Positions 1 through 64,000 of a DNA stretch of 64,000 nucleotides are shown one piece after another (position 1 is the first letter of the stretch; each line of letters starts with the position of its first letter). Below the pieces are notes generated by a model. It made no database searches. It worked only from the letters and a program-made list of their open reading frames with translations, and had not been told where the DNA came from. The stretch is from a virus. Both the position numbers and the translations under genes were made by a program. Where the stretch lies: positions 1 through 64,000 of the IMG/VR virus record IMGVR_UViG_3300027852_000003; one strand, written 5' to 3'.

Positions 1-105
1 CGGCACTTCTTGACCTTGAACATTTTTGGGGGCAATCCGCCCAAGAATTTTTATTCCTCGCTTTTCATACTGTTCCCAGTTTGTCCACTTATGTATAAAA
101 CACAT
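1..105 (-). CDS. Small Cys-x-His-Lys-Trp zinc-ribbon-type protein, 5' part only (runs off the left edge)
   Basis: Minus-strand ATG at 105. The first 35 codons (MCFIHKWTNWEQYEKRGIKILGRIAPKNVQGQEVP) are nucleotide-identical to the 59-aa ORF 14301..14480. Confidence 0.45.
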   Translation of the reverse strand, partial: MCFIHKWTNWEQYEKRGIKILGRIAPKNVQGQEVP

Positions 106-116
106 AATACCCCCCT
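1..116. repeat. 116-bp perfect direct repeat, copy A (copy B at 14376..14491)
   Basis: Read base by base, 1..116 is identical to 14376..14491 and identity stops at 117/14492. Copy A touches the window edge and may extend leftwards. Confidence 0.95.
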
Positions 117-176
117 ATCATCTGTTGGAAAATCCAGATATTGCTTTTTTTAAATTATTTCTTTTGTCCGTCGCAA

Positions 177-192
177 TAACGCCAAAATCAGC
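177..192. repeat. 16-nt intergenic motif TAACGCCAAAATCAGC, copy 1 of 3
   Basis: The same 16-mer occurs at 1441..1456 and 43899..43914. All three copies are intergenic. Confidence 0.85.
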
Positions 193-201
193 AGTAATTT
201 G

Positions 202-402
202 TTATGTTTTATTTACATCAACCCCGCAATACGGGCAAAAAAAGGGGGCACCAGAATCAGGAACTTGTGATACTAAATAATAGTCTCCCGAATTGCTATA
301 TGTCTCCTCGATAAAATTAACACTAAATGCCATTTCACATTTGGGGCAAGTGATAACTGACACCTTTTGTTCAATACTTACCTTACGGTTAATCGCTTTC
401 AT
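202..402 (-). CDS. Hypothetical zinc-ribbon protein (66 aa)
   Basis: ORF track entry with CPKC...CPYC cysteine pairs. It overlaps the upstream gene stop by 4 nt. Confidence 0.6.
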   Translation of the reverse strand: MKAINRKVSIEQKVSVITCPKCEMAFSVNFIEETYSNSGDYYLVSQVPDSGAPFFCPYCGVDVNKT

Positions 403-725
403 AAATCACCTCTTGAACGGTTAAGTTCACCAGCCGCCGTTTTTTGGCGGTCTGAGTGAAACGATTGATTAGGCATATTGCCTTCTAAAAATTTCATCCT
501 TAATGTGGGGTAGTAGGTCCCTATTTTATCGTCCTTGACTACCCAATCTCCGACCCTAATAATAGCAGTTTCACCGTGAACCGTGGTTACATTTAATATC
601 GGCAAGCCATCTTCAAAACCAGCGTTGTAATTTCCTGTAAGAGAATTAAACACTCTGTCTTTGTTCTCCTGCGTGAATTGAACAGCCTCAACTTGCTTTG
701 GTAAACTTTGGTATATTTGAAACAT
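399..725 (-). CDS. Hypothetical conserved-looking phage protein (108 aa)
   Basis: ATG at 725 is preceded by AGGAGA at 8 nt. The track ORF was trimmed because its upstream part overlaps the methyltransferase gene. Confidence 0.6.
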   Translation of the reverse strand: MFQIYQSLPKQVEAVQFTQENKDRVFNSLTGNYNAGFEDGLPILNVTTVHGETAIIRVGDWVVKDDKIGTYYPTLRMKFLEGNMPNQSFHSDRQKTAAGELNRSRGDL

Positions 726-756
726 TATACAATCTCCTACTTTATAACGTATTAGC

Positions 757-1416
757 TCATTGCCCAAAAACATCATTCCCAACAGAGCAAAAAGGTTTAT
801 GCTTTTCGCCAATCTCTACACCGCATACATGGCAGCGTTTTTTGTCTGGGGAAAGTGGCTTGCTATCTTTCTTCTCAAGTTTCAACTCTTCAGGGTCTAA
901 AATTTTTTTCCTAAAATATATCGCAACCCTTGGCACATGATATGTTCGTCTGCCGATAAATACCCGTTTAACCACTTCATACTTTTTTGGGTTCGGGTTT
1001 GGCATCATATATTTGTGGTAAATAATTAATAACCCTCCTGGCTTCAATACCATGTCGCATTGTTCTGTCCATTGTTTATAGTTTATTTTGCCTGTCCCGT
1101 ATAGCTCTTTGCTTTCCTCGTTTGAATATGGAGGGTCTGCAAGGATTATATCAAACAAATTCTTGTTCCAATGTTTGGCGAAGGTATGTGCATCTGCAAG
1201 ATGGTCTGGCTTAACTTCTGGATTAATATCAACCCTAAATCCTTGCTTATTCATTCCACAAAATAAGTTTAATATTTCAACACTTGAACTTTTTAACAAT
1301 TTTAAAGCTAAGTTAAGCAACCAATCCTCGGCATATAATGGCATCCCACCCTTGTAGTGGTCAGGCTTCGGCCTCGGCAATACCCATGCGATGTTTTTCT
1401 CTTGTGTCGGTGTCAT
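757..1416 (-). CDS. SAM-dependent DNA methyltransferase (N6-adenine/N4-cytosine type, DPPY motif)
   Basis: FDIILADPPYSNEE catalytic motif and LNLFCGMNK SAM-binding-like motif. ATG at 1416 follows AAGGAGA. Confidence 0.8.
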   Translation of the reverse strand: MTPTQEKNIAWVLPRPKPDHYKGGMPLYAEDWLLNLALKLLKSSSVEILNLFCGMNKQGFRVDINPEVKPDHLADAHTFAKHWNKNLFDIILADPPYSNEESKELYGTGKINYKQWTEQCDMVLKPGGLLIIYHKYMMPNPNPKKYEVVKRVFIGRRTYHVPRVAIYFRKKILDPEELKLEKKDSKPLSPDKKRCHVCGVEIGEKHKPFCSVGNDVFGQ

Positions 1417-1452
1417 TGCTTGAAATCTCCTTAAAAAAGATAACGCCAAAAT

Positions 1453-1490
1453 CAGCGGCGCAGTCCCTTTGCGTCCGCTGCATTTTTTTT
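1453..1490. terminator. GC hairpin with flanking T/A runs (bidirectional terminator-like), overlapping motif copy 2
   Basis: CAGCGGCGCA-GTCCCTT-TGCGTCCGCTG stem-loop. It is followed by CATTTTTTTT on plus and by ATTTTGG on minus, and lies between two minus-strand genes. Confidence 0.5.
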
Positions 1491-1491
1491 G

Positions 1492-2661
1492 TTAGGCGAC
1501 TAACTTACTCAACCAATAAGCATATAAAAAATCAACTCCCGTATATTCCAGTTTTTCAGAACATTTTAAATCTGAATTTCTGAACTCTCTTTCAAAACTG
1601 CTACTCTTCCAGTATACAGTGCTGACCGGCCGCTCCCTGATCGACACTACATACGCCCTCTTTTTTTCTTCCTTGATGTCTATGTAATATTTTTTATCAT
1701 CCGGGAAATTGTTGAGCGTTCTCATCCCTTTTTCTATGGCTTCTTTTCTGTCCTTTCCCTCTAAAAAGTGAGCGGCAAGAAAACAGATCGGCGGCACTCC
1801 ATCGCTTCCCACAGAATCCCACAGAAAGCCAGCCCCTTTTACGGCTCGCTTATGGATATGGGCGTTTTTCAACTTGGCTGACACTATCAATAAGGTGAAC
1901 AGGTTAGTATTCAGGTAAAATACATTGCTAGCTTTCTTGAACCTGCCTAACCCTACCAAGGGCCAGGTAATTAGCCAGTCATACAGATGCAAGCGGAATT
2001 TCCAAAAAGTCCTTTTATATCTACCCGGGTCTATTAATTCGCCGAACATGAACCACGCATATTTCAACGTGCTGTAGAACGAGGCGGGAACAGGCCCCAG
2101 CCAAACCCGCAAACTTCCGTGGGTAGTTTCCTCCCCGTCAAAATCATGAATATCGTAATCATCCCGCTTTATCCTGTCCAGCATGGGGATAACAATTCTC
2201 CTTATCTGTTCCCTGAAGTCCGGGAAAAACATCCATGCTAAAGCCATGCCATGGAAAGCATAAGTATATTGATCCGGGCTTACATCAGCAGCAAGACGAT
2301 AATCAGAATATTCACCAGTGCCTTGAAAATGTTTTCTATCCAGGTTTTCGCCGGGATAAGGGCCGGCACTTTTATGAATGCAGCGAGATAGAAGAGGCAA
2401 GCCGAATATCTTATGCTGTAGCTCAAAAAAGTTCAGCATTCTTTCACAGTTTGCCTTTGCCCCAGTTTTTTTAGTTATGTGATATCTCAAGGCTTCCGCT
2501 GCAAGGAATAGGCCTGTCCAGGCAGTTTGATCAGCTTGTCGATTATACCAGGGAGTTGTGCCGATTCTCTCCCGGTAATTCAAAAAGCCTTCCCTGCCGA
2601 AATGGTACTTTTCAATGTTTTGCAAGTAGTATCTTGCTTTTTCTTTTAATCGCATTTTCAA
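1492..2661 (-). CDS. Hypothetical 389-aa protein, aromatic-rich, possibly an alpha/alpha-toroid enzyme fold
   Basis: Long uninterrupted ORF. No motif was recognised with confidence, so the fold suggestion is an impression only. Confidence 0.85.
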   Translation of the reverse strand: MKMRLKEKARYYLQNIEKYHFGREGFLNYRERIGTTPWYNRQADQTAWTGLFLAAEALRYHITKKTGAKANCERMLNFFELQHKIFGLPLLSRCIHKSAGPYPGENLDRKHFQGTGEYSDYRLAADVSPDQYTYAFHGMALAWMFFPDFREQIRRIVIPMLDRIKRDDYDIHDFDGEETTHGSLRVWLGPVPASFYSTLKYAWFMFGELIDPGRYKRTFWKFRLHLYDWLITWPLVGLGRFKKASNVFYLNTNLFTLLIVSAKLKNAHIHKRAVKGAGFLWDSVGSDGVPPICFLAAHFLEGKDRKEAIEKGMRTLNNFPDDKKYYIDIKEEKKRAYVVSIRERPVSTVYWKSSSFEREFRNSDLKCSEKLEYTGVDFLYAYWLSKLVA

Positions 2662-2670
2662 CCACCTCCT

Positions 2671-2928
2671 TTAAATAATAAAACCAAACTTATCCACTTT
2701 TGGCAGACGTAATTGCAGATTAGGTGTTTCTGTTTGTATATCGCTTGTGGAAGACAATGGCTCGTTTACAACGGTTGGGGCGCATCCCAAAGAGATAGGA
2801 AGAACAACCTTTTCCTCTGGAAAAGCATCATTAAGAATCTTTTTTAGCTCATAGGCTTCTTCTAAACTTAAATTAATTTTATTCTTTCCAATTTCGAGTT
2901 CAACTTTTGATATTTTAATTTGTCCCAT
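2671..2928 (-). CDS. Hypothetical protein (85 aa) starting MGQIKIS
   Basis: ORF track entry. The SD plus first codons are shared with 3207..3392 (a 36-bp repeat). Confidence 0.6.
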   Translation of the reverse strand: MGQIKISKVELEIGKNKINLSLEEAYELKKILNDAFPEEKVVLPISLGCAPTVVNEPLSSTSDIQTETPNLQLRLPKVDKFGFII

Positions 2929-3160
2929 TGTTGCCTCCTTTATCCTCTTGGTTATGTTTCAAATATTCAGCAAACTCACATCCATCATTATGACTTCCCG
3001 GATTATAAAAAAGGCTATTGGTCCCCGTTTTAGTTGTCGCTCCACAAACATGGCAATAATATTTTCCCGGAGGAAATACACCCACAATCGGGGCATAATC
3101 AAATTTTTTTGGCAATGGCTTGGAGTGGGCAAGCCCACAGATACACTTTTCGCTCTGCAT
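2915..3160 (-). CDS. Hypothetical Cys-rich protein (81 aa)
   Basis: ATG at 3160 is preceded by AGGAGGTG. Contains the CICG...CHVCG motifs. Confidence 0.55.
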   Translation of the reverse strand: MQSEKCICGLAHSKPLPKKFDYAPIVGVFPPGKYYCHVCGATTKTGTNSLFYNPGSHNDGCEFAEYLKHNQEDKGGNNGTN

Positions 3161-3206
3161 TTTATTCCACCTCCTATCCCAAAGTATTTTGTATCTTCTT
3201 GGGGCT

Positions 3207-3392
3207 TCATTTTCCCTCCCACTGCTGTTCTCCGGCAAAATACAATCGTTCTTGTTCGGCATCTATAAGGATTTGACTGGCTACTTGTAATGCCTCAGCC
3301 CGGGGTACAACACGACCAATAATCTTTTTATATACAGAAATGGTTATAACAGCATCCCGGCGTCTTTTCCCTGATATTTTAATTTGTCCCAT
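3207..3392 (-). CDS. Hypothetical protein (61 aa) starting MGQIKIS
   Basis: ORF track entry. The 5' end is duplicated from 2671..2928, and the C-terminal ...AGEQQWEGK matches the junction repeat at 4358..4436. Confidence 0.55.
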   Translation of the reverse strand: MGQIKISGKRRRDAVITISVYKKIIGRVVPRAEALQVASQILIDAEQERLYFAGEQQWEGK

Positions 3393-3403
3393 TGTCGCCT
3401 CCT

Positions 3404-3742
3404 TTATTTTTGCTCATTAGGTAAACTGTGTTTCCATGGGAAAAAATCCGTTGTCGCACTCAGATTGATCCAACCTTGGCCGACTGGTTCGACCTCCTTT
3501 AACTTTCCATCCTTAATAGCATCCATAAATCTGCCGCTATCGGCTACCCAAGAAGCATCCGATAGTTCGAGGAAACTTCCCATTATTTTTTCAACTCTTC
3601 CCACCAAATGATACGTAACAGTTCTGAAGAAAAAATTTTTCCCTACCATGTTTCCTAATTGGTCAACGATGTAATCTTCTCCCGGCAAAAGCTGACTTTT
3701 AATTTTTTCATACGTTTCCTCACTGACATTTATTGTCTTCAT
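3404..3742 (-). CDS. Hypothetical protein (112 aa)
   Basis: ORF track entry with GAGAGGAG upstream of the ATG. Confidence 0.7.
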   Translation of the reverse strand: MKTINVSEETYEKIKSQLLPGEDYIVDQLGNMVGKNFFFRTVTYHLVGRVEKIMGSFLELSDASWVADSGRFMDAIKDGKLKEVEPVGQGWINLSATTDFFPWKHSLPNEQK

Positions 3743-3779
3743 GGCTATACTCCTCTCATTTAATGTTAAAGTAAAACAT

Positions 3780-3962
3780 CTATGACGCTGCTCCTGTCCT
3801 TGATCTTGACCCTGCTCCTGTCCTTGATCTTGACCATGACCTTGATCTTGGACTTGATCCTGTCTTTGACATTGATATTGACCCTACTCTTGACCCTACT
3901 CTTGACCATGACCATGACCATGCTCCTGTCCTTGACCCTACCTTTAAGCAACCTATATTCAT
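3780..3962 (-). CDS. Arg/Ser/Gly/Trp-rich low-complexity basic peptide (60 aa)
   Basis: This is the only one of three overlapping frames with a canonical AAGGAGG-8nt-ATG start (ATG at 3962). Confidence 0.4.
   Translation of the reverse strand: MNIGCLKVGSRTGAWSWSWSRVGSRVGSISMSKTGSSPRSRSWSRSRTGAGSRSRTGAAS
3785..3945. repeat. Hexanucleotide-periodic tract (CTTGAY-like units)
   Basis: On plus, every second codon is TTG/CTG/CTA/ATG. All three overlapping ORFs at 3766..3967 derive from it. Confidence 0.9.
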
Positions 3963-4002
3963 ATTAATTTACCTCCTTTCTTTTTTTTTGCTTTCTTGCC
4001 AT

Positions 4003-4257
4003 TCATGCTGTCTCCTTTTGTTCCTGGTTTTTCTCCATTGCCTTTGATGCAATTAGTCGATAAGCCCACTCTATAATGTTGCTCCTTGATTGTGTGAATA
4101 GTAAATAGATAGGCTCTATCATACTCTTTTCAAGGCCAACTTTCTTAACTGCCTCAGCAGCCGTTTCACGAAGCACTGTATCGTAAAATGCTTCAATATT
4201 GGCTGTTTTCATGTTTTTAGAAGTTTCTATCATCGCCAACGCTAACTTAACATCCAT
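4003..4257 (-). CDS. Hypothetical protein (84 aa)
   Basis: ATG at 4257 follows GAAGGGGGGAAG. Confidence 0.6.
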   Translation of the reverse strand: MDVKLALAMIETSKNMKTANIEAFYDTVLRETAAEAVKKVGLEKSMIEPIYLLFTQSRSNIIEWAYRLIASKAMEKNQEQKETA

Positions 4258-4355
4258 CTTCTTCCCCCCTTCTTTTAGAAAAACCGCTTTATATTTTTTA
4301 CGATACAATCTTTCAACAGATTTTTATCGCAAGGAGAAATGGGCTCGTTTTATTT

Positions 4356-4619
4356 TCACCTCCTATTCCAAGTATCTTGTCTCTTCTTTGGGCTTCTTTT
4401 TCCCTCCCCCTGCTGTTCGCCGGCAGGATATAACCGTGCAATAGTCCGGTATGCTTTTTGCACAGCATTGACAGGAGAATCCCCTTCAAATTGAACCCTG
4501 CAAGTGCCAAGTCCTTCATTTGCGCATATCCACAAACGAGGGAATACCGCCGTTATGGTGAACTCTCCCCATCTTTCATACAGCCTTATGCTCATTGTGT
4601 TTATGTCTGGGTATTCCAT
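4356..4619 (-). CDS. Hypothetical protein (87 aa)
   Basis: ORF track entry. The C-terminal part ...AGEQQGEGK lies within the junction repeat. Confidence 0.55.
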   Translation of the reverse strand: MEYPDINTMSIRLYERWGEFTITAVFPRLWICANEGLGTCRVQFEGDSPVNAVQKAYRTIARLYPAGEQQGEGKRSPKKRQDTWNRR

Positions 4620-4633
4620 GATAATCCCCTCAA

Positions 4634-4825
4634 CTAATAATCTACTCTAATTTCAGTTACTTGTACAATCTTGGCAATCACAACTTTGGCTAACTTTTCG
4701 CCCTCTACAGTTTCATGATCCTCGATAGTCCCAGCAGCCTCCACCTGCGCTTCTTCTATCGTCTCGAAATATTCTACTGACGGATAGTAAGGATTGTCAA
4801 TAGTTACAATAAATTCATCTGGCAT
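4634..4825 (-). CDS. Small acidic protein (63 aa)
   Basis: ORF track entry, rich in Glu/Asp, with AAGGAGGTGATT upstream of the ATG. Confidence 0.6.
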   Translation of the reverse strand: MPDEFIVTIDNPYYPSVEYFETIEEAQVEAAGTIEDHETVEGEKLAKVVIAKIVQVTEIRVDY

Positions 4826-4853
4826 TTTTAATCACCTCCTTGGGAGTTACTAT

Positions 4854-5324
4854 CTATTTTTTAAGTCCTTGGTCATATAAATATTCTGCAAGAATATGTT
4901 CAATCTCGTATTGAAGCCAAGCTTCAAGTTCAAAAGGCCGCAATTCTTCACCATTTAAAATCCTTTCATGGTACTGTTGTATATGCGGGAGCAACCGATG
5001 TTTAAAATTAATATCTCCCATTACATATTTTCGCCCACCAGTGTAATATACATCATGGTTTGCATTCCATATAATTTCCGTTGGCATCAAGGCTATGGAG
5101 GCACCACAAAAGCATTCCAATTTAGGAACCATATAGATTTTTTCGTCTGGATCTACTGAATTGCTTTCCCCTACAACGGTCATTTTGGCATCTTCAATAT
5201 CTAATTCTGCACCACATTTGGGACACTCCATCCCACGGTTAAAAGAGGCATGTAAGGAACATAAAGCACAATCATCTTCTCCGGGCGCAAAATTAAACTT
5301 TGACATAAACTCTTTAACTTTCAT
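4854..5324 (-). CDS. Hypothetical zinc-ribbon protein (156 aa)
   Basis: ATG at 5324 follows GGAGGTG. Contains CALC...CPKC pairs. Confidence 0.7.
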   Translation of the reverse strand: MKVKEFMSKFNFAPGEDDCALCSLHASFNRGMECPKCGAELDIEDAKMTVVGESNSVDPDEKIYMVPKLECFCGASIALMPTEIIWNANHDVYYTGGRKYVMGDINFKHRLLPHIQQYHERILNGEELRPFELEAWLQYEIEHILAEYLYDQGLKK

Positions 5325-5341
5325 TTTAAACACCTCCTTTG

Positions 5342-5956
5342 TTATTTATTTACAAAATCTCCCAACTCTCTTACCTCAAAATTAATTACTCTTTTCCGGG
5401 TTAGCAGAGAATCGCAGGTTAAAAATCTTTCCGGCGTGAAAGTCTTCGCAAATAATTTCCCTGGGATCACCTCCTGAACAAAAATATCGTATTTATCCCT
5501 CAACCATTTACGTTTCACCTCAAATTCTCTATGGTTCCTTCCCCTAAACCCTCCCTTAACGTCAACACAGGAAACATCTCTATTCGTCCAAAATGGAACT
5601 GCTGTCAATTTTTTGCCGGAAGTAATATTATCAAAAAAAGTCCCCCGTGTTTTCTCCTCCCAGAGCCAGTGAAAATCATAAGTGTAAGAGCATCCCCGCA
5701 GCAATGACCCCTCCATAGTTTTCACTTTCTTTTTAAGTTGCTTTTCCCATTGGTAATGTTCAGGCTCCCTTAATACATAAGTTTTGGGCTGGTATTCAAC
5801 CTTGCTGACCAGCCCTGCCCTTTCCAGCTCTGATAGATACCATAAAAAATAAACCTCTTCTTTTGAATCGTAGGTGATATCCTGATATTGGTATTTATTT
5901 TTCCGGCCTTGCTTGATTTGTATTATTTTGTCCACTTTTGCGCTCCTTGTCGCCAA
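5342..5956 (-). CDS. PD-(D/E)xK nuclease-like protein (DUF1064-like pattern)
   Basis: Shows DSKEE..YL..LE.AG..S.VEYQP, YTYDF, VDVKG and EVKRKW. This pattern recalls phage DUF1064 endonucleases; the family name is from memory. Confidence 0.6.
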   Translation of the reverse strand: MATRSAKVDKIIQIKQGRKNKYQYQDITYDSKEEVYFLWYLSELERAGLVSKVEYQPKTYVLREPEHYQWEKQLKKKVKTMEGSLLRGCSYTYDFHWLWEEKTRGTFFDNITSGKKLTAVPFWTNRDVSCVDVKGGFRGRNHREFEVKRKWLRDKYDIFVQEVIPGKLFAKTFTPERFLTCDSLLTRKRVINFEVRELGDFVNK

Positions 5957-5965
5957 TGGTTATTC

Positions 5966-6268
5966 CTACCACTCAAAAATAACCTCAACGTTTTCATACC
6001 CAGACTTAGCTAATTCTTCGGCTATATATTCTATAGCTGTTGAATTATCTGAACTTGTTCCTCCAACATAAACTCGATACCCTGTTTCTCCGCAAGAATC
6101 TATATAATATGCAGCTTGCACACACTGAAAATCAGCCCAATTAATGGCCGCATTTTTAAATTTTGTTCTATCTTTATTTGCCATGTCGCAGATACGGATT
6201 GTTCTTTTTTTTAATTCTTTGAGATTATAGTTCATTTTCGCCCCTATGTTCATAAAACTCTTTTTCAT
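5966..6268 (-). CDS. Hypothetical protein (100 aa)
   Basis: ORF track entry with an ATGA overlap with the upstream gene. Confidence 0.65.
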   Translation of the reverse strand: MKKSFMNIGAKMNYNLKELKKRTIRICDMANKDRTKFKNAAINWADFQCVQAAYYIDSCGETGYRVYVGGTSSDNSTAIEYIAEELAKSGYENVEVIFEW

Positions 6269-6543
6269 TCTTTCTCATGTACTTTTATTTCTTGGATTTT
6301 TTGGATTGAACAACAAGGAATAGTCATTCTTCCCATAACTTGATCCTCATGGAGACTTTGAGCTATTGTTTTATATTGGTCTGTTTCATTTATTAAAAAA
6401 CCGACAGACGAGCATATACAAGGCAGTAAAGGCTCTATATCCTCTATGTATTCCCATTCAGAGGTGGTTCCTCTACTATCAAGCCATTCAATTAAGACCA
6501 ATTTACGGTAGAGCTTATGTTGACATTTCCCTGGCATTTTCAA
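6265..6543 (-). CDS. Hypothetical protein (92 aa)
   Basis: ORF track entry with AAAGGAGGTGATTG upstream of the ATG. Confidence 0.65.
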   Translation of the reverse strand: MKMPGKCQHKLYRKLVLIEWLDSRGTTSEWEYIEDIEPLLPCICSSVGFLINETDQYKTIAQSLHEDQVMGRMTIPCCSIQKIQEIKVHEKE

Positions 6544-6566
6544 TCACCTCCTTTAAGACATTTTGA

Positions 6567-6695
6567 CTATGTGCCACTGTACCCGATTTTAAGGGTTATA
6601 GTGCCCACCTTTACTTTGTCGATTTTACCATCTACCGGCACCACCCGGTTGGGTAAAGGCCGTGTCTCCCCTGTACAGTGGGGTTGTTGGTGCAT
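6567..6695 (-). CDS. Possible 42-aa ORF in a GC-rich gap
   Basis: ATG at 6695 follows the purine-rich GAAGAAGAAAG. The alternative is that the gap is structured RNA. Confidence 0.25.
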   Translation of the reverse strand: MHQQPHCTGETRPLPNRVVPVDGKIDKVKVGTITLKIGYSGT

Positions 6696-6729
6696 CTTTC
6701 TTCTTCTGGCACATGGCACCTATTGTTTG

Positions 6730-7029
6730 TTACTTTAACCTCCACCCCTCTTTTTCTACCATGCCCAAAATTGTTTCCATTGAAGAATACTTCAATGTAT
6801 AGATTTTTTCGGCATAATAGTAATCCAATCGTGATAATTTTCTCTTCAACCACACGAAACTCCCGACACAAGAATACAGCTTAACTCCTTCAGCAGGATG
6901 GTATATGATCCAGTAATAATCATCAGGAAATTGATCCGTCCAACCTAAAAGTCGCACTACTTCAAAAAGAGCATCAAAAGCAAGCTCGTTTCTATGCTTA
7001 TTAACTTTTTTTTTGGATAAGTTTTGCAT
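6730..7029 (-). CDS. Hypothetical protein (99 aa)
   Basis: ORF track entry. No clear SD. Confidence 0.55.
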   Translation of the reverse strand: MQNLSKKKVNKHRNELAFDALFEVVRLLGWTDQFPDDYYWIIYHPAEGVKLYSCVGSFVWLKRKLSRLDYYYAEKIYTLKYSSMETILGMVEKEGWRLK

Positions 7030-7156
7030 TGTCCATTTTCAGCAATTTATGAAAGCGGGAGGCGATAATACGCTTAGGGCGTTCTATGTATTTCCACGAC
7101 CAATGTTCCAGGCAAGTCTCCTTTTTGTTGTAATAATTTTTATTTCCATAGTTTTG

Positions 7157-7342
7157 TTATTTGTCCCCCTCCTCTGCCAGTATTTTTCTTGCTCTGTCCA
7201 AAATTTTTACTCCTTCCGCATCGGACATTCCTTGTAATCCTCTTGATTCTGCATATTCAAGCGGCGACATATCAAAAAATGCATCCATAACATCCTTTAA
7301 TGTATCCCGATACTTGTTTTTTGGAATCTCATCAAAAGGCAT
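7157..7342 (-). CDS. Hypothetical protein (61 aa)
   Basis: ORF track entry. Confidence 0.55.
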   Translation of the reverse strand: MPFDEIPKNKYRDTLKDVMDAFFDMSPLEYAESRGLQGMSDAEGVKILDRARKILAEEGDK

Positions 7343-7396
7343 ATATTTTCTCCTCTTTTGTAATGTTTTTGTTCATTTTTTAGTTTCCTTTTTTTA

Positions 7397-7609
7397 TTAA
7401 ACTTTCCAAAATTGCCACCATCTTTTTTGTAATTTTCTAACTTCTAATAAATTTGTTTGATAATTGCAAACAGCATGGACATTAGCAGGAATAATTGGAA
7501 TACCATGTCTGACTTTATCACTTTCAATATCAAGAAGTTCTATTTGTTCTTGTGTATACCCATATTTGTTTCTTAATTCGTTACACTCTTTTTTAGTTGC
7601 TTCATACAT
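7397..7609 (-). CDS. Hypothetical protein (70 aa)
   Basis: ATG at 7609 lies downstream of AGGAGG. The track's TTG start sits inside the SD. Confidence 0.55.
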   Translation of the reverse strand: MYEATKKECNELRNKYGYTQEQIELLDIESDKVRHGIPIIPANVHAVCNYQTNLLEVRKLQKRWWQFWKV

Positions 7610-7689
7610 CCTTTTTCTATGACCTCCTACTTCCAATATTCAAAAATTTATTATGTGTCTCCAGGTTTAGTCCGGCTTTAACCATTTTT

Positions 7690-7800
7690 TCGCTAAGGAA
7701 GGATTTGAACCTTCGATCAACTCCTATCTCATACTGTTGGGGCATGACTCCCTATCCTTTGAGAAACAGAGTTTGCCTTACCAAACTTGGCTACTATGCG
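7690..7800 (-). ncRNA. tRNA-like element with an oversized (about 45-nt) anticodon loop region (pseudo-tRNA, interrupted tRNA or tRNA mimic)
   Basis: On the minus strand: T arm GAAGG-TTCAAAT-CCTTC, D arm GCC-AAGTTTGGTAA-GGC, and anticodon-stem candidates ACTCT/GGAGT enclosing 45 nt. The acceptor CGCATAG/CTTAGCG has two central mismatches. The element is flanked by the 12-bp inverted repeat 7651..7662/7801..7812. Confidence 0.4.
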
Positions 7801-7821
7801 GGAGACACATAATTCTTTTAA

Positions 7822-7980
7822 TCAAAGTAATTTATAAGCTCTTTTTTTACTGTATACACAAATATTCCACCATAGCCATGCGTATGCTCTTGGACTATAT
7901 GTCAGAGTAATTCTCTTTGGTCTCCAATGTCTTAATATCATTTTTAATGTTCTGTGTGGTTTTGCCAACACTATCTTCAT
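7822..7980 (-). CDS. Possible basic Trp-rich peptide (52 aa)
   Basis: ATGA overlap with the stop of 7977..8183. Below the track's size cutoff. Confidence 0.35.
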   Translation of the reverse strand: MKIVLAKPHRTLKMILRHWRPKRITLTYSPRAYAWLWWNICVYSKKRAYKLL

Positions 7981-8183
7981 TGTGTTCCTCCCTTTTTATA
8001 AAATAGATATATATCCAAAAACTCCGATCTATAGGCTATCCTTTCAGCCCAAAAAGTCCTCCATTGTTCAGCCAAAAGACAATCGCTATCCTCTGGATGA
8101 ATCTTTGCATACTTGCAATACTCGCAGCCAAGCATGATCTCTGGCATGAGTAAAAATTTGTCTGAGGGCTTTGGTGTGAGCAT
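7977..8183 (-). CDS. Hypothetical protein (68 aa)
   Basis: ORF track entry. Confidence 0.55.
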   Translation of the reverse strand: MLTPKPSDKFLLMPEIMLGCEYCKYAKIHPEDSDCLLAEQWRTFWAERIAYRSEFLDIYLFYKKGGTQ

Positions 8184-8194
8184 TGGTTTTCCTT

Positions 8195-8395
8195 TTATGC
8201 TAATAATTCTTGTTTTAGCTTAAAAGTATTAATAAAGTCCAGATATTCTTCTGCGTGTTTCCACGTGTCAAACATAGCTACCATATTTGAATCTTTCGTC
8301 CCAACAATATGCCAGCTTTTATCTTCCAGATATCCATCATTTGGGTCTCCACTGCCTAAGTAATATAACTTTATATTTGAAGATTCTTTCTTCAT
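8195..8395 (-). CDS. Hypothetical protein (66 aa)
   Basis: ATG at 8395 (MKKESSNIKLYY...). The upstream part of the track ORF overlaps a better small gene. Confidence 0.55.
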   Translation of the reverse strand: MKKESSNIKLYYLGSGDPNDGYLEDKSWHIVGTKDSNMVAMFDTWKHAEEYLDFINTFKLKQELLA

Positions 8396-8420
8396 GGTAT
8401 TTTCTTTTTTTTCCTTTCGT

Positions 8421-8567
8421 TTACTTAGATGCCAGAGCAAAAAACAGTAATACTATTGCTGCGGAAGCATACGGACGAGCCCCTGCGGAGCAGCCCTCAA
8501 TCAAAGATGTTATAACTGCCAGACTAGACATAAGATATGCTCCTATAAAAAGGATAGTTTTATTCAT
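8421..8567 (-). CDS. Small hydrophobic membrane peptide (48 aa)
   Basis: ATAGGAGATAAAA precedes the ATG at 8567. Sequence: MNKTILFIGAYLMSSLAVITSLIEGCSAGARPYASAAIVLLFFALASK. Confidence 0.45.
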   Translation of the reverse strand: MNKTILFIGAYLMSSLAVITSLIEGCSAGARPYASAAIVLLFFALASK

Positions 8568-8588
8568 TTTTATCTCCTATTGTTTCGT

Positions 8589-8774
8589 TTACGCAATCTT
8601 CACTCTATCATTTTCATGCCATCTGTAAGGTTTTGACGGCGAATAAAAACCGGCATCCCATTCATCTTCGGTAGGGTTGTCTACCGTACCAAAAACCCCG
8701 CATCTGCTGCATTTGAGCATTAAGCAGGTGTCTGCCAATGCTGTTGAAAAAACCATCCATTTATGATCACACAT
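8589..8774 (-). CDS. Small CxHKW zinc-ribbon protein (61 aa)
   Basis: MCDHKW...CSRCG. Same N-terminal signature as 14301..14480 and 14091..14282. Confidence 0.6.
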   Translation of the reverse strand: MCDHKWMVFSTALADTCLMLKCSRCGVFGTVDNPTEDEWDAGFYSPSKPYRWHENDRVKIA

Positions 8775-8826
8775 TTTTCACCTCCTATTCTTTCTCCCTG
8801 AAATATTTGGAAAATATATTGCATAT

Positions 8827-9444
8827 TTATTTTACTCCCATTAATATGCCGTCTCCTCCATCAAATTTAAAATATAGTTGGTAGGAGGCAGGGAAGACAG
8901 ATATTAAAACTCCAGGCAATTTAGACAACTTTCTCAAATAACCAAGCTGAAACTTGCACCCCTTAATGGAAATATTTTCTTGAAAGTTGGCAATTGTCGC
9001 CCCAGTCCCATTACATTCAGTACAGGCTAATTCCTCGCCAGGGATATAGCCCGTCGAATCACATTCTTCGCATTCCCACTCATATTCATGTTTGGCCGTA
9101 TCATGATAAATACGTCCATTACCATCACACTCTGGGCACGTTGTTCTTTCCCCCCGGCCTTTACAACTATCACAAATGCCGTTTGCCTCTTCTGGTAATT
9201 CAGGGAGGGACACAAATTTCCCCTTTTGTTTAAACTGCAATTTTGCCACATCAGGAAATGTGGCAGGAAAAATATCAATAGTTTTGCCAACTTCCATTAT
9301 GACCGGCAACCTAACAATCACCTTGCCATCAGAAACATAAGTGTATTTGCCGTCACATAATGGTTTATCCAAGTTCTTTCTGTTGCCGCAAAAATCAGCT
9401 AATATCGACTCATAAAAACGATCATTTTTTGTTATTTCTGCCAT
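8827..9444 (-). CDS. Protein with a DnaJ-type cysteine-rich zinc-finger domain (4 x CxxCxGxG)
   Basis: Contains CDSCKGRG, CPECDGNG, CEECDSTG and CTECNGTG. Confidence 0.8.
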   Translation of the reverse strand: MAEITKNDRFYESILADFCGNRKNLDKPLCDGKYTYVSDGKVIVRLPVIMEVGKTIDIFPATFPDVAKLQFKQKGKFVSLPELPEEANGICDSCKGRGERTTCPECDGNGRIYHDTAKHEYEWECEECDSTGYIPGEELACTECNGTGATIANFQENISIKGCKFQLGYLRKLSKLPGVLISVFPASYQLYFKFDGGDGILMGVK

Positions 9445-9465
9445 GATAATTTTACCTCCAAGAAA

Positions 9466-9984
9466 TTATAAAGATTTATCTCTGAAATATTTAGAAAATA
9501 TATCCAACGCATCGGCAATGGCGGTGGAAAAAGAAGCAGGGGGCTCAGGTGTATTGAATGTTATGCTATTTTGATCAGATGTGTTGACTGTCATGTTATC
9601 TTTAAAGACCATGGATATATCTTCTTGCTCCGCCTCAGGCTCTACCTTTTTCTTTCTTGAATATCTCTTTATCCCCCAACGCAACCGGAATTTTTTGGCT
9701 GTATTTTTTTTAATACCAATGCTGTCGGCAAAAGTCTGGGTAACTTCTGTTAACGGTATTCCTGGGGATTTGGATATCAAGTAGCATAGCTTCCACAGGC
9801 GGGTTTCAAACGGTGTCCTGTCGTGCTTCCATAATTCATTTTCAAGATATTTCTGGATAGTGTCTAAGGGGATAGGGCTTATTTTGCCAATTAAATATAT
9901 GGCATATTTCTCAGAACCTGCAATTTCCTTCCGTCTTTTTTCCAACAATTCTCCGCCTTTCGCTTCACTTAATGGTGTTCTCAT
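9466..9984 (-). CDS. Hypothetical protein (172 aa)
   Basis: ORF track entry with AAGGAGGAGAACC upstream of the ATG. Confidence 0.75.
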   Translation of the reverse strand: MRTPLSEAKGGELLEKRRKEIAGSEKYAIYLIGKISPIPLDTIQKYLENELWKHDRTPFETRLWKLCYLISKSPGIPLTEVTQTFADSIGIKKNTAKKFRLRWGIKRYSRKKKVEPEAEQEDISMVFKDNMTVNTSDQNSITFNTPEPPASFSTAIADALDIFSKYFRDKSL

Positions 9985-10011
9985 GGTTCTCCTCCTTTAA
10001 GAAATATGTTT

Positions 10012-10245
10012 TCATGGCATTTCTTCTACGTTTGTGTCTTCTACGTTTGTGTCGCATATTTCATCCTCTTTTTCAGGGAAACAAAATTTTTTAAAAGTTT
10101 GCAACCTATCCATCATGCTTTCATACGTAACTTGCTCAATGTAATTTTCATGAAACAAAAACTCAAAGAAATGAAAAATAGCCAACCAATCCATATATTT
10201 TGTTTCTTCAACAATATGTTTTTTGCATTCGCTACATTTAAGCAT
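10012..10245 (-). CDS. Hypothetical protein (77 aa) with an in-frame 15-bp tandem duplication
   Basis: ORF track entry. 10024..10038 equals 10039..10053, encoding DTNVE twice. Confidence 0.55.
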   Translation of the reverse strand: MLKCSECKKHIVEETKYMDWLAIFHFFEFLFHENYIEQVTYESMMDRLQTFKKFCFPEKEDEICDTNVEDTNVEEMP

Positions 10246-10270
10246 TGTTTTTGCCTCCTATGAGCAATAT

Positions 10271-10537
10271 TTATTTATATTTTTCTGCCAACTTGTGTAA
10301 AGTATTCAACTCGGGATCAATTTCGTGCACTTGGCTTGTTAGTATTCTCCGGTCAGTATTTACCTCACGTATTTTCATTGTAATCGCATCCAAGGGAGAA
10401 GTGGCACAATCTTCTTTACGGAAGTTTAGCTTGCAATCAAACGCTAAATCTCTACCTTTTTTTGCGATATACATTTTATCTGTTTCTGTTACTTCTAATT
10501 CGTGTACTTTGTTTCCATGCACTGTGTATATTTTCAT
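10271..10537 (-). CDS. Hypothetical protein (88 aa)
   Basis: ATG at 10537 follows GGAGGAG, with an ATGA overlap with the upstream stop. Confidence 0.65.
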   Translation of the reverse strand: MKIYTVHGNKVHELEVTETDKMYIAKKGRDLAFDCKLNFRKEDCATSPLDAITMKIREVNTDRRILTSQVHEIDPELNTLHKLAEKYK

Positions 10538-10893
10538 GGTCTCCTCCATATAGCCTCAGTATCTCTTTCTAAAATAGTTTGTCGTAGATACATGGCCGAA
10601 TCCAATGCCTCCTGGTAAGCATCTATCAGCGCATCTCGCCCGTTTTCTGTTTCAAGTAAAGCACCGAACTTCTTTTTCCCCTCCTTGGCACGGGCCTTTA
10701 AATCCTTAATGACATAATGGAGCACGACCTTTTTTCCCGGTCTCGGTTGCGGTTCATCCTCCGACTGCCTATATCGATTATAATGCCCATGCTCAGGACA
10801 AAAATGCACTCCCAGCTCTGTCCATTCATGACAATTACATTTACTATTTTTGGAACCTTTTGGCCTGCCCTTTTTTTTCTTATTTGGTGCCAT
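10534..10893 (-). CDS. Basic protein with an N-terminal AT-hook-like motif (119 aa)
   Basis: Contains KKKKGRPKGSKN followed by CNCHEW..CPEHGH. Confidence 0.7.
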   Translation of the reverse strand: MAPNKKKKGRPKGSKNSKCNCHEWTELGVHFCPEHGHYNRYRQSEDEPQPRPGKKVVLHYVIKDLKARAKEGKKKFGALLETENGRDALIDAYQEALDSAMYLRQTILERDTEAIWRRP

Positions 10894-10960
10894 TGCTGCT
10901 CCTTAATTTTTACAATATAGCGCAGGAAGCTATGCAGGCCACTATTGGCCTTCCAGTACG

Positions 10961-11179
10961 TTACCGTCTGGACTTCCTGCGCTGTTTCGTTTTATTACAA
11001 AAGGATTTTTCATCTTCACTTGACAATATAACTATCTTGCCCGCATAATGTCCAACAAAACGGATGCCATTAATTCTAAATGTTTCAGTAGCATTTCTTC
11101 CTTTTTCATCCCATAAACAAAATTCAACATCATAGCCTATGTGTTCTAATAAAAGTTTTGCAAGCTCTTCAGTCTTCAT
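10961..11179 (-). CDS. Hypothetical protein (72 aa)
   Basis: ORF track entry. Confidence 0.6.
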   Translation of the reverse strand: MKTEELAKLLLEHIGYDVEFCLWDEKGRNATETFRINGIRFVGHYAGKIVILSSEDEKSFCNKTKQRRKSRR

Positions 11180-11348
11180 TTTTTTTTCTTCCGGTAATTA
11201 AAACATGTCAACTTTTGTGTTCTTGGCTTTTGGCTTTGTTCCTTATCTTTATTTTGCCATTTAGCGAACGTTAAGGGGTCAAATTTGGACGATCTACCTG
11301 TCGGCTATACTCTGCCCTTGACCTCCAAATTAAATGCCTTAAATCGGT

Positions 11349-11714
11349 TTAAATCTCTTTTTCCAACAACGCCCAAAAGTCGGTCGGTTTTCCGAGTTTT
11401 TTCCAGCAAACATTAAACACCTCTGAATTAATGGGGCCTTTTTCATTTTTGGGATCATCGTCTTCGTATGCTACAATCGATACTTTCAAACCAAGCACCC
11501 TTGAATATTTAATAATTTCGATAAGAGTAATGTTTCCGGGGTTATTAAGTACCTGGGCAGCCCGTTTTTTAGTAATACCCAATTTTTCGGCAAATTCATC
11601 TCCTGAAATTGGCATTGATCCCATTTTGTATTCTAATTGAGTAATGAAATCAGAAGCGATTCTGAAAAGATAATCTTTGTTGCTACGCTCTGTCCAATGA
11701 GGTTTCATTAGCAT
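11349..11714 (-). CDS. XRE-family helix-turn-helix transcriptional regulator
   Basis: ISGDEFAEKLGITKKRAAQVLNNPGNITLIEIIKYSRVLG is a typical HTH_3 pattern. Confidence 0.75.
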   Translation of the reverse strand: MLMKPHWTERSNKDYLFRIASDFITQLEYKMGSMPISGDEFAEKLGITKKRAAQVLNNPGNITLIEIIKYSRVLGLKVSIVAYEDDDPKNEKGPINSEVFNVCWKKLGKPTDFWALLEKEI

Positions 11715-11889
11715 TCCCTTCTTTTTCTGAAAACCTAATTTGCATATCCTCTATGCCTCCGCAAATCATACCTTTATAGGCTTTGATAGCCTGCAACCCA
11801 AGCTTAACCACCTCCTGCTGTAAGTTTTGGCAGAAACAGCAATGATATGTGCTGTTTTTTATGTATTCGTATAGTTCATTTTCGGTCAT
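11683..11889 (-). CDS. Hypothetical protein (68 aa)
   Basis: ATG at 11889 follows AAGGAG. It overlaps the HTH gene start. Confidence 0.5.
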   Translation of the reverse strand: MTENELYEYIKNSTYHCCFCQNLQQEVVKLGLQAIKAYKGMICGGIEDMQIRFSEKEGNANETSLDRA

Positions 11890-11951
11890 AAAGGGACTCC
11901 TTGTTGCAGAAATCATCCGTTTTTATCGGTTGCACTTGTTTGGCTATGGGC

Positions 11952-12167
11952 TTATGTTTCACTCCCCGATAGGATGTCTTGTGCCACCAAAACAGGGCAG
12001 TTGACCTCATGCTTAAAATCATTCTCATCAAAACCATATCCTTTTAGTTCGGCATTGCAATATTCACAAAAAAAGGATGGGGGAAAATCTCCGTCTATAT
12101 ATTTAAGGGGACCAGCGATAACCGCCCTTGCCAATGTTAAAACATCTTCTTTCGAAAAATTACACAT
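11952..12167 (-). CDS. Hypothetical protein (71 aa)
   Basis: ORF track entry with GAGGAGGAAAGCA upstream of the ATG. Confidence 0.6.
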   Translation of the reverse strand: MCNFSKEDVLTLARAVIAGPLKYIDGDFPPSFFCEYCNAELKGYGFDENDFKHEVNCPVLVAQDILSGSET

Positions 12168-12194
12168 TGCTTTCCTCCTCTTCTTTAGATTCCC

Positions 12195-12359
12195 TTACCC
12201 TTTTACTCCAGTTGCTTTATTCTTCTTGCGATCTGGCATGTCCTCCAAAATTGTCTTTAACGATGACATTCCTTTTATCTTTTTGTTTTTTTGGCGCATT
12301 TTTCTTTTTGCCAAAAGACGTTCCTGCGCTTTCAATAATTCAAATTCAGAAAAATCCAT
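12195..12359 (-). CDS. Possible basic coiled-coil peptide (54 aa)
   Basis: ACAGGAGAGATT precedes the ATG at 12359. Below the track's cutoff. Its 3' end lies in a junction repeat. Confidence 0.4.
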   Translation of the reverse strand: MDFSEFELLKAQERLLAKRKMRQKNKKIKGMSSLKTILEDMPDRKKNKATGVKG

Positions 12360-12374
12360 AATCTCTCCTGTCGG

Positions 12375-12899
12375 TTATCTTAAATTCAGAGATTTTCTAA
12401 TTAGCTTTTGGTGAGAAGATACATCTTTCTCTTCCTCAGTTTCTCCTAATGCAATTGCTCCCTCAATCCTGGAAGTCTTGCTCAAAAAAGAATAATATAG
12501 CGGTTCTTCGGTCAATGGTGCCTTTCGGTAAGCGTAGAATATAGCCTTTCCGACTTTCGTTACGAGGGGGCCAGCCGAAGCTTTCCGACAATGGGCGCAG
12601 GGATTAGCATATTTTACTTTACCTATGGTAAACTCAACAAAACCATTGTCGCAATGTTTGCAGTCATTTTTTTTATCCTCCGTAGAGTTTTGCGATACTG
12701 AAAAATAAGTGTTTCTCAACTCATCGGGCGTAGGGAAAAGCTTTGCACATCCAAGTATGTTTGATACGGCCAGGCTAAACCTTCCGAACTCGAAAGTTTT
12801 GACGAAATCATAATAAATTTCCGCTTGACCTGCATTAAACTTTTTTCCCCAACGCTTGCATAATTTTCCAAAGCAGATATCAAATTCGTTTTCAGTCAT
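12375..12899 (-). CDS. Hypothetical Cys-rich protein (174 aa), replication-module neighbour
   Basis: ORF track entry with CKHCDNG...CAHC. Confidence 0.75.
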   Translation of the reverse strand: MTENEFDICFGKLCKRWGKKFNAGQAEIYYDFVKTFEFGRFSLAVSNILGCAKLFPTPDELRNTYFSVSQNSTEDKKNDCKHCDNGFVEFTIGKVKYANPCAHCRKASAGPLVTKVGKAIFYAYRKAPLTEEPLYYSFLSKTSRIEGAIALGETEEEKDVSSHQKLIRKSLNLR

Positions 12900-12912
12900 G
12901 GTTTCTCCTGGG

Positions 12913-13182
12913 TTACATCACCGACCCGAAAGTGTGACCAATGAAGTCACCGCCGTATAATTGGAAAGTGCCAAGAAATTGCATATAGTCAACATCTTTT
13001 ACAGGATGGCCAGTACCGTAAATCTTGATTTTATGCGGGATTGCTTCATGGTTAGTTTCAACAAGTGCCCACAAGCAAGGTTCACCATGCTGAACTTGTA
13101 CGCTTAGCAACACCGCCCCCTTTGGCAATAAGACTATTTGGTCATCTTTTACTTCGAGCGGATACTTAAAAATCTTTTGCAT
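12913..13182 (-). CDS. Small conserved phage protein (89 aa)
   Basis: The pattern KYPLEV...LLPKGAVLLSVQVQHGEPCLWALV...YGTGHP recalls a widespread phage family. The family was not verified. Confidence 0.7.
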   Translation of the reverse strand: MQKIFKYPLEVKDDQIVLLPKGAVLLSVQVQHGEPCLWALVETNHEAIPHKIKIYGTGHPVKDVDYMQFLGTFQLYGGDFIGHTFGSVM

Positions 13183-13894
13183 TTTCTGCCTCCTCCTTTT
13201 TAGATTCTCTCACCCTTCTACTCCAATTGCTTTCTTGATCTTCTGGTACTTCATCCTCCCAGCAACCCTTATTTAACCAGGTGGCCGGCTTCTTCCACTG
13301 AGGGATAAACTCATCAGGATCGGCTCTTGCCCTCCAGGTTAGCTGGTTTTCAATAGCAGCAAGAAGGATTTCCAGAGAAGGAAGTTTTTTTCTTTTCATC
13401 AAAGTTTTCCATCTTGCAATAGCTTCATCTATTTCAACACGCTTTGGGTATATTTCCCAGAATTTGTTAAAATCATCTTGAGAAAAACATATATCTTTTT
13501 TCTTATCATTCTTATTTTCTGCCTGTCTGTTGCCTATTTGAAAATCTAAAAGTCCCATAAAGCCTTTATTTAAGCGGTATACGGCAGCATTTTTGCTACC
13601 TGTTTTGCTACCTACTTTTGATAAGAAATTTAATTTTACTAAGTGGTTTATTACCCGATACAGTTTCCCGTGTTGAGAATCTCCCAACCCAAAAGATCTC
13701 GTTTCCGTTTGGGAAAGAAAAAATTCGCACTCATCTAATCCGGTTAATTTATTGTTCTTCCTGCTTGCTCTTGCTTGCGCAGCCATGAGAACTTTCCAAT
13801 ACAAGCCGTCTGCTTGTTGTAAAAACCGGAACGCTTCATTATACTCATCAGTTGTTATCTTGGAAAACCAGGAGAGCGGGTTAGCCTTTTGCAT
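13166..13894 (-). CDS. Replication initiation / replisome-organizer-like protein
   Basis: N-terminal winged-helix-like region plus the C-terminal FNKFWEIYPKR...IPQWKKPATWLNKGCWEDE signature, which is common in phage replication proteins. This is recognition from memory. Confidence 0.7.
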   Translation of the reverse strand: MQKANPLSWFSKITTDEYNEAFRFLQQADGLYWKVLMAAQARASRKNNKLTGLDECEFFLSQTETRSFGLGDSQHGKLYRVINHLVKLNFLSKVGSKTGSKNAAVYRLNKGFMGLLDFQIGNRQAENKNDKKKDICFSQDDFNKFWEIYPKRVEIDEAIARWKTLMKRKKLPSLEILLAAIENQLTWRARADPDEFIPQWKKPATWLNKGCWEDEVPEDQESNWSRRVRESKKEEAENAKDF

Positions 13895-14051
13895 TTTTAT
13901 AATCTTCGACTTCTTTTTTATCCAAAAAATTACCCTTCCCGATAGGATAAAGTTTAAGGACTTTTCTATCCGTTAGCCTATAAACTGTAGGAGGACTAAC
14001 CTCTAATATTTTGGCGGCTTGGTAGTGCGAAATTAACTCTTTCTTTTCCAT
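13881..14051 (-). CDS. Excisionase/MerR-type HTH DNA-binding protein (56 aa)
   Basis: LISHYQAAKILEVSPPTVYRLTDRKVLKLYPIG. ATG at 14051 follows AAAGGAA. Below the track's cutoff. Confidence 0.55.
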   Translation of the reverse strand: MEKKELISHYQAAKILEVSPPTVYRLTDRKVLKLYPIGKGNFLDKKEVEDYKNAKG

Positions 14052-14090
14052 TAAATTTCCTTTCTGTTAAATAAATATAATTATAACAGC

Positions 14091-14282
14091 TTAAAATATA
14101 ATGTCAAGAATTTTTTTCTTTTTAGTTTGAACAGGCACATACTCAAAATAAAGAGTATGGCATCTTTGGCAAGCCTCAATTACCGCAATCGTATTTCCTG
14201 GTCTGTCCCTAATTTCCATTAAATTCTCGCTAAAGGGAAATTTTGCAGGCTTATGCCCTAAAATTTTACATAATAAACTCAT
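14091..14282 (-). CDS. Small zinc-ribbon protein (LCKILGHKP...CQRC)
   Basis: ATG at 14282 follows GGAGGAA. The track's TTG start sits inside the SD. Confidence 0.55.
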   Translation of the reverse strand: MSLLCKILGHKPAKFPFSENLMEIRDRPGNTIAVIEACQRCHTLYFEYVPVQTKKKKILDIIF

Positions 14283-14300
14283 AAATTCCTCCAAATGTTG

Positions 14301-14480
14301 TTATAATTTTCTGACTATTACGTCTTGTACCTTATTACATTTTAAACAAGTTCTAGTTTGCCGCACCTCTATATACGGCACTTCTTGACCTTGAACATTT
14401 TTGGGGGCAATCCGCCCAAGAATTTTTATTCCTCGCTTTTCATACTGTTCCCAGTTTGTCCACTTATGTATAAAACACAT
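14301..14480 (-). CDS. Small CxHKW zinc-ribbon protein (59 aa)
   Basis: MCFIHKW...CLKCNK. Below the track's cutoff. The 5' 105 nt plus 11 nt of leader are duplicated at 1..116. Confidence 0.5.
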   Translation of the reverse strand: MCFIHKWTNWEQYEKRGIKILGRIAPKNVQGQEVPYIEVRQTRTCLKCNKVQDVIVRKL

Positions 14481-14491
14481 AATACCCCCCT
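14376..14491. repeat. 116-bp perfect direct repeat, copy B
   Basis: Identical to 1..116. Confidence 0.95.
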
Positions 14492-14502
14492 TTAATTAAA
14501 CC

Positions 14503-15228
14503 TTAATCGTCAAAACTTATCTTTAACTGCTGTGTTTCCCGCTCTATACGCTCTGCCGCTATCTCGCAGTATTTTTCTGAAGTCTCACAAGCTAGCCATT
14601 TACGGTTTAATTTTTCACAGGCTACTCCGGTTGTGCCTGAACCAAAATACGGATCAAGAACTAAATCCTCTTCATTAGTTGACGACATTACAACCATCTC
14701 AGAAAGCTTTACGGGGAATGGTGCTGGATGATTTGCTCTTTTATCTCTACCTGGGACAACAGGTACGCGCCATACTTCACCAAATTTAACATATTTTTTT
14801 ATCGGTCGCCATTTATCCTTACAAATTATAAATATTCTTTCTGTAGATGGCGCAAAAAAAGAACCTGCGAAATTAAACATACCCACCCTATTCCATATTA
14901 TTTCTTGCCGTATTGGAAAAGGGATAAGTCGTTTTCGATCGTCTAAAACGCCGTTTAATATTCTTGGTTTGTGGTTATAAAAAATTGCTCCATCTTGTTT
15001 CAACAAATTATACATTAATTTAAAAACAGCATGTTGAGTATTTGTATATTCTTGGTCTGGGATGTCGTCTTGATATTCGTCATATGGTCTACCCAAATTA
15101 TAGGGCGGAGAAGTCCACACCAAATCCACAGGCTCAAGTTCTGGCATAATCTCAGTACAATCCCCATGGTAAAGTTTTCCTAATTTCGTTTCAAAGTATG
15201 GCTTCAATTCACTCCCCTTAATCATCAA
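14503..15228 (-). CDS. DNA methyltransferase, N4/N6 family (SPPY motif, beta-class order)
   Basis: DLVWTSPPYNLG catalytic motif lies N-terminal and LDPYFGSGTTGVA SAM motif C-terminal. Confidence 0.9.
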   Translation of the reverse strand: MMIKGSELKPYFETKLGKLYHGDCTEIMPELEPVDLVWTSPPYNLGRPYDEYQDDIPDQEYTNTQHAVFKLMYNLLKQDGAIFYNHKPRILNGVLDDRKRLIPFPIRQEIIWNRVGMFNFAGSFFAPSTERIFIICKDKWRPIKKYVKFGEVWRVPVVPGRDKRANHPAPFPVKLSEMVVMSSTNEEDLVLDPYFGSGTTGVACEKLNRKWLACETSEKYCEIAAERIERETQQLKISFDD

Positions 15229-15376
15229 AATCTATCTCCCCATAATGATGCTCTCCCCAGGTATGTCTAAGATCATGCAGCCTGTACACTTTGGGTGCAA
15301 CAGAGCAACCCAAAATAAAATAGGAGGCGATAAAAAGACTAAGAAAAAACAAGGTTATTTTTAGATATGGGTTCAT
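15218..15376 (-). CDS. Small lipoprotein (52 aa)
   Basis: AAGGAGAATAAA precedes the ATG at 15376. Signal peptide MNPYLKITLFFLSLFIASYFILGC carries an L-x-G-C lipobox. Confidence 0.55.
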   Translation of the reverse strand: MNPYLKITLFFLSLFIASYFILGCSVAPKVYRLHDLRHTWGEHHYGEIDFDD

Positions 15377-15377
15377 T

Positions 15378-15626
15378 TTATTCTCCTTGTAATTGGCAAG
15401 CATCTTCTATCCAATATGTCTTACCTTTTTCGATAAAACATCCTGATTGGAGATATTCTATCGCTTCTTTTTTTGTAAATCGTGCGGCCTGCTCTCTTAA
15501 AAAAACCCTATACATGTCACTATTTTCGCCTATATACATTTGTGTTTCTTCTTCTTTTATAACGTAACCCTTGTAAATATCCCCAAATTGTATTTTATCT
15601 GAATCGTTTTTTGTTGTGGTGTCCAT
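15378..15626 (-). CDS. Hypothetical protein (82 aa)
   Basis: ORF track entry. Confidence 0.6.
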   Translation of the reverse strand: MDTTTKNDSDKIQFGDIYKGYVIKEEETQMYIGENSDMYRVFLREQAARFTKKEAIEYLQSGCFIEKGKTYWIEDACQLQGE

Positions 15627-15674
15627 TTTGTCTCCTTTTTTAGTATTTCCATCTATCTAATTTGAAAATCGCTG

Positions 15675-15700
15675 GCACCGCTTTTTTGCCCGGTGCTTTT
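15675..15700. terminator. Hairpin GCACCG-N10-CGGTGC with a T run
   Basis: 15675..15680 pairs with 15691..15696. It is followed by TTTTATT on plus and CAGCGATTTTC on minus, and lies just downstream of the DUF551-like gene. Confidence 0.35.
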
Positions 15701-15709
15701 ATTGATTTG

Positions 15710-15877
15710 TTATAAGGACGGTGGTTCTGGCAGTGGCATCCAATGGGTAACGTCCTTATAAGCTTCCTCGAAATCCGCTCTTATATAATAGTAATATATA
15801 TCTATTTCTGACCCATTCCATAGCAAAACACCATCTGACTTGCTTGGTAATTCGTCTTTTACGTCAATCCATTTCAT
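15710..15877 (-). CDS. DUF551-like phage protein (55 aa)
   Basis: MKWIDVKDELP...VTHWMPLPEPP matches the DUF551 pattern from memory. AAAGGAGGTAGTT lies upstream of the ATG. Confidence 0.6.
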   Translation of the reverse strand: MKWIDVKDELPSKSDGVLLWNGSEIDIYYYYIRADFEEAYKDVTHWMPLPEPPSL

Positions 15878-15895
15878 AACTACCTCCTTTGATTT

Positions 15896-16040
15896 TATTG
15901 ATTATACGCCCCTTGCTTTGCCATGGACTCTATCTTTCCCTCGACTAATTAGCGTGGCCTTTGCTAAACGAAGGCGGCTTAAATTGACTCCGAGTCGTCC
16001 CTAAGCTGGGCTGCCATGCAGCAAGTAACAAGGGGCGCAA
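15896..16040 (-). ncRNA. Candidate structured RNA in a 179-nt gene-free gap
   Basis: CGCCCCTTG (15897..15905) pairs with CAAGGGGCG (16031..16039), plus CTT/AAG and CATGG/CCATG extensions and an internal GCCTT/AAGGC hairpin. There is no ORF longer than 12 codons. Confidence 0.25.
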
Positions 16041-16056
16041 AACGATTTTAATCTCC

Positions 16057-16338
16057 TCAAAGTTTAGAAGTATCAATCCCCGTAAATTCAAAGATAAGCT
16101 CTCTTATTTTGTTCCCAAGTTTTTCGGCAGAAGCGGCTTTTTTCTCAGTAGCCTCACCTTCCATTTTTTCCCACATTTTCCAAAGCAGAGAGTTCATAAA
16201 TATTTTAAGGCAAGCCCTGAAATGATCGTGGGTATACGAATATGGAGCAGCAATCTCTTCATCAACTCTATAGTCCTGCTCCCACAATCCGTTTTCTATT
16301 TCAATTAATGCGTCCCCGTAGGGTGTTTCTTTTGTCAT
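16057..16338 (-). CDS. Hypothetical protein (93 aa)
   Basis: ATG at 16338 (MTKETPYGD...). Confidence 0.6.
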   Translation of the reverse strand: MTKETPYGDALIEIENGLWEQDYRVDEEIAAPYSYTHDHFRACLKIFMNSLLWKMWEKMEGEATEKKAASAEKLGNKIRELIFEFTGIDTSKL

Positions 16339-16392
16339 TTTTGCATGCCTCAACTTTCTTTTTTGTCCAAAAATAATAATGCCAAACTCAAT

Positions 16393-16575
16393 TTACCAAC
16401 CCTTTTTCCCTTGCCAAAGTTCATCCATTCTTCCTAAAAAAGCCAAATTCCATCTCTTAACCCAGTCTTCATGTGATTGCGGAGGCTTGTTGGTTTTTCC
16501 TTCCTTTTTATTTGCATATTTTTCTGCGGATGGGATCAACTTATTCCTGGCAATTTTATATTTGCGGTCTGTCAT
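16393..16575 (-). CDS. Hypothetical basic protein (60 aa)
   Basis: ORF track entry. Confidence 0.5.
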   Translation of the reverse strand: MTDRKYKIARNKLIPSAEKYANKKEGKTNKPPQSHEDWVKRWNLAFLGRMDELWQGKKGW

Positions 16576-16658
16576 TTTTAAATCTCCCTTTAATGCTTTA
16601 ATGATTCCTCATTATTTACCGGACAGGTTAATATCTCTTGGCAAGAGTGCCTTGTCTG

Positions 16659-16895
16659 TTAGTCCACAATATCAATATACTGGGGGACATCTAAATGACC
16701 ATCTCTCCAATGTTCGTGACAAGCTTTAACTGTCCATAGATGATCTCCACATGGGCAAGCAATAACCCTCCACGCTCCTTCTGAAATAGGCCAATTTGAA
16801 GCAGGCGGACTTGGAGGACGAAAACAACCGATAAATATATGTTTAGCCGGGTCTATTGCATCGTTTTGTACTTTTTTTCCATTAAGATAAACCAT
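16659..16895 (-). CDS. Hypothetical protein (78 aa)
   Basis: ORF track entry with ACAGGAGGTAAAGC upstream of the ATG. Confidence 0.6.
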   Translation of the reverse strand: MVYLNGKKVQNDAIDPAKHIFIGCFRPPSPPASNWPISEGAWRVIACPCGDHLWTVKACHEHWRDGHLDVPQYIDIVD

Positions 16896-16962
16896 GCTTT
16901 ACCTCCTGTGGTATAATAATTTAGTTCAGCGGGTCAGTTTTTTGCCTCTACCGAAATATTAA

Positions 16963-17397
16963 TTAAAGGCTATATTTCCCCGCATCTACTTCCCATTTAT
17001 GTTTTGATCTTTTCTTCCACAGAACAAAAGCTTGTTTTTTGTGTTTCTCAAAATCACATCTAAGACATTTGTTCACCTCTATGAAATGATCTACAACTTT
17101 CTCATAATCTAACTTACCTTTAGCTGCCAAAATGCCAGCTAAGCCTATATGCTTAACATGATGGCATAAAGTACAAAGAGAGATAAAGCCTACCAATTTT
17201 TGCTTGTAGTTGTGGTCATCATATTTCCATATCTCATGGCAATGAAACTGGTGGCTATTTTTTTTGCAGATCCCACATTTATGCTCATATTTAGCATAAG
17301 TTTCTTTTCTTACTTTATCCCACTCAGTCTTTGACATCAGACTTCGCAAGTTATTGTACCAAGATGTACTTGGGACTAATTCAATGGCAAGTTTCAT
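16963..17397 (-). CDS. HNH/zinc-finger nuclease-like protein
   Basis: Spacing of CGICKK...HCHEIWKY...LCTLCHHVKH is typical of HNH-type domains. Confidence 0.6.
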   Translation of the reverse strand: MKLAIELVPSTSWYNNLRSLMSKTEWDKVRKETYAKYEHKCGICKKNSHQFHCHEIWKYDDHNYKQKLVGFISLCTLCHHVKHIGLAGILAAKGKLDYEKVVDHFIEVNKCLRCDFEKHKKQAFVLWKKRSKHKWEVDAGKYSL

Positions 17398-17418
17398 AAT
17401 ATTTCCCCTTACTTAAAG

Positions 17419-17892
17419 TTATCTCAATTCAAACTGGGATCTCTTTTTTTCTACGATTGGTTGTTCTCCTTTTAAAACTTCTTTGTGAATTCTAAGAACA
17501 TCACGAACGGTGCTACACATCCCGCCTATTTGAGATTCTATTTTATATTGCTTTAACTCTTCACTGTCGTTGTCCTCTATGTAGCAAGAGGAATATGGCC
17601 TATATTGGCAATCCTCAACTAATTTTTTTGCTGTGGCATATACCTGAGGATCTACTCCATTATCAAAACGGGAACATTTCAGGCATCCACTCCAAAAAGT
17701 AGGATCACCTGAATTGTCTACTGTTTCGAGTGGTTCTAATGCCCCACCACACTGTGAGCAAACCCCGCTTATACTGTCCTGGCATTGTTGCTTCGTAATT
17801 TTATATTCCACATTACCCCCTTTGGAGTCTATCGCCCAAACACAGCCCGTAATTTTCACTGCATCTAATAAGGTTCTGTTTTTCTTCCTCAT
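17419..17892 (-). CDS. Hypothetical Cys-rich protein (157 aa)
   Basis: ORF track entry with CSQCGG...CLKC. Confidence 0.75.
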   Translation of the reverse strand: MRKKNRTLLDAVKITGCVWAIDSKGGNVEYKITKQQCQDSISGVCSQCGGALEPLETVDNSGDPTFWSGCLKCSRFDNGVDPQVYATAKKLVEDCQYRPYSSCYIEDNDSEELKQYKIESQIGGMCSTVRDVLRIHKEVLKGEQPIVEKKRSQFELR

Positions 17893-18419
17893 GCTTTATC
17901 CCTCTAAAGTCGTTGTGATATCTGGCAAGTACCATCCTGTCCCCTTCCTTTTTGAGTCCTAAAGTATCTTCGATGTAACATTTCTATTTTCATTGTTTTC
18001 CTTTCTGGTGGGTAATTGTTATGCCCTCTGTGTTTCAGTCCAGGCGGTTTGTGCCAGGCACGTTCGTAGGGGAAAAGTGGTACTCATTTACGTTGCCGAT
18101 TGGTTACGGCGGCCCCACCGGGCATCCTATCCTCACATTGCCAGCTTTGCTATTTTCTGTTCGCTACACGTATCAAAAGATCGTGGCCAAAATACCCTAT
18201 GGGCTATGGCAACTACTCGTTACTAAGTTTCACATTCTGGATGCGCGTCCTGTTTTCCTCCCGCTTTCGTTTTATGTGTCACAAAGGGCATAACCATAGT
18301 TCCCTCCTACTCAATTTTGTGTTAAATGGTGCGGGTTCTGTTTTTTGCCCCTGGAAACCCGCAAAACAGGGGAGGAGAAAATCCGGTTTATTATCGCCAA
18401 CCGGCAGGCGGTTTCAATT
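17893..18419 (-). ncRNA. Candidate large structured non-coding RNA (GC-rich island); strand inferred
   Basis: There is no credible minus-strand ORF. GC is elevated. Interleaved stems lie at 18331-18337/18356-18362 and 18348-18353/18367-18372. A 15-bp helix joins 18018-18032 and 18280-18294, and its single mismatch is G-U only on the minus strand. Confidence 0.35.
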
Positions 18420-18608
18420 CTAAAAGTCTTGCAACATTCTCTTCCATGTCTGGTATAATTCAAAAACCGGATATTTGCGCCTTGCCTTTGCTAAAAACTC
18501 CCTTCTTTCCTTCTCCGCTTTGTAAATTGTGGCTATTCCGTAACGTGCCCACAAGTCCTCTTCGGTTATCGGCTCTGCGAAGAGATTACGGAGTTTAACG
18601 AGATTCAT
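18420..18608 (-). CDS. Hypothetical protein (62 aa)
   Basis: ATG at 18608 follows TTGGAGGTAAATCG. Confidence 0.6.
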   Translation of the reverse strand: MNLVKLRNLFAEPITEEDLWARYGIATIYKAEKERREFLAKARRKYPVFELYQTWKRMLQDF

Positions 18609-18631
18609 CGATTTACCTCCAAGAATAAAAA

Positions 18632-18904
18632 TCAAAAAAGCTTCAACTGTTTATCAATAATTTGTGCTTTCCGGATTATTTTGGGAGTGGATAAAGTCGT
18701 GCTTCCGGTAATTTCAAAATGGAGAATACCTTCTTTGCCGCTTAGAGTACATTTTATGGCAAAAGCTGCCTTTTCTTTGGTTTCTTCAACATTCAAAGTG
18801 ATTTTTTCCACCAAGTCATCAACCATGTCTCCTATATCATTCAAAATTTGATCTTTCGCTCTGATTTCAATTACTTCGTTTATTCGTGCATCTGCTATGT
18901 TCAT
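18632..18904 (-). CDS. Hypothetical protein (90 aa)
   Basis: ORF track entry with AAGGAGGGGATC upstream of the ATG. Confidence 0.65.
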   Translation of the reverse strand: MNIADARINEVIEIRAKDQILNDIGDMVDDLVEKITLNVEETKEKAAFAIKCTLSGKEGILHFEITGSTTLSTPKIIRKAQIIDKQLKLF

Positions 18905-18915
18905 GATCCCCTCCT

Positions 18916-19950
18916 TTAAATTAATGACGTGCCAGGTTCAATCCCTAACTTCTCTTTTTTCACCTCAATGGCTTCTTCAATACGTCCTCCGCTTTCAGGA
19001 TCAACAGCCATTATTTCCTCAATTTTTTCCTTGTTGTTCCTGATCCAGTTATTGAGATGTTTTTCACTCTTGATATCCGTTTTAATATGGGCAACAAAAT
19101 TATCGGCTATCATTTTTGCTCTACCTATTTCTTCCGAGAGTGCTGATTCAGATTTCGGGGATGCCTGTGCTGTCTTTGTTTGCGCTGCTCTGTCTTCATC
19201 TTCCCAAGCCGGACAGCCTTCTCTATCTTCGCATTCATTGTTGCAGAAACTTTTTAAAACCTGGTCGTTTTTTCGCTCAGGACAGAGGACAAAAGACTCG
19301 GTAGTTGCAGGTTTTTCTTTTTCCAAGATAAACCGTTTTTGTTTTTTGAGTTTTTCCTTTAACACTTCTTTTTTTGCATCGGTTTTTTGCTCGGTTTCAG
19401 CGTTCATAACTACAGGGTCGATACTTAATTCTCCGACAGAGGGAATTTCTTCTTGTGAATACAAGCCGCCCAAATCTTCTGGCAATGCTTCTCTTAACGC
19501 CTGGACTAATGCCACTTTTTTTAACATAGTTCTCGGTTTTTCAGCCCACATACGGTTAGGCGTTCCATCTCTTTTTACCCCTACATATTCTTCATAATCA
19601 ACTTCGCACTTGATGGGCACTTGATATCCTTTCATATATACTTTTGCCCATGCTATTTGCCCATCTTCCGAGACGCCGGTTTCATGCCCCTGATATTTTG
19701 GATTTCGGTAGGCTCGTTTCAAAAAAGTTTCTTTCCCTGTAACTATCGTTGCTTTTTCCGCCCCATATTTGATTAAGTAAACTTCCCTTAAAAACGGATT
19801 CAATTTCTGGTACTTGCAGAGAGCAAGGAACATCATTATTTCCTGTTCTGTGATATTACCCGCCCCGCTTACCAAATATTTTTTTACAATATTTGGGGAT
19901 AGTGTGATTTCTCCGTATCCTGTTTCATATTTTACAATTTGCTCATTCAT
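18916..19950 (-). CDS. recT: RecT-family single-strand annealing recombinase
   Basis: Contains LALCKYQKLNPFLREVYLIKYG, TGKETFLKRA, RMWAEKPRTMLKKVALVQALREA. It is adjacent to a YqaJ-type exonuclease. Confidence 0.85.
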   Translation of the reverse strand: MNEQIVKYETGYGEITLSPNIVKKYLVSGAGNITEQEIMMFLALCKYQKLNPFLREVYLIKYGAEKATIVTGKETFLKRAYRNPKYQGHETGVSEDGQIAWAKVYMKGYQVPIKCEVDYEEYVGVKRDGTPNRMWAEKPRTMLKKVALVQALREALPEDLGGLYSQEEIPSVGELSIDPVVMNAETEQKTDAKKEVLKEKLKKQKRFILEKEKPATTESFVLCPERKNDQVLKSFCNNECEDREGCPAWEDEDRAAQTKTAQASPKSESALSEEIGRAKMIADNFVAHIKTDIKSEKHLNNWIRNNKEKIEEIMAVDPESGGRIEEAIEVKKEKLGIEPGTSLI

Positions 19951-20872
19951 TTATTCCTCCTTTCAAAATATATGGCCTAAATGCCTTAAATGGCTTTCCT
20001 TTTTTTTCATATTGGCTTAAAGCAATTTCCGGGTGTTCAGAGCTAAGTTTTTTCTTGTCAAAAATTATCCTCCCGGCCTGCTCCTGATAGTACCCCCGGA
20101 AATTAAATCCTTCTATAACCCCCGCTCCTTCAGATTCCATCATGCCTGTAAGCTTTTCTTTCGCCGTTTTTTCAAGCTCTTCCCATTCCTGCCTAATCGC
20201 CTTAGCTTCGGTGAAATCTGTTATTGCCTCTTCCCACTCCGGGCTTGTTACCTGCACCAACTCCCCGCCAATGGCAGGCAAATCAATGGCCGATTCTTCT
20301 TCCGGGGGCGGCGTTCCGGCTTTCACCATTTCCCAAAATTTTGTGTCCTTTTCAATAATGAAATCAATTAATTCATCATCTCGCTCAACATCAAAATGAA
20401 TTAAATCCCATTGTTCGGCATTGAACACTCCAAAGGCTCCCCATTTGCAGCCAGTAACGGCAAGGTAATGCTGCAACTGGATTTGGTAATAATCCTGCAA
20501 TCCTTCCCTTTTGCATTTTCCAAAAACTTGGAGGCCTGGACATTTGATTTCGAGAATACCCGCCCCTTTTTCCAAATCCATAATTTTTCGATCAACATTT
20601 CCAAGAAAAAAGTCAAGTTGAGGATGTTTAAATAATTTTGTTTCTATAATCGTCTCCCTCCCTGTCTCCGCTTGATACATATTAGCCACAAGAGGCTCAA
20701 GCATCGCCCCTCTTTTCATTGCTGGGGTTTCTGTTTCTTCCACTACTAATCCCCGTTTTTCCAGATATAAATCATGAATATTTTTAAACGGGCTAACTCC
20801 CAAGATAACAGGGCTATCGCTCCCCCCGATACCCTTTCGCCGTTCCTGCAACTGCTCAAGTGTTAATGACAT
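19943..20872 (-). CDS. YqaJ/lambda-Exo-like recombination exonuclease
   Basis: Contains RRKGIGGSDSPVILGVSPFK, MKRGAMLEP, ILEIKCPG. ATG at 20872 follows AAGGAGGG. Confidence 0.85.
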   Translation of the reverse strand: MSLTLEQLQERRKGIGGSDSPVILGVSPFKNIHDLYLEKRGLVVEETETPAMKRGAMLEPLVANMYQAETGRETIIETKLFKHPQLDFFLGNVDRKIMDLEKGAGILEIKCPGLQVFGKCKREGLQDYYQIQLQHYLAVTGCKWGAFGVFNAEQWDLIHFDVERDDELIDFIIEKDTKFWEMVKAGTPPPEEESAIDLPAIGGELVQVTSPEWEEAITDFTEAKAIRQEWEELEKTAKEKLTGMMESEGAGVIEGFNFRGYYQEQAGRIIFDKKKLSSEHPEIALSQYEKKGKPFKAFRPYILKGGINE

Positions 20873-21083
20873 CTTTCTTTCCCTCCTTAAGTTTTCTTTC
20901 GCAAAATGCAATGGCATTGTCTATCGCCGTTTCTAAATCTTCGTGTTGTTGACTCCCCTTCTCCCAACGTAGAAAACTCTCTTCTAAGTAAGAGCCTACT
21001 TCCCAAAGGTTATATTTTATAATCGTTAGCGAGTCGCCGCACAATTCATTAAGATATAACATTTTCTCTTTAAGGCTTTTCAT
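20856..21083 (-). CDS. Hypothetical protein (75 aa)
   Basis: ORF track entry. Confidence 0.55.
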   Translation of the reverse strand: MKSLKEKMLYLNELCGDSLTIIKYNLWEVGSYLEESFLRWEKGSQQHEDLETAIDNAIAFCERKLKEGKKDVINT

Positions 21084-21097
21084 TTCTTTTTTCCTTG

Positions 21098-21370
21098 TTA
21101 AAGTTCAAGCCTATCCAGTATTGACTGGAGACGGGTTAAACTTGCAAGTGTTTCTTCATTTACGGCGTGCATGGAACCAGCTAACAGAACCCTTTCTTTC
21201 ATTGGCTTTTCTTCTTTATCTTCCAAGCCATCCCTCATCATTAGCACCCCCGACAATCGGCCTTCCAATGCTGTTACAAGTTCTTCCAATCGAATGCTAT
21301 TTGTCTTACTATCTTCCATCTCTGCCGCAACTTGGGTTGTTTTTTCTTTTACAGGGCACATATTATCCAT
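21098..21370 (-). CDS. Hypothetical acidic protein (90 aa)
   Basis: ORF track entry. Confidence 0.6.
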   Translation of the reverse strand: MDNMCPVKEKTTQVAAEMEDSKTNSIRLEELVTALEGRLSGVLMMRDGLEDKEEKPMKERVLLAGSMHAVNEETLASLTRLQSILDRLEL

Positions 21371-21394
21371 TTTGTTCTCCTTTTTAAAGTTTTC

Positions 21395-21733
21395 CTATTT
21401 TTCCGTCACTTCCATTTTTATCGGTCTTTCTCCTGCTAATGCCGCCTTAACAGCATCTTGGGGGCTATCATAGCACCGACCTTGCTGGCTTTTCATTCTG
21501 GGATCATAAATCATCGGCCCCCACAATCCCCTGCGAATTTCTATGTGTCTAATCCCTGCTTTCCTTAATTCCTGTGTCGCTCTTGCTAATCTTGCCTCTT
21601 CTCCTTCCTCCTCCGTAGTTGATAAGAACATTATCCCAACCCCTATCAGTATGCCCATTACTAACCAGGTAATTCTTTTAGGCCAGAGTTGGGAACTTTT
21701 CCAGCATTTTTCATTGCTATTTTTATTAATCAT
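21395..21733 (-). CDS. Membrane-anchored hypothetical protein (112 aa)
   Basis: ORF track entry with one hydrophobic helix (ITWLVMGILIGVGIMFL). Confidence 0.65.
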   Translation of the reverse strand: MINKNSNEKCWKSSQLWPKRITWLVMGILIGVGIMFLSTTEEEGEEARLARATQELRKAGIRHIEIRRGLWGPMIYDPRMKSQQGRCYDSPQDAVKAALAGERPIKMEVTEK

Positions 21734-21740
21734 CTTCCTG

Positions 21741-22022
21741 CTATGCTCCTTTTTTTATTATATTACTTTCTTGGCAACAAAGCTCATGAGCAAAAAAGGA
21801 CTCCACGGGTTTCCAAAATTCCAACATCATTTTGTTATACGAAATGGTGTTAAAGTCATCATATCGCCATCGATAATCTAACCCACAAGCGATGTCTTGT
21901 TGTGACAAATTCGAGATTATATTAAGTATCCGCATACTTTCATTGAACACTTTGTTATTTCTCCATAGCATCCACAAAGAAAAAAGCGCTAGCCCTCCTG
22001 ACAAAATAATTAAAATCATCAT
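21741..22022 (-). CDS. N-terminally anchored membrane protein, paralog of 28256..28534
   Basis: The shared motif GLDY.WR...F...S.N.M..EFW.PV.S.F follows one TM helix. Confidence 0.65.
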   Translation of the reverse strand: MMILIILSGGLALFSLWMLWRNNKVFNESMRILNIISNLSQQDIACGLDYRWRYDDFNTISYNKMMLEFWKPVESFFAHELCCQESNIIKKGA

Positions 22023-22429
22023 TTTTTTATCTCCTCTTTAAAGGTTTTTAAAAAAGCTAACTCTTGCTTTGCATAATTAAAAATATCTTCCCTGGGCCGC
22101 CTTACCTCGATGTAGCAAGTGCAATAATTTTCATAAGGCGTTGCCCGGCAGTTCGTCTTGCCTGTTTTGCCGAAAATCATACATTTTTGGCAATCATTTT
22201 TATGAAAGCGGCATAGCCCACAGGTCTTGTTTCTGCCATCATACAGCCTTTTAAACATTTCATAACTTTTCTGATTTTCATAATAATGCAGCATAAAATC
22301 CCATTTTTCGATAGAGAGGTTTAAGCCTTCTTCTGCTGAAGTAGGATCAGCGAAAAGGCTTACCAAACTGTAATAACCATGCAAAATTCGGACAAGCCCT
22401 CTGTTTTCTTGTATCTTGAAATTATCCAT
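22019..22429 (-). CDS. Hypothetical Cys-rich protein (136 aa)
   Basis: ORF track entry with CGLCRF..CQKC. Confidence 0.7.
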   Translation of the reverse strand: MDNFKIQENRGLVRILHGYYSLVSLFADPTSAEEGLNLSIEKWDFMLHYYENQKSYEMFKRLYDGRNKTCGLCRFHKNDCQKCMIFGKTGKTNCRATPYENYCTCYIEVRRPREDIFNYAKQELAFLKTFKEEIKK

Positions 22430-22440
22430 TTTTTTCTCCT

Positions 22441-23250
22441 TTACCCCGTTTTATATATTTTTTTCAATCCGAAAAACATTTCTAACTGTGCCCTGATGAT
22501 CCAATGCCATCCATCCCAACTGCATATCTTTTTCTTTTCTTCCATTGTAGGAAGATTTTTGTATGTCTTCCAACAAAGTTTTTCGTTTAAAATATCTTCT
22601 TTCCATTTCTGAATCGGGGGCATTTCCGCCCAGAATTTTCTTTCAAAGGGCAAGGTGCGCGTCTGAAGCGATTTTCCTGCAATATCATAATTAAAAGAAA
22701 AAATATACTCGCCGCTTATAATTGATCCCAGACTTATAATCGCCCCTTTGCTTATAATACACTCACCGCTTTTGATCGACCCTTGGCCTTCAATTCTTCC
22801 CTTACTCTCAATCACCCCGCCGCTTAGAATTGACCCTTTACTTATAATTGCCCCGTCGCATTCAACCGATCCCCCGCTTATAACCGACCCCCCGCATTCA
22901 ATTGATCCCCCGCTTTTGATCCACTCGCCGCTTATAATTGACCCTTTACTTATAATCAATCTTTTACTCTCAATCCACTCGCCGCTTTCAATTGATCCTT
23001 GGCTTTCAATCACCCCGCCGCTCTTAATTGTTCCCTTACTTTCAATTGATTCTTTGCTGATAATCGACCCTTGACTTTCGATCCACCCAGCCCGGAAAGA
23101 CTTTTCCATTGTTGCGGTTCCCAAGAAAGTAAAATCGCTCCTATCAGACAAAACGGGGCACAAAAACTTTACATCATCGCCAAAAATGACCTCGGCTTTA
23201 TCTTCATCATAATATTTTTTTATTTCTTCTTGGTCTTTGATAACTATCAA
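22441..23250 (-). CDS. Hexapeptide-repeat beta-helix protein (21 uninterrupted hexads)
   Basis: ESQGSI ISKESI ESKGTI KSGGVI ... ISGEYI, with strict 6-aa period and an aliphatic residue at the last position of each hexad. Confidence 0.85.
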   Translation of the reverse strand: MIVIKDQEEIKKYYDEDKAEVIFGDDVKFLCPVLSDRSDFTFLGTATMEKSFRAGWIESQGSIISKESIESKGTIKSGGVIESQGSIESGEWIESKRLIISKGSIISGEWIKSGGSIECGGSVISGGSVECDGAIISKGSILSGGVIESKGRIEGQGSIKSGECIISKGAIISLGSIISGEYIFSFNYDIAGKSLQTRTLPFERKFWAEMPPIQKWKEDILNEKLCWKTYKNLPTMEEKKKICSWDGWHWIIRAQLEMFFGLKKIYKTG

Positions 23251-23267
23251 TTTTTTCTCCTTGGTTT

Positions 23268-23450
23268 TTAAAAATTATTAACTAAAACTTCATTTTCATA
23301 CTCTTTTTTTCTTTTCGATTCTCTTGCTCCCCCTAAAAAAACAATTTCTTCAAATTTGTCCCTTATTAACCATCTTAGTTCTACCCCGTCCCAATTGCCA
23401 GGGTATTCCCTAACTTTTTTTAATAATTCTTGTTTCACGTTTTCTATCAA
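23268..23450 (-). CDS. Hypothetical protein (60 aa)
   Basis: ORF track entry. Confidence 0.55.
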   Translation of the reverse strand: MIENVKQELLKKVREYPGNWDGVELRWLIRDKFEEIVFLGGARESKRKKEYENEVLVNNF

Positions 23451-23507
23451 TCCTGTAATAAAAGTTTTTTGCTCTGTAGTAGTAATTTTTCCCCTCCTTT
23501 TTGAAAA

Positions 23508-23810
23508 TTATATTGCATTAGCTATACATTCTCTTTTTAGCCCCTCTTTTACATTCCAGTCAATAGGATAATTATTTTCCCTTTCGTACATGTGGATGTC
23601 TTTTTTCGTATATTTTTTAGGGAGCCAGCCAGCTTTTAACATTATTTCCAGGGCCGTTTGTCTGTAGTGATCCCCGTATCCATAAGTCTTGGGGTGAGTT
23701 ATGATTTCCCCACTTTTGGTTTTTGTAACTTTGACGCTGTGGTATGTGTTCCCGTTCACCTTATCGAACCATTTTATGGCATAACATGTAAATTTTATTT
23801 TTTGCTCCAT
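23508..23810 (-). CDS. Hypothetical conserved-looking phage protein (100 aa)
   Basis: ATG at 23810 follows AAGGAGAAAAAA. Contains the motif WFDKVNGNTYHSV...YGYGDHY. Confidence 0.65.
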   Translation of the reverse strand: MEQKIKFTCYAIKWFDKVNGNTYHSVKVTKTKSGEIITHPKTYGYGDHYRQTALEIMLKAGWLPKKYTKKDIHMYERENNYPIDWNVKEGLKRECIANAI

Positions 23811-23820
23811 TTTTTTCTCC

Positions 23821-23970
23821 TTAGTTAGTTTTAGACTGGAAAGTTTCTCCACAATCACGGCACTTAAGCCAGTAAATACTTTCTGCTTCTGCTGTTGCTA
23901 TTGGCCGCCATAACACTGTTTTTTCTTCCATCTGGCCGCCACAATTAGGGCAAGTTGAGCCTTTTACCAT
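23821..23970 (-). CDS. Small zinc-ribbon protein (49 aa)
   Basis: GAGGAGGGGGAGGAAG precedes the ATG at 23970. Contains CPNC...CRDC. Below the track's cutoff. Confidence 0.5.
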   Translation of the reverse strand: MVKGSTCPNCGGQMEEKTVLWRPIATAEAESIYWLKCRDCGETFQSKTN

Positions 23971-23988
23971 CTTCCTCCCCCTCCTCTT

Positions 23989-24549
23989 CTATGCTTCACG
24001 CATATTTTTGCGTAAATTTTTTAATTTTTCCAATCCGTGCAATGCTGTTCTTTTTTCGCACAAAAGACTTTTTCTACATCCGCCCAATATCCATCTATTC
24101 TTAGCACTCAATTTTTTCCCAGCCATTTGAGGCAGAGAACAAAAAGCAACCGGCGGCAGACAACCTAAAAGCATATAAGCTTCGCAAATTTCCCAGCTCA
24201 AATTCATACCCCCACCGGTAAGAGCCAAGCCGTATTTCTCGGCTTCTAAAAAATAAACAAGACAAAGAGGCAAATCTTTTATTTTTTTCGCAGCCTCTTC
24301 GGGGTCATCAGTTTCAAAAGGATAGTAATAGTTCATCATCGGGCCTTCGCAATTTACATATCCTTCGCACTCTGTATTTTCAATATGGCGATGTTGTTCT
24401 TCTCCCCCCTGTGACATCACTGCTTTCCCGCACTCTGAACATATCCCAGCTTCATAATACTCCCATGTTTCCCCATATCCTTCCGACCAATCAAAATCTT
24501 GGCTTTTCTCGTCGATAAATTGGCAATTAAGATCATTTAACTTTTTCAT
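23989..24549 (-). CDS. Hypothetical protein (186 aa)
   Basis: ORF track entry with the motif LALTGGGMNLSWEICEAYMLLG. Confidence 0.75.
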   Translation of the reverse strand: MKKLNDLNCQFIDEKSQDFDWSEGYGETWEYYEAGICSECGKAVMSQGGEEQHRHIENTECEGYVNCEGPMMNYYYPFETDDPEEAAKKIKDLPLCLVYFLEAEKYGLALTGGGMNLSWEICEAYMLLGCLPPVAFCSLPQMAGKKLSAKNRWILGGCRKSLLCEKRTALHGLEKLKNLRKNMREA

Positions 24550-24585
24550 TTTCTTTTCTCCTTAGTTAAAATTGTGTTTTTTAAT

Positions 24586-24765
24586 TTATACTCCCCAAGC
24601 TTGATCTTCTGCTTCAAAAAGTTCTTGCTCGCAGTCAGGACAAACAAGAACTTCCCCTTCTTCTATTACCACTCCTTCCCCACAATGCGGGCACGTGTCA
24701 GGAATTTTTATCGTGCCTTTGATGATTTCTTGCCATGCTTTTAATAAATTGATTTTTTGCTCCAT
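24586..24765 (-). CDS. Small zinc-ribbon protein (59 aa)
   Basis: AAGGAGGAGAAAATT precedes the ATG at 24765. Contains CPHCG...CPDC. Below the track's cutoff. Confidence 0.55.
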   Translation of the reverse strand: MEQKINLLKAWQEIIKGTIKIPDTCPHCGEGVVIEEGEVLVCPDCEQELFEAEDQAWGV

Positions 24766-24788
24766 AATTTTCTCCTCCTTTAATTTTT

Positions 24789-24809
24789 AGCCGGGCACCA
24801 TGCCCGGCT
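24789..24809. terminator. Perfect 9-bp hairpin AGCCGGGCA-CCA-TGCCCGGCT (T run only on the plus side)
   Basis: Seen directly. A degenerate copy lies at 25029..25049. Confidence 0.4.
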
Positions 24810-24810
24810 T

Positions 24811-25008
24811 TTATTCAATAATATGCCCTACTCTCCGGTAGGGCATGCATCTTTCGAGGATTGCTTCATCTTCCAGAGCATCAATTTTATTCAGGGGAAA
24901 CGCTCTTTCAACATCCTCCTTTAAAAAATATTTATACCCCCTAAATTGCCCTGGGCAAACAGAGGCAACTTTTATTCTTATGTTCTTCTTTTTTTTTGTA
25001 ATTTCCAT
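24811..25008 (-). CDS. Hypothetical protein (65 aa), first clear gene of the leftward operon
   Basis: ORF track entry with AAGGAGGGAAAAA upstream of the ATG. Confidence 0.55.
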   Translation of the reverse strand: MEITKKKKNIRIKVASVCPGQFRGYKYFLKEDVERAFPLNKIDALEDEAILERCMPYRRVGHIIE

Positions 25009-25172
25009 TTTTTCCCTCCTTGTTGTTTAGCCGGACGTCATGCCCGACTTTCACCTGATAATATATGCTAATTTTGTGCCAAACTGCCATTTTTACCATA
25101 AAATGTATTATATTATTTTGTGCATCTACATATGGTATAGTTTTTTTTATCACCTAATATTTTTTTGACCAA

Positions 25173-25357
25173 AGTGGGACACTATTGTTGCCAAAATGTC
25201 CCACTGTCTATATGTGGACACAAAAATGTCCCACTTTTTAAAATTCTGAAATATTATGTAAACCAAGGCTTGAAGGTGTGCTATTTCGGGGGCGTTACAA
25301 GAAAGGTTATTTTTGAGTAAATGGGACACTTTTGTTACCCGTGTCTATATGTGGGAT
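25173..25357. promoter_or_regulatory. Operator cluster: six GTGGGACA/TGTCCCAC half-sites plus two GTCTATATGTGG boxes
   Basis: AGTGGGACA at 25173-25181 faces TGTCCCACT at 25197-25205. TGTCCCACT recurs at 25227-25235 and ATGGGACAC lies at 25321-25329. GTCTATATGTGGACA is at 25206-25220 and GTGTCTATATGTGGGAT at 25341-25357. Confidence 0.55.
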
Positions 25358-25384
25358 CTTGTTTTGCAGCGGCAATAAAATTGC

Positions 25385-25412
25385 TTGACATTGACATAAT
25401 TAATACTATATT
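25385..25412 (+). promoter_or_regulatory. Sigma70-like rightward promoter
   Basis: TTGACA (25385-25390), a 16-nt spacer, then TATATT (25407-25412), about 50 nt upstream of the first plus-strand gene. Confidence 0.55.
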
Positions 25413-25465
25413 ATATACAGTAGTCAAGACACTTGTCAAACTATTTTTTATTAAAAAGGGTGAAA

Positions 25466-25648
25466 ATGATACTAAAAAAATACATTAGTTTCCAGGGAGC
25501 TGCGGGGCTGATCGGCTGCGGAAGGACACATATCTATTATATTGCAGCGATGGCTAAGTTGCAAGTTTTTGAGGTGCCGCCGTTTAAGTTTTTGTTGCGC
25601 TCTGAAGTTAAAAAACTGTCCAAAAGGAGGAGAAAAGCTAATGGATAA
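25466..25648 (+). CDS. Excisionase/MerR-type HTH DNA-binding protein (60 aa)
   Basis: ATG at 25466. ISFQGAAGLIGCGRTHIYYIAAMAKLQVFEV resembles HTH_17-type domains. Confidence 0.6.
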   Translation: MILKKYISFQGAAGLIGCGRTHIYYIAAMAKLQVFEVPPFKFLLRSEVKKLSKRRRKANG

Positions 25649-25934
25649 AGAATTATTGTGTGGATATTGTGGGATAAGGCCGCTAAATAACCGCAAGGAC
25701 GCTAAAACCTGCGGGAACCCAGAATGTTTAAGGCAAAATGATAATTACATTAAAAGGAAAAAGCGGCAAATAAGAAAAGGCAGGCACAAAAAAGATAAAC
25801 TTGGGTTTGCAGAAAAAGAAGAAAGGTTGTGTCTGAAGTGCGATCAAAGCTTTGTCTCTGAGGGTAACCGGATATGTCCGAAGTGCACCGAAAGCAATCG
25901 GGCAATTTCGGCGGATATGGTTTATATCGGATAG
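25641..25934 (+). CDS. Basic zinc-finger protein (97 aa)
   Basis: AGGAGGAG precedes the ATG at 25641. Contains CGYCG..CGNPEC and CLKC..CPKC pairs. Confidence 0.65.
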   Translation: MDKELLCGYCGIRPLNNRKDAKTCGNPECLRQNDNYIKRKKRQIRKGRHKKDKLGFAEKEERLCLKCDQSFVSEGNRICPKCTESNRAISADMVYIG

Positions 25935-25943
25935 GTAGCAGAA

Positions 25944-26140
25944 CAGGTAACTAAATTGGCACAAAAAACTAAGTTAAAACAAATAGTTACAAAAAGGAAA
26001 AACAAAAAACAGGTAGCAGAATAGGTAACAGGCAGGTAACTAAATTGGCACAAAAAACTAAGTTAAAACAAATAGTTACAAAAAGGAAAAACAAAAAACA
26101 GGTAGCAGAATAGGTAACAGGCAGGTAACTAAATTGGCAC
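25944..26140. repeat. Tandem direct repeat, 89-bp unit x 2.2
   Basis: Units start at 25944, 26033 and 26122. The first two are identical by eye and the third matches for 19 nt. Confidence 0.95.
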
Positions 26141-26206
26141 TGCAACTTTTTAAAATCATTGTATTTTTTAAAACCGGAAAAGTGGAAATAGGTAACAGGA
26201 ATGTAT

Positions 26207-26246
26207 GAGGAAAAAGAAAGAGAAAGCAGAAAGAAAAAGAAAGAGA
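26207..26246 (+). repeat. Polypurine tract 1 (40 nt with one C)
   Basis: GAGGAAAAAGAAAGAGAAAGcAGAAAGAAAAAGAAAGAGA. Confidence 0.9.
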
Positions 26247-26344
26247 TTCCTATGCTAAACAGGTAGAATTAGCATTAAGTGCCAGAAGTTGTTACAAGTT
26301 TTCCCATTTTAAGGCACAATAAAGCAGCAAAAAAGCGGGTTTTT

Positions 26345-26547
26345 AACTACTTGCTTTCATTGAACTATTTAAAACCAAAAAAACTGCATAGGTAACAGAA
26401 ATGGTTATTCAACTATTTGTTTTCATTCAACTATTTAAATTCAAAAAAATGGAAATAGGTAACAGGCAGGTAACAGAAATGGATATCTAACTACTTGCTT
26501 TTGTTGAACTATTTAAAACCGTATTTTCGGAAATAGGTAGAAAATAA
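26345..26547. repeat. Three degenerate ~60-78-bp repeats (AACTAYTTG...GAACTATTTAAA...ATAGGTAACAG)
   Basis: Units start near 26345, 26404 and 26482. Each ends in an ATAGGTA(A/G) iteron. Confidence 0.8.
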
Positions 26548-26557
26548 GATAAGAAAT

Positions 26558-26593
26558 AAAAGAAAAAGAAAGAAGAAAGAGAAAAGAAAAAAG
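26558..26593 (+). repeat. Polypurine tract 2 (36 nt pure A/G)
   Basis: AAAAGAAAAAGAAAGAAGAAAGAGAAAAGAAAAAAG. Confidence 0.9.
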
Positions 26594-26723
26594 CGTAAAG
26601 TATAAAGAGACTTTAATAAAGAGTAAAAAAAGGGAGTACTCAGTGTAGAGGAAAAAACACTCAGTACTGAAGGAAAAGCTTTTATCGTTTTCATTGTAAA
26701 TAAAAAAAAGGGAGGGGGTAATT

Positions 26724-26984
26724 ATGGGATATTTATCGAGAGAGATGGCAGGAGGGGCATTATATGAGTGGGTTGGTATCTTTTTTGTTTTTACCTTGGT
26801 TGCAGGTATAATCTTGGCCGGGGTGATGTTTTGGGCAGGGGAGAAAAAAAAGGTAAGGGAGTATAACAACAACAGAATAAGCAGGTACAACAAGATAATG
26901 GATGATTCCAGGGCAGAGACGGCAAGCATTACAGTTCCTGCCAATATTGATCTCAAGTTTCTTCATCTTGACCCTAAGCAGTAA
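26724..26984 (+). CDS. Small membrane protein (86 aa, one TM helix)
   Basis: GGGAGGGGGTAATT lies upstream of the ATG. Hydrophobic segment: WVGIFFVFTLVAGIILAGVMFW. Confidence 0.65.
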   Translation: MGYLSREMAGGALYEWVGIFFVFTLVAGIILAGVMFWAGEKKKVREYNNNRISRYNKIMDDSRAETASITVPANIDLKFLHLDPKQ

Positions 26985-27305
26985 CAGGAAAGGGAAAGGA
27001 TTGAGTAGAGGGTATAGAGGAGGGAAAAAGAGAAAAGTAATCCTTCTTCTTGATAATAATCTTCTCTTGATTATAAGAATACCCCGATTTAAGCCATTAT
27101 TTTTAGCTTACCTATATGAAGGTATGGGTTCGAGGGAGATCGTCGATTCTTGCCCTATCCTCGTTCGCTTATGATAGCTTTACGGGTAGAAAATAACCCC
27201 CCTTTTTCACTTGGAGAAAGGCAGAAACCGGAAAAAGGCGAGATTTGTGAGGACAAAAAAAGGTGGATTGCGAAAAGTTTAAAGATATCAGGGGGTTGTG
27301 GATAG

Positions 27306-27364
27306 GTGTCTAATTTTCGACATATGTAGTGTCTAATTTTCGACATATGTTGCAAAAATGCAAC
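27306..27364. promoter_or_regulatory. 23-bp tandem duplication plus palindrome upstream of the late gene run
   Basis: GTGTCTAATTTTCGACATATGT(A/T) occurs at 27306-27328 and 27329-27351. It overlaps GTTGCAAAAATGCAAC at 27349-27364. Confidence 0.5.
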
Positions 27365-27403
27365 ACAAGGAAAAAACTGTTGATAATAAAGGAGGTAAGT
27401 AAA

Positions 27404-27637
27404 ATGCTACTACCGATTTGTGACGTTTGTAACAAACCTGTAGATCGGATCGAAAGCCACGAAGACGCCGAGACCAGGGAAATTCGGTATAAGGTTTATT
27501 GCCATGGCGAGGTGGAAGAAGTCATAATAACTTGGCGGACAAAAACTGAGGAACTTGCCATTATTCTAGGAGGCCGGGCGTTTAAGACAGACAATAAGCA
27601 GCTTGGACAGGTTAGAAAGGAGGTAAGCAAACCATGA
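27404..27637 (+). CDS. Hypothetical zinc-binding protein (77 aa)
   Basis: AAAGGAGGTAAGTAAA precedes the ATG at 27404. Contains CDVCNK...CHG. Confidence 0.65.
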   Translation: MLLPICDVCNKPVDRIESHEDAETREIRYKVYCHGEVEEVIITWRTKTEELAIILGGRAFKTDNKQLGQVRKEVSKP

Positions 27638-27864
27638 AAATATTACTCGATTTTAACGGCTGGACAAAAGAGGGAGACTTTATTGTGCTTTCTGATTCTA
27701 TACCTGATTATGTTAGTGTGGCATTACTCCCGCCCCTTTCGTTATTTGCAAGAGGAGGCAAGCAAGAGGTAGCAGAAGACGGCTTGACTATGTTTGCGTT
27801 CCGGCATCATGGGGAGTATTCAGGAGATTTGCCTATTTTTCGATATGATGGCACAGAAACTTAA
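27634..27864 (+). CDS. Hypothetical protein (76 aa)
   Basis: ORF track entry with an ATGA overlap. Confidence 0.65.
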   Translation: MKILLDFNGWTKEGDFIVLSDSIPDYVSVALLPPLSLFARGGKQEVAEDGLTMFAFRHHGEYSGDLPIFRYDGTET

Positions 27865-27941
27865 AGCATTACTTTAGCTTTTGGCTGTAACTACTCGGAA
27901 TCATTGAACTTTGTTTAACATGGAAGGAGGAGGACTGCAAT

Positions 27942-28229
27942 ATGACAATACCAGACGAGATAAAAGTAGGAGCGCACACGATCAAGATTGAGCAGGCCAA
28001 GTCAAAAGAGATTGACGGGGCGGGCGAATTTCGTCCTTATTATGATATAGTTCGGCTGAGGATTGATTCAGAATGCTCCGAGAGTTCAACTGCTGAGTGT
28101 TTTCTTCATGAGATTATTGAGGTGATAAAGAGTAAATATGGCTTAGAAATAGATCACACTCACTTAACGGTGTTGTCAGAGGTATTATTTCAGGTAATCA
28201 GAGATAATCGGTTGGCTTTTATGGTATGA
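27942..28229 (+). CDS. Hypothetical protein (95 aa)
   Basis: ORF track entry with GGAAGGAGGAGGAC upstream. Confidence 0.7.
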   Translation: MTIPDEIKVGAHTIKIEQAKSKEIDGAGEFRPYYDIVRLRIDSECSESSTAECFLHEIIEVIKSKYGLEIDHTHLTVLSEVLFQVIRDNRLAFMV

Positions 28230-28255
28230 TGACTGCAAATTAAGGGGGCAAACTA

Positions 28256-28534
28256 ATGATAACTATAATTGTAATTTTGGCGGTGGCAACAAACCTGCTC
28301 TTTATTGCAACAAGGCGTGGCCTTCGAGTGCGCTCTGAGCGTCGGCGGGTGCTTAAGGTAATCTCTGTTTTGGTGCAAGAGGACTACAGGCTTGGCTTAG
28401 ATTATCTTTGGCGAGAGAGAGAGTTTGATGCAGTATCGAGTAATAGAATGCTTTGCGAGTTCTGGAGGCCGGTTAAGTCATACTTTAGGGGGGCACGGTG
28501 CTGTCGCAGTGCGGATGATAGGGGGATTGAATGA
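28256..28534 (+). CDS. N-terminally anchored membrane protein, paralog of 21741..22022
   Basis: GLDYLWREREFDAVSSNRMLCEFWRPVKSYF compares with GLDYRWRYDDFNTISYNKMMLEFWKPVESFF. Confidence 0.7.
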   Translation: MITIIVILAVATNLLFIATRRGLRVRSERRRVLKVISVLVQEDYRLGLDYLWREREFDAVSSNRMLCEFWRPVKSYFRGARCCRSADDRGIE

Positions 28535-28809
28535 AACCAGACACTTGCACGTCTATAAACTGCAATAATTACGGATGTGATTACTGCCAGGAGTGCTCAC
28601 ACGCTTCTTTTTTTGGTAATGGGGTTGATGAGCGGGGGAAAAAATGGAGGTGGGTGTTTAAGCCTATAATCGGCCCCTTCTTTCTGCGGAAGGATGGAGA
28701 AGAAATGAAGAGGCAGCCGGTAGAAGGAGGACACGCATGGAAAACATTTAAAACGTGGCATAAAAAGCGGTATGGTAAAGACTGGCAGGATAAGTTGTTG
28801 AAGTACTGA
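28531..28809 (+). CDS. Hypothetical Cys-rich protein (92 aa)
   Basis: ORF track entry with an ATGA overlap. Confidence 0.65.
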   Translation: MKPDTCTSINCNNYGCDYCQECSHASFFGNGVDERGKKWRWVFKPIIGPFFLRKDGEEMKRQPVEGGHAWKTFKTWHKKRYGKDWQDKLLKY

Positions 28810-28986
28810 GGGAATGGGGGGGGGCTAGGTACCCATGGATTTGTCTGGATATAATGATATACCCTCTTCCAAATCCCCCCGTCAAATCCCAGAACCAATT
28901 TTCTAAGTACCTGTTTTCATTGCACTTTATTTCTAAAATTACGGGGCATCAAATTTTTTCAACTAAAAATATTTTAAGGAGGGATT

Positions 28987-29187
28987 ATGCGGGCAATAGT
29001 GCTTTTTTGCGGAAACATATTTTTTGGGTTTGTGGCAATAATATGCAGTCAAATCTTGTTCCGTCATGAATACCAAACTGGGACTGAGTTCATGGGTTTG
29101 CTTTACCATATTTTCGTTTTTGGGATACTGTTTGGTATTGCAATTGATGAAACAATCGAGAATTTGGCAAAGGGGGCTTGGCGGTAA
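28987..29187 (+). CDS. Small two-helix membrane protein (66 aa)
   Basis: TAAGGAGGGATT lies upstream of the ATG. Two hydrophobic segments. Confidence 0.6.
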   Translation: MRAIVLFCGNIFFGFVAIICSQILFRHEYQTGTEFMGLLYHIFVFGILFGIAIDETIENLAKGAWR

Positions 29188-29231
29188 AGTTTCTATGCTT
29201 TTTCAAACTAAAAATTAAGGGGGGGCAATAA

Positions 29232-29504
29232 ATGAATGAACCAACTGAAAAACAAAAAAGGTTTTTGTCTCTTGAATCAATCCTTCTTGTTTTAAATTCT
29301 GCAAAAAGAACCGGGGCAGAAAAAGACATCCCAGAGGGAAGCAGAGTCGTCACAATATCAGATACGCTTTGCAAAGAAATGATAAATACAATCGAATCGT
29401 ATGTTGATGAGGGGTTTGAATATTTAACACATAACAAAAAAGGTACGGGACGCCTAATCCTTCAACCTAAAAAGGAAAAGCCATGGAAACGGAAGCATTC
29501 GTAA
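29232..29504 (+). CDS. Hypothetical protein (90 aa) upstream of and overlapping the Fic gene
   Basis: ORF track entry. Contains SYVDEG, an S-x3-E-G match of uncertain significance. Confidence 0.65.
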   Translation: MNEPTEKQKRFLSLESILLVLNSAKRTGAEKDIPEGSRVVTISDTLCKEMINTIESYVDEGFEYLTHNKKGTGRLILQPKKEKPWKRKHS

Positions 29505-29926
29505 GAGAAAGTAACAAGATCGAGGGGATTTTTAGAGATCCTACGGCAGCAGAGATTAAAGAACATGATCGTTTCGTTAATTTGCATACTGTAACCCTGA
29601 GCGATTTAAAGCAATTTGTAGCTATTTATCAACCGGGGGCTGTTCTCCGTGATAAGTTTGGGTTAAATGTTCGTGTCGGCAATCATATTCCCCCAGGAGG
29701 CAGCCCGAATATGCCTGTGTTTGTGACAGCTTTACTCGATACAGCAGAGCTGAAAACTCCGTTTAAGCTGCACAATGAGTATGAAACACTGCATCCATTT
29801 ACTGATGGAAACGGGCGAAGCGGAAGGGCTTTGTGGGCATGGCGGATGGTAAAAACAGTAGGTGATTACAGCCCGGAGTTTTTGCATTCATATTATTATC
29901 AATCTCTTGCGGCATGGAGAGAGTAA
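29483..29926 (+). CDS. fic: Fic-domain protein (AMPylase-type active site)
   Basis: HPFTDGNGRSGR matches HxFx(D/E)GNGRxxR. N-terminal ESNKIEGIF matches the (S/T)xxxE(G/N) inhibitory-helix motif. Confidence 0.85.
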   Translation: METEAFVRESNKIEGIFRDPTAAEIKEHDRFVNLHTVTLSDLKQFVAIYQPGAVLRDKFGLNVRVGNHIPPGGSPNMPVFVTALLDTAELKTPFKLHNEYETLHPFTDGNGRSGRALWAWRMVKTVGDYSPEFLHSYYYQSLAAWRE

Positions 29927-29927
29927 T

Positions 29928-30137
29928 ATGGCAATGCAAAAAAACAGGATGCTACGAAAAAGAAAACAATTTGGGCGGTGTAATGTACAGGGGCATGGGA
30001 GTAATTGCTTTTGTGAAATATGTGACGAGATACAAGGCACAGCGTTTACCCGTGCTCAGGAAAAACGTGAAGTTAAGAAAGAAATTAATGATCAGATAGT
30101 GGAAATGGACATACAACTATCAAGCCCACCCGACTAA
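29928..30137 (+). CDS. Hypothetical basic protein (69 aa)
   Basis: ATG at 29928 lies just after the Fic stop. Confidence 0.6.
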   Translation: MAMQKNRMLRKRKQFGRCNVQGHGSNCFCEICDEIQGTAFTRAQEKREVKKEINDQIVEMDIQLSSPPD

Positions 30138-30181
30138 AAGTGGGTGATTTAGTTATTATCCATTAAAAAAAGGAGGTTAAT

Positions 30182-30316
30182 ATGAAACCAAATAATTTTA
30201 TAAGTTTGGGAATTATCGCCGTAGTTCTTGATTTATTGATTTATGCTGGTTTAATAGGTGGAGGTATTTATTTTTTCTGCTGGTGTTTGAAACATTTTGG
30301 AATAATGGGTGGATAA
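30182..30316 (+). CDS. Small hydrophobic peptide (44 aa)
   Basis: AAAGGAGGTTAAT lies upstream of the ATG. Below the track's cutoff. Confidence 0.45.
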   Translation: MKPNNFISLGIIAVVLDLLIYAGLIGGGIYFFCWCLKHFGIMGG

Positions 30317-30352
30317 CCAATAAACTTAAAAAAGGAAAAGGAGAAGGAAATT

Positions 30353-30529
30353 ATGGAAAAAGCAATAATTCAACCTTTTGAGTACAAAGATTTAGTTACA
30401 GGAAACAAGATAGAGATATCCGTGTCCCCGTATTTTACAAAATTAGCGATTAATAAACGGGAATATTATTTTGAAAAGGAAACTGGCAAATTTGACGGTA
30501 CAGCTATGCCTATGAAAGATCCGGAATAG
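30353..30529 (+). CDS. Hypothetical protein (58 aa)
   Basis: AAAAGGAGAAGGAAATT lies upstream of the ATG. Below the track's cutoff. Confidence 0.5.
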   Translation: MEKAIIQPFEYKDLVTGNKIEISVSPYFTKLAINKREYYFEKETGKFDGTAMPMKDPE

Positions 30530-30573
30530 TTTTTGCTGTATTACTGCGCCATTTTCAAAAAAAGGAGGTTGTT

Positions 30574-31155
30574 ATGTCTGTTACCAATACGCCAAAACAA
30601 ACGCTGGTTCCTTTTGTCAATGACGAGGATCTGGACGAGGACAAATCCCGGAAGCTTGCTGTTTCCTTTGTAACTGCCGGGCAATTACCTAATGAACACA
30701 TGGATTTGCGCCGCTATGTCGGGAAAGTTCGCAGGAACCTGAAAATAGAGGCCAAGGTCGGGGAGGATGATTTTACCAAGTTTCAAGGGGTTGCCCTTAT
30801 CCTTGACAGCCTTTCAAGCGCAATTATCGTTAAGGGATTGCTTGATAAGTGGATTATTGAGAATCTTGCCGAGGATGGGGATAAAAAGCGAAAACTTGTT
30901 GATGGGGATGGGAAGGTTTTATCTGTGGTTTCTGAAACATATCCGAAGTATCTTGATCTCGTGGTTCGTTTGTCCGAGAAGTTTTATGCTATGGCTGAGG
31001 AAAACATGAATGCAGCCGGGGGGAAGAGAAAAGGGAAGCGGAGTTTTTCGGAATATGGGAGGTTATTCTTGCAGATAGAAGAGGACAAGAGGAAGCTTTT
31101 GGAAGAGGAAGCAAAACTGAAGAATGTTACCCCTATTAGTTCTGAGGGTGAATAA
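30574..31155 (+). CDS. Putative terminase small subunit (by position)
   Basis: The 193-aa gene abuts the large terminase (stop TAA, then ATG). No motif recognised. Confidence 0.5.
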   Translation: MSVTNTPKQTLVPFVNDEDLDEDKSRKLAVSFVTAGQLPNEHMDLRRYVGKVRRNLKIEAKVGEDDFTKFQGVALILDSLSSAIIVKGLLDKWIIENLAEDGDKKRKLVDGDGKVLSVVSETYPKYLDLVVRLSEKFYAMAEENMNAAGGKRKGKRSFSEYGRLFLQIEEDKRKLLEEEAKLKNVTPISSEGE

Positions 31156-32811
31156 ATGCTTTCGCAAAAACAGATAGAGGTGTATCAGAAGGATATCGTC
31201 GCGTGGGTGAACGATTTGGTGTTTTTCCCTGTCCGCAGAAAGATAGAGAAGATTTTTCCATGGCACTCCCAGGAATGGATGTTGCGTGAAGCAACTGAAA
31301 TGATAGAAATTGACGGGGAGAAATGCCATAAATATACCGTTGCCTGCTTTGGTTTGCCCAAAAGGAACTCCAAGACTTTTCTCGCTGCGATATTGGGGGC
31401 ATGGAACTTTTCGATGTTTTATAATGTTGAAAGCGTTATTGCTTCAAACTCTAAGGAGCAGTCGGCTTCTACAGCCTTTGACAGCATTAAGAAAATAATC
31501 TTGAACTCACCTGAATTGTTTGAGATGGTCGGAGAACAGAATATTCTCGATAAAGAGATAAGAAATCTCGATACTCAGTCTAAGATTGTTGTGGTTTCAA
31601 GTGAGAAAGCTTCTTCCTGGGGATATCCTATTGATATTGCTGTTGTTGATGAGATTCATGCGGCTCCTGATGGGGAGGGGTTATATCAGGTTCTTGCTTC
31701 CCAGACGGGGGACAGGGATGGACAGATTATTTTGCCATCTCAGGTCTCTCCAAAGTCCAATATTTTTTATAAACTCTGGGAATTGGCTGGCTCTCCTGTT
31801 TATGAACATGATAAAGATTCCGGGAAATTGATTCAAATTGAAGGCGATACGCCTGTAGATGAACGGATATTTTTTGTTTATCTTGCGGATAAGGTTGAGA
31901 AGCCGAAAGAATATGTTAAATATAATATTTCTCCTTTAATTTCAAGGGCATGGCTCAGCAGCAGGGAGAAACAGCTTACCGGCCCTGATTATAATGCCTT
32001 TCATCGAAATATTTGGATTGGAGCAGGAGGGAAATTATTCAGCCAGGAGCATCTTGACGAAGGCTTTCTTGTAGGAAAAAGCTTGCGGGTTCCTGTCGGG
32101 AAAGAAGAAATAAAGCAGTTGGAGCATGATTTTAAAACAAAGTTTGTTATTGGTGCAGGGCTTGACAGGTCATTGCCTTACAGCAAAAAAGGGGACAGGA
32201 GTGTTTGGACTGTTACGGCGAAAGGATGGTTGACTGGGTTTGATTCTCCTCTTCCTTTTTATATTATTTTAAATCAGGTTGTTTTTCTGCCGGGGCTTGA
32301 TGGCGAATATACTATTAAAAAAACTATATCTGAAGATTTTAAGAGATATTCCATAGACAATACGATTTTTGAAGTTTACCAGGCTGCCGATTTATGCCAA
32401 TGGGCTGAGGGCATGGGCAGAAGAACAGAGCTTATCCATGCAACTGATAATCGTCAGATTCCAATGTTCACCGATTTATATCAGTTTCATAAGGGAAGGC
32501 TTGTTTTCCCTGGTGGGTTGATGGTTGACGTGGGAGACAGGGAAGGGAGAACTTTTTTGAGGAAAGAACTTGATGATTTCGAGCAAACGGTGAAGGGTGA
32601 TCTAAATTCCCTTCCCAAATTTGGGCATCCTGGTAAATATAACAAATTGCGCTCTGAACATACGGAAGTAAAGACAAAATATCATGACGACGCAGTATAT
32701 TCTCTTGGATGGTCGATATATGCAACCAGGGAAGAAAGAGTATATGAACATGTAAAAAGAAAAAAGAGAGATTATGGCCTTTTACCATTAAATAAATTTG
32801 CTGGAAGGTAA
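31156..32811 (+). CDS. terL: Terminase large subunit
   Basis: Walker A-like GLPKRNSKT, Walker B IDIAVVDEIH and a C-terminal nuclease-like HDDAVYSLGW. Size and position fit. Confidence 0.85.
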   Translation: MLSQKQIEVYQKDIVAWVNDLVFFPVRRKIEKIFPWHSQEWMLREATEMIEIDGEKCHKYTVACFGLPKRNSKTFLAAILGAWNFSMFYNVESVIASNSKEQSASTAFDSIKKIILNSPELFEMVGEQNILDKEIRNLDTQSKIVVVSSEKASSWGYPIDIAVVDEIHAAPDGEGLYQVLASQTGDRDGQIILPSQVSPKSNIFYKLWELAGSPVYEHDKDSGKLIQIEGDTPVDERIFFVYLADKVEKPKEYVKYNISPLISRAWLSSREKQLTGPDYNAFHRNIWIGAGGKLFSQEHLDEGFLVGKSLRVPVGKEEIKQLEHDFKTKFVIGAGLDRSLPYSKKGDRSVWTVTAKGWLTGFDSPLPFYIILNQVVFLPGLDGEYTIKKTISEDFKRYSIDNTIFEVYQAADLCQWAEGMGRRTELIHATDNRQIPMFTDLYQFHKGRLVFPGGLMVDVGDREGRTFLRKELDDFEQTVKGDLNSLPKFGHPGKYNKLRSEHTEVKTKYHDDAVYSLGWSIYATREERVYEHVKRKKRDYGLLPLNKFAGR

Positions 32812-32819
32812 GATAAGGC

Positions 32820-32893
32820 TTGACATTGTGTTTTGTTTGTGCAATTTAAAATTAAAGTGACAATTTACGGCATTTAATGACAAATTTTGTCAC
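32820..32893 (+). promoter_or_regulatory. Putative promoter/operator of the terminase-portal insert
   Basis: TTGACA lies at 32820-32825 with only a weak -10. Inverted repeat GTGACAA (32857-32863) / TTGTCAC (32887-32893). Confidence 0.3.
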
Positions 32894-32918
32894 TTTTGCT
32901 TTAACAAATGGAGGTGGT

Positions 32919-33266
32919 ATGCCGGGTAAAACGAATGGCAGCAATAATATGATACAGGGATGCGGCGAGTTTGGTTTCGCTTGTAATGATTTGGTAGCAT
33001 CCGAAACAGGCAAATTACAGTTAAGTATTAATATTTGCAAAAAGTTACTAAACAGTAAACCCAATGCAAAAATATTATCACACATAATTCACAGTGCTTC
33101 GTTATCTCTACCGGCCATCGCAGCCGAAAGAACATTGGCAAATAACTTGCGAGAACACCCGATGTTTGGAATTTGTTGTTCTGATGACAAATGGTCTAAG
33201 TCTTATCAAGAATGGAAAATAGTTTTAGATATTGCCATAAAACAAGTGTCGGAATTGGATTGCTAA
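32919..33266 (+). CDS. Hypothetical protein (115 aa), insert gene 1
   Basis: GGAGGTGGT precedes the ATG at 32919. Confidence 0.55.
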   Translation: MPGKTNGSNNMIQGCGEFGFACNDLVASETGKLQLSINICKKLLNSKPNAKILSHIIHSASLSLPAIAAERTLANNLREHPMFGICCSDDKWSKSYQEWKIVLDIAIKQVSELDC

Positions 33267-33297
33267 TATTAATTGATTATCTGTGGGGAGAACAATA

Positions 33298-34095
33298 ATG
33301 AGGCAAGAGCTTAAAGACCAACTTTATGGAGCTTTCGTTTCGCTTGGAGCTAAACCAGAATTTCTTAATATGGTAGGCTCTTTGAAAAATACCTCTGATG
33401 AAGATATTCTGTCTGATTTAAAAGCACTGAATAATTCTAAAACTGTGGGAATCAACCAGATTGTTGCAAACATGAACATAGAAAAATATGCAAAATCACG
33501 GCTCGGACTTTATGGAATAAAAACTAATTATATTGATTTATGTGGCATGGCTCCAATGCTTGAACTTCTTGAAGATCAGATAGACCGTGTTATTCTTACT
33601 ACTGAGCGAAAATGTTGGTTATTGAGGAAACATCCAAAGTTGTGGAAAATAAGTGGCTTCCGCATTTTTTGGTGCGTTTGGTGTGAAATTTCTTCGTTTG
33701 TTCGCAACGAAATTAGATATTTTCGGCAACATTATTGTAAAAGGCAAACCAGGTTGGATATTTTGAATAGTTTAGAAAAAGAGCTTTACGACGTAGCTAA
33801 TAAAATTGTCGGAGATCTTGGGCCAAGTACGAACAGTTCGATAGCGGCAAATTGTGAAAAATATGTTTCATTTGCCTTTAGAACCAAAGATTTAGCCGAA
33901 ATCAAAAACGTATGGAGCAAGTGGATTAATGCATATGTTGATTTTGCAAAATTAGTCAAGCCAGAAGGTGCTGATATTGATAATAACCCGCATCTTACTA
34001 TTTTTTGGCGGATGAGGCCAGAAATACGAGAGCATGAAAATGAAGTTATCGTTTATTCAAGGCTATTAATTTCAAGGTTCCAGGAACATAAATGA
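33298..34095 (+). CDS. Hypothetical protein (265 aa), insert gene 2
   Basis: GGGGAGAACAATA precedes the ATG at 33298. Contains RYFRQH (an R-x4-H match, a weak HEPN-like hint). Confidence 0.7.
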   Translation: MRQELKDQLYGAFVSLGAKPEFLNMVGSLKNTSDEDILSDLKALNNSKTVGINQIVANMNIEKYAKSRLGLYGIKTNYIDLCGMAPMLELLEDQIDRVILTTERKCWLLRKHPKLWKISGFRIFWCVWCEISSFVRNEIRYFRQHYCKRQTRLDILNSLEKELYDVANKIVGDLGPSTNSSIAANCEKYVSFAFRTKDLAEIKNVWSKWINAYVDFAKLVKPEGADIDNNPHLTIFWRMRPEIREHENEVIVYSRLLISRFQEHK

Positions 34096-35801
34096 AAAAA
34101 CCTTCCGCAAAAATTCTGGAAAGAGCAAAAAAACAGCTTCAGGAAAACTTTGAGGCTTCCAATGCCCTTGTGAAAAAAAAATCTCCTGCTTGGAAAAGCT
34201 ACAGAGATTTGTATCTTTCGCAGCAAGTCGAGAGAGATCATGAATGGGAATCCAATCTGGTAATGCCAAAGGGCGATCAGATTATAGAAACAATCGCTCC
34301 GAGAATAATGGCTGCGATTTTTTCTGTTGCAGACTGGATTACAATAAAAAATCCCGACATAGAACAGGCAGATCTTCTTGCGCTTCAAAAAGAATTTGCC
34401 CATATTCTCGATAGAAAATCAAATTTTTACTTAACCGCTGTAGAATTGTTCAAGGAAGCTTCTACTATAGGAACATCTTTCTGCAAGATATATCCAAAGG
34501 GGCAGTTTCCATTTACGGAGTTTGTGGCGGCCGAAAACTTTGGCCCTGATCCTTCCTGCAATAAGCCGGGAAGAATTGATGACATGCGATACTGCTATCA
34601 TTTGTCCCAGAAAAGCTTGTCTCAACTTTCCCGCTTAAAGGCTCCGTCTGTTGGTTCCGGCCCAGAGAATACAGGTTATTTTTATGAAGGGCTGGAAAAT
34701 GTATATTTTGATCTCGATAAATTGGGAAAAAATAAGGTTTTACAAAAAGATGCCTTTATAGTGAAAGAAAGCGACGGAGGCGAAACAAGCGCAGAAGCGA
34801 CAGGCTCGCCGGTATATGATTTGATCGAATATTGGGGAGAATTTGAAGTTAAAAGTGGAGTATGGGAAGAATATGTTATAACCGCAGTTCTTGGGGGAGA
34901 CAGGATAGAAAACATTATCAGATGTGAGCCTTCTACCAATTATTTTGAAGTGGAAGCAGAAGGGGAAAAAGAATATTACAAGCCTTTTGTTTCTTCTATT
35001 TATCAGATAGTTCCTGGTTCTTTTTATGGAAAAGGAGCTTTGCAGGCGGTAGAATCTCTTATCGTAGAGCAAAAAGAACATCATGATTTGTTTCTTGATC
35101 AGCACAAAAGATCGTTGACAAATATTGTTCAGGTATTGGAAAACTCTGGCTTAACAGAGGATGACTTAATCCGCAAGCCGGATTCCATCTGGTTCCTGAG
35201 GAATCATGATGATGTAAAAATTATTGATACCCCTGAAGTAAATTTTGGGGCATTCGGCAATATGCACAGTATTCTTGACAGAGAAATTGAAAAAACAAGC
35301 AGGGCTACCGCAGAAACAGTTGGCATAGGGCAGTCCAAAAGAGAAACCCTGGGAGAATTTACCGGGTTGATGGCTGCCGCTGAAAAAGTTTTTACTCTGT
35401 TTATTCAGCAGGCCGACAGATTGACTTTACGGCCTTTGGCAGAAAAAACTTTCAATATTCTTAAGCGTGGAAAGGAAGATGGGTTTTTCCAAAATATTGA
35501 GTTTAATTTTGCCGCTACAGCAGTAGAAACTGAATATTCAAAATACAGTAAGCAACAGCAGTTCCCTAATCTTTTGAGGGAAATAGGAGGTATTTTACAG
35601 AATGATCCGACATATCAGTTTGATATTATTAAAATTTTAAAAATGATGGACAGTTTGTATGATTTTAAGGAAACATCCGACTTTGTTAAGCAAAGAGAAG
35701 CGATGATCCCTATTGCTGCTTTGCCGGAGGAAATACGGCCTATTGCGGTTGAAATAATGCAGGAAATCAGCAAGCAGCAAGGCGAGGAGGTTCCAGCATG
35801 A
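34092..35801 (+). CDS. Portal protein (by size and position)
   Basis: 569 aa, downstream of terL and upstream of the scaffold and capsid genes. Confidence 0.7.
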   Translation: MKKPSAKILERAKKQLQENFEASNALVKKKSPAWKSYRDLYLSQQVERDHEWESNLVMPKGDQIIETIAPRIMAAIFSVADWITIKNPDIEQADLLALQKEFAHILDRKSNFYLTAVELFKEASTIGTSFCKIYPKGQFPFTEFVAAENFGPDPSCNKPGRIDDMRYCYHLSQKSLSQLSRLKAPSVGSGPENTGYFYEGLENVYFDLDKLGKNKVLQKDAFIVKESDGGETSAEATGSPVYDLIEYWGEFEVKSGVWEEYVITAVLGGDRIENIIRCEPSTNYFEVEAEGEKEYYKPFVSSIYQIVPGSFYGKGALQAVESLIVEQKEHHDLFLDQHKRSLTNIVQVLENSGLTEDDLIRKPDSIWFLRNHDDVKIIDTPEVNFGAFGNMHSILDREIEKTSRATAETVGIGQSKRETLGEFTGLMAAAEKVFTLFIQQADRLTLRPLAEKTFNILKRGKEDGFFQNIEFNFAATAVETEYSKYSKQQQFPNLLREIGGILQNDPTYQFDIIKILKMMDSLYDFKETSDFVKQREAMIPIAALPEEIRPIAVEIMQEISKQQGEEVPA

Positions 35802-36163
35802 AAGACATGAAGAACAAAAAGGGAGGGATAACGCAAAAACCGGCGACGACAAGGGTAGAAAAGCCGTTAACGGACTTGCAGAGAAAGATTGATAGAGAGG
35901 TAAGAAAAGAACGAGCGGCAAAACTGGAAGATTTCCTTTTTAATACTGAACTTGGAAAATTTTTCATAAAAACATTAGAGGTAAGAAAAGCTGAATTGTG
36001 TCTTCAGGGAATGACAGGCAAGAAAATTACAGATTGGGGAGACTATAGAGAGGGCAGAGGGAGAATTTTAGAAATTGACGATTTATACAATACTGTAATG
36101 GGCGACATTAGATGGTTGAGAAAACTTAGAAATCAGAAGGTACGTTGGAAAAAAGAAATTTAA
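35798..36163 (+). CDS. Hypothetical head-module protein (121 aa)
   Basis: ORF track entry with an ATGA overlap with the portal gene. Confidence 0.65.
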   Translation: MKDMKNKKGGITQKPATTRVEKPLTDLQRKIDREVRKERAAKLEDFLFNTELGKFFIKTLEVRKAELCLQGMTGKKITDWGDYREGRGRILEIDDLYNTVMGDIRWLRKLRNQKVRWKKEI

Positions 36164-36180
36164 TCTTTTAGGAGGTTGTA

Positions 36181-37062
36181 ATGACTGAAGAAAAAACGGG
36201 CGTTAAAATTGAAGATTCCGAGGGATCGCCGCTCTTGGATGAAAAGGACGTTAAAGTTGACGTGGAGACGTCTTCCACGGAAGGAGCAGAAAAGGGGGGT
36301 AATGAAACACCTGAAACAGTTCCGTATGAAGCTTTACAGGCAAAGGTATCAAAAATAGCAGAGTTGGAAGCCAAAATTGAAAACTTAACGCAGGAAGAAG
36401 CCCCGGCTCTGGACAACGGGACAGAAAAAGACTGGTTCGCCGATGAAGGGAATGGAAACGATACTACTCAGCAGAACCAGGCTCCTGTTCAGCAACCGGA
36501 TATAGAAGAAATTGAAGCAGAGCTGGCTGAGCAGATGATTTCGACTCCGTTGAAAGCTCTTACTCCATTCATCAAACAAATGATGATTGCTTACGACAAA
36601 GAAAAGCAAACGGCAAGAAGTCTGCCTGGCTATGACAATTTCCAGGATGAAATTTCCAAAGTCCCGGATAATATTGTTTACCAGGCGTTGTCAAACCCGG
36701 AACTTGTAAGGGCATTGTTAGCGAAGGAACGATATTCTGGGAAAAAGGAAAGAGCCATGGCAGCACAACAGGCGAAAGAGGCCGGTAAATTGCAAAATTC
36801 TTCTCAAGACGAAAATGCTTCTCTTCTGGAATTGAAAAATAAATATATCGAGGAAGGGAAACAGGCTGTTTTGGCTGAGATGAAAAAGAAGTCCGGGCAG
36901 ATAGCTGAAGGCTCGGCTGCTGCTTCTTCATCTGCTTCTGGGAATGTTGCTAATGTGCTTGACGAAAAAGGCAAGGCACTTATGGCAAAAATGGGAATAA
37001 CGAGCGATGACGCCTTGACGGAAGTTGTCAACAACCTAGATGCTTACTTGAAAGGAAATTAA
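36181..37062 (+). CDS. Scaffolding-like protein (acidic, Ala/Glu/Lys-rich, coiled-coil character)
   Basis: Assigned by composition and by its position before the capsid gene. Confidence 0.55.
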   Translation: MTEEKTGVKIEDSEGSPLLDEKDVKVDVETSSTEGAEKGGNETPETVPYEALQAKVSKIAELEAKIENLTQEEAPALDNGTEKDWFADEGNGNDTTQQNQAPVQQPDIEEIEAELAEQMISTPLKALTPFIKQMMIAYDKEKQTARSLPGYDNFQDEISKVPDNIVYQALSNPELVRALLAKERYSGKKERAMAAQQAKEAGKLQNSSQDENASLLELKNKYIEEGKQAVLAEMKKKSGQIAEGSAAASSSASGNVANVLDEKGKALMAKMGITSDDALTEVVNNLDAYLKGN

Positions 37063-37593
37063 ATGGAAAACACAAAACCAAGGGGTTTTAATGACCCGGC
37101 TGTCAGGGCAAAAGCAAGAGAAACAATAATGCAAAATAAGGAAAACAAAACCATGGAACCAAGTATTCCAAAAAAAGAAACCGATTCTCCAAAAATTGAA
37201 TTCGTTGCAGATCATTCACAGCAGCCAGACTTTTTTCATGTAGAGGGCAAAGCTGACAAGGCATATTATCATGCCCGAAGAGAACCCAGAAGGGTGGAAG
37301 AGTTAAAGAAAAAAGGATGGGTTGTCGTGGACAGAGATGCTGGGAAAGCTCTAATGGAAGGGACTCCTATTGATTCTACCACCGGCATTCCCGAAGCTAT
37401 CCTGATGGAAAAGCCACGTGATCAATATGATGCTGAACGTCGTGCCAAAATAGCTCAGAAAAACTCTCAATTTTTAAAAGCGCAGGCACAGCAAATAGAT
37501 GGAATGAAAAAATTGATGGGGGCAACTGGATTGGGCACGATCAAGGAAGTACTTGGTGATATGATTAAAAGAAATGAAGCAATAAGGAGGTAA
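37063..37593 (+). CDS. Hypothetical head-assembly protein (176 aa)
   Basis: ORF track entry. It starts at the preceding stop. Confidence 0.65.
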   Translation: MENTKPRGFNDPAVRAKARETIMQNKENKTMEPSIPKKETDSPKIEFVADHSQQPDFFHVEGKADKAYYHARREPRRVEELKKKGWVVVDRDAGKALMEGTPIDSTTGIPEAILMEKPRDQYDAERRAKIAQKNSQFLKAQAQQIDGMKKLMGATGLGTIKEVLGDMIKRNEAIRR

Positions 37594-37599
37594 AATACA

Positions 37600-38544
37600 A
37601 TGGCTGTTATTAGAGCTAATATTTCCAATTTAATGCAAGCAGGGCTTGACCAGATTTTGTTCTCTCCCTGGAAAAAAGCGGATCCTTTCGCGGTCATAAA
37701 TCAGGTTTTCAATGTGTCTTCTTTTGGGCATCAGTATGAAAGATTTATGACTATCGAAGGTGTTCCTCTTTTGTCACAAAAAAATGAAGGGGCAAATTAT
37801 TCTGCTGCGGAACCAGGGGAAGGGTATTACACCGATCTTGAGAGCATTGCATACGGTGTATATACGACTATCACCCATGAAGCGCAGGCAGACGAGAGGT
37901 ATAGTGTTATTTCTCGTTTCCCTAAAGTAATGAGAGAAGCCGCAGAAGCCACTGTTCAGTTTTATGCGTCTTCAGTTTTTACAGGAGGTTTTACTTCGCT
38001 TCCCACATGGCAAAGCGGGAACCGATCTGCAACCGAATATCTTTTCAGCACTTCCCATGCAATGAAAAATGGGAGTACTCAGTCAAATAAACCTTCTACC
38101 GATGCAGATTTAACCGCTACAAGTCTTTGGGCTGCGGTAAATGCTTTTTATACTTTCAAGAATGATGCAGGGTTGCCTTTGGCTATTTCGCCCAAAATTC
38201 TTTTAACCCCGCATCAGTTGCAGCAAAAAGCCACCGAGCTTTTAGACTCCGATAAATACCCGGAAAATGCTGAAAATGCGATTAATGCCCTTAGAAAAAG
38301 AACTGAGATTCAGTCGGTAATCTGGCCATATTGGTTGGGCAATGTTGATGAGGATGCATGGTATTTGCTGGCGGATAAATCGAGTATGGGAAAAGAATAT
38401 CCTCTCCAGTTTCAGTGGAGAGAAAAACCAAGAACAAAAATGACAGTAGAAGATCTGTCCGATAATCTTCTTTATTTCATTTATGAAAGATTTGCCTGCG
38501 GATGGCCTGATTATGTTGGTGCTTACGGTAGCGCAGGAGCATAA
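37600..38544 (+). CDS. Major capsid protein (HK97-fold type, by position, size and general pattern)
   Basis: 314 aa with AAGGAGGTAAAATACA upstream. It follows the scaffold-like genes. Confidence 0.75.
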   Translation: MAVIRANISNLMQAGLDQILFSPWKKADPFAVINQVFNVSSFGHQYERFMTIEGVPLLSQKNEGANYSAAEPGEGYYTDLESIAYGVYTTITHEAQADERYSVISRFPKVMREAAEATVQFYASSVFTGGFTSLPTWQSGNRSATEYLFSTSHAMKNGSTQSNKPSTDADLTATSLWAAVNAFYTFKNDAGLPLAISPKILLTPHQLQQKATELLDSDKYPENAENAINALRKRTEIQSVIWPYWLGNVDEDAWYLLADKSSMGKEYPLQFQWREKPRTKMTVEDLSDNLLYFIYERFACGWPDYVGAYGSAGA

Positions 38545-38566
38545 CAAAACAAGGAGGTAAAAAATT

Positions 38567-39043
38567 ATGGCAAACTTAGATAATCCATGTGGATTTGAGC
38601 CTTATAACCACGAAGGGAACAGTTCTGCCCCAATTCACTGGTATAAACATTCAGCAAGTGATGCTGCGAAAATTACCAAAGGCGATGCAGTGAGAAAAGA
38701 CTTGGCAAATGCGGGATATATAAAAGCAGCTTCGGCAACAGTAGGCTCCCTTTTGGGAATTGCCGGGACTGCTGCGGCTACTGCTACAGCTGTAGATATT
38801 CCGGTGTACGATTCTCCTGATACGATTTTTACAGGACAATGTTCCGGGGATTCTGCGCAAGCTCTTGTTAACAAGCAGTGCGACATTGAGGGAACATCCG
38901 GGATAATGGAGGTTAATGAAAATGCTACCACGGAAAAAGTTATTACTGTAACCGGGGTACATCCTGCGGATGAGCTTGGAACTAATGGCAGGGTGTTGTT
39001 CAAAATTACAAAGCACCAAAACGCAGGGGATCAAACTGCGTAA
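38567..39043 (+). CDS. Capsid decoration/cement-like protein (DUF2190-like pattern)
   Basis: ITKGDAV...GSLLGIAG...VYDSPDTIFTGQ. The pattern is recalled from DUF2190 proteins and lies directly after the capsid gene. Confidence 0.55.
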   Translation: MANLDNPCGFEPYNHEGNSSAPIHWYKHSASDAAKITKGDAVRKDLANAGYIKAASATVGSLLGIAGTAAATATAVDIPVYDSPDTIFTGQCSGDSAQALVNKQCDIEGTSGIMEVNENATTEKVITVTGVHPADELGTNGRVLFKITKHQNAGDQTA

Positions 39044-39113
39044 CCAGAAAAGCGGGTCAGTAACTAAAAATGAGCTTACAAGCTCGTTTATACCCCAAAG
39101 GAGGTAATTAGTT

Positions 39114-39710
39114 ATGGCAGTAACAAGATGGAGTTCACAATTACAACCAACTGATGCTACTGCAAAATATGCAGAATTGCGGATTCCCTGGCAGGCTATT
39201 CTTCAGTCCTACAGCACTAAAGATGCTGCCGGAGCTGGATCGATGCTGGGAACTGGCAATGCAAAAAGTGTCGTGGCTGAGGCAAATTCTTCCGGGCTAG
39301 GCGGGCTTGCTCCAGCCACCGGCGATGAATTAGATTTTTTGGTAAAACTTCCCAATGATTTCGATTCTACGGAAGCATCTTACCTGGATGTTTATTACCA
39401 AACTATAGCAAGTGCTACAAAAGGAAACGTGATAAATTGGCAATGCACCTACAACGCAGTCAACCCGAATGCTTCTACCGCTGCGATTGGAGATGCTACT
39501 AGCACATCTGGGATTACTAATCCTTCCGAAAGAACGCTGGCTACCGGGATAAGCGAAACTTTTTTATTCAAGGACACGGTAACTATTGCGGCATCTACTC
39601 TTACGGCAGGTTATGGGATTCATACCCAGTTAACTTGTGGCGGGGATCATGCCGAGGGTGAATTGATTATTCAGGAAGTGGTTTTGAGATACGTAAAGTT
39701 ATGGATGTAG
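39114..39710 (+). CDS. Hypothetical virion-module protein (198 aa)
   Basis: ORF track entry with AAAGGAGGTAATTAGTT upstream. Confidence 0.7.
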   Translation: MAVTRWSSQLQPTDATAKYAELRIPWQAILQSYSTKDAAGAGSMLGTGNAKSVVAEANSSGLGGLAPATGDELDFLVKLPNDFDSTEASYLDVYYQTIASATKGNVINWQCTYNAVNPNASTAAIGDATSTSGITNPSERTLATGISETFLFKDTVTIAASTLTAGYGIHTQLTCGGDHAEGELIIQEVVLRYVKLWM

Positions 39711-39771
39711 GAAGGGAAAAGGTGGCTTAAAAAAATCTATTTAAATTCAAAAAAAAGGAGAGGTTATTCCA

Positions 39772-39828
39772 AAAAGGGGATTTTCGATGTATAATAAAAA
39801 TATGTTGGGGATCCCCTTTTGTTTTTTT
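39772..39828 (+). terminator. Rho-independent terminator closing the capsid operon
   Basis: AAAAGGGGAT (39772-39781) pairs with ATCCCCTTTT (39811-39820); alternatively, the local palindrome GGGGATCCCC forms. The run TTTTGTTTTTTT spans 39817-39828, its first four T overlapping the 3' stem arm. Confidence 0.6.
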
Positions 39829-39892
39829 ATGTAATAATAAACTGAGAGGCGGTTGTTTAGACATCTACGATAACCTTCTTTTTGAGGATAAA

Positions 39893-40000
39893 ATGATAAA
39901 TTTGGTAGTTATTTTTTTATTTAGTGTTGCAGTTATTGGAATATTGACAGGAATAATATTTTCGGCACATCTATTTTATAGGATTATTAAGGGAACTTAA
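39893..40000 (+). CDS. Possible 35-aa hydrophobic peptide
   Basis: GAGGATAAA lies upstream of the ATG. Sequence: MINLVVIFLFSVAVIGILTGIIFSAHLFYRIIKGT. Confidence 0.3.
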   Translation: MINLVVIFLFSVAVIGILTGIIFSAHLFYRIIKGT

Positions 40001-40077
40001 CATTCTCACTTGAGTGGCGAGAGGAACGAACATCCGAATCGAAGCAGTTGTTAGTAATTTTTTACAGAAAGGATACT

Positions 40078-41040
40078 GTGAAAATAGTTATTTTTGATAG
40101 ATACAAGACTTTTGATTTTCATCACGGGCATATGGTTTCTCATCTTGGGAAAAAGCATGAAGTTCTTTACGTTGATAAACCAATCCCTCAAGATCAAATA
40201 AGAATTTTGATGCGAGGGAATGATCTGGCATGGTTTGAGTTTTGTGATGATATGTTCCGGGAAGCAATGCGGCATCCCAAGGAGTCAAAGGTAGTTTGTA
40301 GGCTTCATTCAATGGAATTATTTACTCCTGTTCCCTTGAACACTTACTGGTTGAATTGCGACAGGCTTTTACTTGTGAGCAAAGAAATAGAAATACTGAT
40401 GAAAAGAGTAAAAGAAAACTCAAAAATTCCGCTTTCTTCTATGGATATTTTGCCGAATGGTGTTGATTTCAATTTATTTAAGTGGAAGGGAAAACAGTAT
40501 GGCAATAAAATAGCCTGGATTGGCTGGATTAATCATAAAAAAAATCCACAAATGATTTTATATCTGGCAGACGCTCTGAAGAAAAAAGGCATGGATTATA
40601 CTTTCCATGCCATTGGTCGCTTTCAGGAACCCAGGTATGAGTTGTATTTATCTGATATGATAAAAAAGATGAACCTATCTGATACCGTGTTTTTTGAAGG
40701 CTGGGTAGATAACAAAAATCTTCCCGATTGGCTTGAAGATAAGTCCTATAATCTTTCTACTTCTCTTTTTGAATCTTTCGGCAATTCTATAATAGAAAGT
40801 ATGGGAAGCGGTTTAATCCCGTTAATTCACGATTTTTATGGATCAGGTGAAAGATTTGGCAAGGATTGTATTTTTACCGGGATAGATAGTTTTATTAATT
40901 TGCTGGAACATTTTGAGAAATTAAGCAATGAAGAAAAACAGCAGTTAAGCAAGAAAAAGAGAAAAATGGTTGGGCAATATGAAATCGGAAAACAGTTAAA
41001 AAAGTTGGACTTTATAATTGAATCGGTGATGGAAGAATGA
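40078..41040 (+). CDS. Glycosyltransferase, GT-B fold (GT4/GT1-like)
   Basis: ESFGNSIIESMGSGLIP is an E-x7-E motif. The start is uncertain (GTG 40078 or TTG 40048). Confidence 0.75.
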   Translation: MKIVIFDRYKTFDFHHGHMVSHLGKKHEVLYVDKPIPQDQIRILMRGNDLAWFEFCDDMFREAMRHPKESKVVCRLHSMELFTPVPLNTYWLNCDRLLLVSKEIEILMKRVKENSKIPLSSMDILPNGVDFNLFKWKGKQYGNKIAWIGWINHKKNPQMILYLADALKKKGMDYTFHAIGRFQEPRYELYLSDMIKKMNLSDTVFFEGWVDNKNLPDWLEDKSYNLSTSLFESFGNSIIESMGSGLIPLIHDFYGSGERFGKDCIFTGIDSFINLLEHFEKLSNEEKQQLSKKKRKMVGQYEIGKQLKKLDFIIESVMEE

Positions 41041-42848
41041 AAAATTTTTATATTATATCCCCTACTTATAATGCCTCTAAATATATAAATGCCTGTATTT
41101 TATCTGTCAAAGATCAGGACACTAAAGGGATAATGGCAAAGCATATTGTTGTTGATGATGCTTCGGCCGACAGAACATGGGAAAAGATACAGAGCCACGA
41201 TGGGAGTATAGAGGCATACAGGCTGGAAAATAATTCCGGTTCTCCTCTTTCTTCGTTCCTCTGTGGAATATCAAAAATAGAAAACTTGGGAGACGATGAT
41301 ATTATTGCCTGGCTTGATGGTGATGATTGGCTTTTAGGGACAAAGGCCTTACAAGAAATTGTAACCGCCTATAGAAAATCATCTGCGGATATGGTTTATA
41401 GCCAGCATATTACTTATCACGGGCAAAAGGATGGGATACCAAACGTAACAATGGGGATCTCCACACCACTAAGTGATCCGACTCTGGCTCGTTATGCAAA
41501 AGTCGCTTATTCTCACTTTAGAACATTCAGGGCTGGAATGTTAAAAAATGTGCCTCCAGATACTTTGTTTGACCCATCTACCGGCAAACATTGGCAGACT
41601 TGCGGGGATTCGGCTTTGTTTATCCCTATGCTGGAAACAGCCAAAAAGGTAAGTTTCGTAAATCGCCCCTTATATGTTTATAACCGTGAGACAGATGGAA
41701 GCGAAGATAAAAAACCTGAATATTTTTCCAAAATGAATACTGTAAGAGTAAGAGATAGGGATACTTGCTTGAATAATAAAATGGAGTGGCACAACAAAAC
41801 ATATCGGCTTCCACCTACAAGACGATTCAAGGCAGACGTTGGGCGTATATGCGACCTAAGTTGCGAATTTTGTTACTATTCTCATATGGAAAAAAAGGAT
41901 AGGTGGTTTCTAACCTGGGAAGAGATGGAAAAAGTTTTGAGAAATGGAGTAGCCAGGGGAAATCTTTTTTGCGACTTTAGCGGGGGAGAACCAACAATTA
42001 TCCCTGATTTTGCCAAATGGATTTTTGGAGCAAGAAAGTTGGGATTATACCCTTGCGTTATTACTCATGGACAAAAAATAGAACCTAAATTGGAAGAATA
42101 TTGGGACTCAGGGCTTGAAGATATTCTTTTTTCTATTCATGGCTCTGAAAATATTCATAATAAGGTAACAAACACAAAAAATGGTTTCGCAAAAGTAAAC
42201 AAAGCTATAGAAAAATGCAATAGCAATAATTTTAAATTTCGCACCAATACTGTTTTAACCAGTAATTTTGAAGATTTAATAGGATTGGCTAATTATTTTG
42301 CTGAGGTTAAGCCACTAATCAGCAATTTTATTAACTTTAATCCCTATGATGAATGGTCTTGTATGGACAAGCAGGATTTTCAGGGAAAAAATTCCCAAAT
42401 TGCTCCTTTTCTAAAAAAAGCAATCGATATTTTAACTGCTGCCGGGGTTATGGTCAACATTCGATATTTTCCTATGTGTCTGCTGAAAGGATATGAAAAA
42501 CATATTTGCAATATTCCTCAAGTGATGCACGATGGCTATGAATGGGATTACAGCATTTTGCCTAAAGAGTTTTCGCCATATCTTGAGTATTCCAAGTGGC
42601 TTTCCGACAGAATAAATACGTTTGCTCCAAAATGTTTGGAATGTTCAATCCGAACAATATGCGGCGGGCTAAATAGCGGATATTACAAAAATATAGGGGA
42701 CTTAGAGTTAGCCCCTTATTCGGATAATGAGTTAACCGACCCACTTTATTTCAGGGTTAATGTTCCCCCCAAACAATTAAATACCTATGTAGGGCATAAT
42801 TTTTGGTGGTGCAAGGAGAGATATGCAGGGTTACGAAACAAAACTTAA
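41037..42848 (+). CDS. Fusion protein: N-terminal GT2-type glycosyltransferase plus C-terminal radical-SAM/SPASM-like domain
   Basis: GT-A signatures SPTYNASKYI, VVDDASAD and LDGDDW. Radical-SAM motif CDLSCEFC (CxxxCxxC), SGGEPT, and C-terminal CLECSIRTICGG. Confidence 0.85.
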   Translation: MKNFYIISPTYNASKYINACILSVKDQDTKGIMAKHIVVDDASADRTWEKIQSHDGSIEAYRLENNSGSPLSSFLCGISKIENLGDDDIIAWLDGDDWLLGTKALQEIVTAYRKSSADMVYSQHITYHGQKDGIPNVTMGISTPLSDPTLARYAKVAYSHFRTFRAGMLKNVPPDTLFDPSTGKHWQTCGDSALFIPMLETAKKVSFVNRPLYVYNRETDGSEDKKPEYFSKMNTVRVRDRDTCLNNKMEWHNKTYRLPPTRRFKADVGRICDLSCEFCYYSHMEKKDRWFLTWEEMEKVLRNGVARGNLFCDFSGGEPTIIPDFAKWIFGARKLGLYPCVITHGQKIEPKLEEYWDSGLEDILFSIHGSENIHNKVTNTKNGFAKVNKAIEKCNSNNFKFRTNTVLTSNFEDLIGLANYFAEVKPLISNFINFNPYDEWSCMDKQDFQGKNSQIAPFLKKAIDILTAAGVMVNIRYFPMCLLKGYEKHICNIPQVMHDGYEWDYSILPKEFSPYLEYSKWLSDRINTFAPKCLECSIRTICGGLNSGYYKNIGDLELAPYSDNELTDPLYFRVNVPPKQLNTYVGHNFWWCKERYAGLRNKT

Positions 42849-43524
42849 GCTTCCAGCTAACTTGTCTTTGGAAAATATGAGTGATTTGCCTAAAATTTTT
42901 ATAGGAACTCCATGGAGCGTTCCTTATATCCCAGCAGCTTTCACTCTTTCTTTGCGGAATATGCTGGTTCCCTTACCCCATGTTTTCGATTTTGTTGCTG
43001 CAAGACACGTTGTCGATGCCAGAAACGCAATAGTCAAGTTAGCTATCGATAACAATTTTGATTTTGTTATGATGCTTGATGCTGATCAATCCTTCCCTTC
43101 TAATTTTTTCATAGAATTATGGAAAATCGTTCAGCAAGACCCGGAGAATAATATTGCTACAGGATGGGCAATAATTAAGACTGGGAAATATGCGGGCAAA
43201 ACAAGCGTTTGCAAATGGAAAAATGGAGATTTTTATGCAGAAGACCCCAAAAAAGTTAGCATACGTAAGAAACCTTTCCAGACCGATGGTTTCGGGACGT
43301 GTGGTTTCCTATGCAGTACCAAAATTTTTAAGCGACTCACATTTCCCTGGTTCACCGACATCAACATTATTTGTGAGGAAAACAGATTGGGACAATTTTA
43401 TGTTGCGACAGAGTTTGCAATGGGACAAGACCTTTGTTTCAGCATTAAAGCTAAAGAGGTTGGAGCAAGATTGATTTGCCATCCCAAAATGAAAATGCCG
43501 CATCAGGTGTTGCAAAATATATAA
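42823..43524 (+). CDS. GT-A fold glycosyltransferase-like protein
   Basis: FDFVMMLDADQSFP is a DxD motif. AAGGAGAGAT lies upstream of the ATG. Confidence 0.65.
   Translation: MQGYETKLKLPANLSLENMSDLPKIFIGTPWSVPYIPAAFTLSLRNMLVPLPHVFDFVAARHVVDARNAIVKLAIDNNFDFVMMLDADQSFPSNFFIELWKIVQQDPENNIATGWAIIKTGKYAGKTSVCKWKNGDFYAEDPKKVSIRKKPFQTDGFGTCGFLCSTKIFKRLTFPWFTDINIICEENRLGQFYVATEFAMGQDLCFSIKAKEVGARLICHPKMKMPHQVLQNI
43503..43520. repeat. 18-bp direct repeat TCAGGTGTTGCAAAATAT, copy 1 (copy 2 at 43880..43897)
   Basis: Exact match. Copy 1 is the 3' end of the glycosyltransferase gene. Confidence 0.9.
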
Positions 43525-43569
43525 CAAGTTATTATGCGGGTTTACAATTTTAAAAGAGGCATAAAAGGC

Positions 43570-43719
43570 ATGAAAACAAAAATTGACAAAAATCACTATC
43601 GGAACTTATGGCTTCAGTGTTTAGAAGTCATAAACAACATAGATAAAATAATCCAGGATTATAAAAATCCAAATAGACCGACAGAAGAAGAATGCAAGAA
43701 GCCTATTCATAAAATATAA
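43570..43719 (+). CDS. Possible small protein (49 aa) inside the repeat-flanked insert
   Basis: ATG at 43570 lies within track ORF 43534..43719. The SD is weak. Confidence 0.3.
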   Translation: MKTKIDKNHYRNLWLQCLEVINNIDKIIQDYKNPNRPTEEECKKPIHKI

Positions 43720-43851
43720 ACGTAAACCTGATGATTAAAATGATAAATTTTATAACCCAGACACGCTATCAAGCCTCGTTATTTACAACGTGGCTTGACG
43801 GGCTTTGTCTTTGGTAAGATTTTACCGTCACAGACTTAGGCATAGGCTTTT

Positions 43852-43879
43852 CCCCGTCTCTTACAAGACGGGGTTTACC
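43852..43879 (+). terminator. Hairpin CCCCGTCT-CTTACA-AGACGGGG followed by TTTACC
   Basis: 8-bp GC-rich stem at 43852-43859/43866-43873. Confidence 0.5.
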
Positions 43880-43968
43880 TCAGGTGTTGCAAAATATTTA
43901 ACGCCAAAATCAGCGGCATAATCTTTTCGTGCCAGTTGAATTTGGTATTAGGATGAGGAGTTTTGTAG

Positions 43969-44166
43969 GTGTACTACAATGATGTAACTGCACGATTTCT
44001 TATCGCTAATGGATGTGCTTCTATTGGGGATTATCAGGTTTTGTCGAGCTATTATGAAAACCGAGGATTTGTTTCGATTCCTCGGAAGTGGCAGAAACCA
44101 TATATAAAACAAAATGATGTGGGATCGAAACCTCAACTATTAATTGATTACCTGGAGGGAAAATAA
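43969..44166 (+). CDS. Hypothetical protein (65 aa), GTG start
   Basis: GAGGAG lies 8 nt upstream of the GTG at 43969. Confidence 0.45.
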   Translation: MYYNDVTARFLIANGCASIGDYQVLSSYYENRGFVSIPRKWQKPYIKQNDVGSKPQLLIDYLEGK

Positions 44167-44186
44167 CTTTTTTAAAAGGATAAACT

Positions 44187-44705
44187 TTGCCAAGTTCAAG
44201 ACCATTTTTTTTAGAATATTTTTGCGATGTTTTAGTAGCGAATAAACCAAAATCTATTCTGGATATTGGTTGCGGACATGGGAAATTCGGTTTCTTGGCC
44301 AGAGAATACACGGATGTGTGGAACGGAGATTATTGGAAAAGGAAGGTACAGATTGACGCTGTAGAAATTTTTCCCAAATATATAGGAAAATTACAAAAAG
44401 AAATTTATGACAATATTTACATAGATGATGCCCTAAAGGTTCTTCCAAAATTGGATAAATACGAAATGATTGTTTGTGCCGATGTTTTGGAGCATTTTTC
44501 TACTGACAGGGGCATTGTTTTGTTGGATTCCATCAAAGTAAAGTCTGATTTTGGAATGGTAATAACGCCTGTAAAAGTATCAAAACAGAAAGAAGAATAT
44601 GGGAACAAATACGAAACTCATTGTTCTCAGTGGAGCAGAGAAAGGCTGGAAAATTGGGGAATAGTGTATAGAAGTAATAATGCCTATCTTTTGGAGGTAA
44701 GGTGA
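44187..44705 (+). CDS. Class I SAM-dependent methyltransferase
   Basis: ILDIGCGHGKFG motif I and VCADVLEH motif. Apparent TTG start. Confidence 0.75.
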   Translation: MPSSRPFFLEYFCDVLVANKPKSILDIGCGHGKFGFLAREYTDVWNGDYWKRKVQIDAVEIFPKYIGKLQKEIYDNIYIDDALKVLPKLDKYEMIVCADVLEHFSTDRGIVLLDSIKVKSDFGMVITPVKVSKQKEEYGNKYETHCSQWSRERLENWGIVYRSNNAYLLEVR

Positions 44706-44899
44706 TCGAGGCTGATTATATAGTTGAAAAATTAGATAGCATGAAAGTTCCTAATTATCGCAAACGTAGGACTTGTTGGCGATGTGGACAAATTAATTGG
44801 TGCGAAAAAATGCGCAAGGCAGGGAGTAAGTGGTTCTGTGTTGATCCGCCTTGTTACAATCCTCCACAGAAAGGGAAACAAGGAGGAGATAGTGCTTAA
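44702..44899 (+). CDS. Cys-rich small protein (65 aa, 6 Cys), GTG start
   Basis: GGAGGTAAG lies upstream of the GTG. Contains CWRCGQINWC...FCVDPPC. Confidence 0.55.
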   Translation: MIEADYIVEKLDSMKVPNYRKRRTCWRCGQINWCEKMRKAGSKWFCVDPPCYNPPQKGKQGGDSA

Positions 44900-44920
44900 A
44901 ATTCAAAAAAGGAAGACAAG

Positions 44921-45403
44921 ATGGGTGGTCATTTTAAAGATGCAGAATTGTATTTAACTGGAAGTATACCAAAGATAAAGCTACAAGGAACAGAAGACGA
45001 CGCTAAAAATTTGTCTATCAGAGAAAATGCCGGGAGTATAGATATTTATAATGAAACGTCTGCGACGGTAGAAGCCTCTTTTACAACAACCGAACTATTG
45101 TTCCTTTCACGGTTTGTTACTGCTCCCAACACAGAAATATTGGCGGCCACAAAAACACTCGTGGTTACCGATTCGCTTATTCAATTTTTAGATCCGGGGG
45201 GCGCAGGCAGGCAAATAAACCTTCCCGCAGAAGCAAGTTCAGACCGCCTGATGTTTTTTTTGGTTAATGCCGCTGATGCTGATGAGGTTTTAACAGTTAA
45301 GGACGATGGTGGAACAACTATTCTTTTGATAGACCAGAATGAGATTGGTTTTACTATTTGTGATGGTACTTCCTGGAAGGGTGGAAGGATCATAAAGGGA
45401 TAA
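44921..45403 (+). CDS. Hypothetical virion protein (160 aa)
   Basis: ORF track entry, first gene after the cassette. Confidence 0.7.
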   Translation: MGGHFKDAELYLTGSIPKIKLQGTEDDAKNLSIRENAGSIDIYNETSATVEASFTTTELLFLSRFVTAPNTEILAATKTLVVTDSLIQFLDPGGAGRQINLPAEASSDRLMFFLVNAADADEVLTVKDDGGTTILLIDQNEIGFTICDGTSWKGGRIIKG

Positions 45404-45405
45404 CA

Positions 45406-46380
45406 ATGGACGATAGCCTTCGAGAAATAAGAGAAGAATGCCAAAGACGGCTAAGAGAGGTATCGGGGTCACCTGTCTTTTGGCCTATTGAAACTTTAAA
45501 CAAATATATTAATGATGGATACCTTGATATTACGAGAAGAACTGGTTGTTTATGGGATCGGGTTATCCTTAATCCAAGTGGATTGTCAAGTATGACAATG
45601 GACGCAGACAGGACAGTTGGTGACGGAGAGGTGATGACCATCCCCTTAACTTCTGGCGGCTCGTATGACATAAACGGATACACTCTATTATGGGAAGATG
45701 GGGGGCTTATCCAATGGTTTGAAGGAAATAATGATAGCAATAGAAAGTTTACTCTTCCAACGAATGTATTTGAAATCCCCAGGAAAAGAGTGGTTTATGA
45801 CGAAAGCAATCATCTTGAATTTAAAACTTTAGATTTAATGGACAAAGAAAACGAAAAATGGGAGAGCAACGATCCGGGGACTCCTCGATCATGGATGCAA
45901 AAAGATACTCGCTCTATTTATGTTGATCCTCCAGTTGCTGATGCGGGAGAAACCTATACTTGCGGTTCTGATGTCGGAAGAGCTGTGAGGATTGTTGATT
46001 CGGAGAATACTTATACTTTTTCTTCTGAAGTTGGCCGGATTGTAAGGATACAAGACGATAATGCGGAAGGCGATTGTTATTCTTTTACTTCTGAAACAGG
46101 AGTAGTTGTTAGGACGGCGACCCCTGTAGGCAATATATCAATCTGGTATAAAAAAGAACCTGACGAATTGATAGATGGCGGGGATTCACCTGAAATGCAC
46201 GAAATTTTTAAATACGTTCTCTACTCGTATGTTTTGTGGAAAGCGTTATCGTTAAAGGGAGAGGGCCAGAATTTAAAAATTGCTATGGTTCATTTGGAAG
46301 AATATGAACTGCAATTAGCAGATCTGATGGCAATAGGAAAAGGCATGGTAAGAGGGCATAGAACAAGATTGCAAAGTTAG
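45406..46380 (+). CDS. Neck/adaptor-like protein (324 aa), distant paralog of 46555..47208
   Basis: The N-terminal pattern ...LNKYINDGYLDITRRTGCLW compares with ...ALANEAQFRLNLLTECVW. The function is inferred from position. Confidence 0.6.
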   Translation: MDDSLREIREECQRRLREVSGSPVFWPIETLNKYINDGYLDITRRTGCLWDRVILNPSGLSSMTMDADRTVGDGEVMTIPLTSGGSYDINGYTLLWEDGGLIQWFEGNNDSNRKFTLPTNVFEIPRKRVVYDESNHLEFKTLDLMDKENEKWESNDPGTPRSWMQKDTRSIYVDPPVADAGETYTCGSDVGRAVRIVDSENTYTFSSEVGRIVRIQDDNAEGDCYSFTSETGVVVRTATPVGNISIWYKKEPDELIDGGDSPEMHEIFKYVLYSYVLWKALSLKGEGQNLKIAMVHLEEYELQLADLMAIGKGMVRGHRTRLQS

Positions 46381-46392
46381 GAGATATAAACG

Positions 46393-46551
46393 ATGCCACT
46401 GTTAACAAGCTCAGGAAAAAGAATTTTAAGCCAGATGAAAGGGGAATATGGGGAGGAAAAAGGAAAAAAAGTTTTTTATTCTTCCATCAACAAGAAGAAA
46501 AAAGGAGTTAAAAGGTGGCATAGGACTATAAAAAATAGAAGGGGAAAATAG
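46393..46551 (+). CDS. Small basic protein (52 aa)
   Basis: AGGAGATATAAACG lies upstream of the ATG. Below the track's cutoff. Confidence 0.4.
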   Translation: MPLLTSSGKRILSQMKGEYGEEKGKKVFYSSINKKKKGVKRWHRTIKNRRGK

Positions 46552-46554
46552 GCA

Positions 46555-47208
46555 GTGGCAAACAATTCTATTCTAACTTTGGCCGAAATTCAGGCAGATG
46601 TTTACTCTAATCTTGACGAAATATCTGACGAAACAGGGTTTTTTAGTGATGCCGAAATTACTGCTCTTGCCAATGAAGCTCAATTCAGGTTGAATCTTTT
46701 AACCGAATGTGTTTGGGCATTAGTAACCAGAAATGTATATAAAAATCAAACTTATCTTGAGCTTCCTGACGACACTCTGAGGATAAAAAGAGTTTTTTAT
46801 GAGGAATCAGACAACGAGAGGGTACTCGATTGGGAAACATGGGGTTTTTTGGATGACAATAATGAAGGATGGGAGGGCGATTCCTGGGGAGTCCCGGATT
46901 ATTTTTTTCTTTACGACGTAAACAAAAAGCTTTACATGGATAAACCTTTTCAGGCAGATACCACAATCCAGATTGATTATGTGCAAATTCCGGTAGAGCT
47001 TTCTCTCTCTACTGATGTTTCTGCTCTAGACAGTTCGCTGCATGATTGCATAGTATTATTTTGTATGTATAAATTAACGATGAAAGAGATGGACAGCAGC
47101 AAGATAGCCGAAGCAAAAGGTTATCTTAATGAATTTTATTCTAAAGCAACCGAGTTCAAGAAGCCAAGTTTGAAACGTAAAAGAGGAAGACAGAGCAGGT
47201 TGGGATAA
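46555..47208 (+). CDS. Neck/adaptor-like protein (217 aa), GTG start
   Basis: ORF track entry. Confidence 0.65.
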   Translation: MANNSILTLAEIQADVYSNLDEISDETGFFSDAEITALANEAQFRLNLLTECVWALVTRNVYKNQTYLELPDDTLRIKRVFYEESDNERVLDWETWGFLDDNNEGWEGDSWGVPDYFFLYDVNKKLYMDKPFQADTTIQIDYVQIPVELSLSTDVSALDSSLHDCIVLFCMYKLTMKEMDSSKIAEAKGYLNEFYSKATEFKKPSLKRKRGRQSRLG

Positions 47209-47215
47209 TTAAACT

Positions 47216-48328
47216 ATGGCAGACAAACAAGTAACAGTTGAACCAATAGGATACGAAGACTTAAGTTTTAAAACTTCCGGGGCGGCTGAAGCTACTTTTA
47301 GCCGGACTACTTCTACCGGAGGCTCGCAAACAATAAAGAAAATAGACGCTGCCCATTTTCAATTTCGCTCTATCGCAAAACAAGTAGAAGACTTGATAGA
47401 TGGTGGATACGATATTGAGATAAAGCCGAGCAAATACAGCAGTTCTATGGCAACAAATACATGGAGTAAGTTAGAAAAAACACAATCTGGCGATCCAACT
47501 TCTACAGGATACAGGTTATACCAACACCCGGAAATTTATGTAGAACCCACAAATGTTGTTGATCTTACCGTAAATCATTCCTACGAAGCCGGAACACCTA
47601 CATTTACCGCCGCTTACTACGCTAAAATTCATTCAGATATGGCTCATAGGCTTGAAAATAGAGCGATAGGGTTTTTGCACGATCTTCATGCTTCGGGACC
47701 AGCTTACGATAATGCGGCAATTCGGACTTTTGCCGTCATGGATTATGATGGAGGCGATGGCACGACAGATCAACATTCTGATATGGATGTAATAACCTAT
47801 GGGGTTTCTGTTTCGGGGAACACTCCGGGGATGAATTATTCTTTTGTGGAAGGGCAAATAAATGTTGAAAGTACTGCAACCGGCGGAGGTGGTTCTGCTG
47901 TTGGGCATCATAGAATCTTAGTTCATGATTCTGCCGGAGCCTGGAGTCATTACGGGTTGATAATGTGTGTGATGAAAGATGATCCCGCTGCGAATTATGA
48001 TGACTTTAGAGCGAAAGATGGGATTCTCTTGAGGGGTAAATGGGAAAATTTGGTAAAAGTAGAGCCATCAGACGGGGCAGCGAGCGGTGGATATTGTGGC
48101 TCTCCCAAATGTGATTTTTCAATTTGTGGAATAGATTTGTCTGGGGCTGATTTCACGGCAGGGATTCCGGGATTGCGTCTTGCGGCGGACATGAGCATTG
48201 ATTTGGATGGGGTTTCTGCTCCTAACTCAACAAAAATAGTTTACAATTCGGCAGACGACAGGATTGATTTTTATTTAAACGGAGTGATAGAGGGATATAT
48301 TGATACTAATGGTTTTGTCAGTACATAG
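47216..48328 (+). CDS. Receptor-binding/tail fiber protein 1
   Basis: The N-terminal ~40 aa are shared with the next gene (MA.KQVTVE.IG...TFSRTTS.GGSQTI.K). Confidence 0.7.
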   Translation: MADKQVTVEPIGYEDLSFKTSGAAEATFSRTTSTGGSQTIKKIDAAHFQFRSIAKQVEDLIDGGYDIEIKPSKYSSSMATNTWSKLEKTQSGDPTSTGYRLYQHPEIYVEPTNVVDLTVNHSYEAGTPTFTAAYYAKIHSDMAHRLENRAIGFLHDLHASGPAYDNAAIRTFAVMDYDGGDGTTDQHSDMDVITYGVSVSGNTPGMNYSFVEGQINVESTATGGGGSAVGHHRILVHDSAGAWSHYGLIMCVMKDDPAANYDDFRAKDGILLRGKWENLVKVEPSDGAASGGYCGSPKCDFSICGIDLSGADFTAGIPGLRLAADMSIDLDGVSAPNSTKIVYNSADDRIDFYLNGVIEGYIDTNGFVST

Positions 48329-48348
48329 ACAAAGAAAAGAAGGCAGAC

Positions 48349-50112
48349 ATGGCGATTAAACAAGTTACGGTAGAAAAGATAGGGCAGAATGATTTTGATT
48401 TTTATGATAATCCTGCCAGTAAAACATTCTCCAGAACTACCAGTATCGGAGGTTCTCAAACAATAAACAAATTTGGATATGTGGTGGATGTTTTATGGGC
48501 ATACGGGAATGGAACTGCTTATACTGACGCTGCCATATCTTCGGCACTTACAGCAGTAGGGTCTTCCAATAAATGTATTTTCCTTCTCTATCCCGGTACG
48601 TGGACAATATCAAATAATATAACGATTACCTCCAATATCGAACTCTTGGTTCCTGCCGGGGCAACCATTTCTGTTGATTCTGGGAAAACTTTTACTATCG
48701 GCGGTTCATTAAATGCCGGGATATATCCAATTTTCAGCGGGGCGGGAACGGTGGCTTTTTCTTCCGGGATTAATCTTGCGACATATCCTGAATGGTGGGA
48801 TAAAACCACTGTTGCTGAATCGATACAGGCTGCTGTAGATGTTTTATACGCTTGCGGAGGCGGGGATATAAAATTGACCCGTTTTGATTATGATCTTGGA
48901 CTGGTCGGAGTAAATGTAAAAGACAAAGTCTCTATAACGGCCAGTGAGGGAATTGATTTTCAGCGTACCTCTACCGCCGCTGGAGCCGCCAGAACGGTTG
49001 TAACTTACACAGGGACAGGGTATGCCTTTAATATTGGCGATGGTTCGTATGATTGCAGAGGAGCTGTAATCTCCGGGTTTGAAATATTTGGGGATAGCAC
49101 TGGAGCCGGGGGTATTCGTATAAGCAGCGATGCTGGTAGTAGTTGCAGTGGTAATTTAATCAAGGATATGGCAATAAATGGAATTGCCGGAACCGGGATT
49201 GATTTGGTAAATTATTGCTGGAGTAACAAAATAGAAAACCCGCACATCAAGCATTGCACTACAGCCATTGATTTGCAGGAGGCGGCGAACGACACAACCA
49301 TATATGCCCCAAGTATTCATACATGTACTACCGGCATCAGACTTGGAAAAGGATCGGGGACAGAGCAATATGGGATTAGAGTTATAGCTCCCGTGATAGA
49401 ACAATGCACCACTGGTATTTTGTCTAATGCTCCTACAAAAATATGGACGATGACAGCCCCTTACTTTGAGGACTGCACTTCCTCTTTAACGATAGCAGGT
49501 GGCGGAGTAATTAATTGCTTTGGAGGAAACTTTGACATCCCCAGTGCCGCACCTTACGGAATTTTAATTTCCGGTGGAGCCGTTGTCAATCTCCTCGGAA
49601 TAGTTTTTTCGAGTGCTAGCTCAAGTAACAATTGCATATCTATCACTGGCGCACCCGAAGTTGACGGCGTTATTTCAGCCGCAAATCTGTCCGGCAGGAA
49701 TTTGGTGAGTATCGCTGACGATACAAATTTAAGAAATTTAAGAATACGAGATGAGTATGCAAATGAGGTTACTGACTATACTACCAGGCATAACACTTAT
49801 TTCGCAGGGGCTTACGACGAGTCATGGAGAGGGTTTTACATAAAAGGAGACGATCACCCAAGAGTTGCCATGGGAAGTAATATGATAATGATGGGAGATG
49901 GAACAATAGCTCCCAACGCCCAGGTGTGGGCATCGTCCCATTTGTTTACTCTACAGGGTGATACGAGTGCTAAAATCGGAAGTGGGACATGGGATACAGG
50001 GCATATCCAATTAGGGGATTATCATATCTGGGTTGAAAGTGGCAAGTTGATGATTAAGAATGGCGCGCCCACTGGTGCCGGTCAAGGAACAGTGATAGGA
50101 ACACAAACCTAA
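48349..50112 (+). CDS. Tailspike with a pectate-lyase-like beta-helix (probable depolymerase)
   Basis: Shares the N-terminal anchor. YGNGTAYTDAAISSAL...LLYPGTWTISNNITITSNIELLVPAGATI and repeated G-x-I motifs are typical of right-handed beta-helix spikes. Confidence 0.7.
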   Translation: MAIKQVTVEKIGQNDFDFYDNPASKTFSRTTSIGGSQTINKFGYVVDVLWAYGNGTAYTDAAISSALTAVGSSNKCIFLLYPGTWTISNNITITSNIELLVPAGATISVDSGKTFTIGGSLNAGIYPIFSGAGTVAFSSGINLATYPEWWDKTTVAESIQAAVDVLYACGGGDIKLTRFDYDLGLVGVNVKDKVSITASEGIDFQRTSTAAGAARTVVTYTGTGYAFNIGDGSYDCRGAVISGFEIFGDSTGAGGIRISSDAGSSCSGNLIKDMAINGIAGTGIDLVNYCWSNKIENPHIKHCTTAIDLQEAANDTTIYAPSIHTCTTGIRLGKGSGTEQYGIRVIAPVIEQCTTGILSNAPTKIWTMTAPYFEDCTSSLTIAGGGVINCFGGNFDIPSAAPYGILISGGAVVNLLGIVFSSASSSNNCISITGAPEVDGVISAANLSGRNLVSIADDTNLRNLRIRDEYANEVTDYTTRHNTYFAGAYDESWRGFYIKGDDHPRVAMGSNMIMMGDGTIAPNAQVWASSHLFTLQGDTSAKIGSGTWDTGHIQLGDYHIWVESGKLMIKNGAPTGAGQGTVIGTQT

Positions 50113-50126
50113 AAAAGTTGGGAATA

Positions 50127-52214
50127 ATGCCAAAACATAAATACCACGAAATAGAATCATTCCAAGGCGGTTTAAATTTAAAAACAACGCCCAAATTGAT
50201 AAATTCTGATGAAGCTTTTGTTGTTGATGACGCTACTCTGGATGAATCGGGATCGATAAAAAGCCGGTCGGCAAACGAATTATATTTAACGAAAGCCAAT
50301 ATTCAGACTATTCTTAAATATGGGAATAATCTGCTTGCAACTGATGCCAGCAATCTTTACACTGTTACGGCGAAAGAAGCTTCTTCTGTATTGAAATCCG
50401 GGTTTGGCGGAGAATTCCAGGCAATAGAATACGGCGATTTTTTATATTTTCTTAATGGAACATATTTCTATAAATATAACGGTACGGATATAACCCAGGT
50501 AGGAATAGAAACGCCGATTCTATCAGGTGGTTCCATTACCGAAAAAGACAAAGAGGGGCTTGATTTTTGTACTGAGGCATGGACAATTCCGGCAGGCCCC
50601 ACTGGTTCGGGTGTAACATCGTCTTTTGACCAGACCGACTTTAAGGAAGGGAACGGATCGGTAAAAATAACTTCTCCCGTCAAATTGGGAGTTACCACTG
50701 TTCTTGCTCATAGCCCCGATTTTGCGGCTGTTGATCTTTCTTCCTGCACCGATGTTGGTTTTTGGATAAAAGTAAATACCGGAACTGCTGCGGGAGAGAT
50801 TCAATTATTGCTTGACGACACTACCGCTTGTGCTTCTCCTTTAGAAACAATAGACATCCCTGCGCTTCCGGTTGATTCATGGACGTATGTTATCGTTGAA
50901 TTAGCAAACCCGGCAAGCGATACGGCCATAATATGTGTTGGGCTTAAGCTTCCGACGGGGATATTGCGGCCTGGCGTTGCATGGATTGACAGTATAGTGG
51001 CAGGAGGCGGGCCGCTTTCCGGCAAATACTCTTACTATGTTTCCTATTATAGCGAATATGGGCAAGATTCCGCTCTCTCTGCCTCCTCCGTTGAAACAAC
51101 ATGGACGGTAAATTCTCAATTGGTGCTTGCCGGTATTCCTCTAAGCTCTGATTCACAGGTAGAAGGCAGGAAACTTTGGAGGACAGGCGGGACTCTCTCT
51201 ACCATAATGCTGGTGGCTACCATAGAGGACAATGTTACAACTACATATACCGACAAAATTAGGGACACAGACTTGACCACTGTTTGCACAACAGCAGACC
51301 ATGCTTCCCCGCAAGCGAATATTGGGAAATGGATAGAAGAGTGTGATGGACGTTTCTGGATGGCAGGGGATACCGACAACCCTAGAACTTTGTACGTTTC
51401 AAGGCCGGGGCTTTACAAAGAAGCATGGCCGGTTGATTATACAATAGGTTTTTCAGAGGATATTACCGGGATTAAAAATATTAATGAGAACTTAGTTGTC
51501 TTCACCAAAAAAAGAAATTGGAAAGTTGTTGGAGATACCCCGGATAATTTTGACAAACAGGATATGGCTTGGGACGGAACTTGTTATAGCCCCGAATCTG
51601 TGCGGTTTTTTAGAGGATATCTTGTTCTCAGAGGGCATGATGGAATTTACATAACAACGGGTAACGACGTTCCTGCCTTGCTCTCAGGAAGAATAGGCGA
51701 TTATTTTACTTTAGCCGACACCACTGCTCACGCAGAAGTTTCAGATAATAAATATTTTGTGTCGAATGATAGCAAAGTGATAGTTGCCGATTTGCTTTTT
51801 TTCCCGGAAAAAATATCTTTTGTCAGGCATGATTATAGCCCTAATTGTTTTTTTTATGACAAGGAAAGTTTAATTCTTTATGCTGGGGATATTACTGGAA
51901 TATACAAAATTGGAATTGGCTCCGATGAATCTTTTACCTGGCGTAAAAATCAAATAAAATTTGAATATGCTAATTTGTATTCTTATTTGCGTAAAATGTG
52001 GGTAAATGTAAATGGAACTTTATCCTTCAGCATTTACGCAGATGGTGCGAGTACCGCAAGCTATACCGGCACCACCACAACTTCTTCGATGACAAGGCAG
52101 GAATTTAGTTTTCCTGCCACATTAAAATGCAAAACTTTTGATTTGGAAATAACCTGTACAGGAGAAATTGAGCCACCTTTGACTTTTTTGTTCCTTCCGT
52201 GCATTTTACAATAA
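50127..52214 (+). CDS. Large tail structural protein (695 aa)
   Basis: ATG at 50127. Assigned by size and position in the tail module. Confidence 0.7.
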   Translation: MPKHKYHEIESFQGGLNLKTTPKLINSDEAFVVDDATLDESGSIKSRSANELYLTKANIQTILKYGNNLLATDASNLYTVTAKEASSVLKSGFGGEFQAIEYGDFLYFLNGTYFYKYNGTDITQVGIETPILSGGSITEKDKEGLDFCTEAWTIPAGPTGSGVTSSFDQTDFKEGNGSVKITSPVKLGVTTVLAHSPDFAAVDLSSCTDVGFWIKVNTGTAAGEIQLLLDDTTACASPLETIDIPALPVDSWTYVIVELANPASDTAIICVGLKLPTGILRPGVAWIDSIVAGGGPLSGKYSYYVSYYSEYGQDSALSASSVETTWTVNSQLVLAGIPLSSDSQVEGRKLWRTGGTLSTIMLVATIEDNVTTTYTDKIRDTDLTTVCTTADHASPQANIGKWIEECDGRFWMAGDTDNPRTLYVSRPGLYKEAWPVDYTIGFSEDITGIKNINENLVVFTKKRNWKVVGDTPDNFDKQDMAWDGTCYSPESVRFFRGYLVLRGHDGIYITTGNDVPALLSGRIGDYFTLADTTAHAEVSDNKYFVSNDSKVIVADLLFFPEKISFVRHDYSPNCFFYDKESLILYAGDITGIYKIGIGSDESFTWRKNQIKFEYANLYSYLRKMWVNVNGTLSFSIYADGASTASYTGTTTTSSMTRQEFSFPATLKCKTFDLEITCTGEIEPPLTFLFLPCILQ

Positions 52215-52223
52215 GGTTGCGAA

Positions 52224-53834
52224 ATGTTACGACCTTTAAAACTCACAACTGTTGATACTACAGGGGTAAACAGGCTTTTTGAAGATGTTTATCAGCATTT
52301 AGGAAAGATCGAAAATGCTGAGAATTTGGTTCGTTCTCTGAATGACTTAACCGGCCCGGTTTCTTTCACAGGCAGTGGCGGGGCTGAAGTCACGACTTCA
52401 GGGGCGACGGTTACTGTTAGCACTCCGGTTGCCGACTCTTTATGGGAGGATAAAACAACTTATATTTCGCCAGCCGGGAACAAAGATGTTTTGTTGAGAG
52501 GCGGGTCAAGCTTACAACTTTACGACGGGATGCTGGGAGACAAAATGATAGAACTGGATTCTGACGGTTCTAAACTATTGCAAATAGGGATGCTGGGATA
52601 TGATACTTTCAGTGATAAAATGCCGATTGAGATAAGAACTCTCAGGATGACCGATGGTACAGTGAAAGCAGTTATGAGGGCAGATGCTTATAATAGTTGG
52701 GCGGCTCAGCCATCGGGTACAGAGACATGGATATTCCAGGCCAATGGGCAAAGAACTGCCGGGGAAGGCGACTTTAATGCCTTTAACGCCAGTATAGGAA
52801 ATATTAGTACGGCGGGAACAGTATGCGGCCTCAATTCTTATTGTTATACTGCCTCAACCGGGAATCTAATAGGCATGGAAACAGGCGTAGTTCACGATGG
52901 TGTGGGAAGCGGGGGGCTTGTCTGCCAGAACTTAGCTATGAAGAAATTGAACGCTTTTGCTGCTTCTCAATATGGAGTAATAACGAGAATTTATAACAAT
53001 GGGGCTACTGAAAAAATAGACCGACTTTTTTCAATTGCCCAAGCCAGCGTATCAGGGAATGCTGTTACGTTTGCTGAAAAAATCATGGGAAAAGATCCCG
53101 GTCTCTGGACAGGTAATACTCCCAGGTTTGATTATGGGCTTGATTTCAGCGACTTTACTTTCAATACCGCTGCCATGAGAGTCCCTTCCGGTTCGCCGAT
53201 AGTGTTAGACGGAACCACTGGGACATATTATATAAAAGATACTGGGGCAAGCATAAATGGAAATGTTTATGCTACGGGGAGAGTTGGGATTGGAAGAACT
53301 AGTTTTTTGGCTAATGAAAGTTTAGTTGTTCAACATGCAACTGCGGGGCATGGCAGGGTTTATACAAACGAAACAGCCACTGGTGGGGTCAACATGCCGG
53401 GCTTTGGCATATACAATGAAGGGGTATTTAAGGGGGCCATTCTCTACAGTGAGGCTACTGATCTTGTTGAGGTTTGGACATCTTCTACCAACCAAAAGTT
53501 CCAGATAGACTTAACCAATAATTGTTTTTGTTTCAAAGCACAAGGCACGATCACGAAATTGTTCCCCTACCAAGCTGATGCCCTTGCAGATGATGGAACC
53601 GTTAATTTGCCGGATGCTACAAGTGGCATGGTATTTGCCTCGTGCAATGCTGAAGCCGGGATGTGGTTAGTACAAAATGATGGAGCATGTACTAAAATAA
53701 GCGGTTCCACCAATACGGCGGCCACAGATTCAGACACCGATTTATGTGTTTATGATGGAGGCGGGACTCAGGCAATAGTCAAAAATCGCCTAGGTGCAAC
53801 CGGCGAAATCAGGATAATCTATTTCTATAATTAA
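52224..53834 (+). CDS. Tail fiber/spike-like structural protein (536 aa)
   Basis: ORF track entry, Gly/Thr/Ser-rich. Confidence 0.7.
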   Translation: MLRPLKLTTVDTTGVNRLFEDVYQHLGKIENAENLVRSLNDLTGPVSFTGSGGAEVTTSGATVTVSTPVADSLWEDKTTYISPAGNKDVLLRGGSSLQLYDGMLGDKMIELDSDGSKLLQIGMLGYDTFSDKMPIEIRTLRMTDGTVKAVMRADAYNSWAAQPSGTETWIFQANGQRTAGEGDFNAFNASIGNISTAGTVCGLNSYCYTASTGNLIGMETGVVHDGVGSGGLVCQNLAMKKLNAFAASQYGVITRIYNNGATEKIDRLFSIAQASVSGNAVTFAEKIMGKDPGLWTGNTPRFDYGLDFSDFTFNTAAMRVPSGSPIVLDGTTGTYYIKDTGASINGNVYATGRVGIGRTSFLANESLVVQHATAGHGRVYTNETATGGVNMPGFGIYNEGVFKGAILYSEATDLVEVWTSSTNQKFQIDLTNNCFCFKAQGTITKLFPYQADALADDGTVNLPDATSGMVFASCNAEAGMWLVQNDGACTKISGSTNTAATDSDTDLCVYDGGGTQAIVKNRLGATGEIRIIYFYN

Positions 53835-53843
53835 GGGGGTCAA

Positions 53844-54158
53844 ATGAAAACCATTGTTTTGTGTTCCAAGAAAGTAAAACCACGTAAGAATGATAAAGAA
53901 ATTGTGCTGGAATCTACGTCATTTTTTAAATATGCTTTAGAGAATTACCCGGAAAATTTGAAAGGAATAGAAAAAATTTTGACCGTAGGCAGGATTATAG
54001 AAAAAATAAATTTGGCAGAAGGGTCACAAAGTTTAGAGTTGGAAGATGCTGAATTTGATATTTTGAAATTATCTTCTGACAAGGTTTCGTTTAACCCGAT
54101 CATGTTACATGCTCCAGAGATTTTGGAGGCTATTAAAAAAGCAGAAAAGGAGGGATAG
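53844..54158 (+). CDS. Hypothetical protein (104 aa)
   Basis: ORF track entry. Confidence 0.65.
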   Translation: MKTIVLCSKKVKPRKNDKEIVLESTSFFKYALENYPENLKGIEKILTVGRIIEKINLAEGSQSLELEDAEFDILKLSSDKVSFNPIMLHAPEILEAIKKAEKEG

Positions 54159-54159
54159 C

Positions 54160-54582
54160 ATGTCTTTTTGGTCTGGGAGTAAAAGTAAAACATATGCTCC
54201 TTATGAAAAGTTTTCGGATGAATATAAGGGTATTGTAGAGCCTTATTATGCCGATATCTTCAAACCTGAGTATTATGATTATTCGTTAGGCGACTTTTTA
54301 TCAGGAGCGCAATCTCAAAGGGCTAGAGGGCAAAGGGGTATGGAACAAAATCTTGCGCTAAGAGGGCTGTCTTACGGGTCAGGATTCGCAGGGTATGAAC
54401 GGTCGAAGCTTGACAGGTCGTATATCTCCAACATAGCAAAAGCCTACTTGCAAGCAAGGTCGACTGAAGAAGAAAGACAACGATTAGCCATGTCAGGGAT
54501 AACTGACATGTTTGCGGGGGCTAGTACTTCTCATGGGCCAGGGATTGGGTATTCCTTTATCGGCAAATTGCTTGGAAGTTAA
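54160..54582 (+). CDS. Virion-module protein, tandem paralog A (140 aa)
   Basis: AAAAGGAGGGATAGC precedes the ATG at 54160. MSFWSGSKSKTYAPY... parallels the next gene. Confidence 0.7.
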   Translation: MSFWSGSKSKTYAPYEKFSDEYKGIVEPYYADIFKPEYYDYSLGDFLSGAQSQRARGQRGMEQNLALRGLSYGSGFAGYERSKLDRSYISNIAKAYLQARSTEEERQRLAMSGITDMFAGASTSHGPGIGYSFIGKLLGS

Positions 54583-54655
54583 TTTATTTAACGGGAGGGA
54601 GAAAGCTTCCCTCAAAACTCATTGTTTTTGATGGGTTTTGTAAAACAGGTATAGT

Positions 54656-55225
54656 ATGAGTATTTGGTCTGGAAGCAAAAGTAAAACATATGCCCCTTAT
54701 CAAAAAATGCCTGATGAGTATAAAGGTAAGGTAGATCCTTATTATGCAAAAATTTTCAGTCCCGGATATTATGATTATTTGCTGGGCGATGTTTTGGCCG
54801 GAACGCAAACTCAAAGGGCTGGCGTTCAAAGAGAGATGGAACAAAATTTGGAACTAAGAGGATTGTCCCGTAATCCAAGATTCGCAGGGTATGAACGTTC
54901 AAAACTTGATAGATCATACCTTTCCAACATAATAAATGCCCGCTTAAAAGCAAAGGCAATGGAAGAAGAAAGACGGCGATTAGCTTTGTCAGGGATAACC
55001 GGCATGTTTTCCAGCTCTGGGCTTTCTCGTGGGGCAGGGCTTGGGCATGGAATAATTGGTGGAATCGGGGGGCTATTAGGTAAGGCAATATCAGCATATT
55101 TAAGCAAAGGCAAAAAAACTCCGGGGGGTAGTGGCTCTATCAGTGGTTCTACCGGTAGTTCTACCAGCGGCTATAGCAGTGGTTCTAGCGGTGGCTATAG
55201 TGGTGGTGGCGAAATTCGTACTTAA
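54656..55225 (+). CDS. Virion-module protein, tandem paralog B with a Gly/Ser-rich tail (189 aa)
   Basis: MSIWSGSKSKTYAPY... with the C-terminal GGSGSISGSTGSSTSGYSSGSSGGYSGGG. Confidence 0.7.
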   Translation: MSIWSGSKSKTYAPYQKMPDEYKGKVDPYYAKIFSPGYYDYLLGDVLAGTQTQRAGVQREMEQNLELRGLSRNPRFAGYERSKLDRSYLSNIINARLKAKAMEEERRRLALSGITGMFSSSGLSRGAGLGHGIIGGIGGLLGKAISAYLSKGKKTPGGSGSISGSTGSSTSGYSSGSSGGYSGGGEIRT

Positions 55226-55241
55226 AAGTAGGAGCATTAAA

Positions 55242-56579
55242 ATGCCGACAACAGAAGAATATCAATTACGGCAGTTATTACAGCAGCAAGCTCAAAGACC
55301 TAGCGGTGTAGGGAGTGACCTGATGTCAACATTGGGTTACGCTCTTGGAGGCGGGTTTAAACAAGAAGCTGCTCGCCGAAGCAAAATAGATGAATTGTTC
55401 CAGGTTATGCGGGAGAAAGAGCTTCAAAGAAAAGCTCAGGAAATAGAGCAGGAACAATATGAGCGAGGCATGGAGAAAGCCGCCTACCAGGAAAGATATT
55501 TACAAAATATTGGAGGGGCTGTAAATAATTTTAAAGAATATGGGGAAATGATAGGCGGGACTGGTGCATATACTTCTCCCCAAGATACGGCAATTCCCAA
55601 CATTGTTTTACCTACATCGCAGGGGGGGTTTGAAGAAATTCCCAGGCAACCGAAATATGTTCCTTTTTCATATCCTACCCAGAGGGAAAAAGCAAGCAGA
55701 GAAATACAGACCGCAGGGGATACCGCGAGAGCGGAAGAGACTGCAAAAGCAGATGCCAAAAGAGTAGAGGAAAAAAGAGCAGAAGCGGAAGGGCTTGCCA
55801 GGCTTACGGAAGCCGTAGAATCGAAAAATCCGATAACGCTGAATAAAGAAGAACTTGCTTTATATAAATATGTCCAGGAGCAAAAAGATAAAAAGAAAAT
55901 GCTGTCAACTATCCGGGATATTCTTGCTACCGGGGCAGACCCAAAAGACAAGAAACAAAGGGCTGAATTGTTTACCTTTGCGATAGAACATGAAATAAAA
56001 GACCCGGTAAAGTTAATAAAGACGTTATATGGCGGTGATTATGGCGACAAAAAAGTAAGCAAACTAACCCTTCTGAAAACTGCTCAAAGTTTGGCGAAGG
56101 ATTTCGGAGTTTCTCTTGCGGAAGGCAGATTACATGCAAGGCATTATATTTCCGGCGAACCCTTGCCGGAAGGAACCCCGCCGTTGAAAAAAAGAAAACC
56201 TGTGAAAGAAAAATTTACCTCTTACCAACAACATCAAATGAAAAAAAATGTTGAAGCGATTATCCGTGATGTTGGCATTGGGGGGGGCTTAAGCGAAGAA
56301 GAAATCGAAAACCTGAACTCAAAATTAAGGCCATATGGATTAAAAGCCAAAATGGAAGAACTAACAGGAGGAGGGCAATTTATTGATCCTTTTGCCACGC
56401 ATAAATTTCTTGGGGTAGAATCAGCAGGGGCAGAAGACGAATCTTATGCCGAGCCGTCGGCTTCAAGCTCTGGAGAAAGTTTGCGCCAACAAGCTATCGA
56501 TATATTAAAAAGAAATGATTTGGCGGTAGATGAAAAACAAATTGCAGCAGTAATGAAAAAAATAAAGGAGAAGCAATGA
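55242..56579 (+). CDS. Lys/Glu-rich coiled-coil-type internal virion-like protein (445 aa)
   Basis: AGGAGC precedes the ATG at 55242. The track's upstream extension overlaps the previous gene. Confidence 0.7.
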   Translation: MPTTEEYQLRQLLQQQAQRPSGVGSDLMSTLGYALGGGFKQEAARRSKIDELFQVMREKELQRKAQEIEQEQYERGMEKAAYQERYLQNIGGAVNNFKEYGEMIGGTGAYTSPQDTAIPNIVLPTSQGGFEEIPRQPKYVPFSYPTQREKASREIQTAGDTARAEETAKADAKRVEEKRAEAEGLARLTEAVESKNPITLNKEELALYKYVQEQKDKKKMLSTIRDILATGADPKDKKQRAELFTFAIEHEIKDPVKLIKTLYGGDYGDKKVSKLTLLKTAQSLAKDFGVSLAEGRLHARHYISGEPLPEGTPPLKKRKPVKEKFTSYQQHQMKKNVEAIIRDVGIGGGLSEEEIENLNSKLRPYGLKAKMEELTGGGQFIDPFATHKFLGVESAGAEDESYAEPSASSSGESLRQQAIDILKRNDLAVDEKQIAAVMKKIKEKQ

Positions 56580-59500
56580 TGCCGGTTTTAGACGAAGCAA
56601 CCGGTATTGATTTATCCGGTCTTGAACCAGCAGCACCTTTAAAAGATAAGGAAACTGGCATTGACTTGTCAGGGCTTGAGCCTAAAACTCCTGATTTAAC
56701 TTTTGGTAGAGCTGCCGGGAGAATAGGAGCAGAAACAAAAAGAATAGCTTCTAGCGCTTTGGGTTCTATTCTGGGAGGAGTAGAAGCCCAAGAGTCTTTA
56801 AGAGAAAAACGTGCTATTGAAACATTATACGAAGATATGGGGAGAATGCCTCCCGGAACCGCAGAAATAGGACAACAATATGATGAGCCAATAATCCCAC
56901 CCCTTGAACCCCGTCCGGGAGCGACCGGGCAACAATATGACGTTAAGCGACTGTTAAAAAGAGCAATAGAATCAAAAGCGTTACAAGTTTCAGAAAAATA
57001 CGAAAAAAGTTCCGGGTGGTTCGAGGATGTTATCGGCCAAGTCCCGCAATTTGGGGCAATGCTTGGGGCTAGTATCCTTAACCCTGCTTTGGGAATGGGC
57101 TTTATCGGTTCTCAAATTATGGGAGGGCAATATTTATCCTTGAGAGAACAAGGGGTGAAACCGGAACGTGCGCTTGTTTATTCTTTGGTAAATGCGGTGG
57201 TTCAGGGTGGGCTGGAAGGAATAGGAATTTCCAAGATAATGAAGGCTTGGAAACCACAAAAAAGTTTGATTCAAAGAATTAGAAGAATAGTAGAGGCAGG
57301 TGGAACGGAATGGTTGACAGAAACAGTGCAAGCTGTTCCCGAAGCGTTTACAAATCTTTTTGCCTTAAACCCTGACAAAAAAATGCTTACAAATCTTGGC
57401 GATTTTTTAAACGAATTGCCTGAAGCCTTAAAGTCTGGGGCTTATGAAGGAACTGTTGTTTTGCCTCTTGCTTTATTGGGAGCAGGAGCAGGCCAAGCAC
57501 GAACAGCAAGAACACAAACAAACCGAAGGGAAATAAGAAAAGCAGAGATTCTCATCGATAGAGAACTTAAAAAAGCAAGGGCGCAAAAAGAGAAAGTGAG
57601 GCAAGAAGAGCTTAGCAACCAACAGGTTTTACTAAAAGCTGCGAGAATAAAACTTGGCGCAACCCTTAAAAAAGTTGAGGCAGAAAAAAAACCAGAAGAA
57701 AGAAGAGCTGAAAAAGAAGCAAGGGTTAAAAAAGCTAACCTTGAACACGAAGAGAAGATCCGGCGAAAGAGAGCAGAATGGCAGAAAGCCAAGGTAGCGG
57801 AGAAGAAGAAACCCCCGCAGGAAACCCCCAAATCGGCCGAATTAGCCCCTAAAACAGAAAAGAAGATAGAAGCACCCTTAAAAGAAAAGAAGGTTGCTGA
57901 AGCCAAAGAAAAACGTCCTGTTATCCCTGAATTTAAATCAACCAATGAAGCTCTTGAATTTGGGAAGAAAGCTACACCAGAACAGATGGAAGAGTTGGCA
58001 CGGCTCAAAAAAGAAAGCAATGAGCGTTTTGCTGAGATGAAGAGCAAGAAAGCCAAGTCTACTGACGATTTGCAGGCAATGTCTAATGAAGCGACAAAAG
58101 GACAACTTTATCGGGAAGCTATAGAGTGGAAAGAAGTAGAGAAGCAGGGGGAGGTGGTTAAGAAGGCTGTTGTTGAAGAGAAGAAAGCCGTTCCTTTGCC
58201 GAAAATAGAAGAAGCGAAAGATTTAGGCAAGAAACCATCGGAAGAAAAGATTGTTACTGTAGAAAAAACAGGCGTAAGGGCAAATCTCAACCCTGACCCC
58301 AGAGTAAGATTTTCAAGCGAAGAAGCTTTATACCATGAAGATGCTCCCAAGGGGACAGTTGCCCAGTTTTTAACAAAAGAAAAAATAGAAAGTAAACATT
58401 GGGGCAAAACAGAGCAGGATGGGCTTACAAATGGTCATTGGATAATTCGCAAAGACTTTATTCCCCAAAATTTAAAAAAGAGAAGCGAAAAACACCCGTC
58501 ATCTTCAGTTCGCTATGACGAGTTCGGTGTCTCCCCGGAAAAAGAAATAGGGGAAGCAAGTACTTATTCTTTTGGGATAAAAACAAAAAAAAATGATTAT
58601 TCCATTTTTAAAACCAAAAGCGGCATTATTGATGCGTTCGATAGCGAACAGATTGGATATTTAACCAAAAATATTCCTGACTTTAGCTTAGGGCTGATAG
58701 AAAAAAGTCATTTCGCAATAATTATGTCTGGCAACAAAAAAGCCGGGCTTATTGCTTCAATAGAACATGGCTTAAATTTGGAAGGGCTGAAAGACAAAAC
58801 CGACAAAGTTGGGGTTAAAGAAAAAGTTGCTAAAGAAAAATTCCCGGAAGCCGTAGCAGAAAAAGGTAAACCTGCCGCAAAACCTTCCCGCCCTTACAAA
58901 AAAGGCGACACAATAACCTATCAAGGCAAGCAATTCAAGGTTCTGAAAGTTGATCCCGGCAAGGATATTCTCAAGCTCAAGGGAAAATATACCACCTTTC
59001 AGACTTCTATTAAAAAAGCGGTTGAAAAAGGCTATGAGATAAAAGAAAAAAAAGCAGAGCCACAGCTTGCGTTAGAATCAACAATTTTGCCCAAGAAGAA
59101 AGCTGTTGCCAGAACCCCGGTTGCGGATATAAACAAAGCCATTAACCCTATCACCAACAAATGGAAAAAAGTTGCTGGCATAACCCCTCACGTCAAAGTT
59201 GCGCAAGATATTAGTGAGCTTCCCTTGCGGTATCAGGACAAAATTGGCAGGCAGGTGAAAGAAGGCAAAAGGGTTAAAGGTTTTTATGATTCAAAAGAAA
59301 ATACTGTTTTTCTTCTTGGCAATAATCTCAAAAGCGTTGATGAAGCTCTTCAGACTTTGGCGCATGAAACCTTTAACCATGCCGGACTTGAAAAAATAGT
59401 AGGCAAAAAGTTTTATGACCAGGTATGGAAATCATTTATAGCGAAAGATAAGGCGATATTTGGCTCAGGGAAAGATGTTTCGGCCACTAATCTCTATAAA

Positions 59501-62080
59501 ATAGCCAAAGATTACGATTACGATTTAAATACCGCAGAAGGGCGCAGGAATGCCGTAAAAGAAAAATTAGGGCGTATGGCTGAGATAAACGATAAAACGC
59601 CCCTGATGAGGCGTGTGCTTCGTTCTATCCAGGTCTGGCTACGTAAGATGGGATTCAACTTTAAAGTTACTGATGAAGAACTGATGGGTTGGTTGGCAAA
59701 AGGGAAAAGGGCTGTTGAGACGGGAAAGATCAAAAAAGCTGGAGAAAAAGTTGGGGTAGAATATGCTATTGCGGGAGAAAAAGGAGAGAAAGCACCAAAG
59801 CCATTATCAAAAAAAGAGAAAAAAGAACTAAACCATTTAAAAACACTTGCCCATCGGCTTGCCCCTGGCAAAAAAGACCTTGATGCTGCAAAAATTGAAG
59901 CTTTGGGCAAAATAAAAAGCATGGCTTCTATGGATGTAAAAGAGGCTCGTGCAGTTGTTGATGCTTTAAAAAAGAAAGGCCGGGAAGTCCAGACAATTTA
60001 TGAAGAAGTTATTGAAGGTATAAGCAAAAGAGAAGAACGGAAGGAAACAAAAAAAGCTATAAAAGACTGGGAAGAGGCGGGAGAAGCTATCGCCGGAAAA
60101 GATATTAAGGAAATTTATAAACTTGCAGAATCGAAAAATTTAACTAAGGCTGATGTCGACGCTATTGTTAGAACAAGCACGAAAGAAGCAACTGGGATAG
60201 AAGAATTAAATAAAGACGAAGCAGATATTCTAAAACTTCTCATTATGGATAGAGAGAAAGTAATCCTGCATGGTGTTGAAAGTTTCAGAGAAATTGACAA
60301 AAGTGCCGCTATTTCAAAAAAAACAAAAGAAAAACTGGAAAGAGCTATTAGAATTTATGATGTTGACGACCTTGATTTGGTAGACTATGCCTTGCAGTAT
60401 CAGAAAGGAAAACATTTAGTAGAATCGGAAGCCAAGGATATTGTTGAATATATTAAAATAGTTAATGAAATGCGGCCAGAAGAAAAGGTACTTTTTCCTT
60501 ATTTTACTCCGGTCAAAAGGATTCTTGGAGAAAAATTTGTGGCTCCTTTCAGGCATATGTCCTTAAAAGTCCAGGAATCTTCTCATCCCTTGTATGAAAA
60601 ATCTAAAAAAATATTTAAGGGTTTGGGCAGTGCCAGCAGAAGAAGAATAACAGAATTTAGAGAAGGAAGACTGGCAGGAGAAAAATTGAGCAACGAGGAA
60701 AAACGTGCCAGCAATGAGATGTCAAAGATATATGATTCCCTTTGGGAAGTTTTTGAGATGGAAGCTTATATTGAGAAATATAATCCCCGGAGGCCATCTT
60801 TTAAAAATAAAACTCAACTTGTAAATTGGGTTTTTTCTCCCCAAGGAACGGTAAATTTTGATTTTTGGGCTGAGAAAGTAAGAACAGGACAACTTTCTAA
60901 AACAGAAAAAGATTCTTTGCGATTATTGCAAAGCTATATAACTGTTGGGTATAGGCATAAATATGGGGAAGAAGCGATTGAAAAAATACAGCCGCTCTTG
61001 GACTCGTTCAATGAGCAAAAAAAGACTTTTGCCCAAAGCTGGATAAACACAGTTATCAAAAAACATCCGACAAAAGATGAGAAGGTTGGAGATTTAGCAA
61101 TTTCGAGATTGATGAGGGGGATTGAAGCTGCTAACGAAAAAACGGTTCAGAAAATATTCAAAAAGGCAGAAATTAGTGTTTCCCAAAATCCAAGGCTTTA
61201 TCGTACTTTTGTCCATGAACTGCAAAGTGCAAACTATTCTTCTTTCATGGGGTTAAGGCCTAAGCTTGGGATAAGAAATTCATTCCAGCAATGGCTTATC
61301 GTTAATGAATACGGGTTGTCCTCTTATCTTAAGGGCAGAACTGCGGGACGGATGAATCAGGAAGTTAAAATAGCGATGGAGTTGTCTGATTTAGTGCAAA
61401 TTAGAAAAAAACAATACCAGGTTTGGGAAGAAAAACTTTCGGGGATAACCGATATAGGGGACAAGGCCAGGGATGCTATGATGGTGTTTTACCGTGCTGC
61501 CGATATAGACAATGTTAAAACTGCTTTTGCTACCGGGTATATGGCTGCAAAAAAAAGAAATCCGAATGCTTCAGATAAAGACTTAATAAGGGCAGGGGAA
61601 AAAGCCGTTGCAAACACACAATGGGGATATGGGATAGATTTGCCTGTTTTTTTTAAATCGCCTACAGGAAAATTAATGGGACAATATAGCTCTTGGGCAA
61701 TGTGGTATTTTGACCATATGCACAGAACAATAAAAGAAAGAAAGGGAGGAAAGGCAGCGAGAACCGCTGCCCAGTTTGCGATATTGGCTTTTGTAGCCCA
61801 GAAGTTTGATTACGATTACCTGAAAACTGTTTTGCTTGGCGTTATCCCTACCGGAATTGGAGTTATTCCTTCCAAAATTATCGGTCTTGCCAAGTTTTTG
61901 CAAGCCGTAGGCGTTGGGGACAAAAGGAATATAAGAAGACACGGGAAAGAAGCTTTATCTTCCCTTCTTCTTTTTGCACCGGGATATTTAGCTCACAAAG
62001 ATGTACAAAAAGCTATGGATGAGGGGATAGAGCATTTGTTTTTCTATAAAAAAAACCGGAAAAGAAAAGAAGTATATTAA
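56576..62080 (+). CDS. Giant 1834-aa protein (internal virion/ejection or polyvalent-type protein)
   Basis: Single uninterrupted ORF with an ATGA overlap. N-terminal duplicated TGIDLSGLEP, a long Lys/Glu-rich segment and an LAHETFNHAG motif. Confidence 0.9.
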   Translation: MMPVLDEATGIDLSGLEPAAPLKDKETGIDLSGLEPKTPDLTFGRAAGRIGAETKRIASSALGSILGGVEAQESLREKRAIETLYEDMGRMPPGTAEIGQQYDEPIIPPLEPRPGATGQQYDVKRLLKRAIESKALQVSEKYEKSSGWFEDVIGQVPQFGAMLGASILNPALGMGFIGSQIMGGQYLSLREQGVKPERALVYSLVNAVVQGGLEGIGISKIMKAWKPQKSLIQRIRRIVEAGGTEWLTETVQAVPEAFTNLFALNPDKKMLTNLGDFLNELPEALKSGAYEGTVVLPLALLGAGAGQARTARTQTNRREIRKAEILIDRELKKARAQKEKVRQEELSNQQVLLKAARIKLGATLKKVEAEKKPEERRAEKEARVKKANLEHEEKIRRKRAEWQKAKVAEKKKPPQETPKSAELAPKTEKKIEAPLKEKKVAEAKEKRPVIPEFKSTNEALEFGKKATPEQMEELARLKKESNERFAEMKSKKAKSTDDLQAMSNEATKGQLYREAIEWKEVEKQGEVVKKAVVEEKKAVPLPKIEEAKDLGKKPSEEKIVTVEKTGVRANLNPDPRVRFSSEEALYHEDAPKGTVAQFLTKEKIESKHWGKTEQDGLTNGHWIIRKDFIPQNLKKRSEKHPSSSVRYDEFGVSPEKEIGEASTYSFGIKTKKNDYSIFKTKSGIIDAFDSEQIGYLTKNIPDFSLGLIEKSHFAIIMSGNKKAGLIASIEHGLNLEGLKDKTDKVGVKEKVAKEKFPEAVAEKGKPAAKPSRPYKKGDTITYQGKQFKVLKVDPGKDILKLKGKYTTFQTSIKKAVEKGYEIKEKKAEPQLALESTILPKKKAVARTPVADINKAINPITNKWKKVAGITPHVKVAQDISELPLRYQDKIGRQVKEGKRVKGFYDSKENTVFLLGNNLKSVDEALQTLAHETFNHAGLEKIVGKKFYDQVWKSFIAKDKAIFGSGKDVSATNLYKIAKDYDYDLNTAEGRRNAVKEKLGRMAEINDKTPLMRRVLRSIQVWLRKMGFNFKVTDEELMGWLAKGKRAVETGKIKKAGEKVGVEYAIAGEKGEKAPKPLSKKEKKELNHLKTLAHRLAPGKKDLDAAKIEALGKIKSMASMDVKEARAVVDALKKKGREVQTIYEEVIEGISKREERKETKKAIKDWEEAGEAIAGKDIKEIYKLAESKNLTKADVDAIVRTSTKEATGIEELNKDEADILKLLIMDREKVILHGVESFREIDKSAAISKKTKEKLERAIRIYDVDDLDLVDYALQYQKGKHLVESEAKDIVEYIKIVNEMRPEEKVLFPYFTPVKRILGEKFVAPFRHMSLKVQESSHPLYEKSKKIFKGLGSASRRRITEFREGRLAGEKLSNEEKRASNEMSKIYDSLWEVFEMEAYIEKYNPRRPSFKNKTQLVNWVFSPQGTVNFDFWAEKVRTGQLSKTEKDSLRLLQSYITVGYRHKYGEEAIEKIQPLLDSFNEQKKTFAQSWINTVIKKHPTKDEKVGDLAISRLMRGIEAANEKTVQKIFKKAEISVSQNPRLYRTFVHELQSANYSSFMGLRPKLGIRNSFQQWLIVNEYGLSSYLKGRTAGRMNQEVKIAMELSDLVQIRKKQYQVWEEKLSGITDIGDKARDAMMVFYRAADIDNVKTAFATGYMAAKKRNPNASDKDLIRAGEKAVANTQWGYGIDLPVFFKSPTGKLMGQYSSWAMWYFDHMHRTIKERKGGKAARTAAQFAILAFVAQKFDYDYLKTVLLGVIPTGIGVIPSKIIGLAKFLQAVGVGDKRNIRRHGKEALSSLLLFAPGYLAHKDVQKAMDEGIEHLFFYKKNRKRKEVY

Positions 62081-62098
62081 AAAAGGAGGTAAAAAATT

Positions 62099-62419
62099 AT
62101 GGCCGAGATGATTTTATCTGAATATGATATCGGGGATTTTGAAACAATAACAGTAGCGGATACCGCCATTGGGTTTACGGCGGCGAAATTAAAACCTACT
62201 ACCGGAGACTTTGAGGGGATGAAAGCAGTAGAAGCCTTTTTTACTGTTGAAACTGCTCAAGCCCGTTTTCGATGCGATGGAACCGACCCTACTTCAACTG
62301 TAGGGCATTTATTGTCAAGCGGGGATAACGTAACAATAATTGGCAAAAATAATGTGGATAAATTTAAAGCCATCAGGGTTAGCGCTAGCGCTACAATCCA
62401 AGTAAGTTACCGATATTAA
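62099..62419 (+). CDS. Hypothetical protein (106 aa)
   Basis: ORF track entry with AAAGGAGGTAAAAAATT upstream. Confidence 0.7.
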   Translation: MAEMILSEYDIGDFETITVADTAIGFTAAKLKPTTGDFEGMKAVEAFFTVETAQARFRCDGTDPTSTVGHLLSSGDNVTIIGKNNVDKFKAIRVSASATIQVSYRY

Positions 62420-62431
62420 AGGGAAAAAACA

Positions 62432-63259
62432 ATGATTAATAGAGGAATGATAAATACGGGAATGATAGAAAGAAGAAACTTGATCGGCCTCTTAAAAACC
62501 GGCCTGACAACCAGCTACCACGCTGGCGATGATGGCGATTTGGAAAAGGGGTTAGCCAGAGATTTTGAGTTAATGATTGCTGGACAATATTCAGGAACAA
62601 CTAATATTGTAATCAATGGCAAAACTTGTGCTTTGGATAATAAGTGCACCAAAGATAATGTCAACAATCTAATGTGGTCTATGGTTCCTCAAAGTGATAT
62701 CGGGCCTGCTGCTGATGGAAAATTATTCTGGGATCAATACACAATCACAGGCGAAACTTGCACCTTTGATGCCGCAGGAAAAACGATCACTGCCGATGCG
62801 GGAACGCCTTTTAGTACAGGTGCTCTTTGCGCAGGGCGTATCTTCCCTGTTGTAGGTTCGGTCAGCAATCCGGGGCCTTTCACAGTAACAAATATCACCA
62901 CTTCTGTTATTACCGTATCGGAAACGGTTGTGAATGAAAACAGTGTAAGCATTGATATTGCGACAACAGATGATCTAATTTGGAATTTCAGGGATCAGGC
63001 AAACGCCAATGAACTTGGGGGGCATGATGATTGGTACCCGCCAAATATGGTAGAACTGTTTTCTATTTTGGCTTGGGATCATTACGAGCCTTGTATTGAT
63101 GAAACACTTTTTCCTTCGACACCTTCTGATTATTCATGGACATCAACCCATGGTAAATTTGCTAGTCTGGCTATGATAGTTGGCTTTGATAGAGGAACAA
63201 CGTCTTATCTCACAAAAACTACATCAAAAGTATTTTGCCGCCTCGTTCGAGATTTATAA
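62432..63259 (+). CDS. DUF1566 (Lcl C-terminal-like) domain protein
   Basis: The C-terminal GGHDDWYPPNMVELFSIL...YSWTSTH...VFCRLVRD fits the DUF1566 pattern from memory. Confidence 0.65.
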   Translation: MINRGMINTGMIERRNLIGLLKTGLTTSYHAGDDGDLEKGLARDFELMIAGQYSGTTNIVINGKTCALDNKCTKDNVNNLMWSMVPQSDIGPAADGKLFWDQYTITGETCTFDAAGKTITADAGTPFSTGALCAGRIFPVVGSVSNPGPFTVTNITTSVITVSETVVNENSVSIDIATTDDLIWNFRDQANANELGGHDDWYPPNMVELFSILAWDHYEPCIDETLFPSTPSDYSWTSTHGKFASLAMIVGFDRGTTSYLTKTTSKVFCRLVRDL

Positions 63260-63271
63260 AAAGGAAAAATT

Positions 63272-63613
63272 ATGGATTTGCAACAAGCAACCTTAAAAGA
63301 TATTGTCAGAGATCGTTCTGATTTAGTGGAAGCGATTGAAGATGGAGAGCATTTACCACAATCAATTATTCAAGTAAGGCAGAATGCAAAAGGCTACGGA
63401 TACGATTCATGGAAAGAAAAGATGATGGATATTAATAATGTGATAGTTTCCAGCAAAGTAGAGAAATACGCTTACACGAAAGACGGAATATTGGATACTA
63501 TCACCCGGAAAAATTATAGTGGAGATGAAGACATATTGAACAAAGAGGAAGTGGTTAAGTATGAACCTGGGAAGAAGCCGGTTGTGACAGAAATGAAGGC
63601 AATGGGAAAATAA
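63272..63613 (+). CDS. Hypothetical protein (113 aa)
   Basis: ORF track entry. Confidence 0.65.
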   Translation: MDLQQATLKDIVRDRSDLVEAIEDGEHLPQSIIQVRQNAKGYGYDSWKEKMMDINNVIVSSKVEKYAYTKDGILDTITRKNYSGDEDILNKEEVVKYEPGKKPVVTEMKAMGK

Positions 63614-63641
63614 ACTTTCAAACTTGAGAGAGAGGTAACGC

Positions 63642-63794
63642 ATGAAAAAACCAAATGCACCAAAAGCAGGAACACCGGCAGGATATAAAGCGGGATTAGG
63701 TGGACGAAAGATTCGTTCAAAAGGACAAGGACGTGGACTTGGGAGGGGGAGAGGAGCTGGGCCGATAGGTAAGCCTTCCACAAAAAAGAAGTAA
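63642..63794 (+). CDS. Small Arg/Gly-rich basic peptide (50 aa)
   Basis: GAGAGAGGTAACGC lies upstream of the ATG. Contains KGQGRGLGRGRGAGPIG. Below the track's cutoff. Confidence 0.4.
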   Translation: MKKPNAPKAGTPAGYKAGLGGRKIRSKGQGRGLGRGRGAGPIGKPSTKKK

Positions 63795-63804
63795 GGAGGT
63801 TAAA

Positions 63805-64000
63805 ATGTGGTGGAAAGTATATCGAGAGTTCTTTAGGACAAAAAACGTTGTTGGGTATGGTTTGGGCAAAAAAGAAGTTAATGGTCGCAAAACAGATGAT
63901 CCAGCTCTGGTATTTACTGTTAGCAAGAAAATCCCCCAAAAATTATTGAGCAAGAAGGACATCATCCCTCAAGAAGTTAATGGATACAAAACAGATGTGA
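63805..64000 (+). CDS. Hypothetical protein, 5' part only (runs off the right edge)
   Basis: GTAAGGAGGTTAAA precedes the ATG at 63805. The frame is open to the window end. Confidence 0.5.
   Translation, partial: MWWKVYREFFRTKNVVGYGLGKKEVNGRKTDDPALVFTVSKKIPQKLLSKKDIIPQEVNGYKTDV

Follow-up and report, generated by a model that had tools for sequence, protein, structure and literature searches.

The question raised by this locus is whether a GC-rich stretch of about half a kilobase, lying between two minus-strand genes of a phage and carrying no evident gene, encodes an RNA, and if so over what part of its length. An earlier note, whose quoted strings and coordinates were all exact on recheck, had placed the gap at 17893-18419 (527 nt) and read it as a candidate large structured RNA with a pseudoknot and a 15-bp long-range helix. 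Of that proposal, a conserved non-coding element and the long-range helix stand; the element, however, spans ~283 nt and not 527, and structure in its interior is without statistical support.

The gap and its neighbors

Within the window, by which we mean the whole 64-kb stretch of DNA that was analyzed (64,000 nt), the gap is the largest same-strand gap free of open reading frames (ORFs). Among the large gaps it alone is rich in GC, the others having a GC content of 0.29–0.32. The count of 204 G+C in 420 nt (48.6%) for 18001-18420 was reproduced; it compares with a mean of 39.8% for the window, ranks in the top ~1% of 420-nt windows, and is matched in richness by coding DNA at 50.9, 52.3 and 28.3 kb. 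Taken as a whole, the island has a GC content of 0.46–0.49 against 0.40 for the window overall, and its minus strand is balanced (G 0.25, C 0.22–0.24), with C at only 0.14–0.16 in the flanking genes.

Of the two boundaries proposed for the gap, the right-hand one (ATG 17892) is wrong, the real start of the downstream gene being GTG 17811. All homologs of the downstream protein (54/54) begin at residue 28 of the 157-aa ORF, and the DNA homology of this gene to related loci (L002-L005) starts at 17823, with a conserved ribosome-binding site, AAAGGGGGT, included. The orphan DNA therefore extends over ~17824-18480 and is longer than 527 nt. On the other side, homology to the one relative of the upstream gene (P0057, 71% identical) ends at 18481, and the DNA similarity of locus L014 to this gene is confined to 18605-18481, with SSB following that gene 15 nt later in L014. 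Homology around the island thus breaks at 18481 and 17823, and the island is absent from all of the relatives that were compared, whether of the downstream gene (L002-L009, L015-L019), of RecT (L010-L013) or of the upstream gene (L014); the gap before the downstream gene is ≤80 nt in relatives. The neighboring genes are all on the minus strand, those around the island encoding a 130-aa protein of no known family, an HNH endonuclease, RecT and a RecE-like exonuclease, and the element lies 0.5 kb downstream of the last two. The leader of the gap contains a sigma70-like promoter match (TTGAAA-16-GATAAT, 18417-18390) and a hairpin (CCGGTT/AACCGG, 18404-18383). Its tail, which has homology to none of the retrieved relative loci, contains an ORF of 29 codons (17904-17993) and the 27 codons by which a start at ATG 17892 would extend the downstream gene in frame.

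That the gap is non-coding, as had been proposed, is borne out by the interruption of every minus frame by TAA, TAG and TGA, on which a hidden or recoded gene was also rejected, and by codon usage that is negative in all six frames; neither a codon-usage signal, scored on the phage's own usage, nor a period-3 signal was found in the gap. A decayed SSB or neighboring gene was rejected, the proteins of L014 giving no match to the gap by tblastn. The statement that the longest minus-strand ORFs were of 22–29 codons was not quite accurate, as two longer ORFs, of 50 and 40 codons, overlap the gap edges (Table 1). On the plus strand, the three overlapping ORFs that had been described are present. 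The antisense ORF P0055 has no match in Pfam, PHROG or a word-index homolog search, its structure prediction yields no confident fold (pLDDT 53, pTM 0.24), and its frames are not kept in the homolog considered below; on these grounds it was rejected as a real protein.

Table 1. Features of the orphan DNA and its flanks, in window coordinates
Feature	Position	Strand	Remark
Downstream gene, 130 aa, CxxC...CxxC motifs	17419..17811	-	start corrected to GTG 17811
40-codon ORF	17813-17935	-	overlaps gap edge
Orphan non-coding tail, element to downstream-gene start	17812..18014	-	coding scores near zero or negative
P1 3′ arm, CACAGAGGGCAUAACAAU	18015..18032	-	one U.G wobble, minus sense
Antisense ORF P0055, 90 aa	18021..18293	+	compositional shadow ORF
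Conserved non-coding core, ~245 nt	18033..18279	-	L020:387-636 aligns to 18032-18277
24-codon ORF, MVMPFVTHKTKAGGKQDAHPECET, AGGAGG-N5-ATG	18223..18297	-	start codon inside P1 5′ arm
Longest invariant block, 32 nt, minus sense GAAAGCGGGAGGAAAACAGGACGCGCAUCCAG	18237..18268	-	identical in L020
P1 5′ arm, AUGGUUAUGCCCUUUGUG	18280..18297	-	15-nt perfect/wobble part is 18280-18294
Window-specific leader	18298..18419	-	outside conserved element; absent from L020
50-codon ORF, TTG start	18311-18463	-	overlaps gap edge
Upstream gene, 71 aa (62 aa as called)	18420..18635	-	own stop codon

A conserved core and its closing helix

The antisense ORF served as the probe by which a relative of the island was found. 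An exhaustive protein search with P0055 returned one relative only, P0058, which aligns over residues 29–87 with frames that diverge elsewhere, and at the 90% level neither sequence has a further cluster member. The sole homolog found is a metagenome contig of 862 nt (L020), and the comparison with homologous intergenic regions of related phages that the note had envisaged could be made with this one region, the relatives of the flanking genes being without the island. Further copies were sought by DNA and degenerate-peptide scans of IMG/VR, GTDB species genomes (185,579), plasmids and GenBank phages, and none was found.

Across the conserved core, identity to L020 is 79% counting gaps, and 205 of 234 ungapped columns (88%) are identical in a final alignment of the two elements (window 18015-18297 and L020 371-655, minus sense) that combined gap-penalized global alignment with arms placed by structure, MAFFT having misaligned the variable region. 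Indels of 4, 6, 11+3, 1 and 1 nt (1–14 nt) break the reading frame, and the six tblastx frames are equally similar between the window and the L020 core; the conservation is therefore non-coding. A decayed protein gene in one consistent frame, which by the note's own terms would have spoken against its proposal, was not found. Per frame, the synonymous fraction is 0.20–0.36, and amino-acid identity (0.75–0.81) falls below nucleotide identity (0.876). Transitions dominate the differences (21 against 8), and stretches without any change (32, 13+12+12 and 12+13 nt) take turns with spots that are rich in indels. Within the two sequences at hand, the core is conserved without any reading frame.

The 15-bp long-range helix that had been proposed, here called P1, proved to be real: it brackets the conserved core exactly, and the corresponding place in L020 is occupied by a helix with another sequence. 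Homology to L020 ends exactly at the inner ends of the P1 arms, and the arm sequences (GUUAUGCCCUUUGUG in the window, GUGCGAU..GCAGG in L020) are unrelated. The predicted P1 duplex has an energy of -26.4 kcal/mol in the window and -19.8 kcal/mol in L020, against -7.3±2.5 in shuffles (p≤0.001). Duplexes of ≤ -19.8 kcal/mol occur at 0.09–0.33% of positions in real sequence, and for the L020 helix at the same place the probability is p about 0.001–0.003. On the whole minus strand of the 64 kb, the window P1 is the best 24-nt duplex at ~250-nt spacing, whereas the 15-nt inverted repeat taken alone is marginal (20 of 300 shuffles yield one as long). With P1 included, the RNAalifold z is -4.4 and compensatory pairs number 12, where 2.6 would be expected; 10 of the 11 shared P1 pairs are double changes (p about 0.001). 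Comparison of the two copies shows that P1 has been kept, as a predicted helix, while its sequence was replaced. The odd position in the helix, described in the note as a G-U pair on the minus strand only, is so in both copies, the plus sense giving a C.A mismatch. In the window and L020 alike, the minus-sense duplex is ~5 kcal/mol more stable than the plus-sense duplex, since pairing is imperfect at positions that are G.U in the former and A.C in the latter; this strand call hangs on two wobble positions, and so would arise about 1 time in 4 by chance.

Support of this kind does not extend to the interior or to the other structures that had been proposed. The H-type pseudoknot at 18331-18372 lies in the window-specific leader, is absent from L020 and has a topology at chance level, interleaved complement loci numbering ~28 in the window and ~21 (12–35) in shuffles. 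The GTTGCC/GGCAAC helix is a chance-level match that is not conserved in L020, and the repeat of CAGGCGGTTT, although present, is also at the level of chance. The folding energy of the 527 nt corresponds to z = -1.07 on the minus strand and +0.35 on the plus strand, and no 120-nt sliding window on either strand of the gap fell below z = -1.8. A consensus fold of the core alone from the two sequences gives z = -1.0, its single compensatory pair being no more than the 1.0 expected, and structure predicted from one copy and checked in the other is preserved no better than chance on either strand. Candidate helices picked out by eye in the interior are 18210-18207/18189-18186, 18185-18167 and 18118-18115/18080-18077. 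Folded as a single sequence, the element gives z = -0.63 in L020 and z = -3.14 in the window, the latter value being an overestimate, as the helix determined where the folded segment begins and ends.

Likewise, the scan for known RNA families that the note had suggested assigned neither the gap nor the element to any of them. Rfam 15 (4227 models, with GOLLD, ROOL, group I/II introns, RNase P, tmRNA, 6S, riboswitches and ribozymes included) gave nothing in the gap at gathering thresholds over the window, no match at E≤10 on 17600-18800, and only noise when the element by itself, from the window and from L020, was scanned with filters at their most permissive (best E = 0.52, a mouse lncRNA fragment). 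Covariance models thus found no resemblance to GOLLD, ROOL, introns, tmRNA or RNase P. ARAGORN found nothing, and the sole tRNA-like match in the window is at 7690-7800, 10 kb from the gap. An apparent likeness of short core motifs to conserved regions of RNase P RNA was dropped, as no RNase P model scores at all. A group I/II intron was rejected: the upstream gene has its own stop, the downstream homologs are complete from GTG 17811, and no intron model matches. The template repeat of a diversity-generating retroelement was rejected as well, no similarity to the island being found elsewhere in the 64 kb.

A putative RNA module and its alternatives

The explanation that we prefer, and that we would place about evenly between right and wrong, is that 18015-18297 on the minus strand is a ~283-nt non-coding, moron-like mobile module, made up of a 245-nt core clamped by a P1 of 12–15 bp, and that it encodes an RNA. 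Judged from its sequence, the element is probably a new small RNA gene. It would be transcribed along with the early minus-strand genes; in the window, transcription could also start at the promoter-like site at 18417-18390, and in L020 the transcript of the upstream gene may run on into the element and have it as its 3′ end. In L020, no promoter was found between the upstream gene and the element, the next promoter-like site lying 48 nt downstream, and no terminator was found after the element in either the window or L020. The functional product would be an RNA whose 5′ and 3′ ends P1 joins; stems of this closing type shield stable RNAs or set their limits, and they can be processing sites for a double-strand-specific nuclease. 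One can imagine that such an RNA acts in trans on a host or phage factor. We hesitate to go further: that the two sequences are the first members of an undescribed phage RNA class, with a ~250-nt core that a freely covarying closing stem excises or stabilizes, forming a protein-free moron that moves between phage genomes by recombination and acting in trans early in infection (a decoy for a host factor or defense, or an inhibitor of one, would be examples), is possible and in our view rather doubtful.

The module occurs in two different gene contexts, in both of which a small same-strand gene lies immediately upstream of it, and may have spread among phages by recombination, as a "moron" with RNA cargo in place of a protein gene. 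In L020, ~13 nt separate the start of P1 from the stop codon of the gene upstream, which is unrelated to the upstream gene of the window. A gene for a 63-aa protein flanks the L020 element. This copy is also flanked by a 27-nt direct repeat (24/27 matching; best in shuffles, 19) in which the 3′ end of the upstream gene recurs, and the duplicated gene end is a recombination scar.

It is also worth considering readings in which no RNA is made. A DNA-level cis element, in the form of a hairpin, a cruciform or a protein-dimer site, with binding sites in the conserved core and with a recombination, replication-priming or regulatory role for the RecT/RecE-type module, is consistent with an inverted repeat kept as complementarity, which suits DNA hairpins as well as RNA, and with an interior conserved in sequence without structural signal; the RecT and RecE-like exonuclease genes are close by, and no terminator or clear transcript boundary was found. 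The imperfect pairs, however, are G.U on the same strand in both copies, which is relevant to a single strand only, and the upstream genes of the two copies are unrelated (within an L020 contig of only 862 nt). Iterons and enriched short motifs are absent from the island, a replication initiator gene is 4 kb distant, and a better origin or operator candidate exists in the iteron-rich, AT-rich region at 25.9-26.5 kb, together with tandem 22-mers at 27306-27350; an origin of replication in the island was rejected on the grounds of the missing iterons and this better candidate. Overall, a cis element seems unlikely, if with some claim to attention. A MITE-like non-autonomous element, its arms being terminal inverted repeats and its transposase encoded elsewhere, would fit the two unrelated contexts, the absence from relatives and a GC content unlike the surroundings, and the 8-nt ATAAAAAA just outside each L020 arm resembles a target-site duplication. 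We nevertheless find this reading improbable: the arms are unrelated between copies and the interior is 88% identical, which is the reverse of transposase-recognized ends, and the 27-nt repeat of L020, being a duplicated gene end, is typical of recombination and not of transposition. In addition, the window has no target duplication (its best 27-mer match, 17/27, is at chance), the 64 kb hold no second copy, and the probes used found none in the 185,579 species genomes, IMG/VR, plasmids or phages. Of comparable improbability is the idea that the island is functionless DNA recently exchanged between two related phages, its similarity reflecting recent transfer and not selection. Two copies only, both from uncultivated phages, a dominance of transitions as in neutral drift and an interior of unsupported structure all agree with it; yet neutral drift and arbitrary breakpoints are unlikely because the homology boundaries on both sides coincide with the inner ends of a helix that was kept with different sequences. 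The alternation of invariant blocks with indel-rich spots speaks against it too, as does a genome that is tightly packed here, its gaps few and mostly AT-rich.

Other readings keep a product and change its nature or its size. The 5′ third of the element could encode a small protein of 23–24 residues (...HK-KAGGKQDAHP-CET), with P1 occluding the start as translational control. An ATG ORF lies in the same frame in both copies, that of L020 having 23 codons (MKAGEHKLKAGGKQDAHPGCETY), with the same end point and with its start codon within the P1 5′ arm in each case, and the window has a perfect AGGAGG-N5-ATG. Such a protein would nonetheless account for only ~75 of the 245 conserved nucleotides; the changed codons are 1 synonymous against 3 not, moved stop included, and no frame stands out; the two N-termini, MVMPFVT and MKAGE, do not resemble each other, the L020 ATG is without a ribosome-binding site, and the codon-usage score of that frame is negative. 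We regard this protein as very unlikely, and the 24-codon ORF at 18223-18297 as probably incidental. The model of the earlier note, in which a single large ornate RNA of the GOLLD/ROOL type takes up all of the 0.5-kb gap and contains the H-type pseudoknot at 18331-18372, draws on a gap that is large, GC-rich and non-coding, on the promoter-like site at its 5′ end, and on pseudoknot loops (4, 2 and 10 nt, the third A-rich, as read by eye) that suit the minus strand. However, only 18015-18297 is common to L020, both the pseudoknot leader and the 200-nt tail being window-specific, and interleaved 6+6 complements are equally common in shuffled sequence. Folding of the whole gap is near that of shuffled sequence (the z of -1.07 given above), no GOLLD, ROOL or other Rfam match was obtained even at E≤10, and the nearest tRNA-like match is 10 kb off, where GOLLD and ROOL are often near tRNA islands (PMC12286853). 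Of the readings weighed here, this is the one we find hardest to credit.

Returning to the preferred reading, of a mobile non-coding module that encodes an RNA, phage genomes are tightly packed, and therefore a conserved, protein-free, mobile stretch of 0.3 kb likely does something. To our knowledge, few phage non-coding RNAs are understood; among those recently characterized, in preprints, one reportedly hijacks host replication and others are said to mimic CRISPR guides. If the element is a real RNA gene, the family it represents would be new and compact, clear in its architecture, and open to experiment through the closing stem, and it would mean that morons can carry RNA cargo. As a matter of method, spurious antisense ORFs in protein databases are usable as probes for non-coding DNA homologs. 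With two members, the element is a lead and not yet a discovery.

Comparison with known systems

Several known systems share features with the element. In 6S RNA, Y-like RNAs, RNase P RNA and tmRNA the ends form a closing stem, and the processing stems of rRNA are cut by RNase III. Like these bacterial RNAs, the element has ends that can pair in a long helix around a conserved interior, and the sequence of P1 varies while the pairing stays; unlike them, it matches none of those Rfam families. Retron msr-msd RNA is flanked by a1/a2 inverted repeats, and the element resembles it in being non-coding, in its length of a few hundred nucleotides and in having an inverted repeat of variable sequence at its borders. 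In contrast to a retron, however, no reverse transcriptase gene adjoins, the next genes encoding the 130-aa CxxC protein and the HNH endonuclease; a retron non-coding RNA was rejected, as the neighboring genes contain no reverse transcriptase domain.

ROOL RNAs are about twice as long as the element with its ~283 nt. Many GOLLD RNAs exceed 800 nt, and both families are often found near tRNA islands (PMC12286853). The element shares with GOLLD and ROOL that it is non-coding, GC-enriched and phage-borne, with 5′ and 3′ regions that would be joined by pairing, but it is shorter, lies away from tRNA islands and has no covariance-model match, nor is a multi-pseudoknot architecture supported in it. 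The morons of tailed phages, first defined in HK97 and HK022, are independent units of "more DNA" (PMC3594210). The island differs from a moron in that it carries no protein gene, intact or decayed, in any frame. As to a promoter and terminator of its own, the picture is mixed: the window copy has a promoter-like site, no promoter was found ahead of the L020 copy, and neither copy is followed by a terminator that could be found. Like a moron, it is additional DNA that separates genes which adjoin in related phages, it stands apart from its surroundings in GC content, and the duplicated gene end beside the L020 copy suggests that it, too, has spread by recombination.

The gap and its surroundings

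The window covers the greater part of an uncultivated phage genome of ~67 kb, in which the minus strand carries early, recombination and replication genes from ~27 kb down to 0.4 kb and the plus strand carries structural genes from ~29.5 kb. Its large terminase shares 27–29% identity with that of any GenBank phage, over one third of its length only. No other same-strand stretch of the window runs as far without an ORF as the gap under study, and among the large gaps it alone is GC-rich (0.46, versus 0.29–0.32 in the others); some coding stretches in the window match it in GC richness. All sequence strings and coordinates of the earlier note were exact on recheck, as was its count of 204 G+C in 420 nt. 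Its placement of the lower edge at ATG 17892 is wrong, in that the downstream gene starts at GTG 17811 and encodes 130 aa instead of 157 aa. None of the 53 relatives found for this protein reaches the length of the 157-aa ORF, the alignment of protein P0010 to that ORF begins at residue 28, and DNA homology with the corresponding loci L002–L005 begins at 17823, taking in a conserved AAAGGGGGT ribosome-binding site before the GTG. At the other edge, DNA similarity of the 71-aa gene to its only relative ends at 18481; from these two homology limits, the orphan DNA therefore spans ~17824–18480.

The gap codes for no protein. Each minus-strand frame is interrupted by mixed TAA, TAG and TGA codons, which rules out both an intact gene and one with a recoded stop codon. 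In a codon-usage model trained on long genes of the same phage, scores are positive for the flanking genes, each in its own frame, and negative in all six frames for ~18000–18420; the period-3 signal in the gap is weak. The three overlapping plus-strand ORFs, previously regarded as non-coding, are indeed shadow ORFs of an A-poor strand. The antisense 90-aa ORF is without a Pfam or PHROG match, and its fold prediction is not confident (pLDDT 53, pTM 0.24). At 638–1030 of L014, a locus from another contig, an SSB gene comes directly after the homolog of the 71-aa gene. A decayed SSB was considered for the gap and rejected, as no SSB remnants lie there; tblastn with L014 as source found no SSB homolog in the whole 64-kb window.

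Features of the window
Feature	Position	Strand	Remarks
RecE-like exonuclease	19943-20917	-	first in order in the neighbourhood
RecT	18916-19950	-	after RecE-like exonuclease
90-aa gene		-	between RecT and 71-aa gene
71-aa gene	18420-18635	-	directly upstream of gap
Leader	18298-18419		promoter-like site, CCGGTT/AACCGG hairpin, proposed pseudoknot; window only
Element	18015-18297	-	~283 nt
P1 (closing helix)	18280-18297 and 18015-18032		5' and 3' arms
Core	18033-18277		~245 nt
Antisense 90-aa ORF	18021-18293	+	
Tail	17812-18014		
Downstream gene	annotated start ATG 17892	-	after gap
Local folding signal	17610-17729	-	z = -4.0, strongest nearby (120-nt window); in downstream coding region, not gap
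HNH endonuclease	16963-17397	-	after downstream gene
Second, smaller GC-rich gap	15878-16056		0.47; 179 nt; genes on either side minus-strand; not similar to the island
tRNA-like feature	7690-7800	-	Rfam tRNA match, 37.4 bits (gathering score 29); D- and T-arms intact; 45-nt insert replaces 7-nt anticodon loop; two non-canonical acceptor pairs; not called as tRNA by ARAGORN; could be interrupted tRNA, pseudo-tRNA or tRNA-like element
Direct repeat	1-121 and 14376-14496		121 nt, 98% identical, 14.4 kb apart; may be longer, as window edge cuts first copy
Iteron-rich region	25944-26540		AT-rich; exact 89-nt tandem duplication (25944-26121); several related 40-90-nt repeats containing AGGTAAC; with next row, likely origin and/or operator region heading early genes
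Tandem 22-mers	27306-27350		two exact copies (GTGTCTAATTTTCGACATATGT)
18-nt-period DNA repeat	22775-23084		within ORF 22441-23250; with next row, suggests repeat-containing proteins
12-nt-period DNA repeat	3771-3958		
Tandem duplication	54146-54552 and 54642-55048		~400 nt, 76-77% identity, across adjacent ORFs 54109-54582 and 54656-55225, probably paralogous late-region genes

A single relative and its conserved core

A synteny search with the downstream gene showed the island to be absent from all relatives (L002–L009 and L015–L019), in every one of which that gene lies at most 80 nt past its neighbour. Likewise, no island DNA was found in the RecT relatives, and no copy was recovered by BLAST against GenBank phages and plasmids, by an exact pattern in IMG/VR, or by degenerate-peptide scans of IMG/VR and GTDB genomes. 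One relative, L009, has a 900-nt stretch without called genes (4364–5266) after its version of the downstream gene, and inside this stretch a canonical tRNA (4717–4790, 71 bits). The successful probe was the spurious antisense ORF, for which an exhaustive HMMER search gave one real match, P0058 (68% identity over residues 29–87), on the 862-nt contig L020 (ENA ERZ27237542) from the sample that also holds L014. The conservation comparison is thus one of two sequences, the window and L020.

Window 18032–18277 and L020 387–636 are 79% identical, with indels of 4, 6, 11+3, 1 and 1 nt; 205 of the 234 ungapped columns are identical. Similarity by tblastx is about equal across the six frames, synonymous changes account for 0.20–0.36 of the altered codons in every frame, and amino-acid identity (0.75–0.81) is in every frame lower than nucleotide identity (0.876); it is therefore a non-coding sequence that is conserved. 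With all minus frames broken as well, there is no sign of the decayed gene in one consistent frame that the earlier note had named as evidence against an RNA. Invariant blocks, the longest of 32 nt (18237–18268), are interspersed with indel-rich spots. Neither the window's 122-nt leader nor its 200-nt tail has a counterpart in L020, where the gene before the 5' arm encodes 63 aa on the minus strand, is unrelated to the 71-aa gene of the window and has its stop codon ~13 nt ahead of the arm. Within the leader, 18330–18345 holds a partial copy of the core's invariant block (18242–18257; AAAACAGAACCCGCA versus AAAACAGGACGCGCA, 13/15, minus sense), and the motif AAAACAGAACC occurs again at 17882–17872; these matches may be due to chance.

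The closing helix and the interior

The inner ends of the 15-nt inverted repeat (18280–18294/18018–18032) that had been proposed as a long-range helix are precisely where homology between the window and L020 stops. The L020 flanks beyond are unrelated in sequence to those of the window, yet they pair at the same place (GUGCGAU/AUCGCAC and GCAGG/CCUGU), which supports the proposal. The P1 duplex energy is -26.4 kcal/mol in the window and -19.8 kcal/mol in L020, versus -7.3±2.5 for shuffled flanks (p ~0.001 for L020). Among 24-nt window pairs 247 nt apart in real sequence, -19.8 kcal/mol is reached at 0.09–0.33% of positions, and the window's P1 ranks best on its whole minus strand; when the gap is shuffled 300 times, 20 shuffles contain an inverted repeat of at least 15 nt with at most one mismatch. 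Of the 11 pairs that the two copies share once the arms are placed by structure, 10 have both bases changed; for the whole element RNAalifold reports z = -4.4, and 12 compensatory pairs where 2.6 are expected. The imperfect positions are G·U on minus but A·C on plus, which makes the duplex ~5 kcal/mol more stable in the minus sense in the window and L020 alike; this agrees with the strand originally chosen.

The core alone gives a consensus fold of z = -1.0, with 1 compensatory pair versus 1.0 expected, and on neither strand does interior structure predicted from one sequence survive in the other better than under a substitution-shuffling null; L020 folded alone is no better than shuffles (z = -0.63). 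The helices first put forward fared differently: P1 carries compensatory changes, GTTGCC/GGCAAC is not kept (one arm has become GCCGCC, the other is partly deleted) and the H-type pseudoknot has no counterpart in L020, its interleaved topology occurring at chance level (28 loci versus ~21, range 12–35, in shuffles). Interior leads seen by eye in a hand alignment, without statistical support, are an A-U to G-C change in GCCA/UGGC (18210–18207/18189–18186), two swapped apical pairs in hairpin 18185–18167, GUGG/CCAC versus CCGG/CCGG (18118–18115/18080–18077), and UGC-GAAA-GCA formed by an insert found only in L020. The folding energy of the 527 nt is not unusual relative to shuffles (z = -1.07 on minus, +0.35 on plus), and no 120-nt window inside the gap falls below z = -1.8. 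Rfam 15, suggested as a check for known large phage RNAs, introns, tmRNA and RNase P, matched nothing in the gap at gathering thresholds, nothing on 17600–18800 at E<=10, and no family with the element alone; ARAGORN likewise returned nothing.

Readings of the element and its mobility

The simplest account of these sequence comparisons is that the element encodes a minus-strand RNA, because the core is conserved, frame-free and closed by a helix that keeps its pairing while its sequence is replaced. P1 would hold the ends of this RNA, perhaps processing or protecting them; any function assigned to the element is a guess. The earlier judgement of a non-coding sequence, probably an RNA, is supported by the frame-free core and maintained P1; the 0.5-kb ornate RNA with a pseudoknot is not supported, given that pseudoknot leader and tail are both missing from L020. 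A DNA-level hairpin or binding element is a rival to the RNA reading, as is a functional peptide of 23–24 residues, whose ORF occurs in the window and L020 alike but shows no coding constraint. Two further rivals are disfavoured: a MITE-like transposon, as the arms vary more than any other part and no further copy turned up in the window or the collections scanned, and neutral DNA exchanged recently, as the limits of homology fall at a helix that is maintained.

Direct repeats of 27 nt border the element in L020, matching at 24/27 positions (best in shuffles, 19); they duplicate the upstream gene's 3' end, which reads ...RDWEFIVESK* ahead of the element and RDWEFVVESQKS* behind it. In addition, the 8-nt ATAAAAAA adjoins each arm, and a strong promoter-like site, TTGACA-17-TAATAT, lies 48 nt past the element. 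This arrangement suggests that in L020 recombination placed the element as a module between a gene and the promoter that follows. Long flanking repeats are absent from the window, which has only the 12-nt AAAAACAGAACC at 18345–18334 and 17883–17872. Compared with the definition of a moron (PMC3594210), the element fits in its absence from relatives, its foreign GC and its promoter-like site (window only), but differs in that its cargo is not a protein gene.

What the first reader, a model, noticed from the sequence alone, without database searches (positions are those of the whole stretch)
40048..44899. Glycosyltransferase, radical-SAM, methyltransferase and Cys-rich peptide cassette between capsid and neck genes
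A roughly 4.9-kb block with no structural-looking genes sits directly after the terminator that closes the capsid genes (39772-39828) and before the neck and tail genes (44921 onward). It encodes a GT-B glycosyltransferase (E-x7-E motif ESFGNSIIESMGSGLIP) and a 603-aa GT2 plus radical-SAM/SPASM fusion. It also encodes a second GT-A enzyme (FDFVMMLDAD), a class I SAM methyltransferase (ILDIGCGHGKFG) and a 65-aa protein with six cysteines. Four genes appear to use GTG or TTG starts (40078 or 40048, 43969, 44187, 44702), unlike the ATG-dominated remainder of the window. This suggests foreign origin or deliberately low expression. I see three candidate roles. (i) Glycosylation or methylation of virion proteins. 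(ii) Remodelling of host surface glycans. (iii) RiPP-like maturation of a phage-encoded peptide, combining rSAM-SPASM chemistry with a GT2 as in sactipeptide and glycocin logic; the substrate could be the Cys-rich ORF 44702..44899 or the 35-aa ORF 39893..40000. The sequence alone cannot discriminate among these. I do not know a described phage system with this gene combination at this position.
Basis: partly seen in the sequence, partly recalled or inferred. Interest (0 to 1): 0.8.

Follow-up and report, generated by a model that had tools for sequence, protein, structure and literature searches.

The report
Radical-SAM sugar cassette beside phage capsid genes
An uncultured phage carries a conserved set of sugar-adding, sugar-tailoring (radical SAM) and methylating enzymes between its capsid and neck genes, and these most likely decorate a surface protein of the virus particle with a modified glycan, which would be a new variant of the rarely documented phage virion glycosylation.

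Summary
The block is real and the enzyme calls mostly hold: a GT4/GT-B enzyme, a GT2 + radical-SAM fusion, a weakly supported GT-A-like enzyme and a class I methyltransferase.

Three details are wrong:
- There is no SPASM domain. Only four extra conserved Cys are present, which suggests one auxiliary cluster.
- The Cys-rich ORF has 5 Cys, not 6.
- The functional unit starts upstream, at the 198-aa gene 39114-39710.

Comparative data settle the anatomy. The trio p198 + GT4 + GT2-rSAM is an indel. It is present in about 10 divergent phage lineages, always just after the major capsid gene. It is absent from the closest relatives (capsid protein 56-64% identical), which keep only a GT-A-like/methyltransferase gene and the small zinc-ribbon gene.

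The Cys-rich ORF is therefore a backbone zinc ribbon, not a RiPP substrate. The 35-aa ORF is missing from the nearest relative.

The rSAM domain belongs to an uncharacterised family of about 1,350 clusters. Its fusions and neighbours in cellular genomes are overwhelmingly glycosyltransferases, and one member lies in a flagellin-glycosylation-like island. An unrelated phage carries the same fusion between its portal and head genes.

Best reading: late, cytoplasmic glycosylation of a virion surface protein with a methylated, rSAM-tailored glycan (confidence about 0.55). Nothing was tested experimentally.

The parts
37600..38544 (+). Major capsid protein (context; possible glycan acceptor)
   Evidence: Pfam Mu-like_gpT 2e-11 and Phage_capsid_4 5e-7; PHROG major head protein.
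38567..39043 (+). 158-aa protein directly after the MCP. It is conserved in position across the family and is a presumed head accessory/decoration protein (inferred); possible acceptor.
   Evidence: 87% identical in L001. A protein of 140-180 aa sits at this position in L003, L004, L181, L248, L184 and L187. No family hit.
39114..39710 (+). p198: a non-enzymatic all-beta (jelly-roll-like) protein that always travels with the GT4 gene. It is the candidate glycan acceptor or carrier on the virion surface.
   Evidence: Followed by the GT4 gene in every lineage where the downstream sequence is held; never seen without it. Lowest dN/dS in the region, 0.029. AF2 pLDDT 70, all-beta. BFVD matches: an unnamed 206-aa viral protein (TM 0.65, E 9e-8), then distal domains of tail fibres/spikes.
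39773..39828 (+). Intrinsic-terminator-like hairpin plus T-run between p198 and the enzyme genes (likely attenuator)
   Evidence: 20-pair stem followed by TGTTTTTTT; sequence read directly.
39893..40000 (+). 35-aa hydrophobic ORF; lineage-specific, doubtful gene, not a conserved partner
   Evidence: The stretch 39826-40079 has no counterpart in sister phage L001. Hydrophobic segment, KD19 2.94. No family hit.
40078..41040 (+). GT4-family (GT-B) glycosyltransferase, start GTG 40078
   Evidence: PF00534 1.1e-13. EX7E motif conserved in 7 orthologues. All orthologues start MKI..D at the position of GTG 40078. 34-39% identical across lineages.
41037..42848 (+). GT2 (GT-A) glycosyltransferase fused to a radical-SAM domain with one predicted auxiliary Fe-S site
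   Evidence: PF00535 3e-17 and PF04055 8e-20. Invariant D40 D41, D94xD96D97, C272/C276/C279, GGEP316-319, C481, C533, C536, C542. AF2 pLDDT 93, pTM 0.91. Fold matches to TarS/TarP and to generic rSAM enzymes.
42823..43524 (+). GT-A-like protein (phrog_1574), probable third glycosyltransferase
   Evidence: Pfam GT2 families only 0.012-0.032. phrog_1574 3.4e-12. Conserved D86xD88, GQD and MPH motifs. Homologues lie after the MCP in two unrelated viruses. Fused to a methyltransferase in L184/L187.
43503..43902 (+). Segment bounded by a 23-nt direct repeat (43503-43525 / 43880-43902); looks like an insertion footprint that duplicates the 3' end of the GT-A-like gene
   Evidence: 22/23 identity, 18 nt exact, unique in the window, none expected by chance.
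43534..43719 (+). 61-aa ORF (called as 49 aa in L001), unverified gene
   Evidence: Only found in the sister phage, 100% identical there. No family hit.
43720..43968 (.). 249-nt non-coding stretch with strong predicted RNA structure, function unknown
   Evidence: MFE -78.8 kcal/mol, z = -5.4 on the + strand; z = -4.5 on the - strand. No Rfam match.
43969..44166 (+). 65-aa ORF with GTG start behind a GGAG-type ribosome-binding site, unverified gene
   Evidence: Sequence read directly. Only in the sister phage. No family hit.
44187..44705 (+). Class I SAM-dependent methyltransferase (TTG start)
   Evidence: Methyltransf_23 2.7e-8; motif ILDIGCGHG. Other lineages carry non-orthologous methyltransferases in the cassette.
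44702..44899 (+). Small 4-Cys zinc-ribbon protein. It is a backbone gene of the head-neck junction and not part of the sugar cassette.
   Evidence: C25, C28, C46 and C51 are conserved in the 60-71-aa orthologues of L003, L004, L005, L184 and L187. Present in relatives that lack p198, GT4 and GT2-rSAM.

Best explanation
The region is a late-expressed, phage-encoded glycosylation module that belongs to the head gene block.

**Proposed sequence of events (inferred)**
1. After the capsid genes, read-through of a terminator gives low-level expression of soluble enzymes.
2. A GT4 enzyme, a GT2 domain and a GT-A-like enzyme add sugars one by one from nucleotide sugars. They act directly on a soluble acceptor in the cytoplasm. 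No lipid carrier, flippase or oligosaccharyltransferase is involved.
3. The radical-SAM domain fused to the GT2 abstracts a hydrogen from a sugar carbon, either of the donor nucleotide sugar or of the sugar just transferred. Its single auxiliary Fe-S cluster binds the substrate or takes the electron. The result is a tailored sugar (oxidised, epimerised, deoxygenated or similar).
4. The SAM methyltransferase caps a hydroxyl.

**Likely acceptor (inferred):** a surface protein of the virion. The best candidate is the 198-aa beta-sandwich protein that always accompanies the enzymes. The capsid protein and the 158-aa head accessory protein are alternatives.

**Shown here**
- The enzyme families and their conserved catalytic motifs.
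- The module's gain/loss as a unit.
- Its head-module position in two unrelated phage backbones.
- The glycosyltransferase association of the rSAM family.

**Inferred, not shown:** the acceptor, the sugars and the rSAM reaction.
For: **Enzyme identity**
- Searches support the family assignments and motifs.

**Purifying selection**
- dN/dS against the sister phage is 0.03-0.10 for p198, GT4, GT2-rSAM and GT-A. Portal and MCP give 0.05-0.08.

**Conserved synteny**
- The order MCP, ~150 aa, p198, [methyltransferase], GT4, GT2-rSAM, GT-A-like, zinc ribbon recurs in the window, L001, L003, L004 and L248. Shorter contigs hold parts of it: L005 and L250 (from p198 on), L179/L180 and L181 (MCP to GT4), L182 (to the start of the next gene) and L221 (to GT4).
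- These lineages have MCPs only ~28-30% identical and portals ~21% identical, while the fusion is 44-46% identical.

**Indel**
- Relatives L184, L185, L187, L188, L189 and L190 (MCP 56-64% identical) lack p198, GT4 and GT2-rSAM. They keep the zinc ribbon, and L184 and L185 also keep a p158-like gene.
- Two of them (L184, L187) have a GT-A-like/methyltransferase fusion there instead.

**Independent case**
- In L249 the GT2-rSAM fusion lies between the portal (phrog_156) and a different major head protein (phrog_334).
- GT-A-like homologues follow the MCP in ctvy9321 and sit in the structural block of a Methanobacteriales virus.

**The rSAM family is tied to glycan synthesis**
- Among 140 genes flanking 37 cellular homologues, 34 are GT2, 14 are GT1/GT4 and 4 are GT9; flippases also occur.
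- Among 60 multidomain members, GT domains are the commonest fusion partner.
- P0016 sits after flagellin-FliW-CsrA-epimerase and before GT9 and TPR-GT2 genes, which is a protein-glycosylation-type island.

**Absence of membrane pathway parts**
- No transmembrane segment is predicted in any enzyme, and no initiating transferase or flippase is present.

**Precedent**
- Phage-encoded GTs modify capsid and tail-tube proteins in mycobacteriophages, as cited in PMC10877033, PMC11256854 and PMC12619734.
- GT plus methyltransferase is read the same way in Rhodococcus phages (PMC13313380).
Against: - There is no direct evidence of any glycan on any protein. The phage is uncultured and known only from metagenomic contigs.
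- The acceptor is not identified.
  - p198 has no recognisable glycosylation sequon, only a conserved Thr-rich loop.
  - Its model is of moderate quality (pLDDT 70) and resembles carbohydrate-binding modules as much as fibre knobs. It could therefore bind sugars rather than carry them.
  - L249 has the fusion without p198 or GT4 on the 6.9 kb held.
- In cellular genomes the rSAM family mostly sits in polysaccharide-type loci, not clearly protein-glycosylation loci. Flagellin was within 10 kb in only 1 of 79 genome loci.
- Soluble GT4 enzymes can also act on lipid-linked host intermediates.
- The rSAM chemistry is a guess. Structural neighbours are generic: GDGT-MAS, SuiB, BlsE, SkfB, viperin.
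Confidence: 0.55

Rival explanations
1. Host glycan remodelling. The soluble enzymes act during late infection on host lipid-linked or cell-surface glycans (LPS, capsule, S-layer or flagellin glycans). This could mask receptors so that progeny are not lost on debris or on already infected cells.
For: - Cellular homologues of the rSAM enzyme lie among GT2/GT4/GT9 and flippase genes typical of polysaccharide loci.
- GT4 gives weak hits to EPS and Pgl-pathway enzymes that use lipid-linked acceptors.
- The GT2 domain resembles TarS/TarP, which decorate wall teichoic acid.
- PHROG gives weak GtrB-like hits.
Against: - There is no GtrA/GtrC-type partner, flippase, initiating transferase or membrane segment.
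- The cassette lies inside the head gene block in two unrelated phage backbones. Serotype-converting glycosyltransferases of temperate phages usually lie near integration or lysogeny modules (established knowledge).
- It is strictly co-inherited with a non-enzymatic beta-sandwich protein under very strong purifying selection. This model does not explain that link.
Confidence: 0.2
2. RiPP-like peptide maturation. The rSAM and GT2 domains modify a phage-encoded small peptide, either the Cys-rich ORF 44702-44899 or the 35-aa ORF 39893-40000.
For: - Sequence and fold matches to rSAM peptide maturases (SkfB, SuiB, PqqE), limited to the common rSAM core.
- Small ORFs are present in the block.
Against: - There is no SPASM HMM hit, and only 4 extra conserved Cys.
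- No PqqD/RRE domain is present. The N-terminal partner is a GT2 domain.
- No transporter or protease is encoded nearby.
- The Cys-rich ORF is a CxxC...CxnC zinc ribbon that also occurs in relatives lacking the rSAM enzyme.
- The 35-aa ORF lies in a stretch absent from the sister phage.
- The rSAM family's neighbours and fusion partners are glycosyltransferases, not precursor peptides.
Confidence: 0.03
3. DNA hypermodification. The glycosyltransferases, rSAM domain and methyltransferase decorate a modified base in phage DNA to evade restriction.
For: - Phage GTs are classically DNA-modifying (reviewed in PMC12619734).
- The rSAM half is ~30% identical to an rSAM protein of Campylobacter Firehammervirus phages, where it lies among nucleotide-metabolism genes.
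- There is generic similarity to MoaA and viperins, which act on nucleotides.
Against: - Among 20 larger ORFs of the early/left arm and of the region upstream of the portal gene scanned with Pfam, none is a thymidylate-synthase-like hydroxymethylase, a DNA polymerase or another base-modification gene. Only an N6/N4 methylase, RecT and YqaJ were found.
- The cassette sits in the late head block, next to a structural-looking protein, in every lineage.
Confidence: 0.05
4. Auxiliary metabolism of a soluble product. The enzymes make a modified nucleotide sugar or small glycoside (for example an inhibitor or signalling molecule) and are unrelated to the virion.
For: - Viperin-like and MoaA-like similarity of the rSAM core.
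- All enzymes are soluble.
Against: - Three separate transferases plus a methyltransferase argue for building an oligosaccharide on an acceptor.
- The head-module position and the link to p198 are unexplained by this model.
Confidence: 0.07

Closest known systems
Virion glycosylation of actinobacteriophages (Che8-type; Freeman et al. 2023, known here through PMC10877033, PMC11256854, PMC12619734, PMC13313380)
   Same: - Phage-encoded soluble glycosyltransferases, often with a methyltransferase.
- They are thought or shown to put glycans on capsid and tail-tube subunits in the cytoplasm.
   Different: - In the Che8-type phage Maravista the GT genes lie near the right end of the genome (PMC11256854), not inside the head block.
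- No radical-SAM enzyme and no dedicated co-inherited beta-sandwich protein are mentioned in the papers read here.
- The phage lineage is different (SU10-type portal/adaptor, GC 40%).
- Here nothing is shown biochemically.
Chlorovirus PBCV-1 capsid glycan machinery (A064R: two glycosyltransferase domains plus a methyltransferase domain; from my own knowledge, not checked with the tools)
   Same: Virus-encoded, cytoplasmic, stepwise synthesis of a methylated glycan on the major capsid protein by fused GT/methyltransferase enzymes. This parallels the GT-A-like/methyltransferase fusion seen in L184 and L187.
   Different: - It is a eukaryotic giant virus.
- It has no radical-SAM step.
- The enzymes share no detectable sequence relationship tested here.
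Bacterial flagellin O-glycosylation islands
   Same: - Soluble GTs modify a surface protein before export.
- One cellular homologue (P0016, an rSAM-GT2 fusion) sits directly after flagellin-FliW-CsrA and a sugar epimerase, next to GT9 and TPR-GT2 genes.
   Different: - This is a single example. 78 of 79 other cellular loci show no flagellin within 10 kb.
- No role for an rSAM enzyme in flagellin glycosylation was found in the literature search.
Sugar-tailoring radical-SAM enzymes with no or one auxiliary cluster (BtrN, DesII, AprD4, BlsE; the chemistry is from established knowledge)
   Same: - rSAM core plus, here, four further conserved Cys that could hold one auxiliary cluster.
- The genomic company is sugar-handling enzymes.
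- BlsE is among the best sequence and fold matches.
   Different: - Matches are limited to the common core (E about 1e-6; TM normalised to the query about 0.3).
- No curated NCBIfam model is reached.
- Fusion to a GT2 domain is not known to me for those enzymes (own knowledge; not checked).
rSAM-SPASM RiPP maturases (sactipeptide/glycocin logic)
   Same: Shared rSAM core fold and a CxxCx5C motif near the C-terminus.
   Different: - No 7-Cys SPASM signature and no SPASM HMM hit.
- No RRE domain.
- No conserved precursor peptide, transporter or protease.

Membership tests
GT4 / GT-B glycosyltransferases (Pfam Glycos_transf_1) | HMM match above the curated cut-off | tested here: met
   51.5 bits against a cut-off of 26.4, E 1.1e-13
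GT4 / GT-B glycosyltransferases (Pfam Glycos_transf_1) | E-x7-E motif in the C-terminal Rossmann domain | tested here: met
   ESFGNSIIE; both Glu are conserved in all 7 orthologues aligned
GT2 / GT-A glycosyltransferases | HMM match above cut-off and a DxD metal/nucleotide-sugar motif (603-aa protein, N-terminal domain) | tested here: met
   PF00535 63.5 bits against 23.3. D94-G-D96-D97 and D40-D41 are invariant in 10 homologues. Fold matches TarS/TarP.
GT2 / GT-A glycosyltransferases | The same features for the 233-aa protein 42823-43524 | tested here: inconclusive
   Pfam 14.6-16.1 bits, below cut-off. The DxD (D86, D88), GQD and MPH motifs are conserved in 5 homologues. phrog_1574 has no assigned function. 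No structure was predicted.
Radical SAM superfamily | CX3CX2C cluster motif, GGE SAM-binding motif and HMM match | tested here: met
   C272/C276/C279 and G316-G317-E318 are invariant or nearly so in 81 sequences. PF04055 72 bits against 29.5.
SPASM subfamily of radical SAM enzymes | C-terminal 7-Cys signature (two auxiliary clusters) / SPASM HMM | tested here: not met
   No SPASM hit at E <= 0.1. NCBIfam SPASM-family hits cover only residues ~268-424 and lie far below cut-off. Only C481, C533, C536 and C542 are conserved.
RiPP biosynthetic cluster (sactipeptide/glycocin type) | Conserved adjacent precursor peptide co-occurring with the maturase | tested here: not met
   The zinc-ribbon ORF is present in relatives without the rSAM enzyme. 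The 35-aa ORF region is absent from L001.
RiPP biosynthetic cluster (sactipeptide/glycocin type) | Peptide-recognition (RRE/PqqD) domain, transporter or leader protease | tested here: not met
   No such Pfam or NCBIfam hit in any cassette protein
Phage virion glycosylation systems | Phage-encoded glycosyltransferases genetically linked to virion genes | tested here: met
   Head-module position in about 10 lineages and in an unrelated backbone
Phage virion glycosylation systems | Glycan covalently attached to a virion protein | not testable with these tools
   Needs mass spectrometry of virions or of co-expressed proteins
Serotype-converting Gtr/O-antigen modification modules | Membrane-bound GtrB with GtrA flippase and GtrC transferase | tested here: not met
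   No transmembrane segment in the enzymes (maximum KD19 1.55). Only weak GtrB-like PHROG hits to the GT2 core. No GtrA or GtrC is present.
DNA glycosylation systems (T4-like) | Base hydroxymethylase or another hypermodification enzyme supplying an acceptor | tested here: not met
   None among 20 larger ORFs outside the structural gene block scanned with Pfam. Smaller ORFs were not scanned.
Class I SAM-dependent methyltransferases | Motif I GxGxG and HMM match | tested here: met
   ILDIGCGHG; Methyltransf_23 34.2 bits against 27
Prokaryotic viperins (pVip) | Match to the curated equivalog model | tested here: not met
   NCBIfam 46 bits against a cut-off of 180. The PADLOC pVip match is 56 bits and covers the rSAM core only.

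The most novel reading that the evidence does not exclude
The GT-fused radical-SAM domain is the founding phage example of a large, uncharacterised enzyme family. The family has about 1,350 clusters at 50% identity, mostly in anaerobic bacteria, DPANN archaea and some phages. Its members would carry out radical tailoring of sugars within protein- or cell-surface glycans. In these phages the family would produce a radical-modified, methylated glycan coat on a dedicated capsid surface protein (p198), possibly to shield the virion or to mediate adsorption.
Probability: 0.4. Interest if true: 0.75.

Novelty: new variant of a known kind. Interest (0 to 1): 0.62.

Why it matters
**For phage biology**
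- Phage virion glycosylation has so far been demonstrated essentially in actinobacteriophages.
- This cassette would extend it to an unrelated, uncultured phage group. The module is mobile and has a clear structure: a candidate acceptor gene plus its enzymes.

**For enzymology**
- A radical-SAM step has, as far as I found, not been described for protein or virion glycans.
- The comparative data give a testable function for about 1,350 orphan rSAM clusters that are fused to, or sit next to, glycosyltransferases.
- The five-gene set (p198, GT4, GT2-rSAM, GT-A-like, methyltransferase) is compact enough to be expressed and assayed directly.

Tried and rejected
**Searches that found nothing or were uninformative**
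- DNA similarity of the block to GenBank phages: no match.
- IMG/VR scan with the single fusion protein: nothing.
- Metagenome scan: only 8 loci, none with new context.
- Plasmid search: no informative homologue.
- Literature searches for rSAM in flagellin glycosylation or rSAM-GT fusions: nothing relevant. Freeman et al. 2023 itself is not held.

**Leads that did not hold up**
- A flagellin link as a general rule was rejected: 1 of 79 genome loci.
- Campylobacter phage rSAM context: nucleotide-metabolism neighbours, not informative for this cassette.
- The PADLOC viperin hit is a generic match to the rSAM core.

**Attempts to identify p198 and p158**
- PDB sequence searches for p198 and p158: nothing significant.
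- PDB fold search for p198: only weak CBM/Eph-like jelly-roll matches.

**Other**
- Rfam gives no family for the structured 43720-43968 stretch.

Full report
**1. What is in the sequence**

A strong terminator-like hairpin (39773-39819, then TGTTTTTTT) follows the 198-aa gene 39114-39710.

Profile searches give these assignments:
- 40048/40078-41040 is a GT4/GT-B enzyme (PF00534 1.1e-13).
- 41037-42848 is a GT2 domain (residues 6-170, 3e-17) fused to a radical-SAM domain (residues 268-415, 8e-20).
- 44187-44705 is a class I SAM methyltransferase (Methyltransf_23 2.7e-8).
- 42823-43524 reaches GT2-type models only at E 0.012-0.032, but matches phrog_1574 at 3e-12.

The flanks are a head block and two SU10-type adaptor homologues. 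The head block holds TerL, an SU10-like portal, a presumed scaffold gene (no family hit), and an MCP of the Mu gpT/Phage_capsid_4 type.

There is no DNA match to any GenBank phage. The MCP is at most 36% identical to that of any isolated phage. The window covers almost the whole 67.5-kb source contig.

**2. Corrections to the observation**

- *SPASM.* No SPASM model is hit. Alignments of 10, 22 and 81 homologues show the CX3CX2C triad (C272, C276, C279) plus only four further conserved cysteines (C481, C533, C536, C542). This is enough for one auxiliary cluster, not the 7-Cys SPASM signature.
- *Cys count.* The 'Cys-rich' ORF has five cysteines.
- *GT4 start.* The true start is GTG 40078. All seven orthologues begin MKI..D at that position.
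- *Zinc-ribbon start.* GTG 44702 is supported by the conserved N-terminus DY..EKLD..VP in orthologues.
- *Selection.* The cassette genes are under purifying selection against the sister phage: dN/dS 0.03-0.10, the same range as portal and MCP.

**3. Comparative anatomy**

The fusion protein has full-length homologues at 43-47% identity (one at 33%) on phage-like contigs.

In L003, L004 and L248 the order is MCP, ~150 aa, ~200 aa (p198 homologue), [methyltransferase(s)], GT4, GT2-rSAM, GT-A-like, ~60-aa protein, ~125-aa protein. L005 and L250 show the same order from the p198 homologue onward. L179/L180, L181, L182 and L221 show the start of the same order before the contig ends.

Across these lineages the MCP is only ~28-30% identical and the portal ~21% identical. 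By contrast:

| Protein | Identity across lineages |
|---|---|
| GT2-rSAM | 44-46% |
| GT4 | 34-39% |
| GT-A-like | 35-41% |
| p198 | 30-33% |

(All.)

p198 has no family annotation. All eight members recovered from the 5.8-billion-protein collection lie in this context.

A census of 65 IMG/VR loci with related MCPs gave the decisive result.
- The closest outgroup (L184, L185, L187-L190; MCP 56-64%, portal ~40% identical) has enough downstream sequence, yet lacks p198, GT4 and GT2-rSAM.
- These phages still carry the small Cys protein 1.9-2.7 kb after the MCP, and L184 and L185 also carry the ~158-180-aa protein after the MCP.
- Between those two genes, L184 and L187 have a single 432-aa gene. 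Its C-terminus is a class I methyltransferase (1e-11 to 1e-15). Its N-terminus aligns to the GT-A-like family (hhalign E 9e-5, probability 59%). L185 has a GT-A-like gene there.

Three conclusions follow:
- p198 + GT4 + GT2-rSAM is an add-on unit that is gained or lost as a whole.
- GT-A-like + methyltransferase + zinc ribbon is the older local arrangement.
- The Cys-rich ORF (CxxCG...W.C.x4-5.C, four conserved Cys) is a backbone zinc-ribbon protein.

The 35-aa hydrophobic ORF lies in a 250-bp stretch with no counterpart in sister phage L001.

Independently, in L249 a 33%-identical GT2-rSAM fusion sits between a portal (phrog_156) and a different major head protein (phrog_334). GT-A-like homologues follow the MCP in phage ctvy9321 and sit in the structural block of a Methanobacteriales virus.

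**4. The radical-SAM family**

An exhaustive profile search finds 1,348 clusters (50% identity) at E <= 1e-30.

One genome per species yielded 79 loci. They come from many mostly anaerobic bacterial phyla and from DPANN archaea.

Among the two genes on each side of 37 of these loci (140 genes):

| Neighbour type | Count |
|---|---|
| GT2 | 34 |
| GT1/GT4 | 14 |
| Other rSAM enzymes | 13 (7 B12-binding) |
| GT9 | 4 |
| Wzx-type flippases | 3 |

Among 60 multidomain members, GT2-type domains are the commonest fusion partner (14, plus further GT2-like hits). TPR repeats, inteins, GT1-like domains and methyltransferases follow. One phage-group homologue (P0007) has a TylF-like O-methyltransferase fused as well.

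One cellular homologue lies directly after flagellin-FliW-CsrA and a sugar epimerase, and before GT9 and TPR-GT2 genes. Flagellin is not a general neighbour, though.

No curated model is reached. The best hits are MoaA, PqqE and viperin-like, and they cover the core only.

The AlphaFold model is confident (pLDDT 93, pTM 0.91). It matches only generic rSAM enzymes (GDGT-MAS, SuiB, BlsE, SkfB, viperin) and the GT-A enzymes TarS/TarP. The family's chemistry is therefore unknown. Its genomic company says it works on sugars.

**5. Mechanism proposed**

*Shown:* three transferase-type enzymes, an rSAM domain and a methyltransferase, all with intact catalytic motifs. None has a predicted membrane segment. 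There is no initiating transferase, flippase or oligosaccharyltransferase. They lie in the late head block behind a terminator.

*Inferred:* direct, stepwise cytoplasmic glycosylation of a soluble acceptor. The rSAM domain tailors the sugar handled by its fused GT2, and O-methylation acts as a cap. The acceptor is most likely a virion surface protein.

p198 is the best candidate acceptor for these reasons:
- It is the only non-enzyme that travels with the enzymes.
- It is the most constrained gene locally (dN/dS 0.029).
- It is predicted all-beta. Its closest viral structural matches are an unnamed 206-aa protein (TM 0.65) and distal domains of fibres, spikes and collagen-like proteins.
- It has a conserved Thr-rich loop.

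The MCP and p158 remain possible acceptors, especially because relatives without p198 still carry a GT-A-like/methyltransferase gene.

**6. Rivals**

- *Host glycan remodelling* is not excluded, because soluble GT4 enzymes can use lipid-linked acceptors and the cellular homologues sit in polysaccharide loci. It does not explain the head-module position or the p198 link.
- *DNA hypermodification* lacks any acceptor-making enzyme among the 20 larger ORFs outside the structural gene block that were scanned.
- *RiPP maturation* fails every specific test (see section 2 and the third conclusion in section 3).

**7. The right-hand sub-block**

Nucleotide identity to the sister phage is 80-88% up to about 43300. 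It is then 100% to the end of that contig, at 44996. All contigs of the sister strain break at or within about 1.5 kb of the start of this shared stretch.

A 23-nt direct repeat (43503-43525 / 43880-43902) duplicates the 3' end of the GT-A-like gene. It brackets the 61-aa ORF and part of a 249-nt non-coding stretch with strong predicted structure (z = -5.4).

In the other clade the GT-A-like gene abuts the zinc-ribbon gene directly. The ~1.2 kb holding the two small ORFs, the structured stretch and the methyltransferase is therefore a lineage-specific, recently exchanged insert.

**8. Novelty and verdict**

Virion glycosylation by phage-encoded GTs is known in actinobacteriophages (cited in PMC10877033, PMC11256854, PMC12619734, PMC13313380). 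Capsid glycan synthesis by fused GT/methyltransferase enzymes is known in chloroviruses (my own knowledge).

What is new here:
- a radical-SAM step fused to a GT;
- a dedicated co-inherited candidate acceptor protein;
- the head-module position;
- the phage lineage.

I rate it a new variant of a known kind, with interest 0.62. The anatomy is well supported. The acceptor, the glycan and the rSAM reaction remain inference.

Noticed in passing
window 43720-43968: A 249-nt non-coding stretch inside the cassette folds far better than shuffled controls (z -5.4 on the + strand, -4.5 on the - strand). It has no Rfam match. It could be a small RNA, a regulatory leader or the remnant of a mobile element.
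   Followed up: partly
window 43503-43525 and 43880-43902: A 23-nt direct repeat (22/23 identical; 18 nt exact and unique in the window) duplicates the last codons and stop of the GT-A-like gene 377 nt downstream. It looks like an insertion footprint.
   Followed up: partly
window ~43300-44996 versus L001 ~12260-13957: This stretch is 100% identical in nucleotides to the sister phage, whereas the rest of the alignment is 67-90% identical per 200-nt window. All contigs of the sister strain break at or within about 1.5 kb of the start of this shared stretch. This points to a recent recombinational exchange of the methyltransferase/zinc-ribbon block.
   Followed up: partly
window 7690-7800 (- strand): Rfam tRNA model hit of 111 nt (37.4 bits, above the gathering score) where ARAGORN finds nothing. 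It may be an intron-containing or otherwise unusual tRNA.
   Followed up: no
window 29483-29926 (+): A 147-aa Fic/DOC-family protein (Pfam 2.4e-7) lies about 1.2 kb upstream of the terminase gene.
   Followed up: no
window 14503-15228, 18916-19950, 19943-20917 (- strand): The early arm encodes an N6/N4 DNA methylase, RecT and a YqaJ-type exonuclease. No DNA polymerase was seen among the larger ORFs scanned.
   Followed up: no
L184 10025-10717: In a related phage, a LAGLIDADG homing endonuclease gene is inserted between the MCP gene and the p158-like gene.
   Followed up: no
L003 4055-4330, L004 5086-5346, L181 2079-2351: A Cpn10 (GroES-like) co-chaperonin gene lies directly after the portal gene in the second clade of cassette-bearing phages.
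   Followed up: no
L180 3660-3911: In the lineage whose p198 is 67% identical to the window's, the GT4 gene is followed by a DUF3850 (ASCH-like) gene instead of the GT2-rSAM fusion. The contig ends there, so presence of the fusion is unknown.
   Followed up: no
proteins of alignment A10 (rSAM family representatives): Five of 60 multidomain members of the rSAM family carry intein splicing domains. Several others are tandem rSAM duplications.
   Followed up: no
window 39889-39903 and 43736-43750: The exact 15-nt repeat TAAAATGATAAATTT occurs at the start of the 35-aa ORF and again in the structured intergenic stretch.
   Followed up: no
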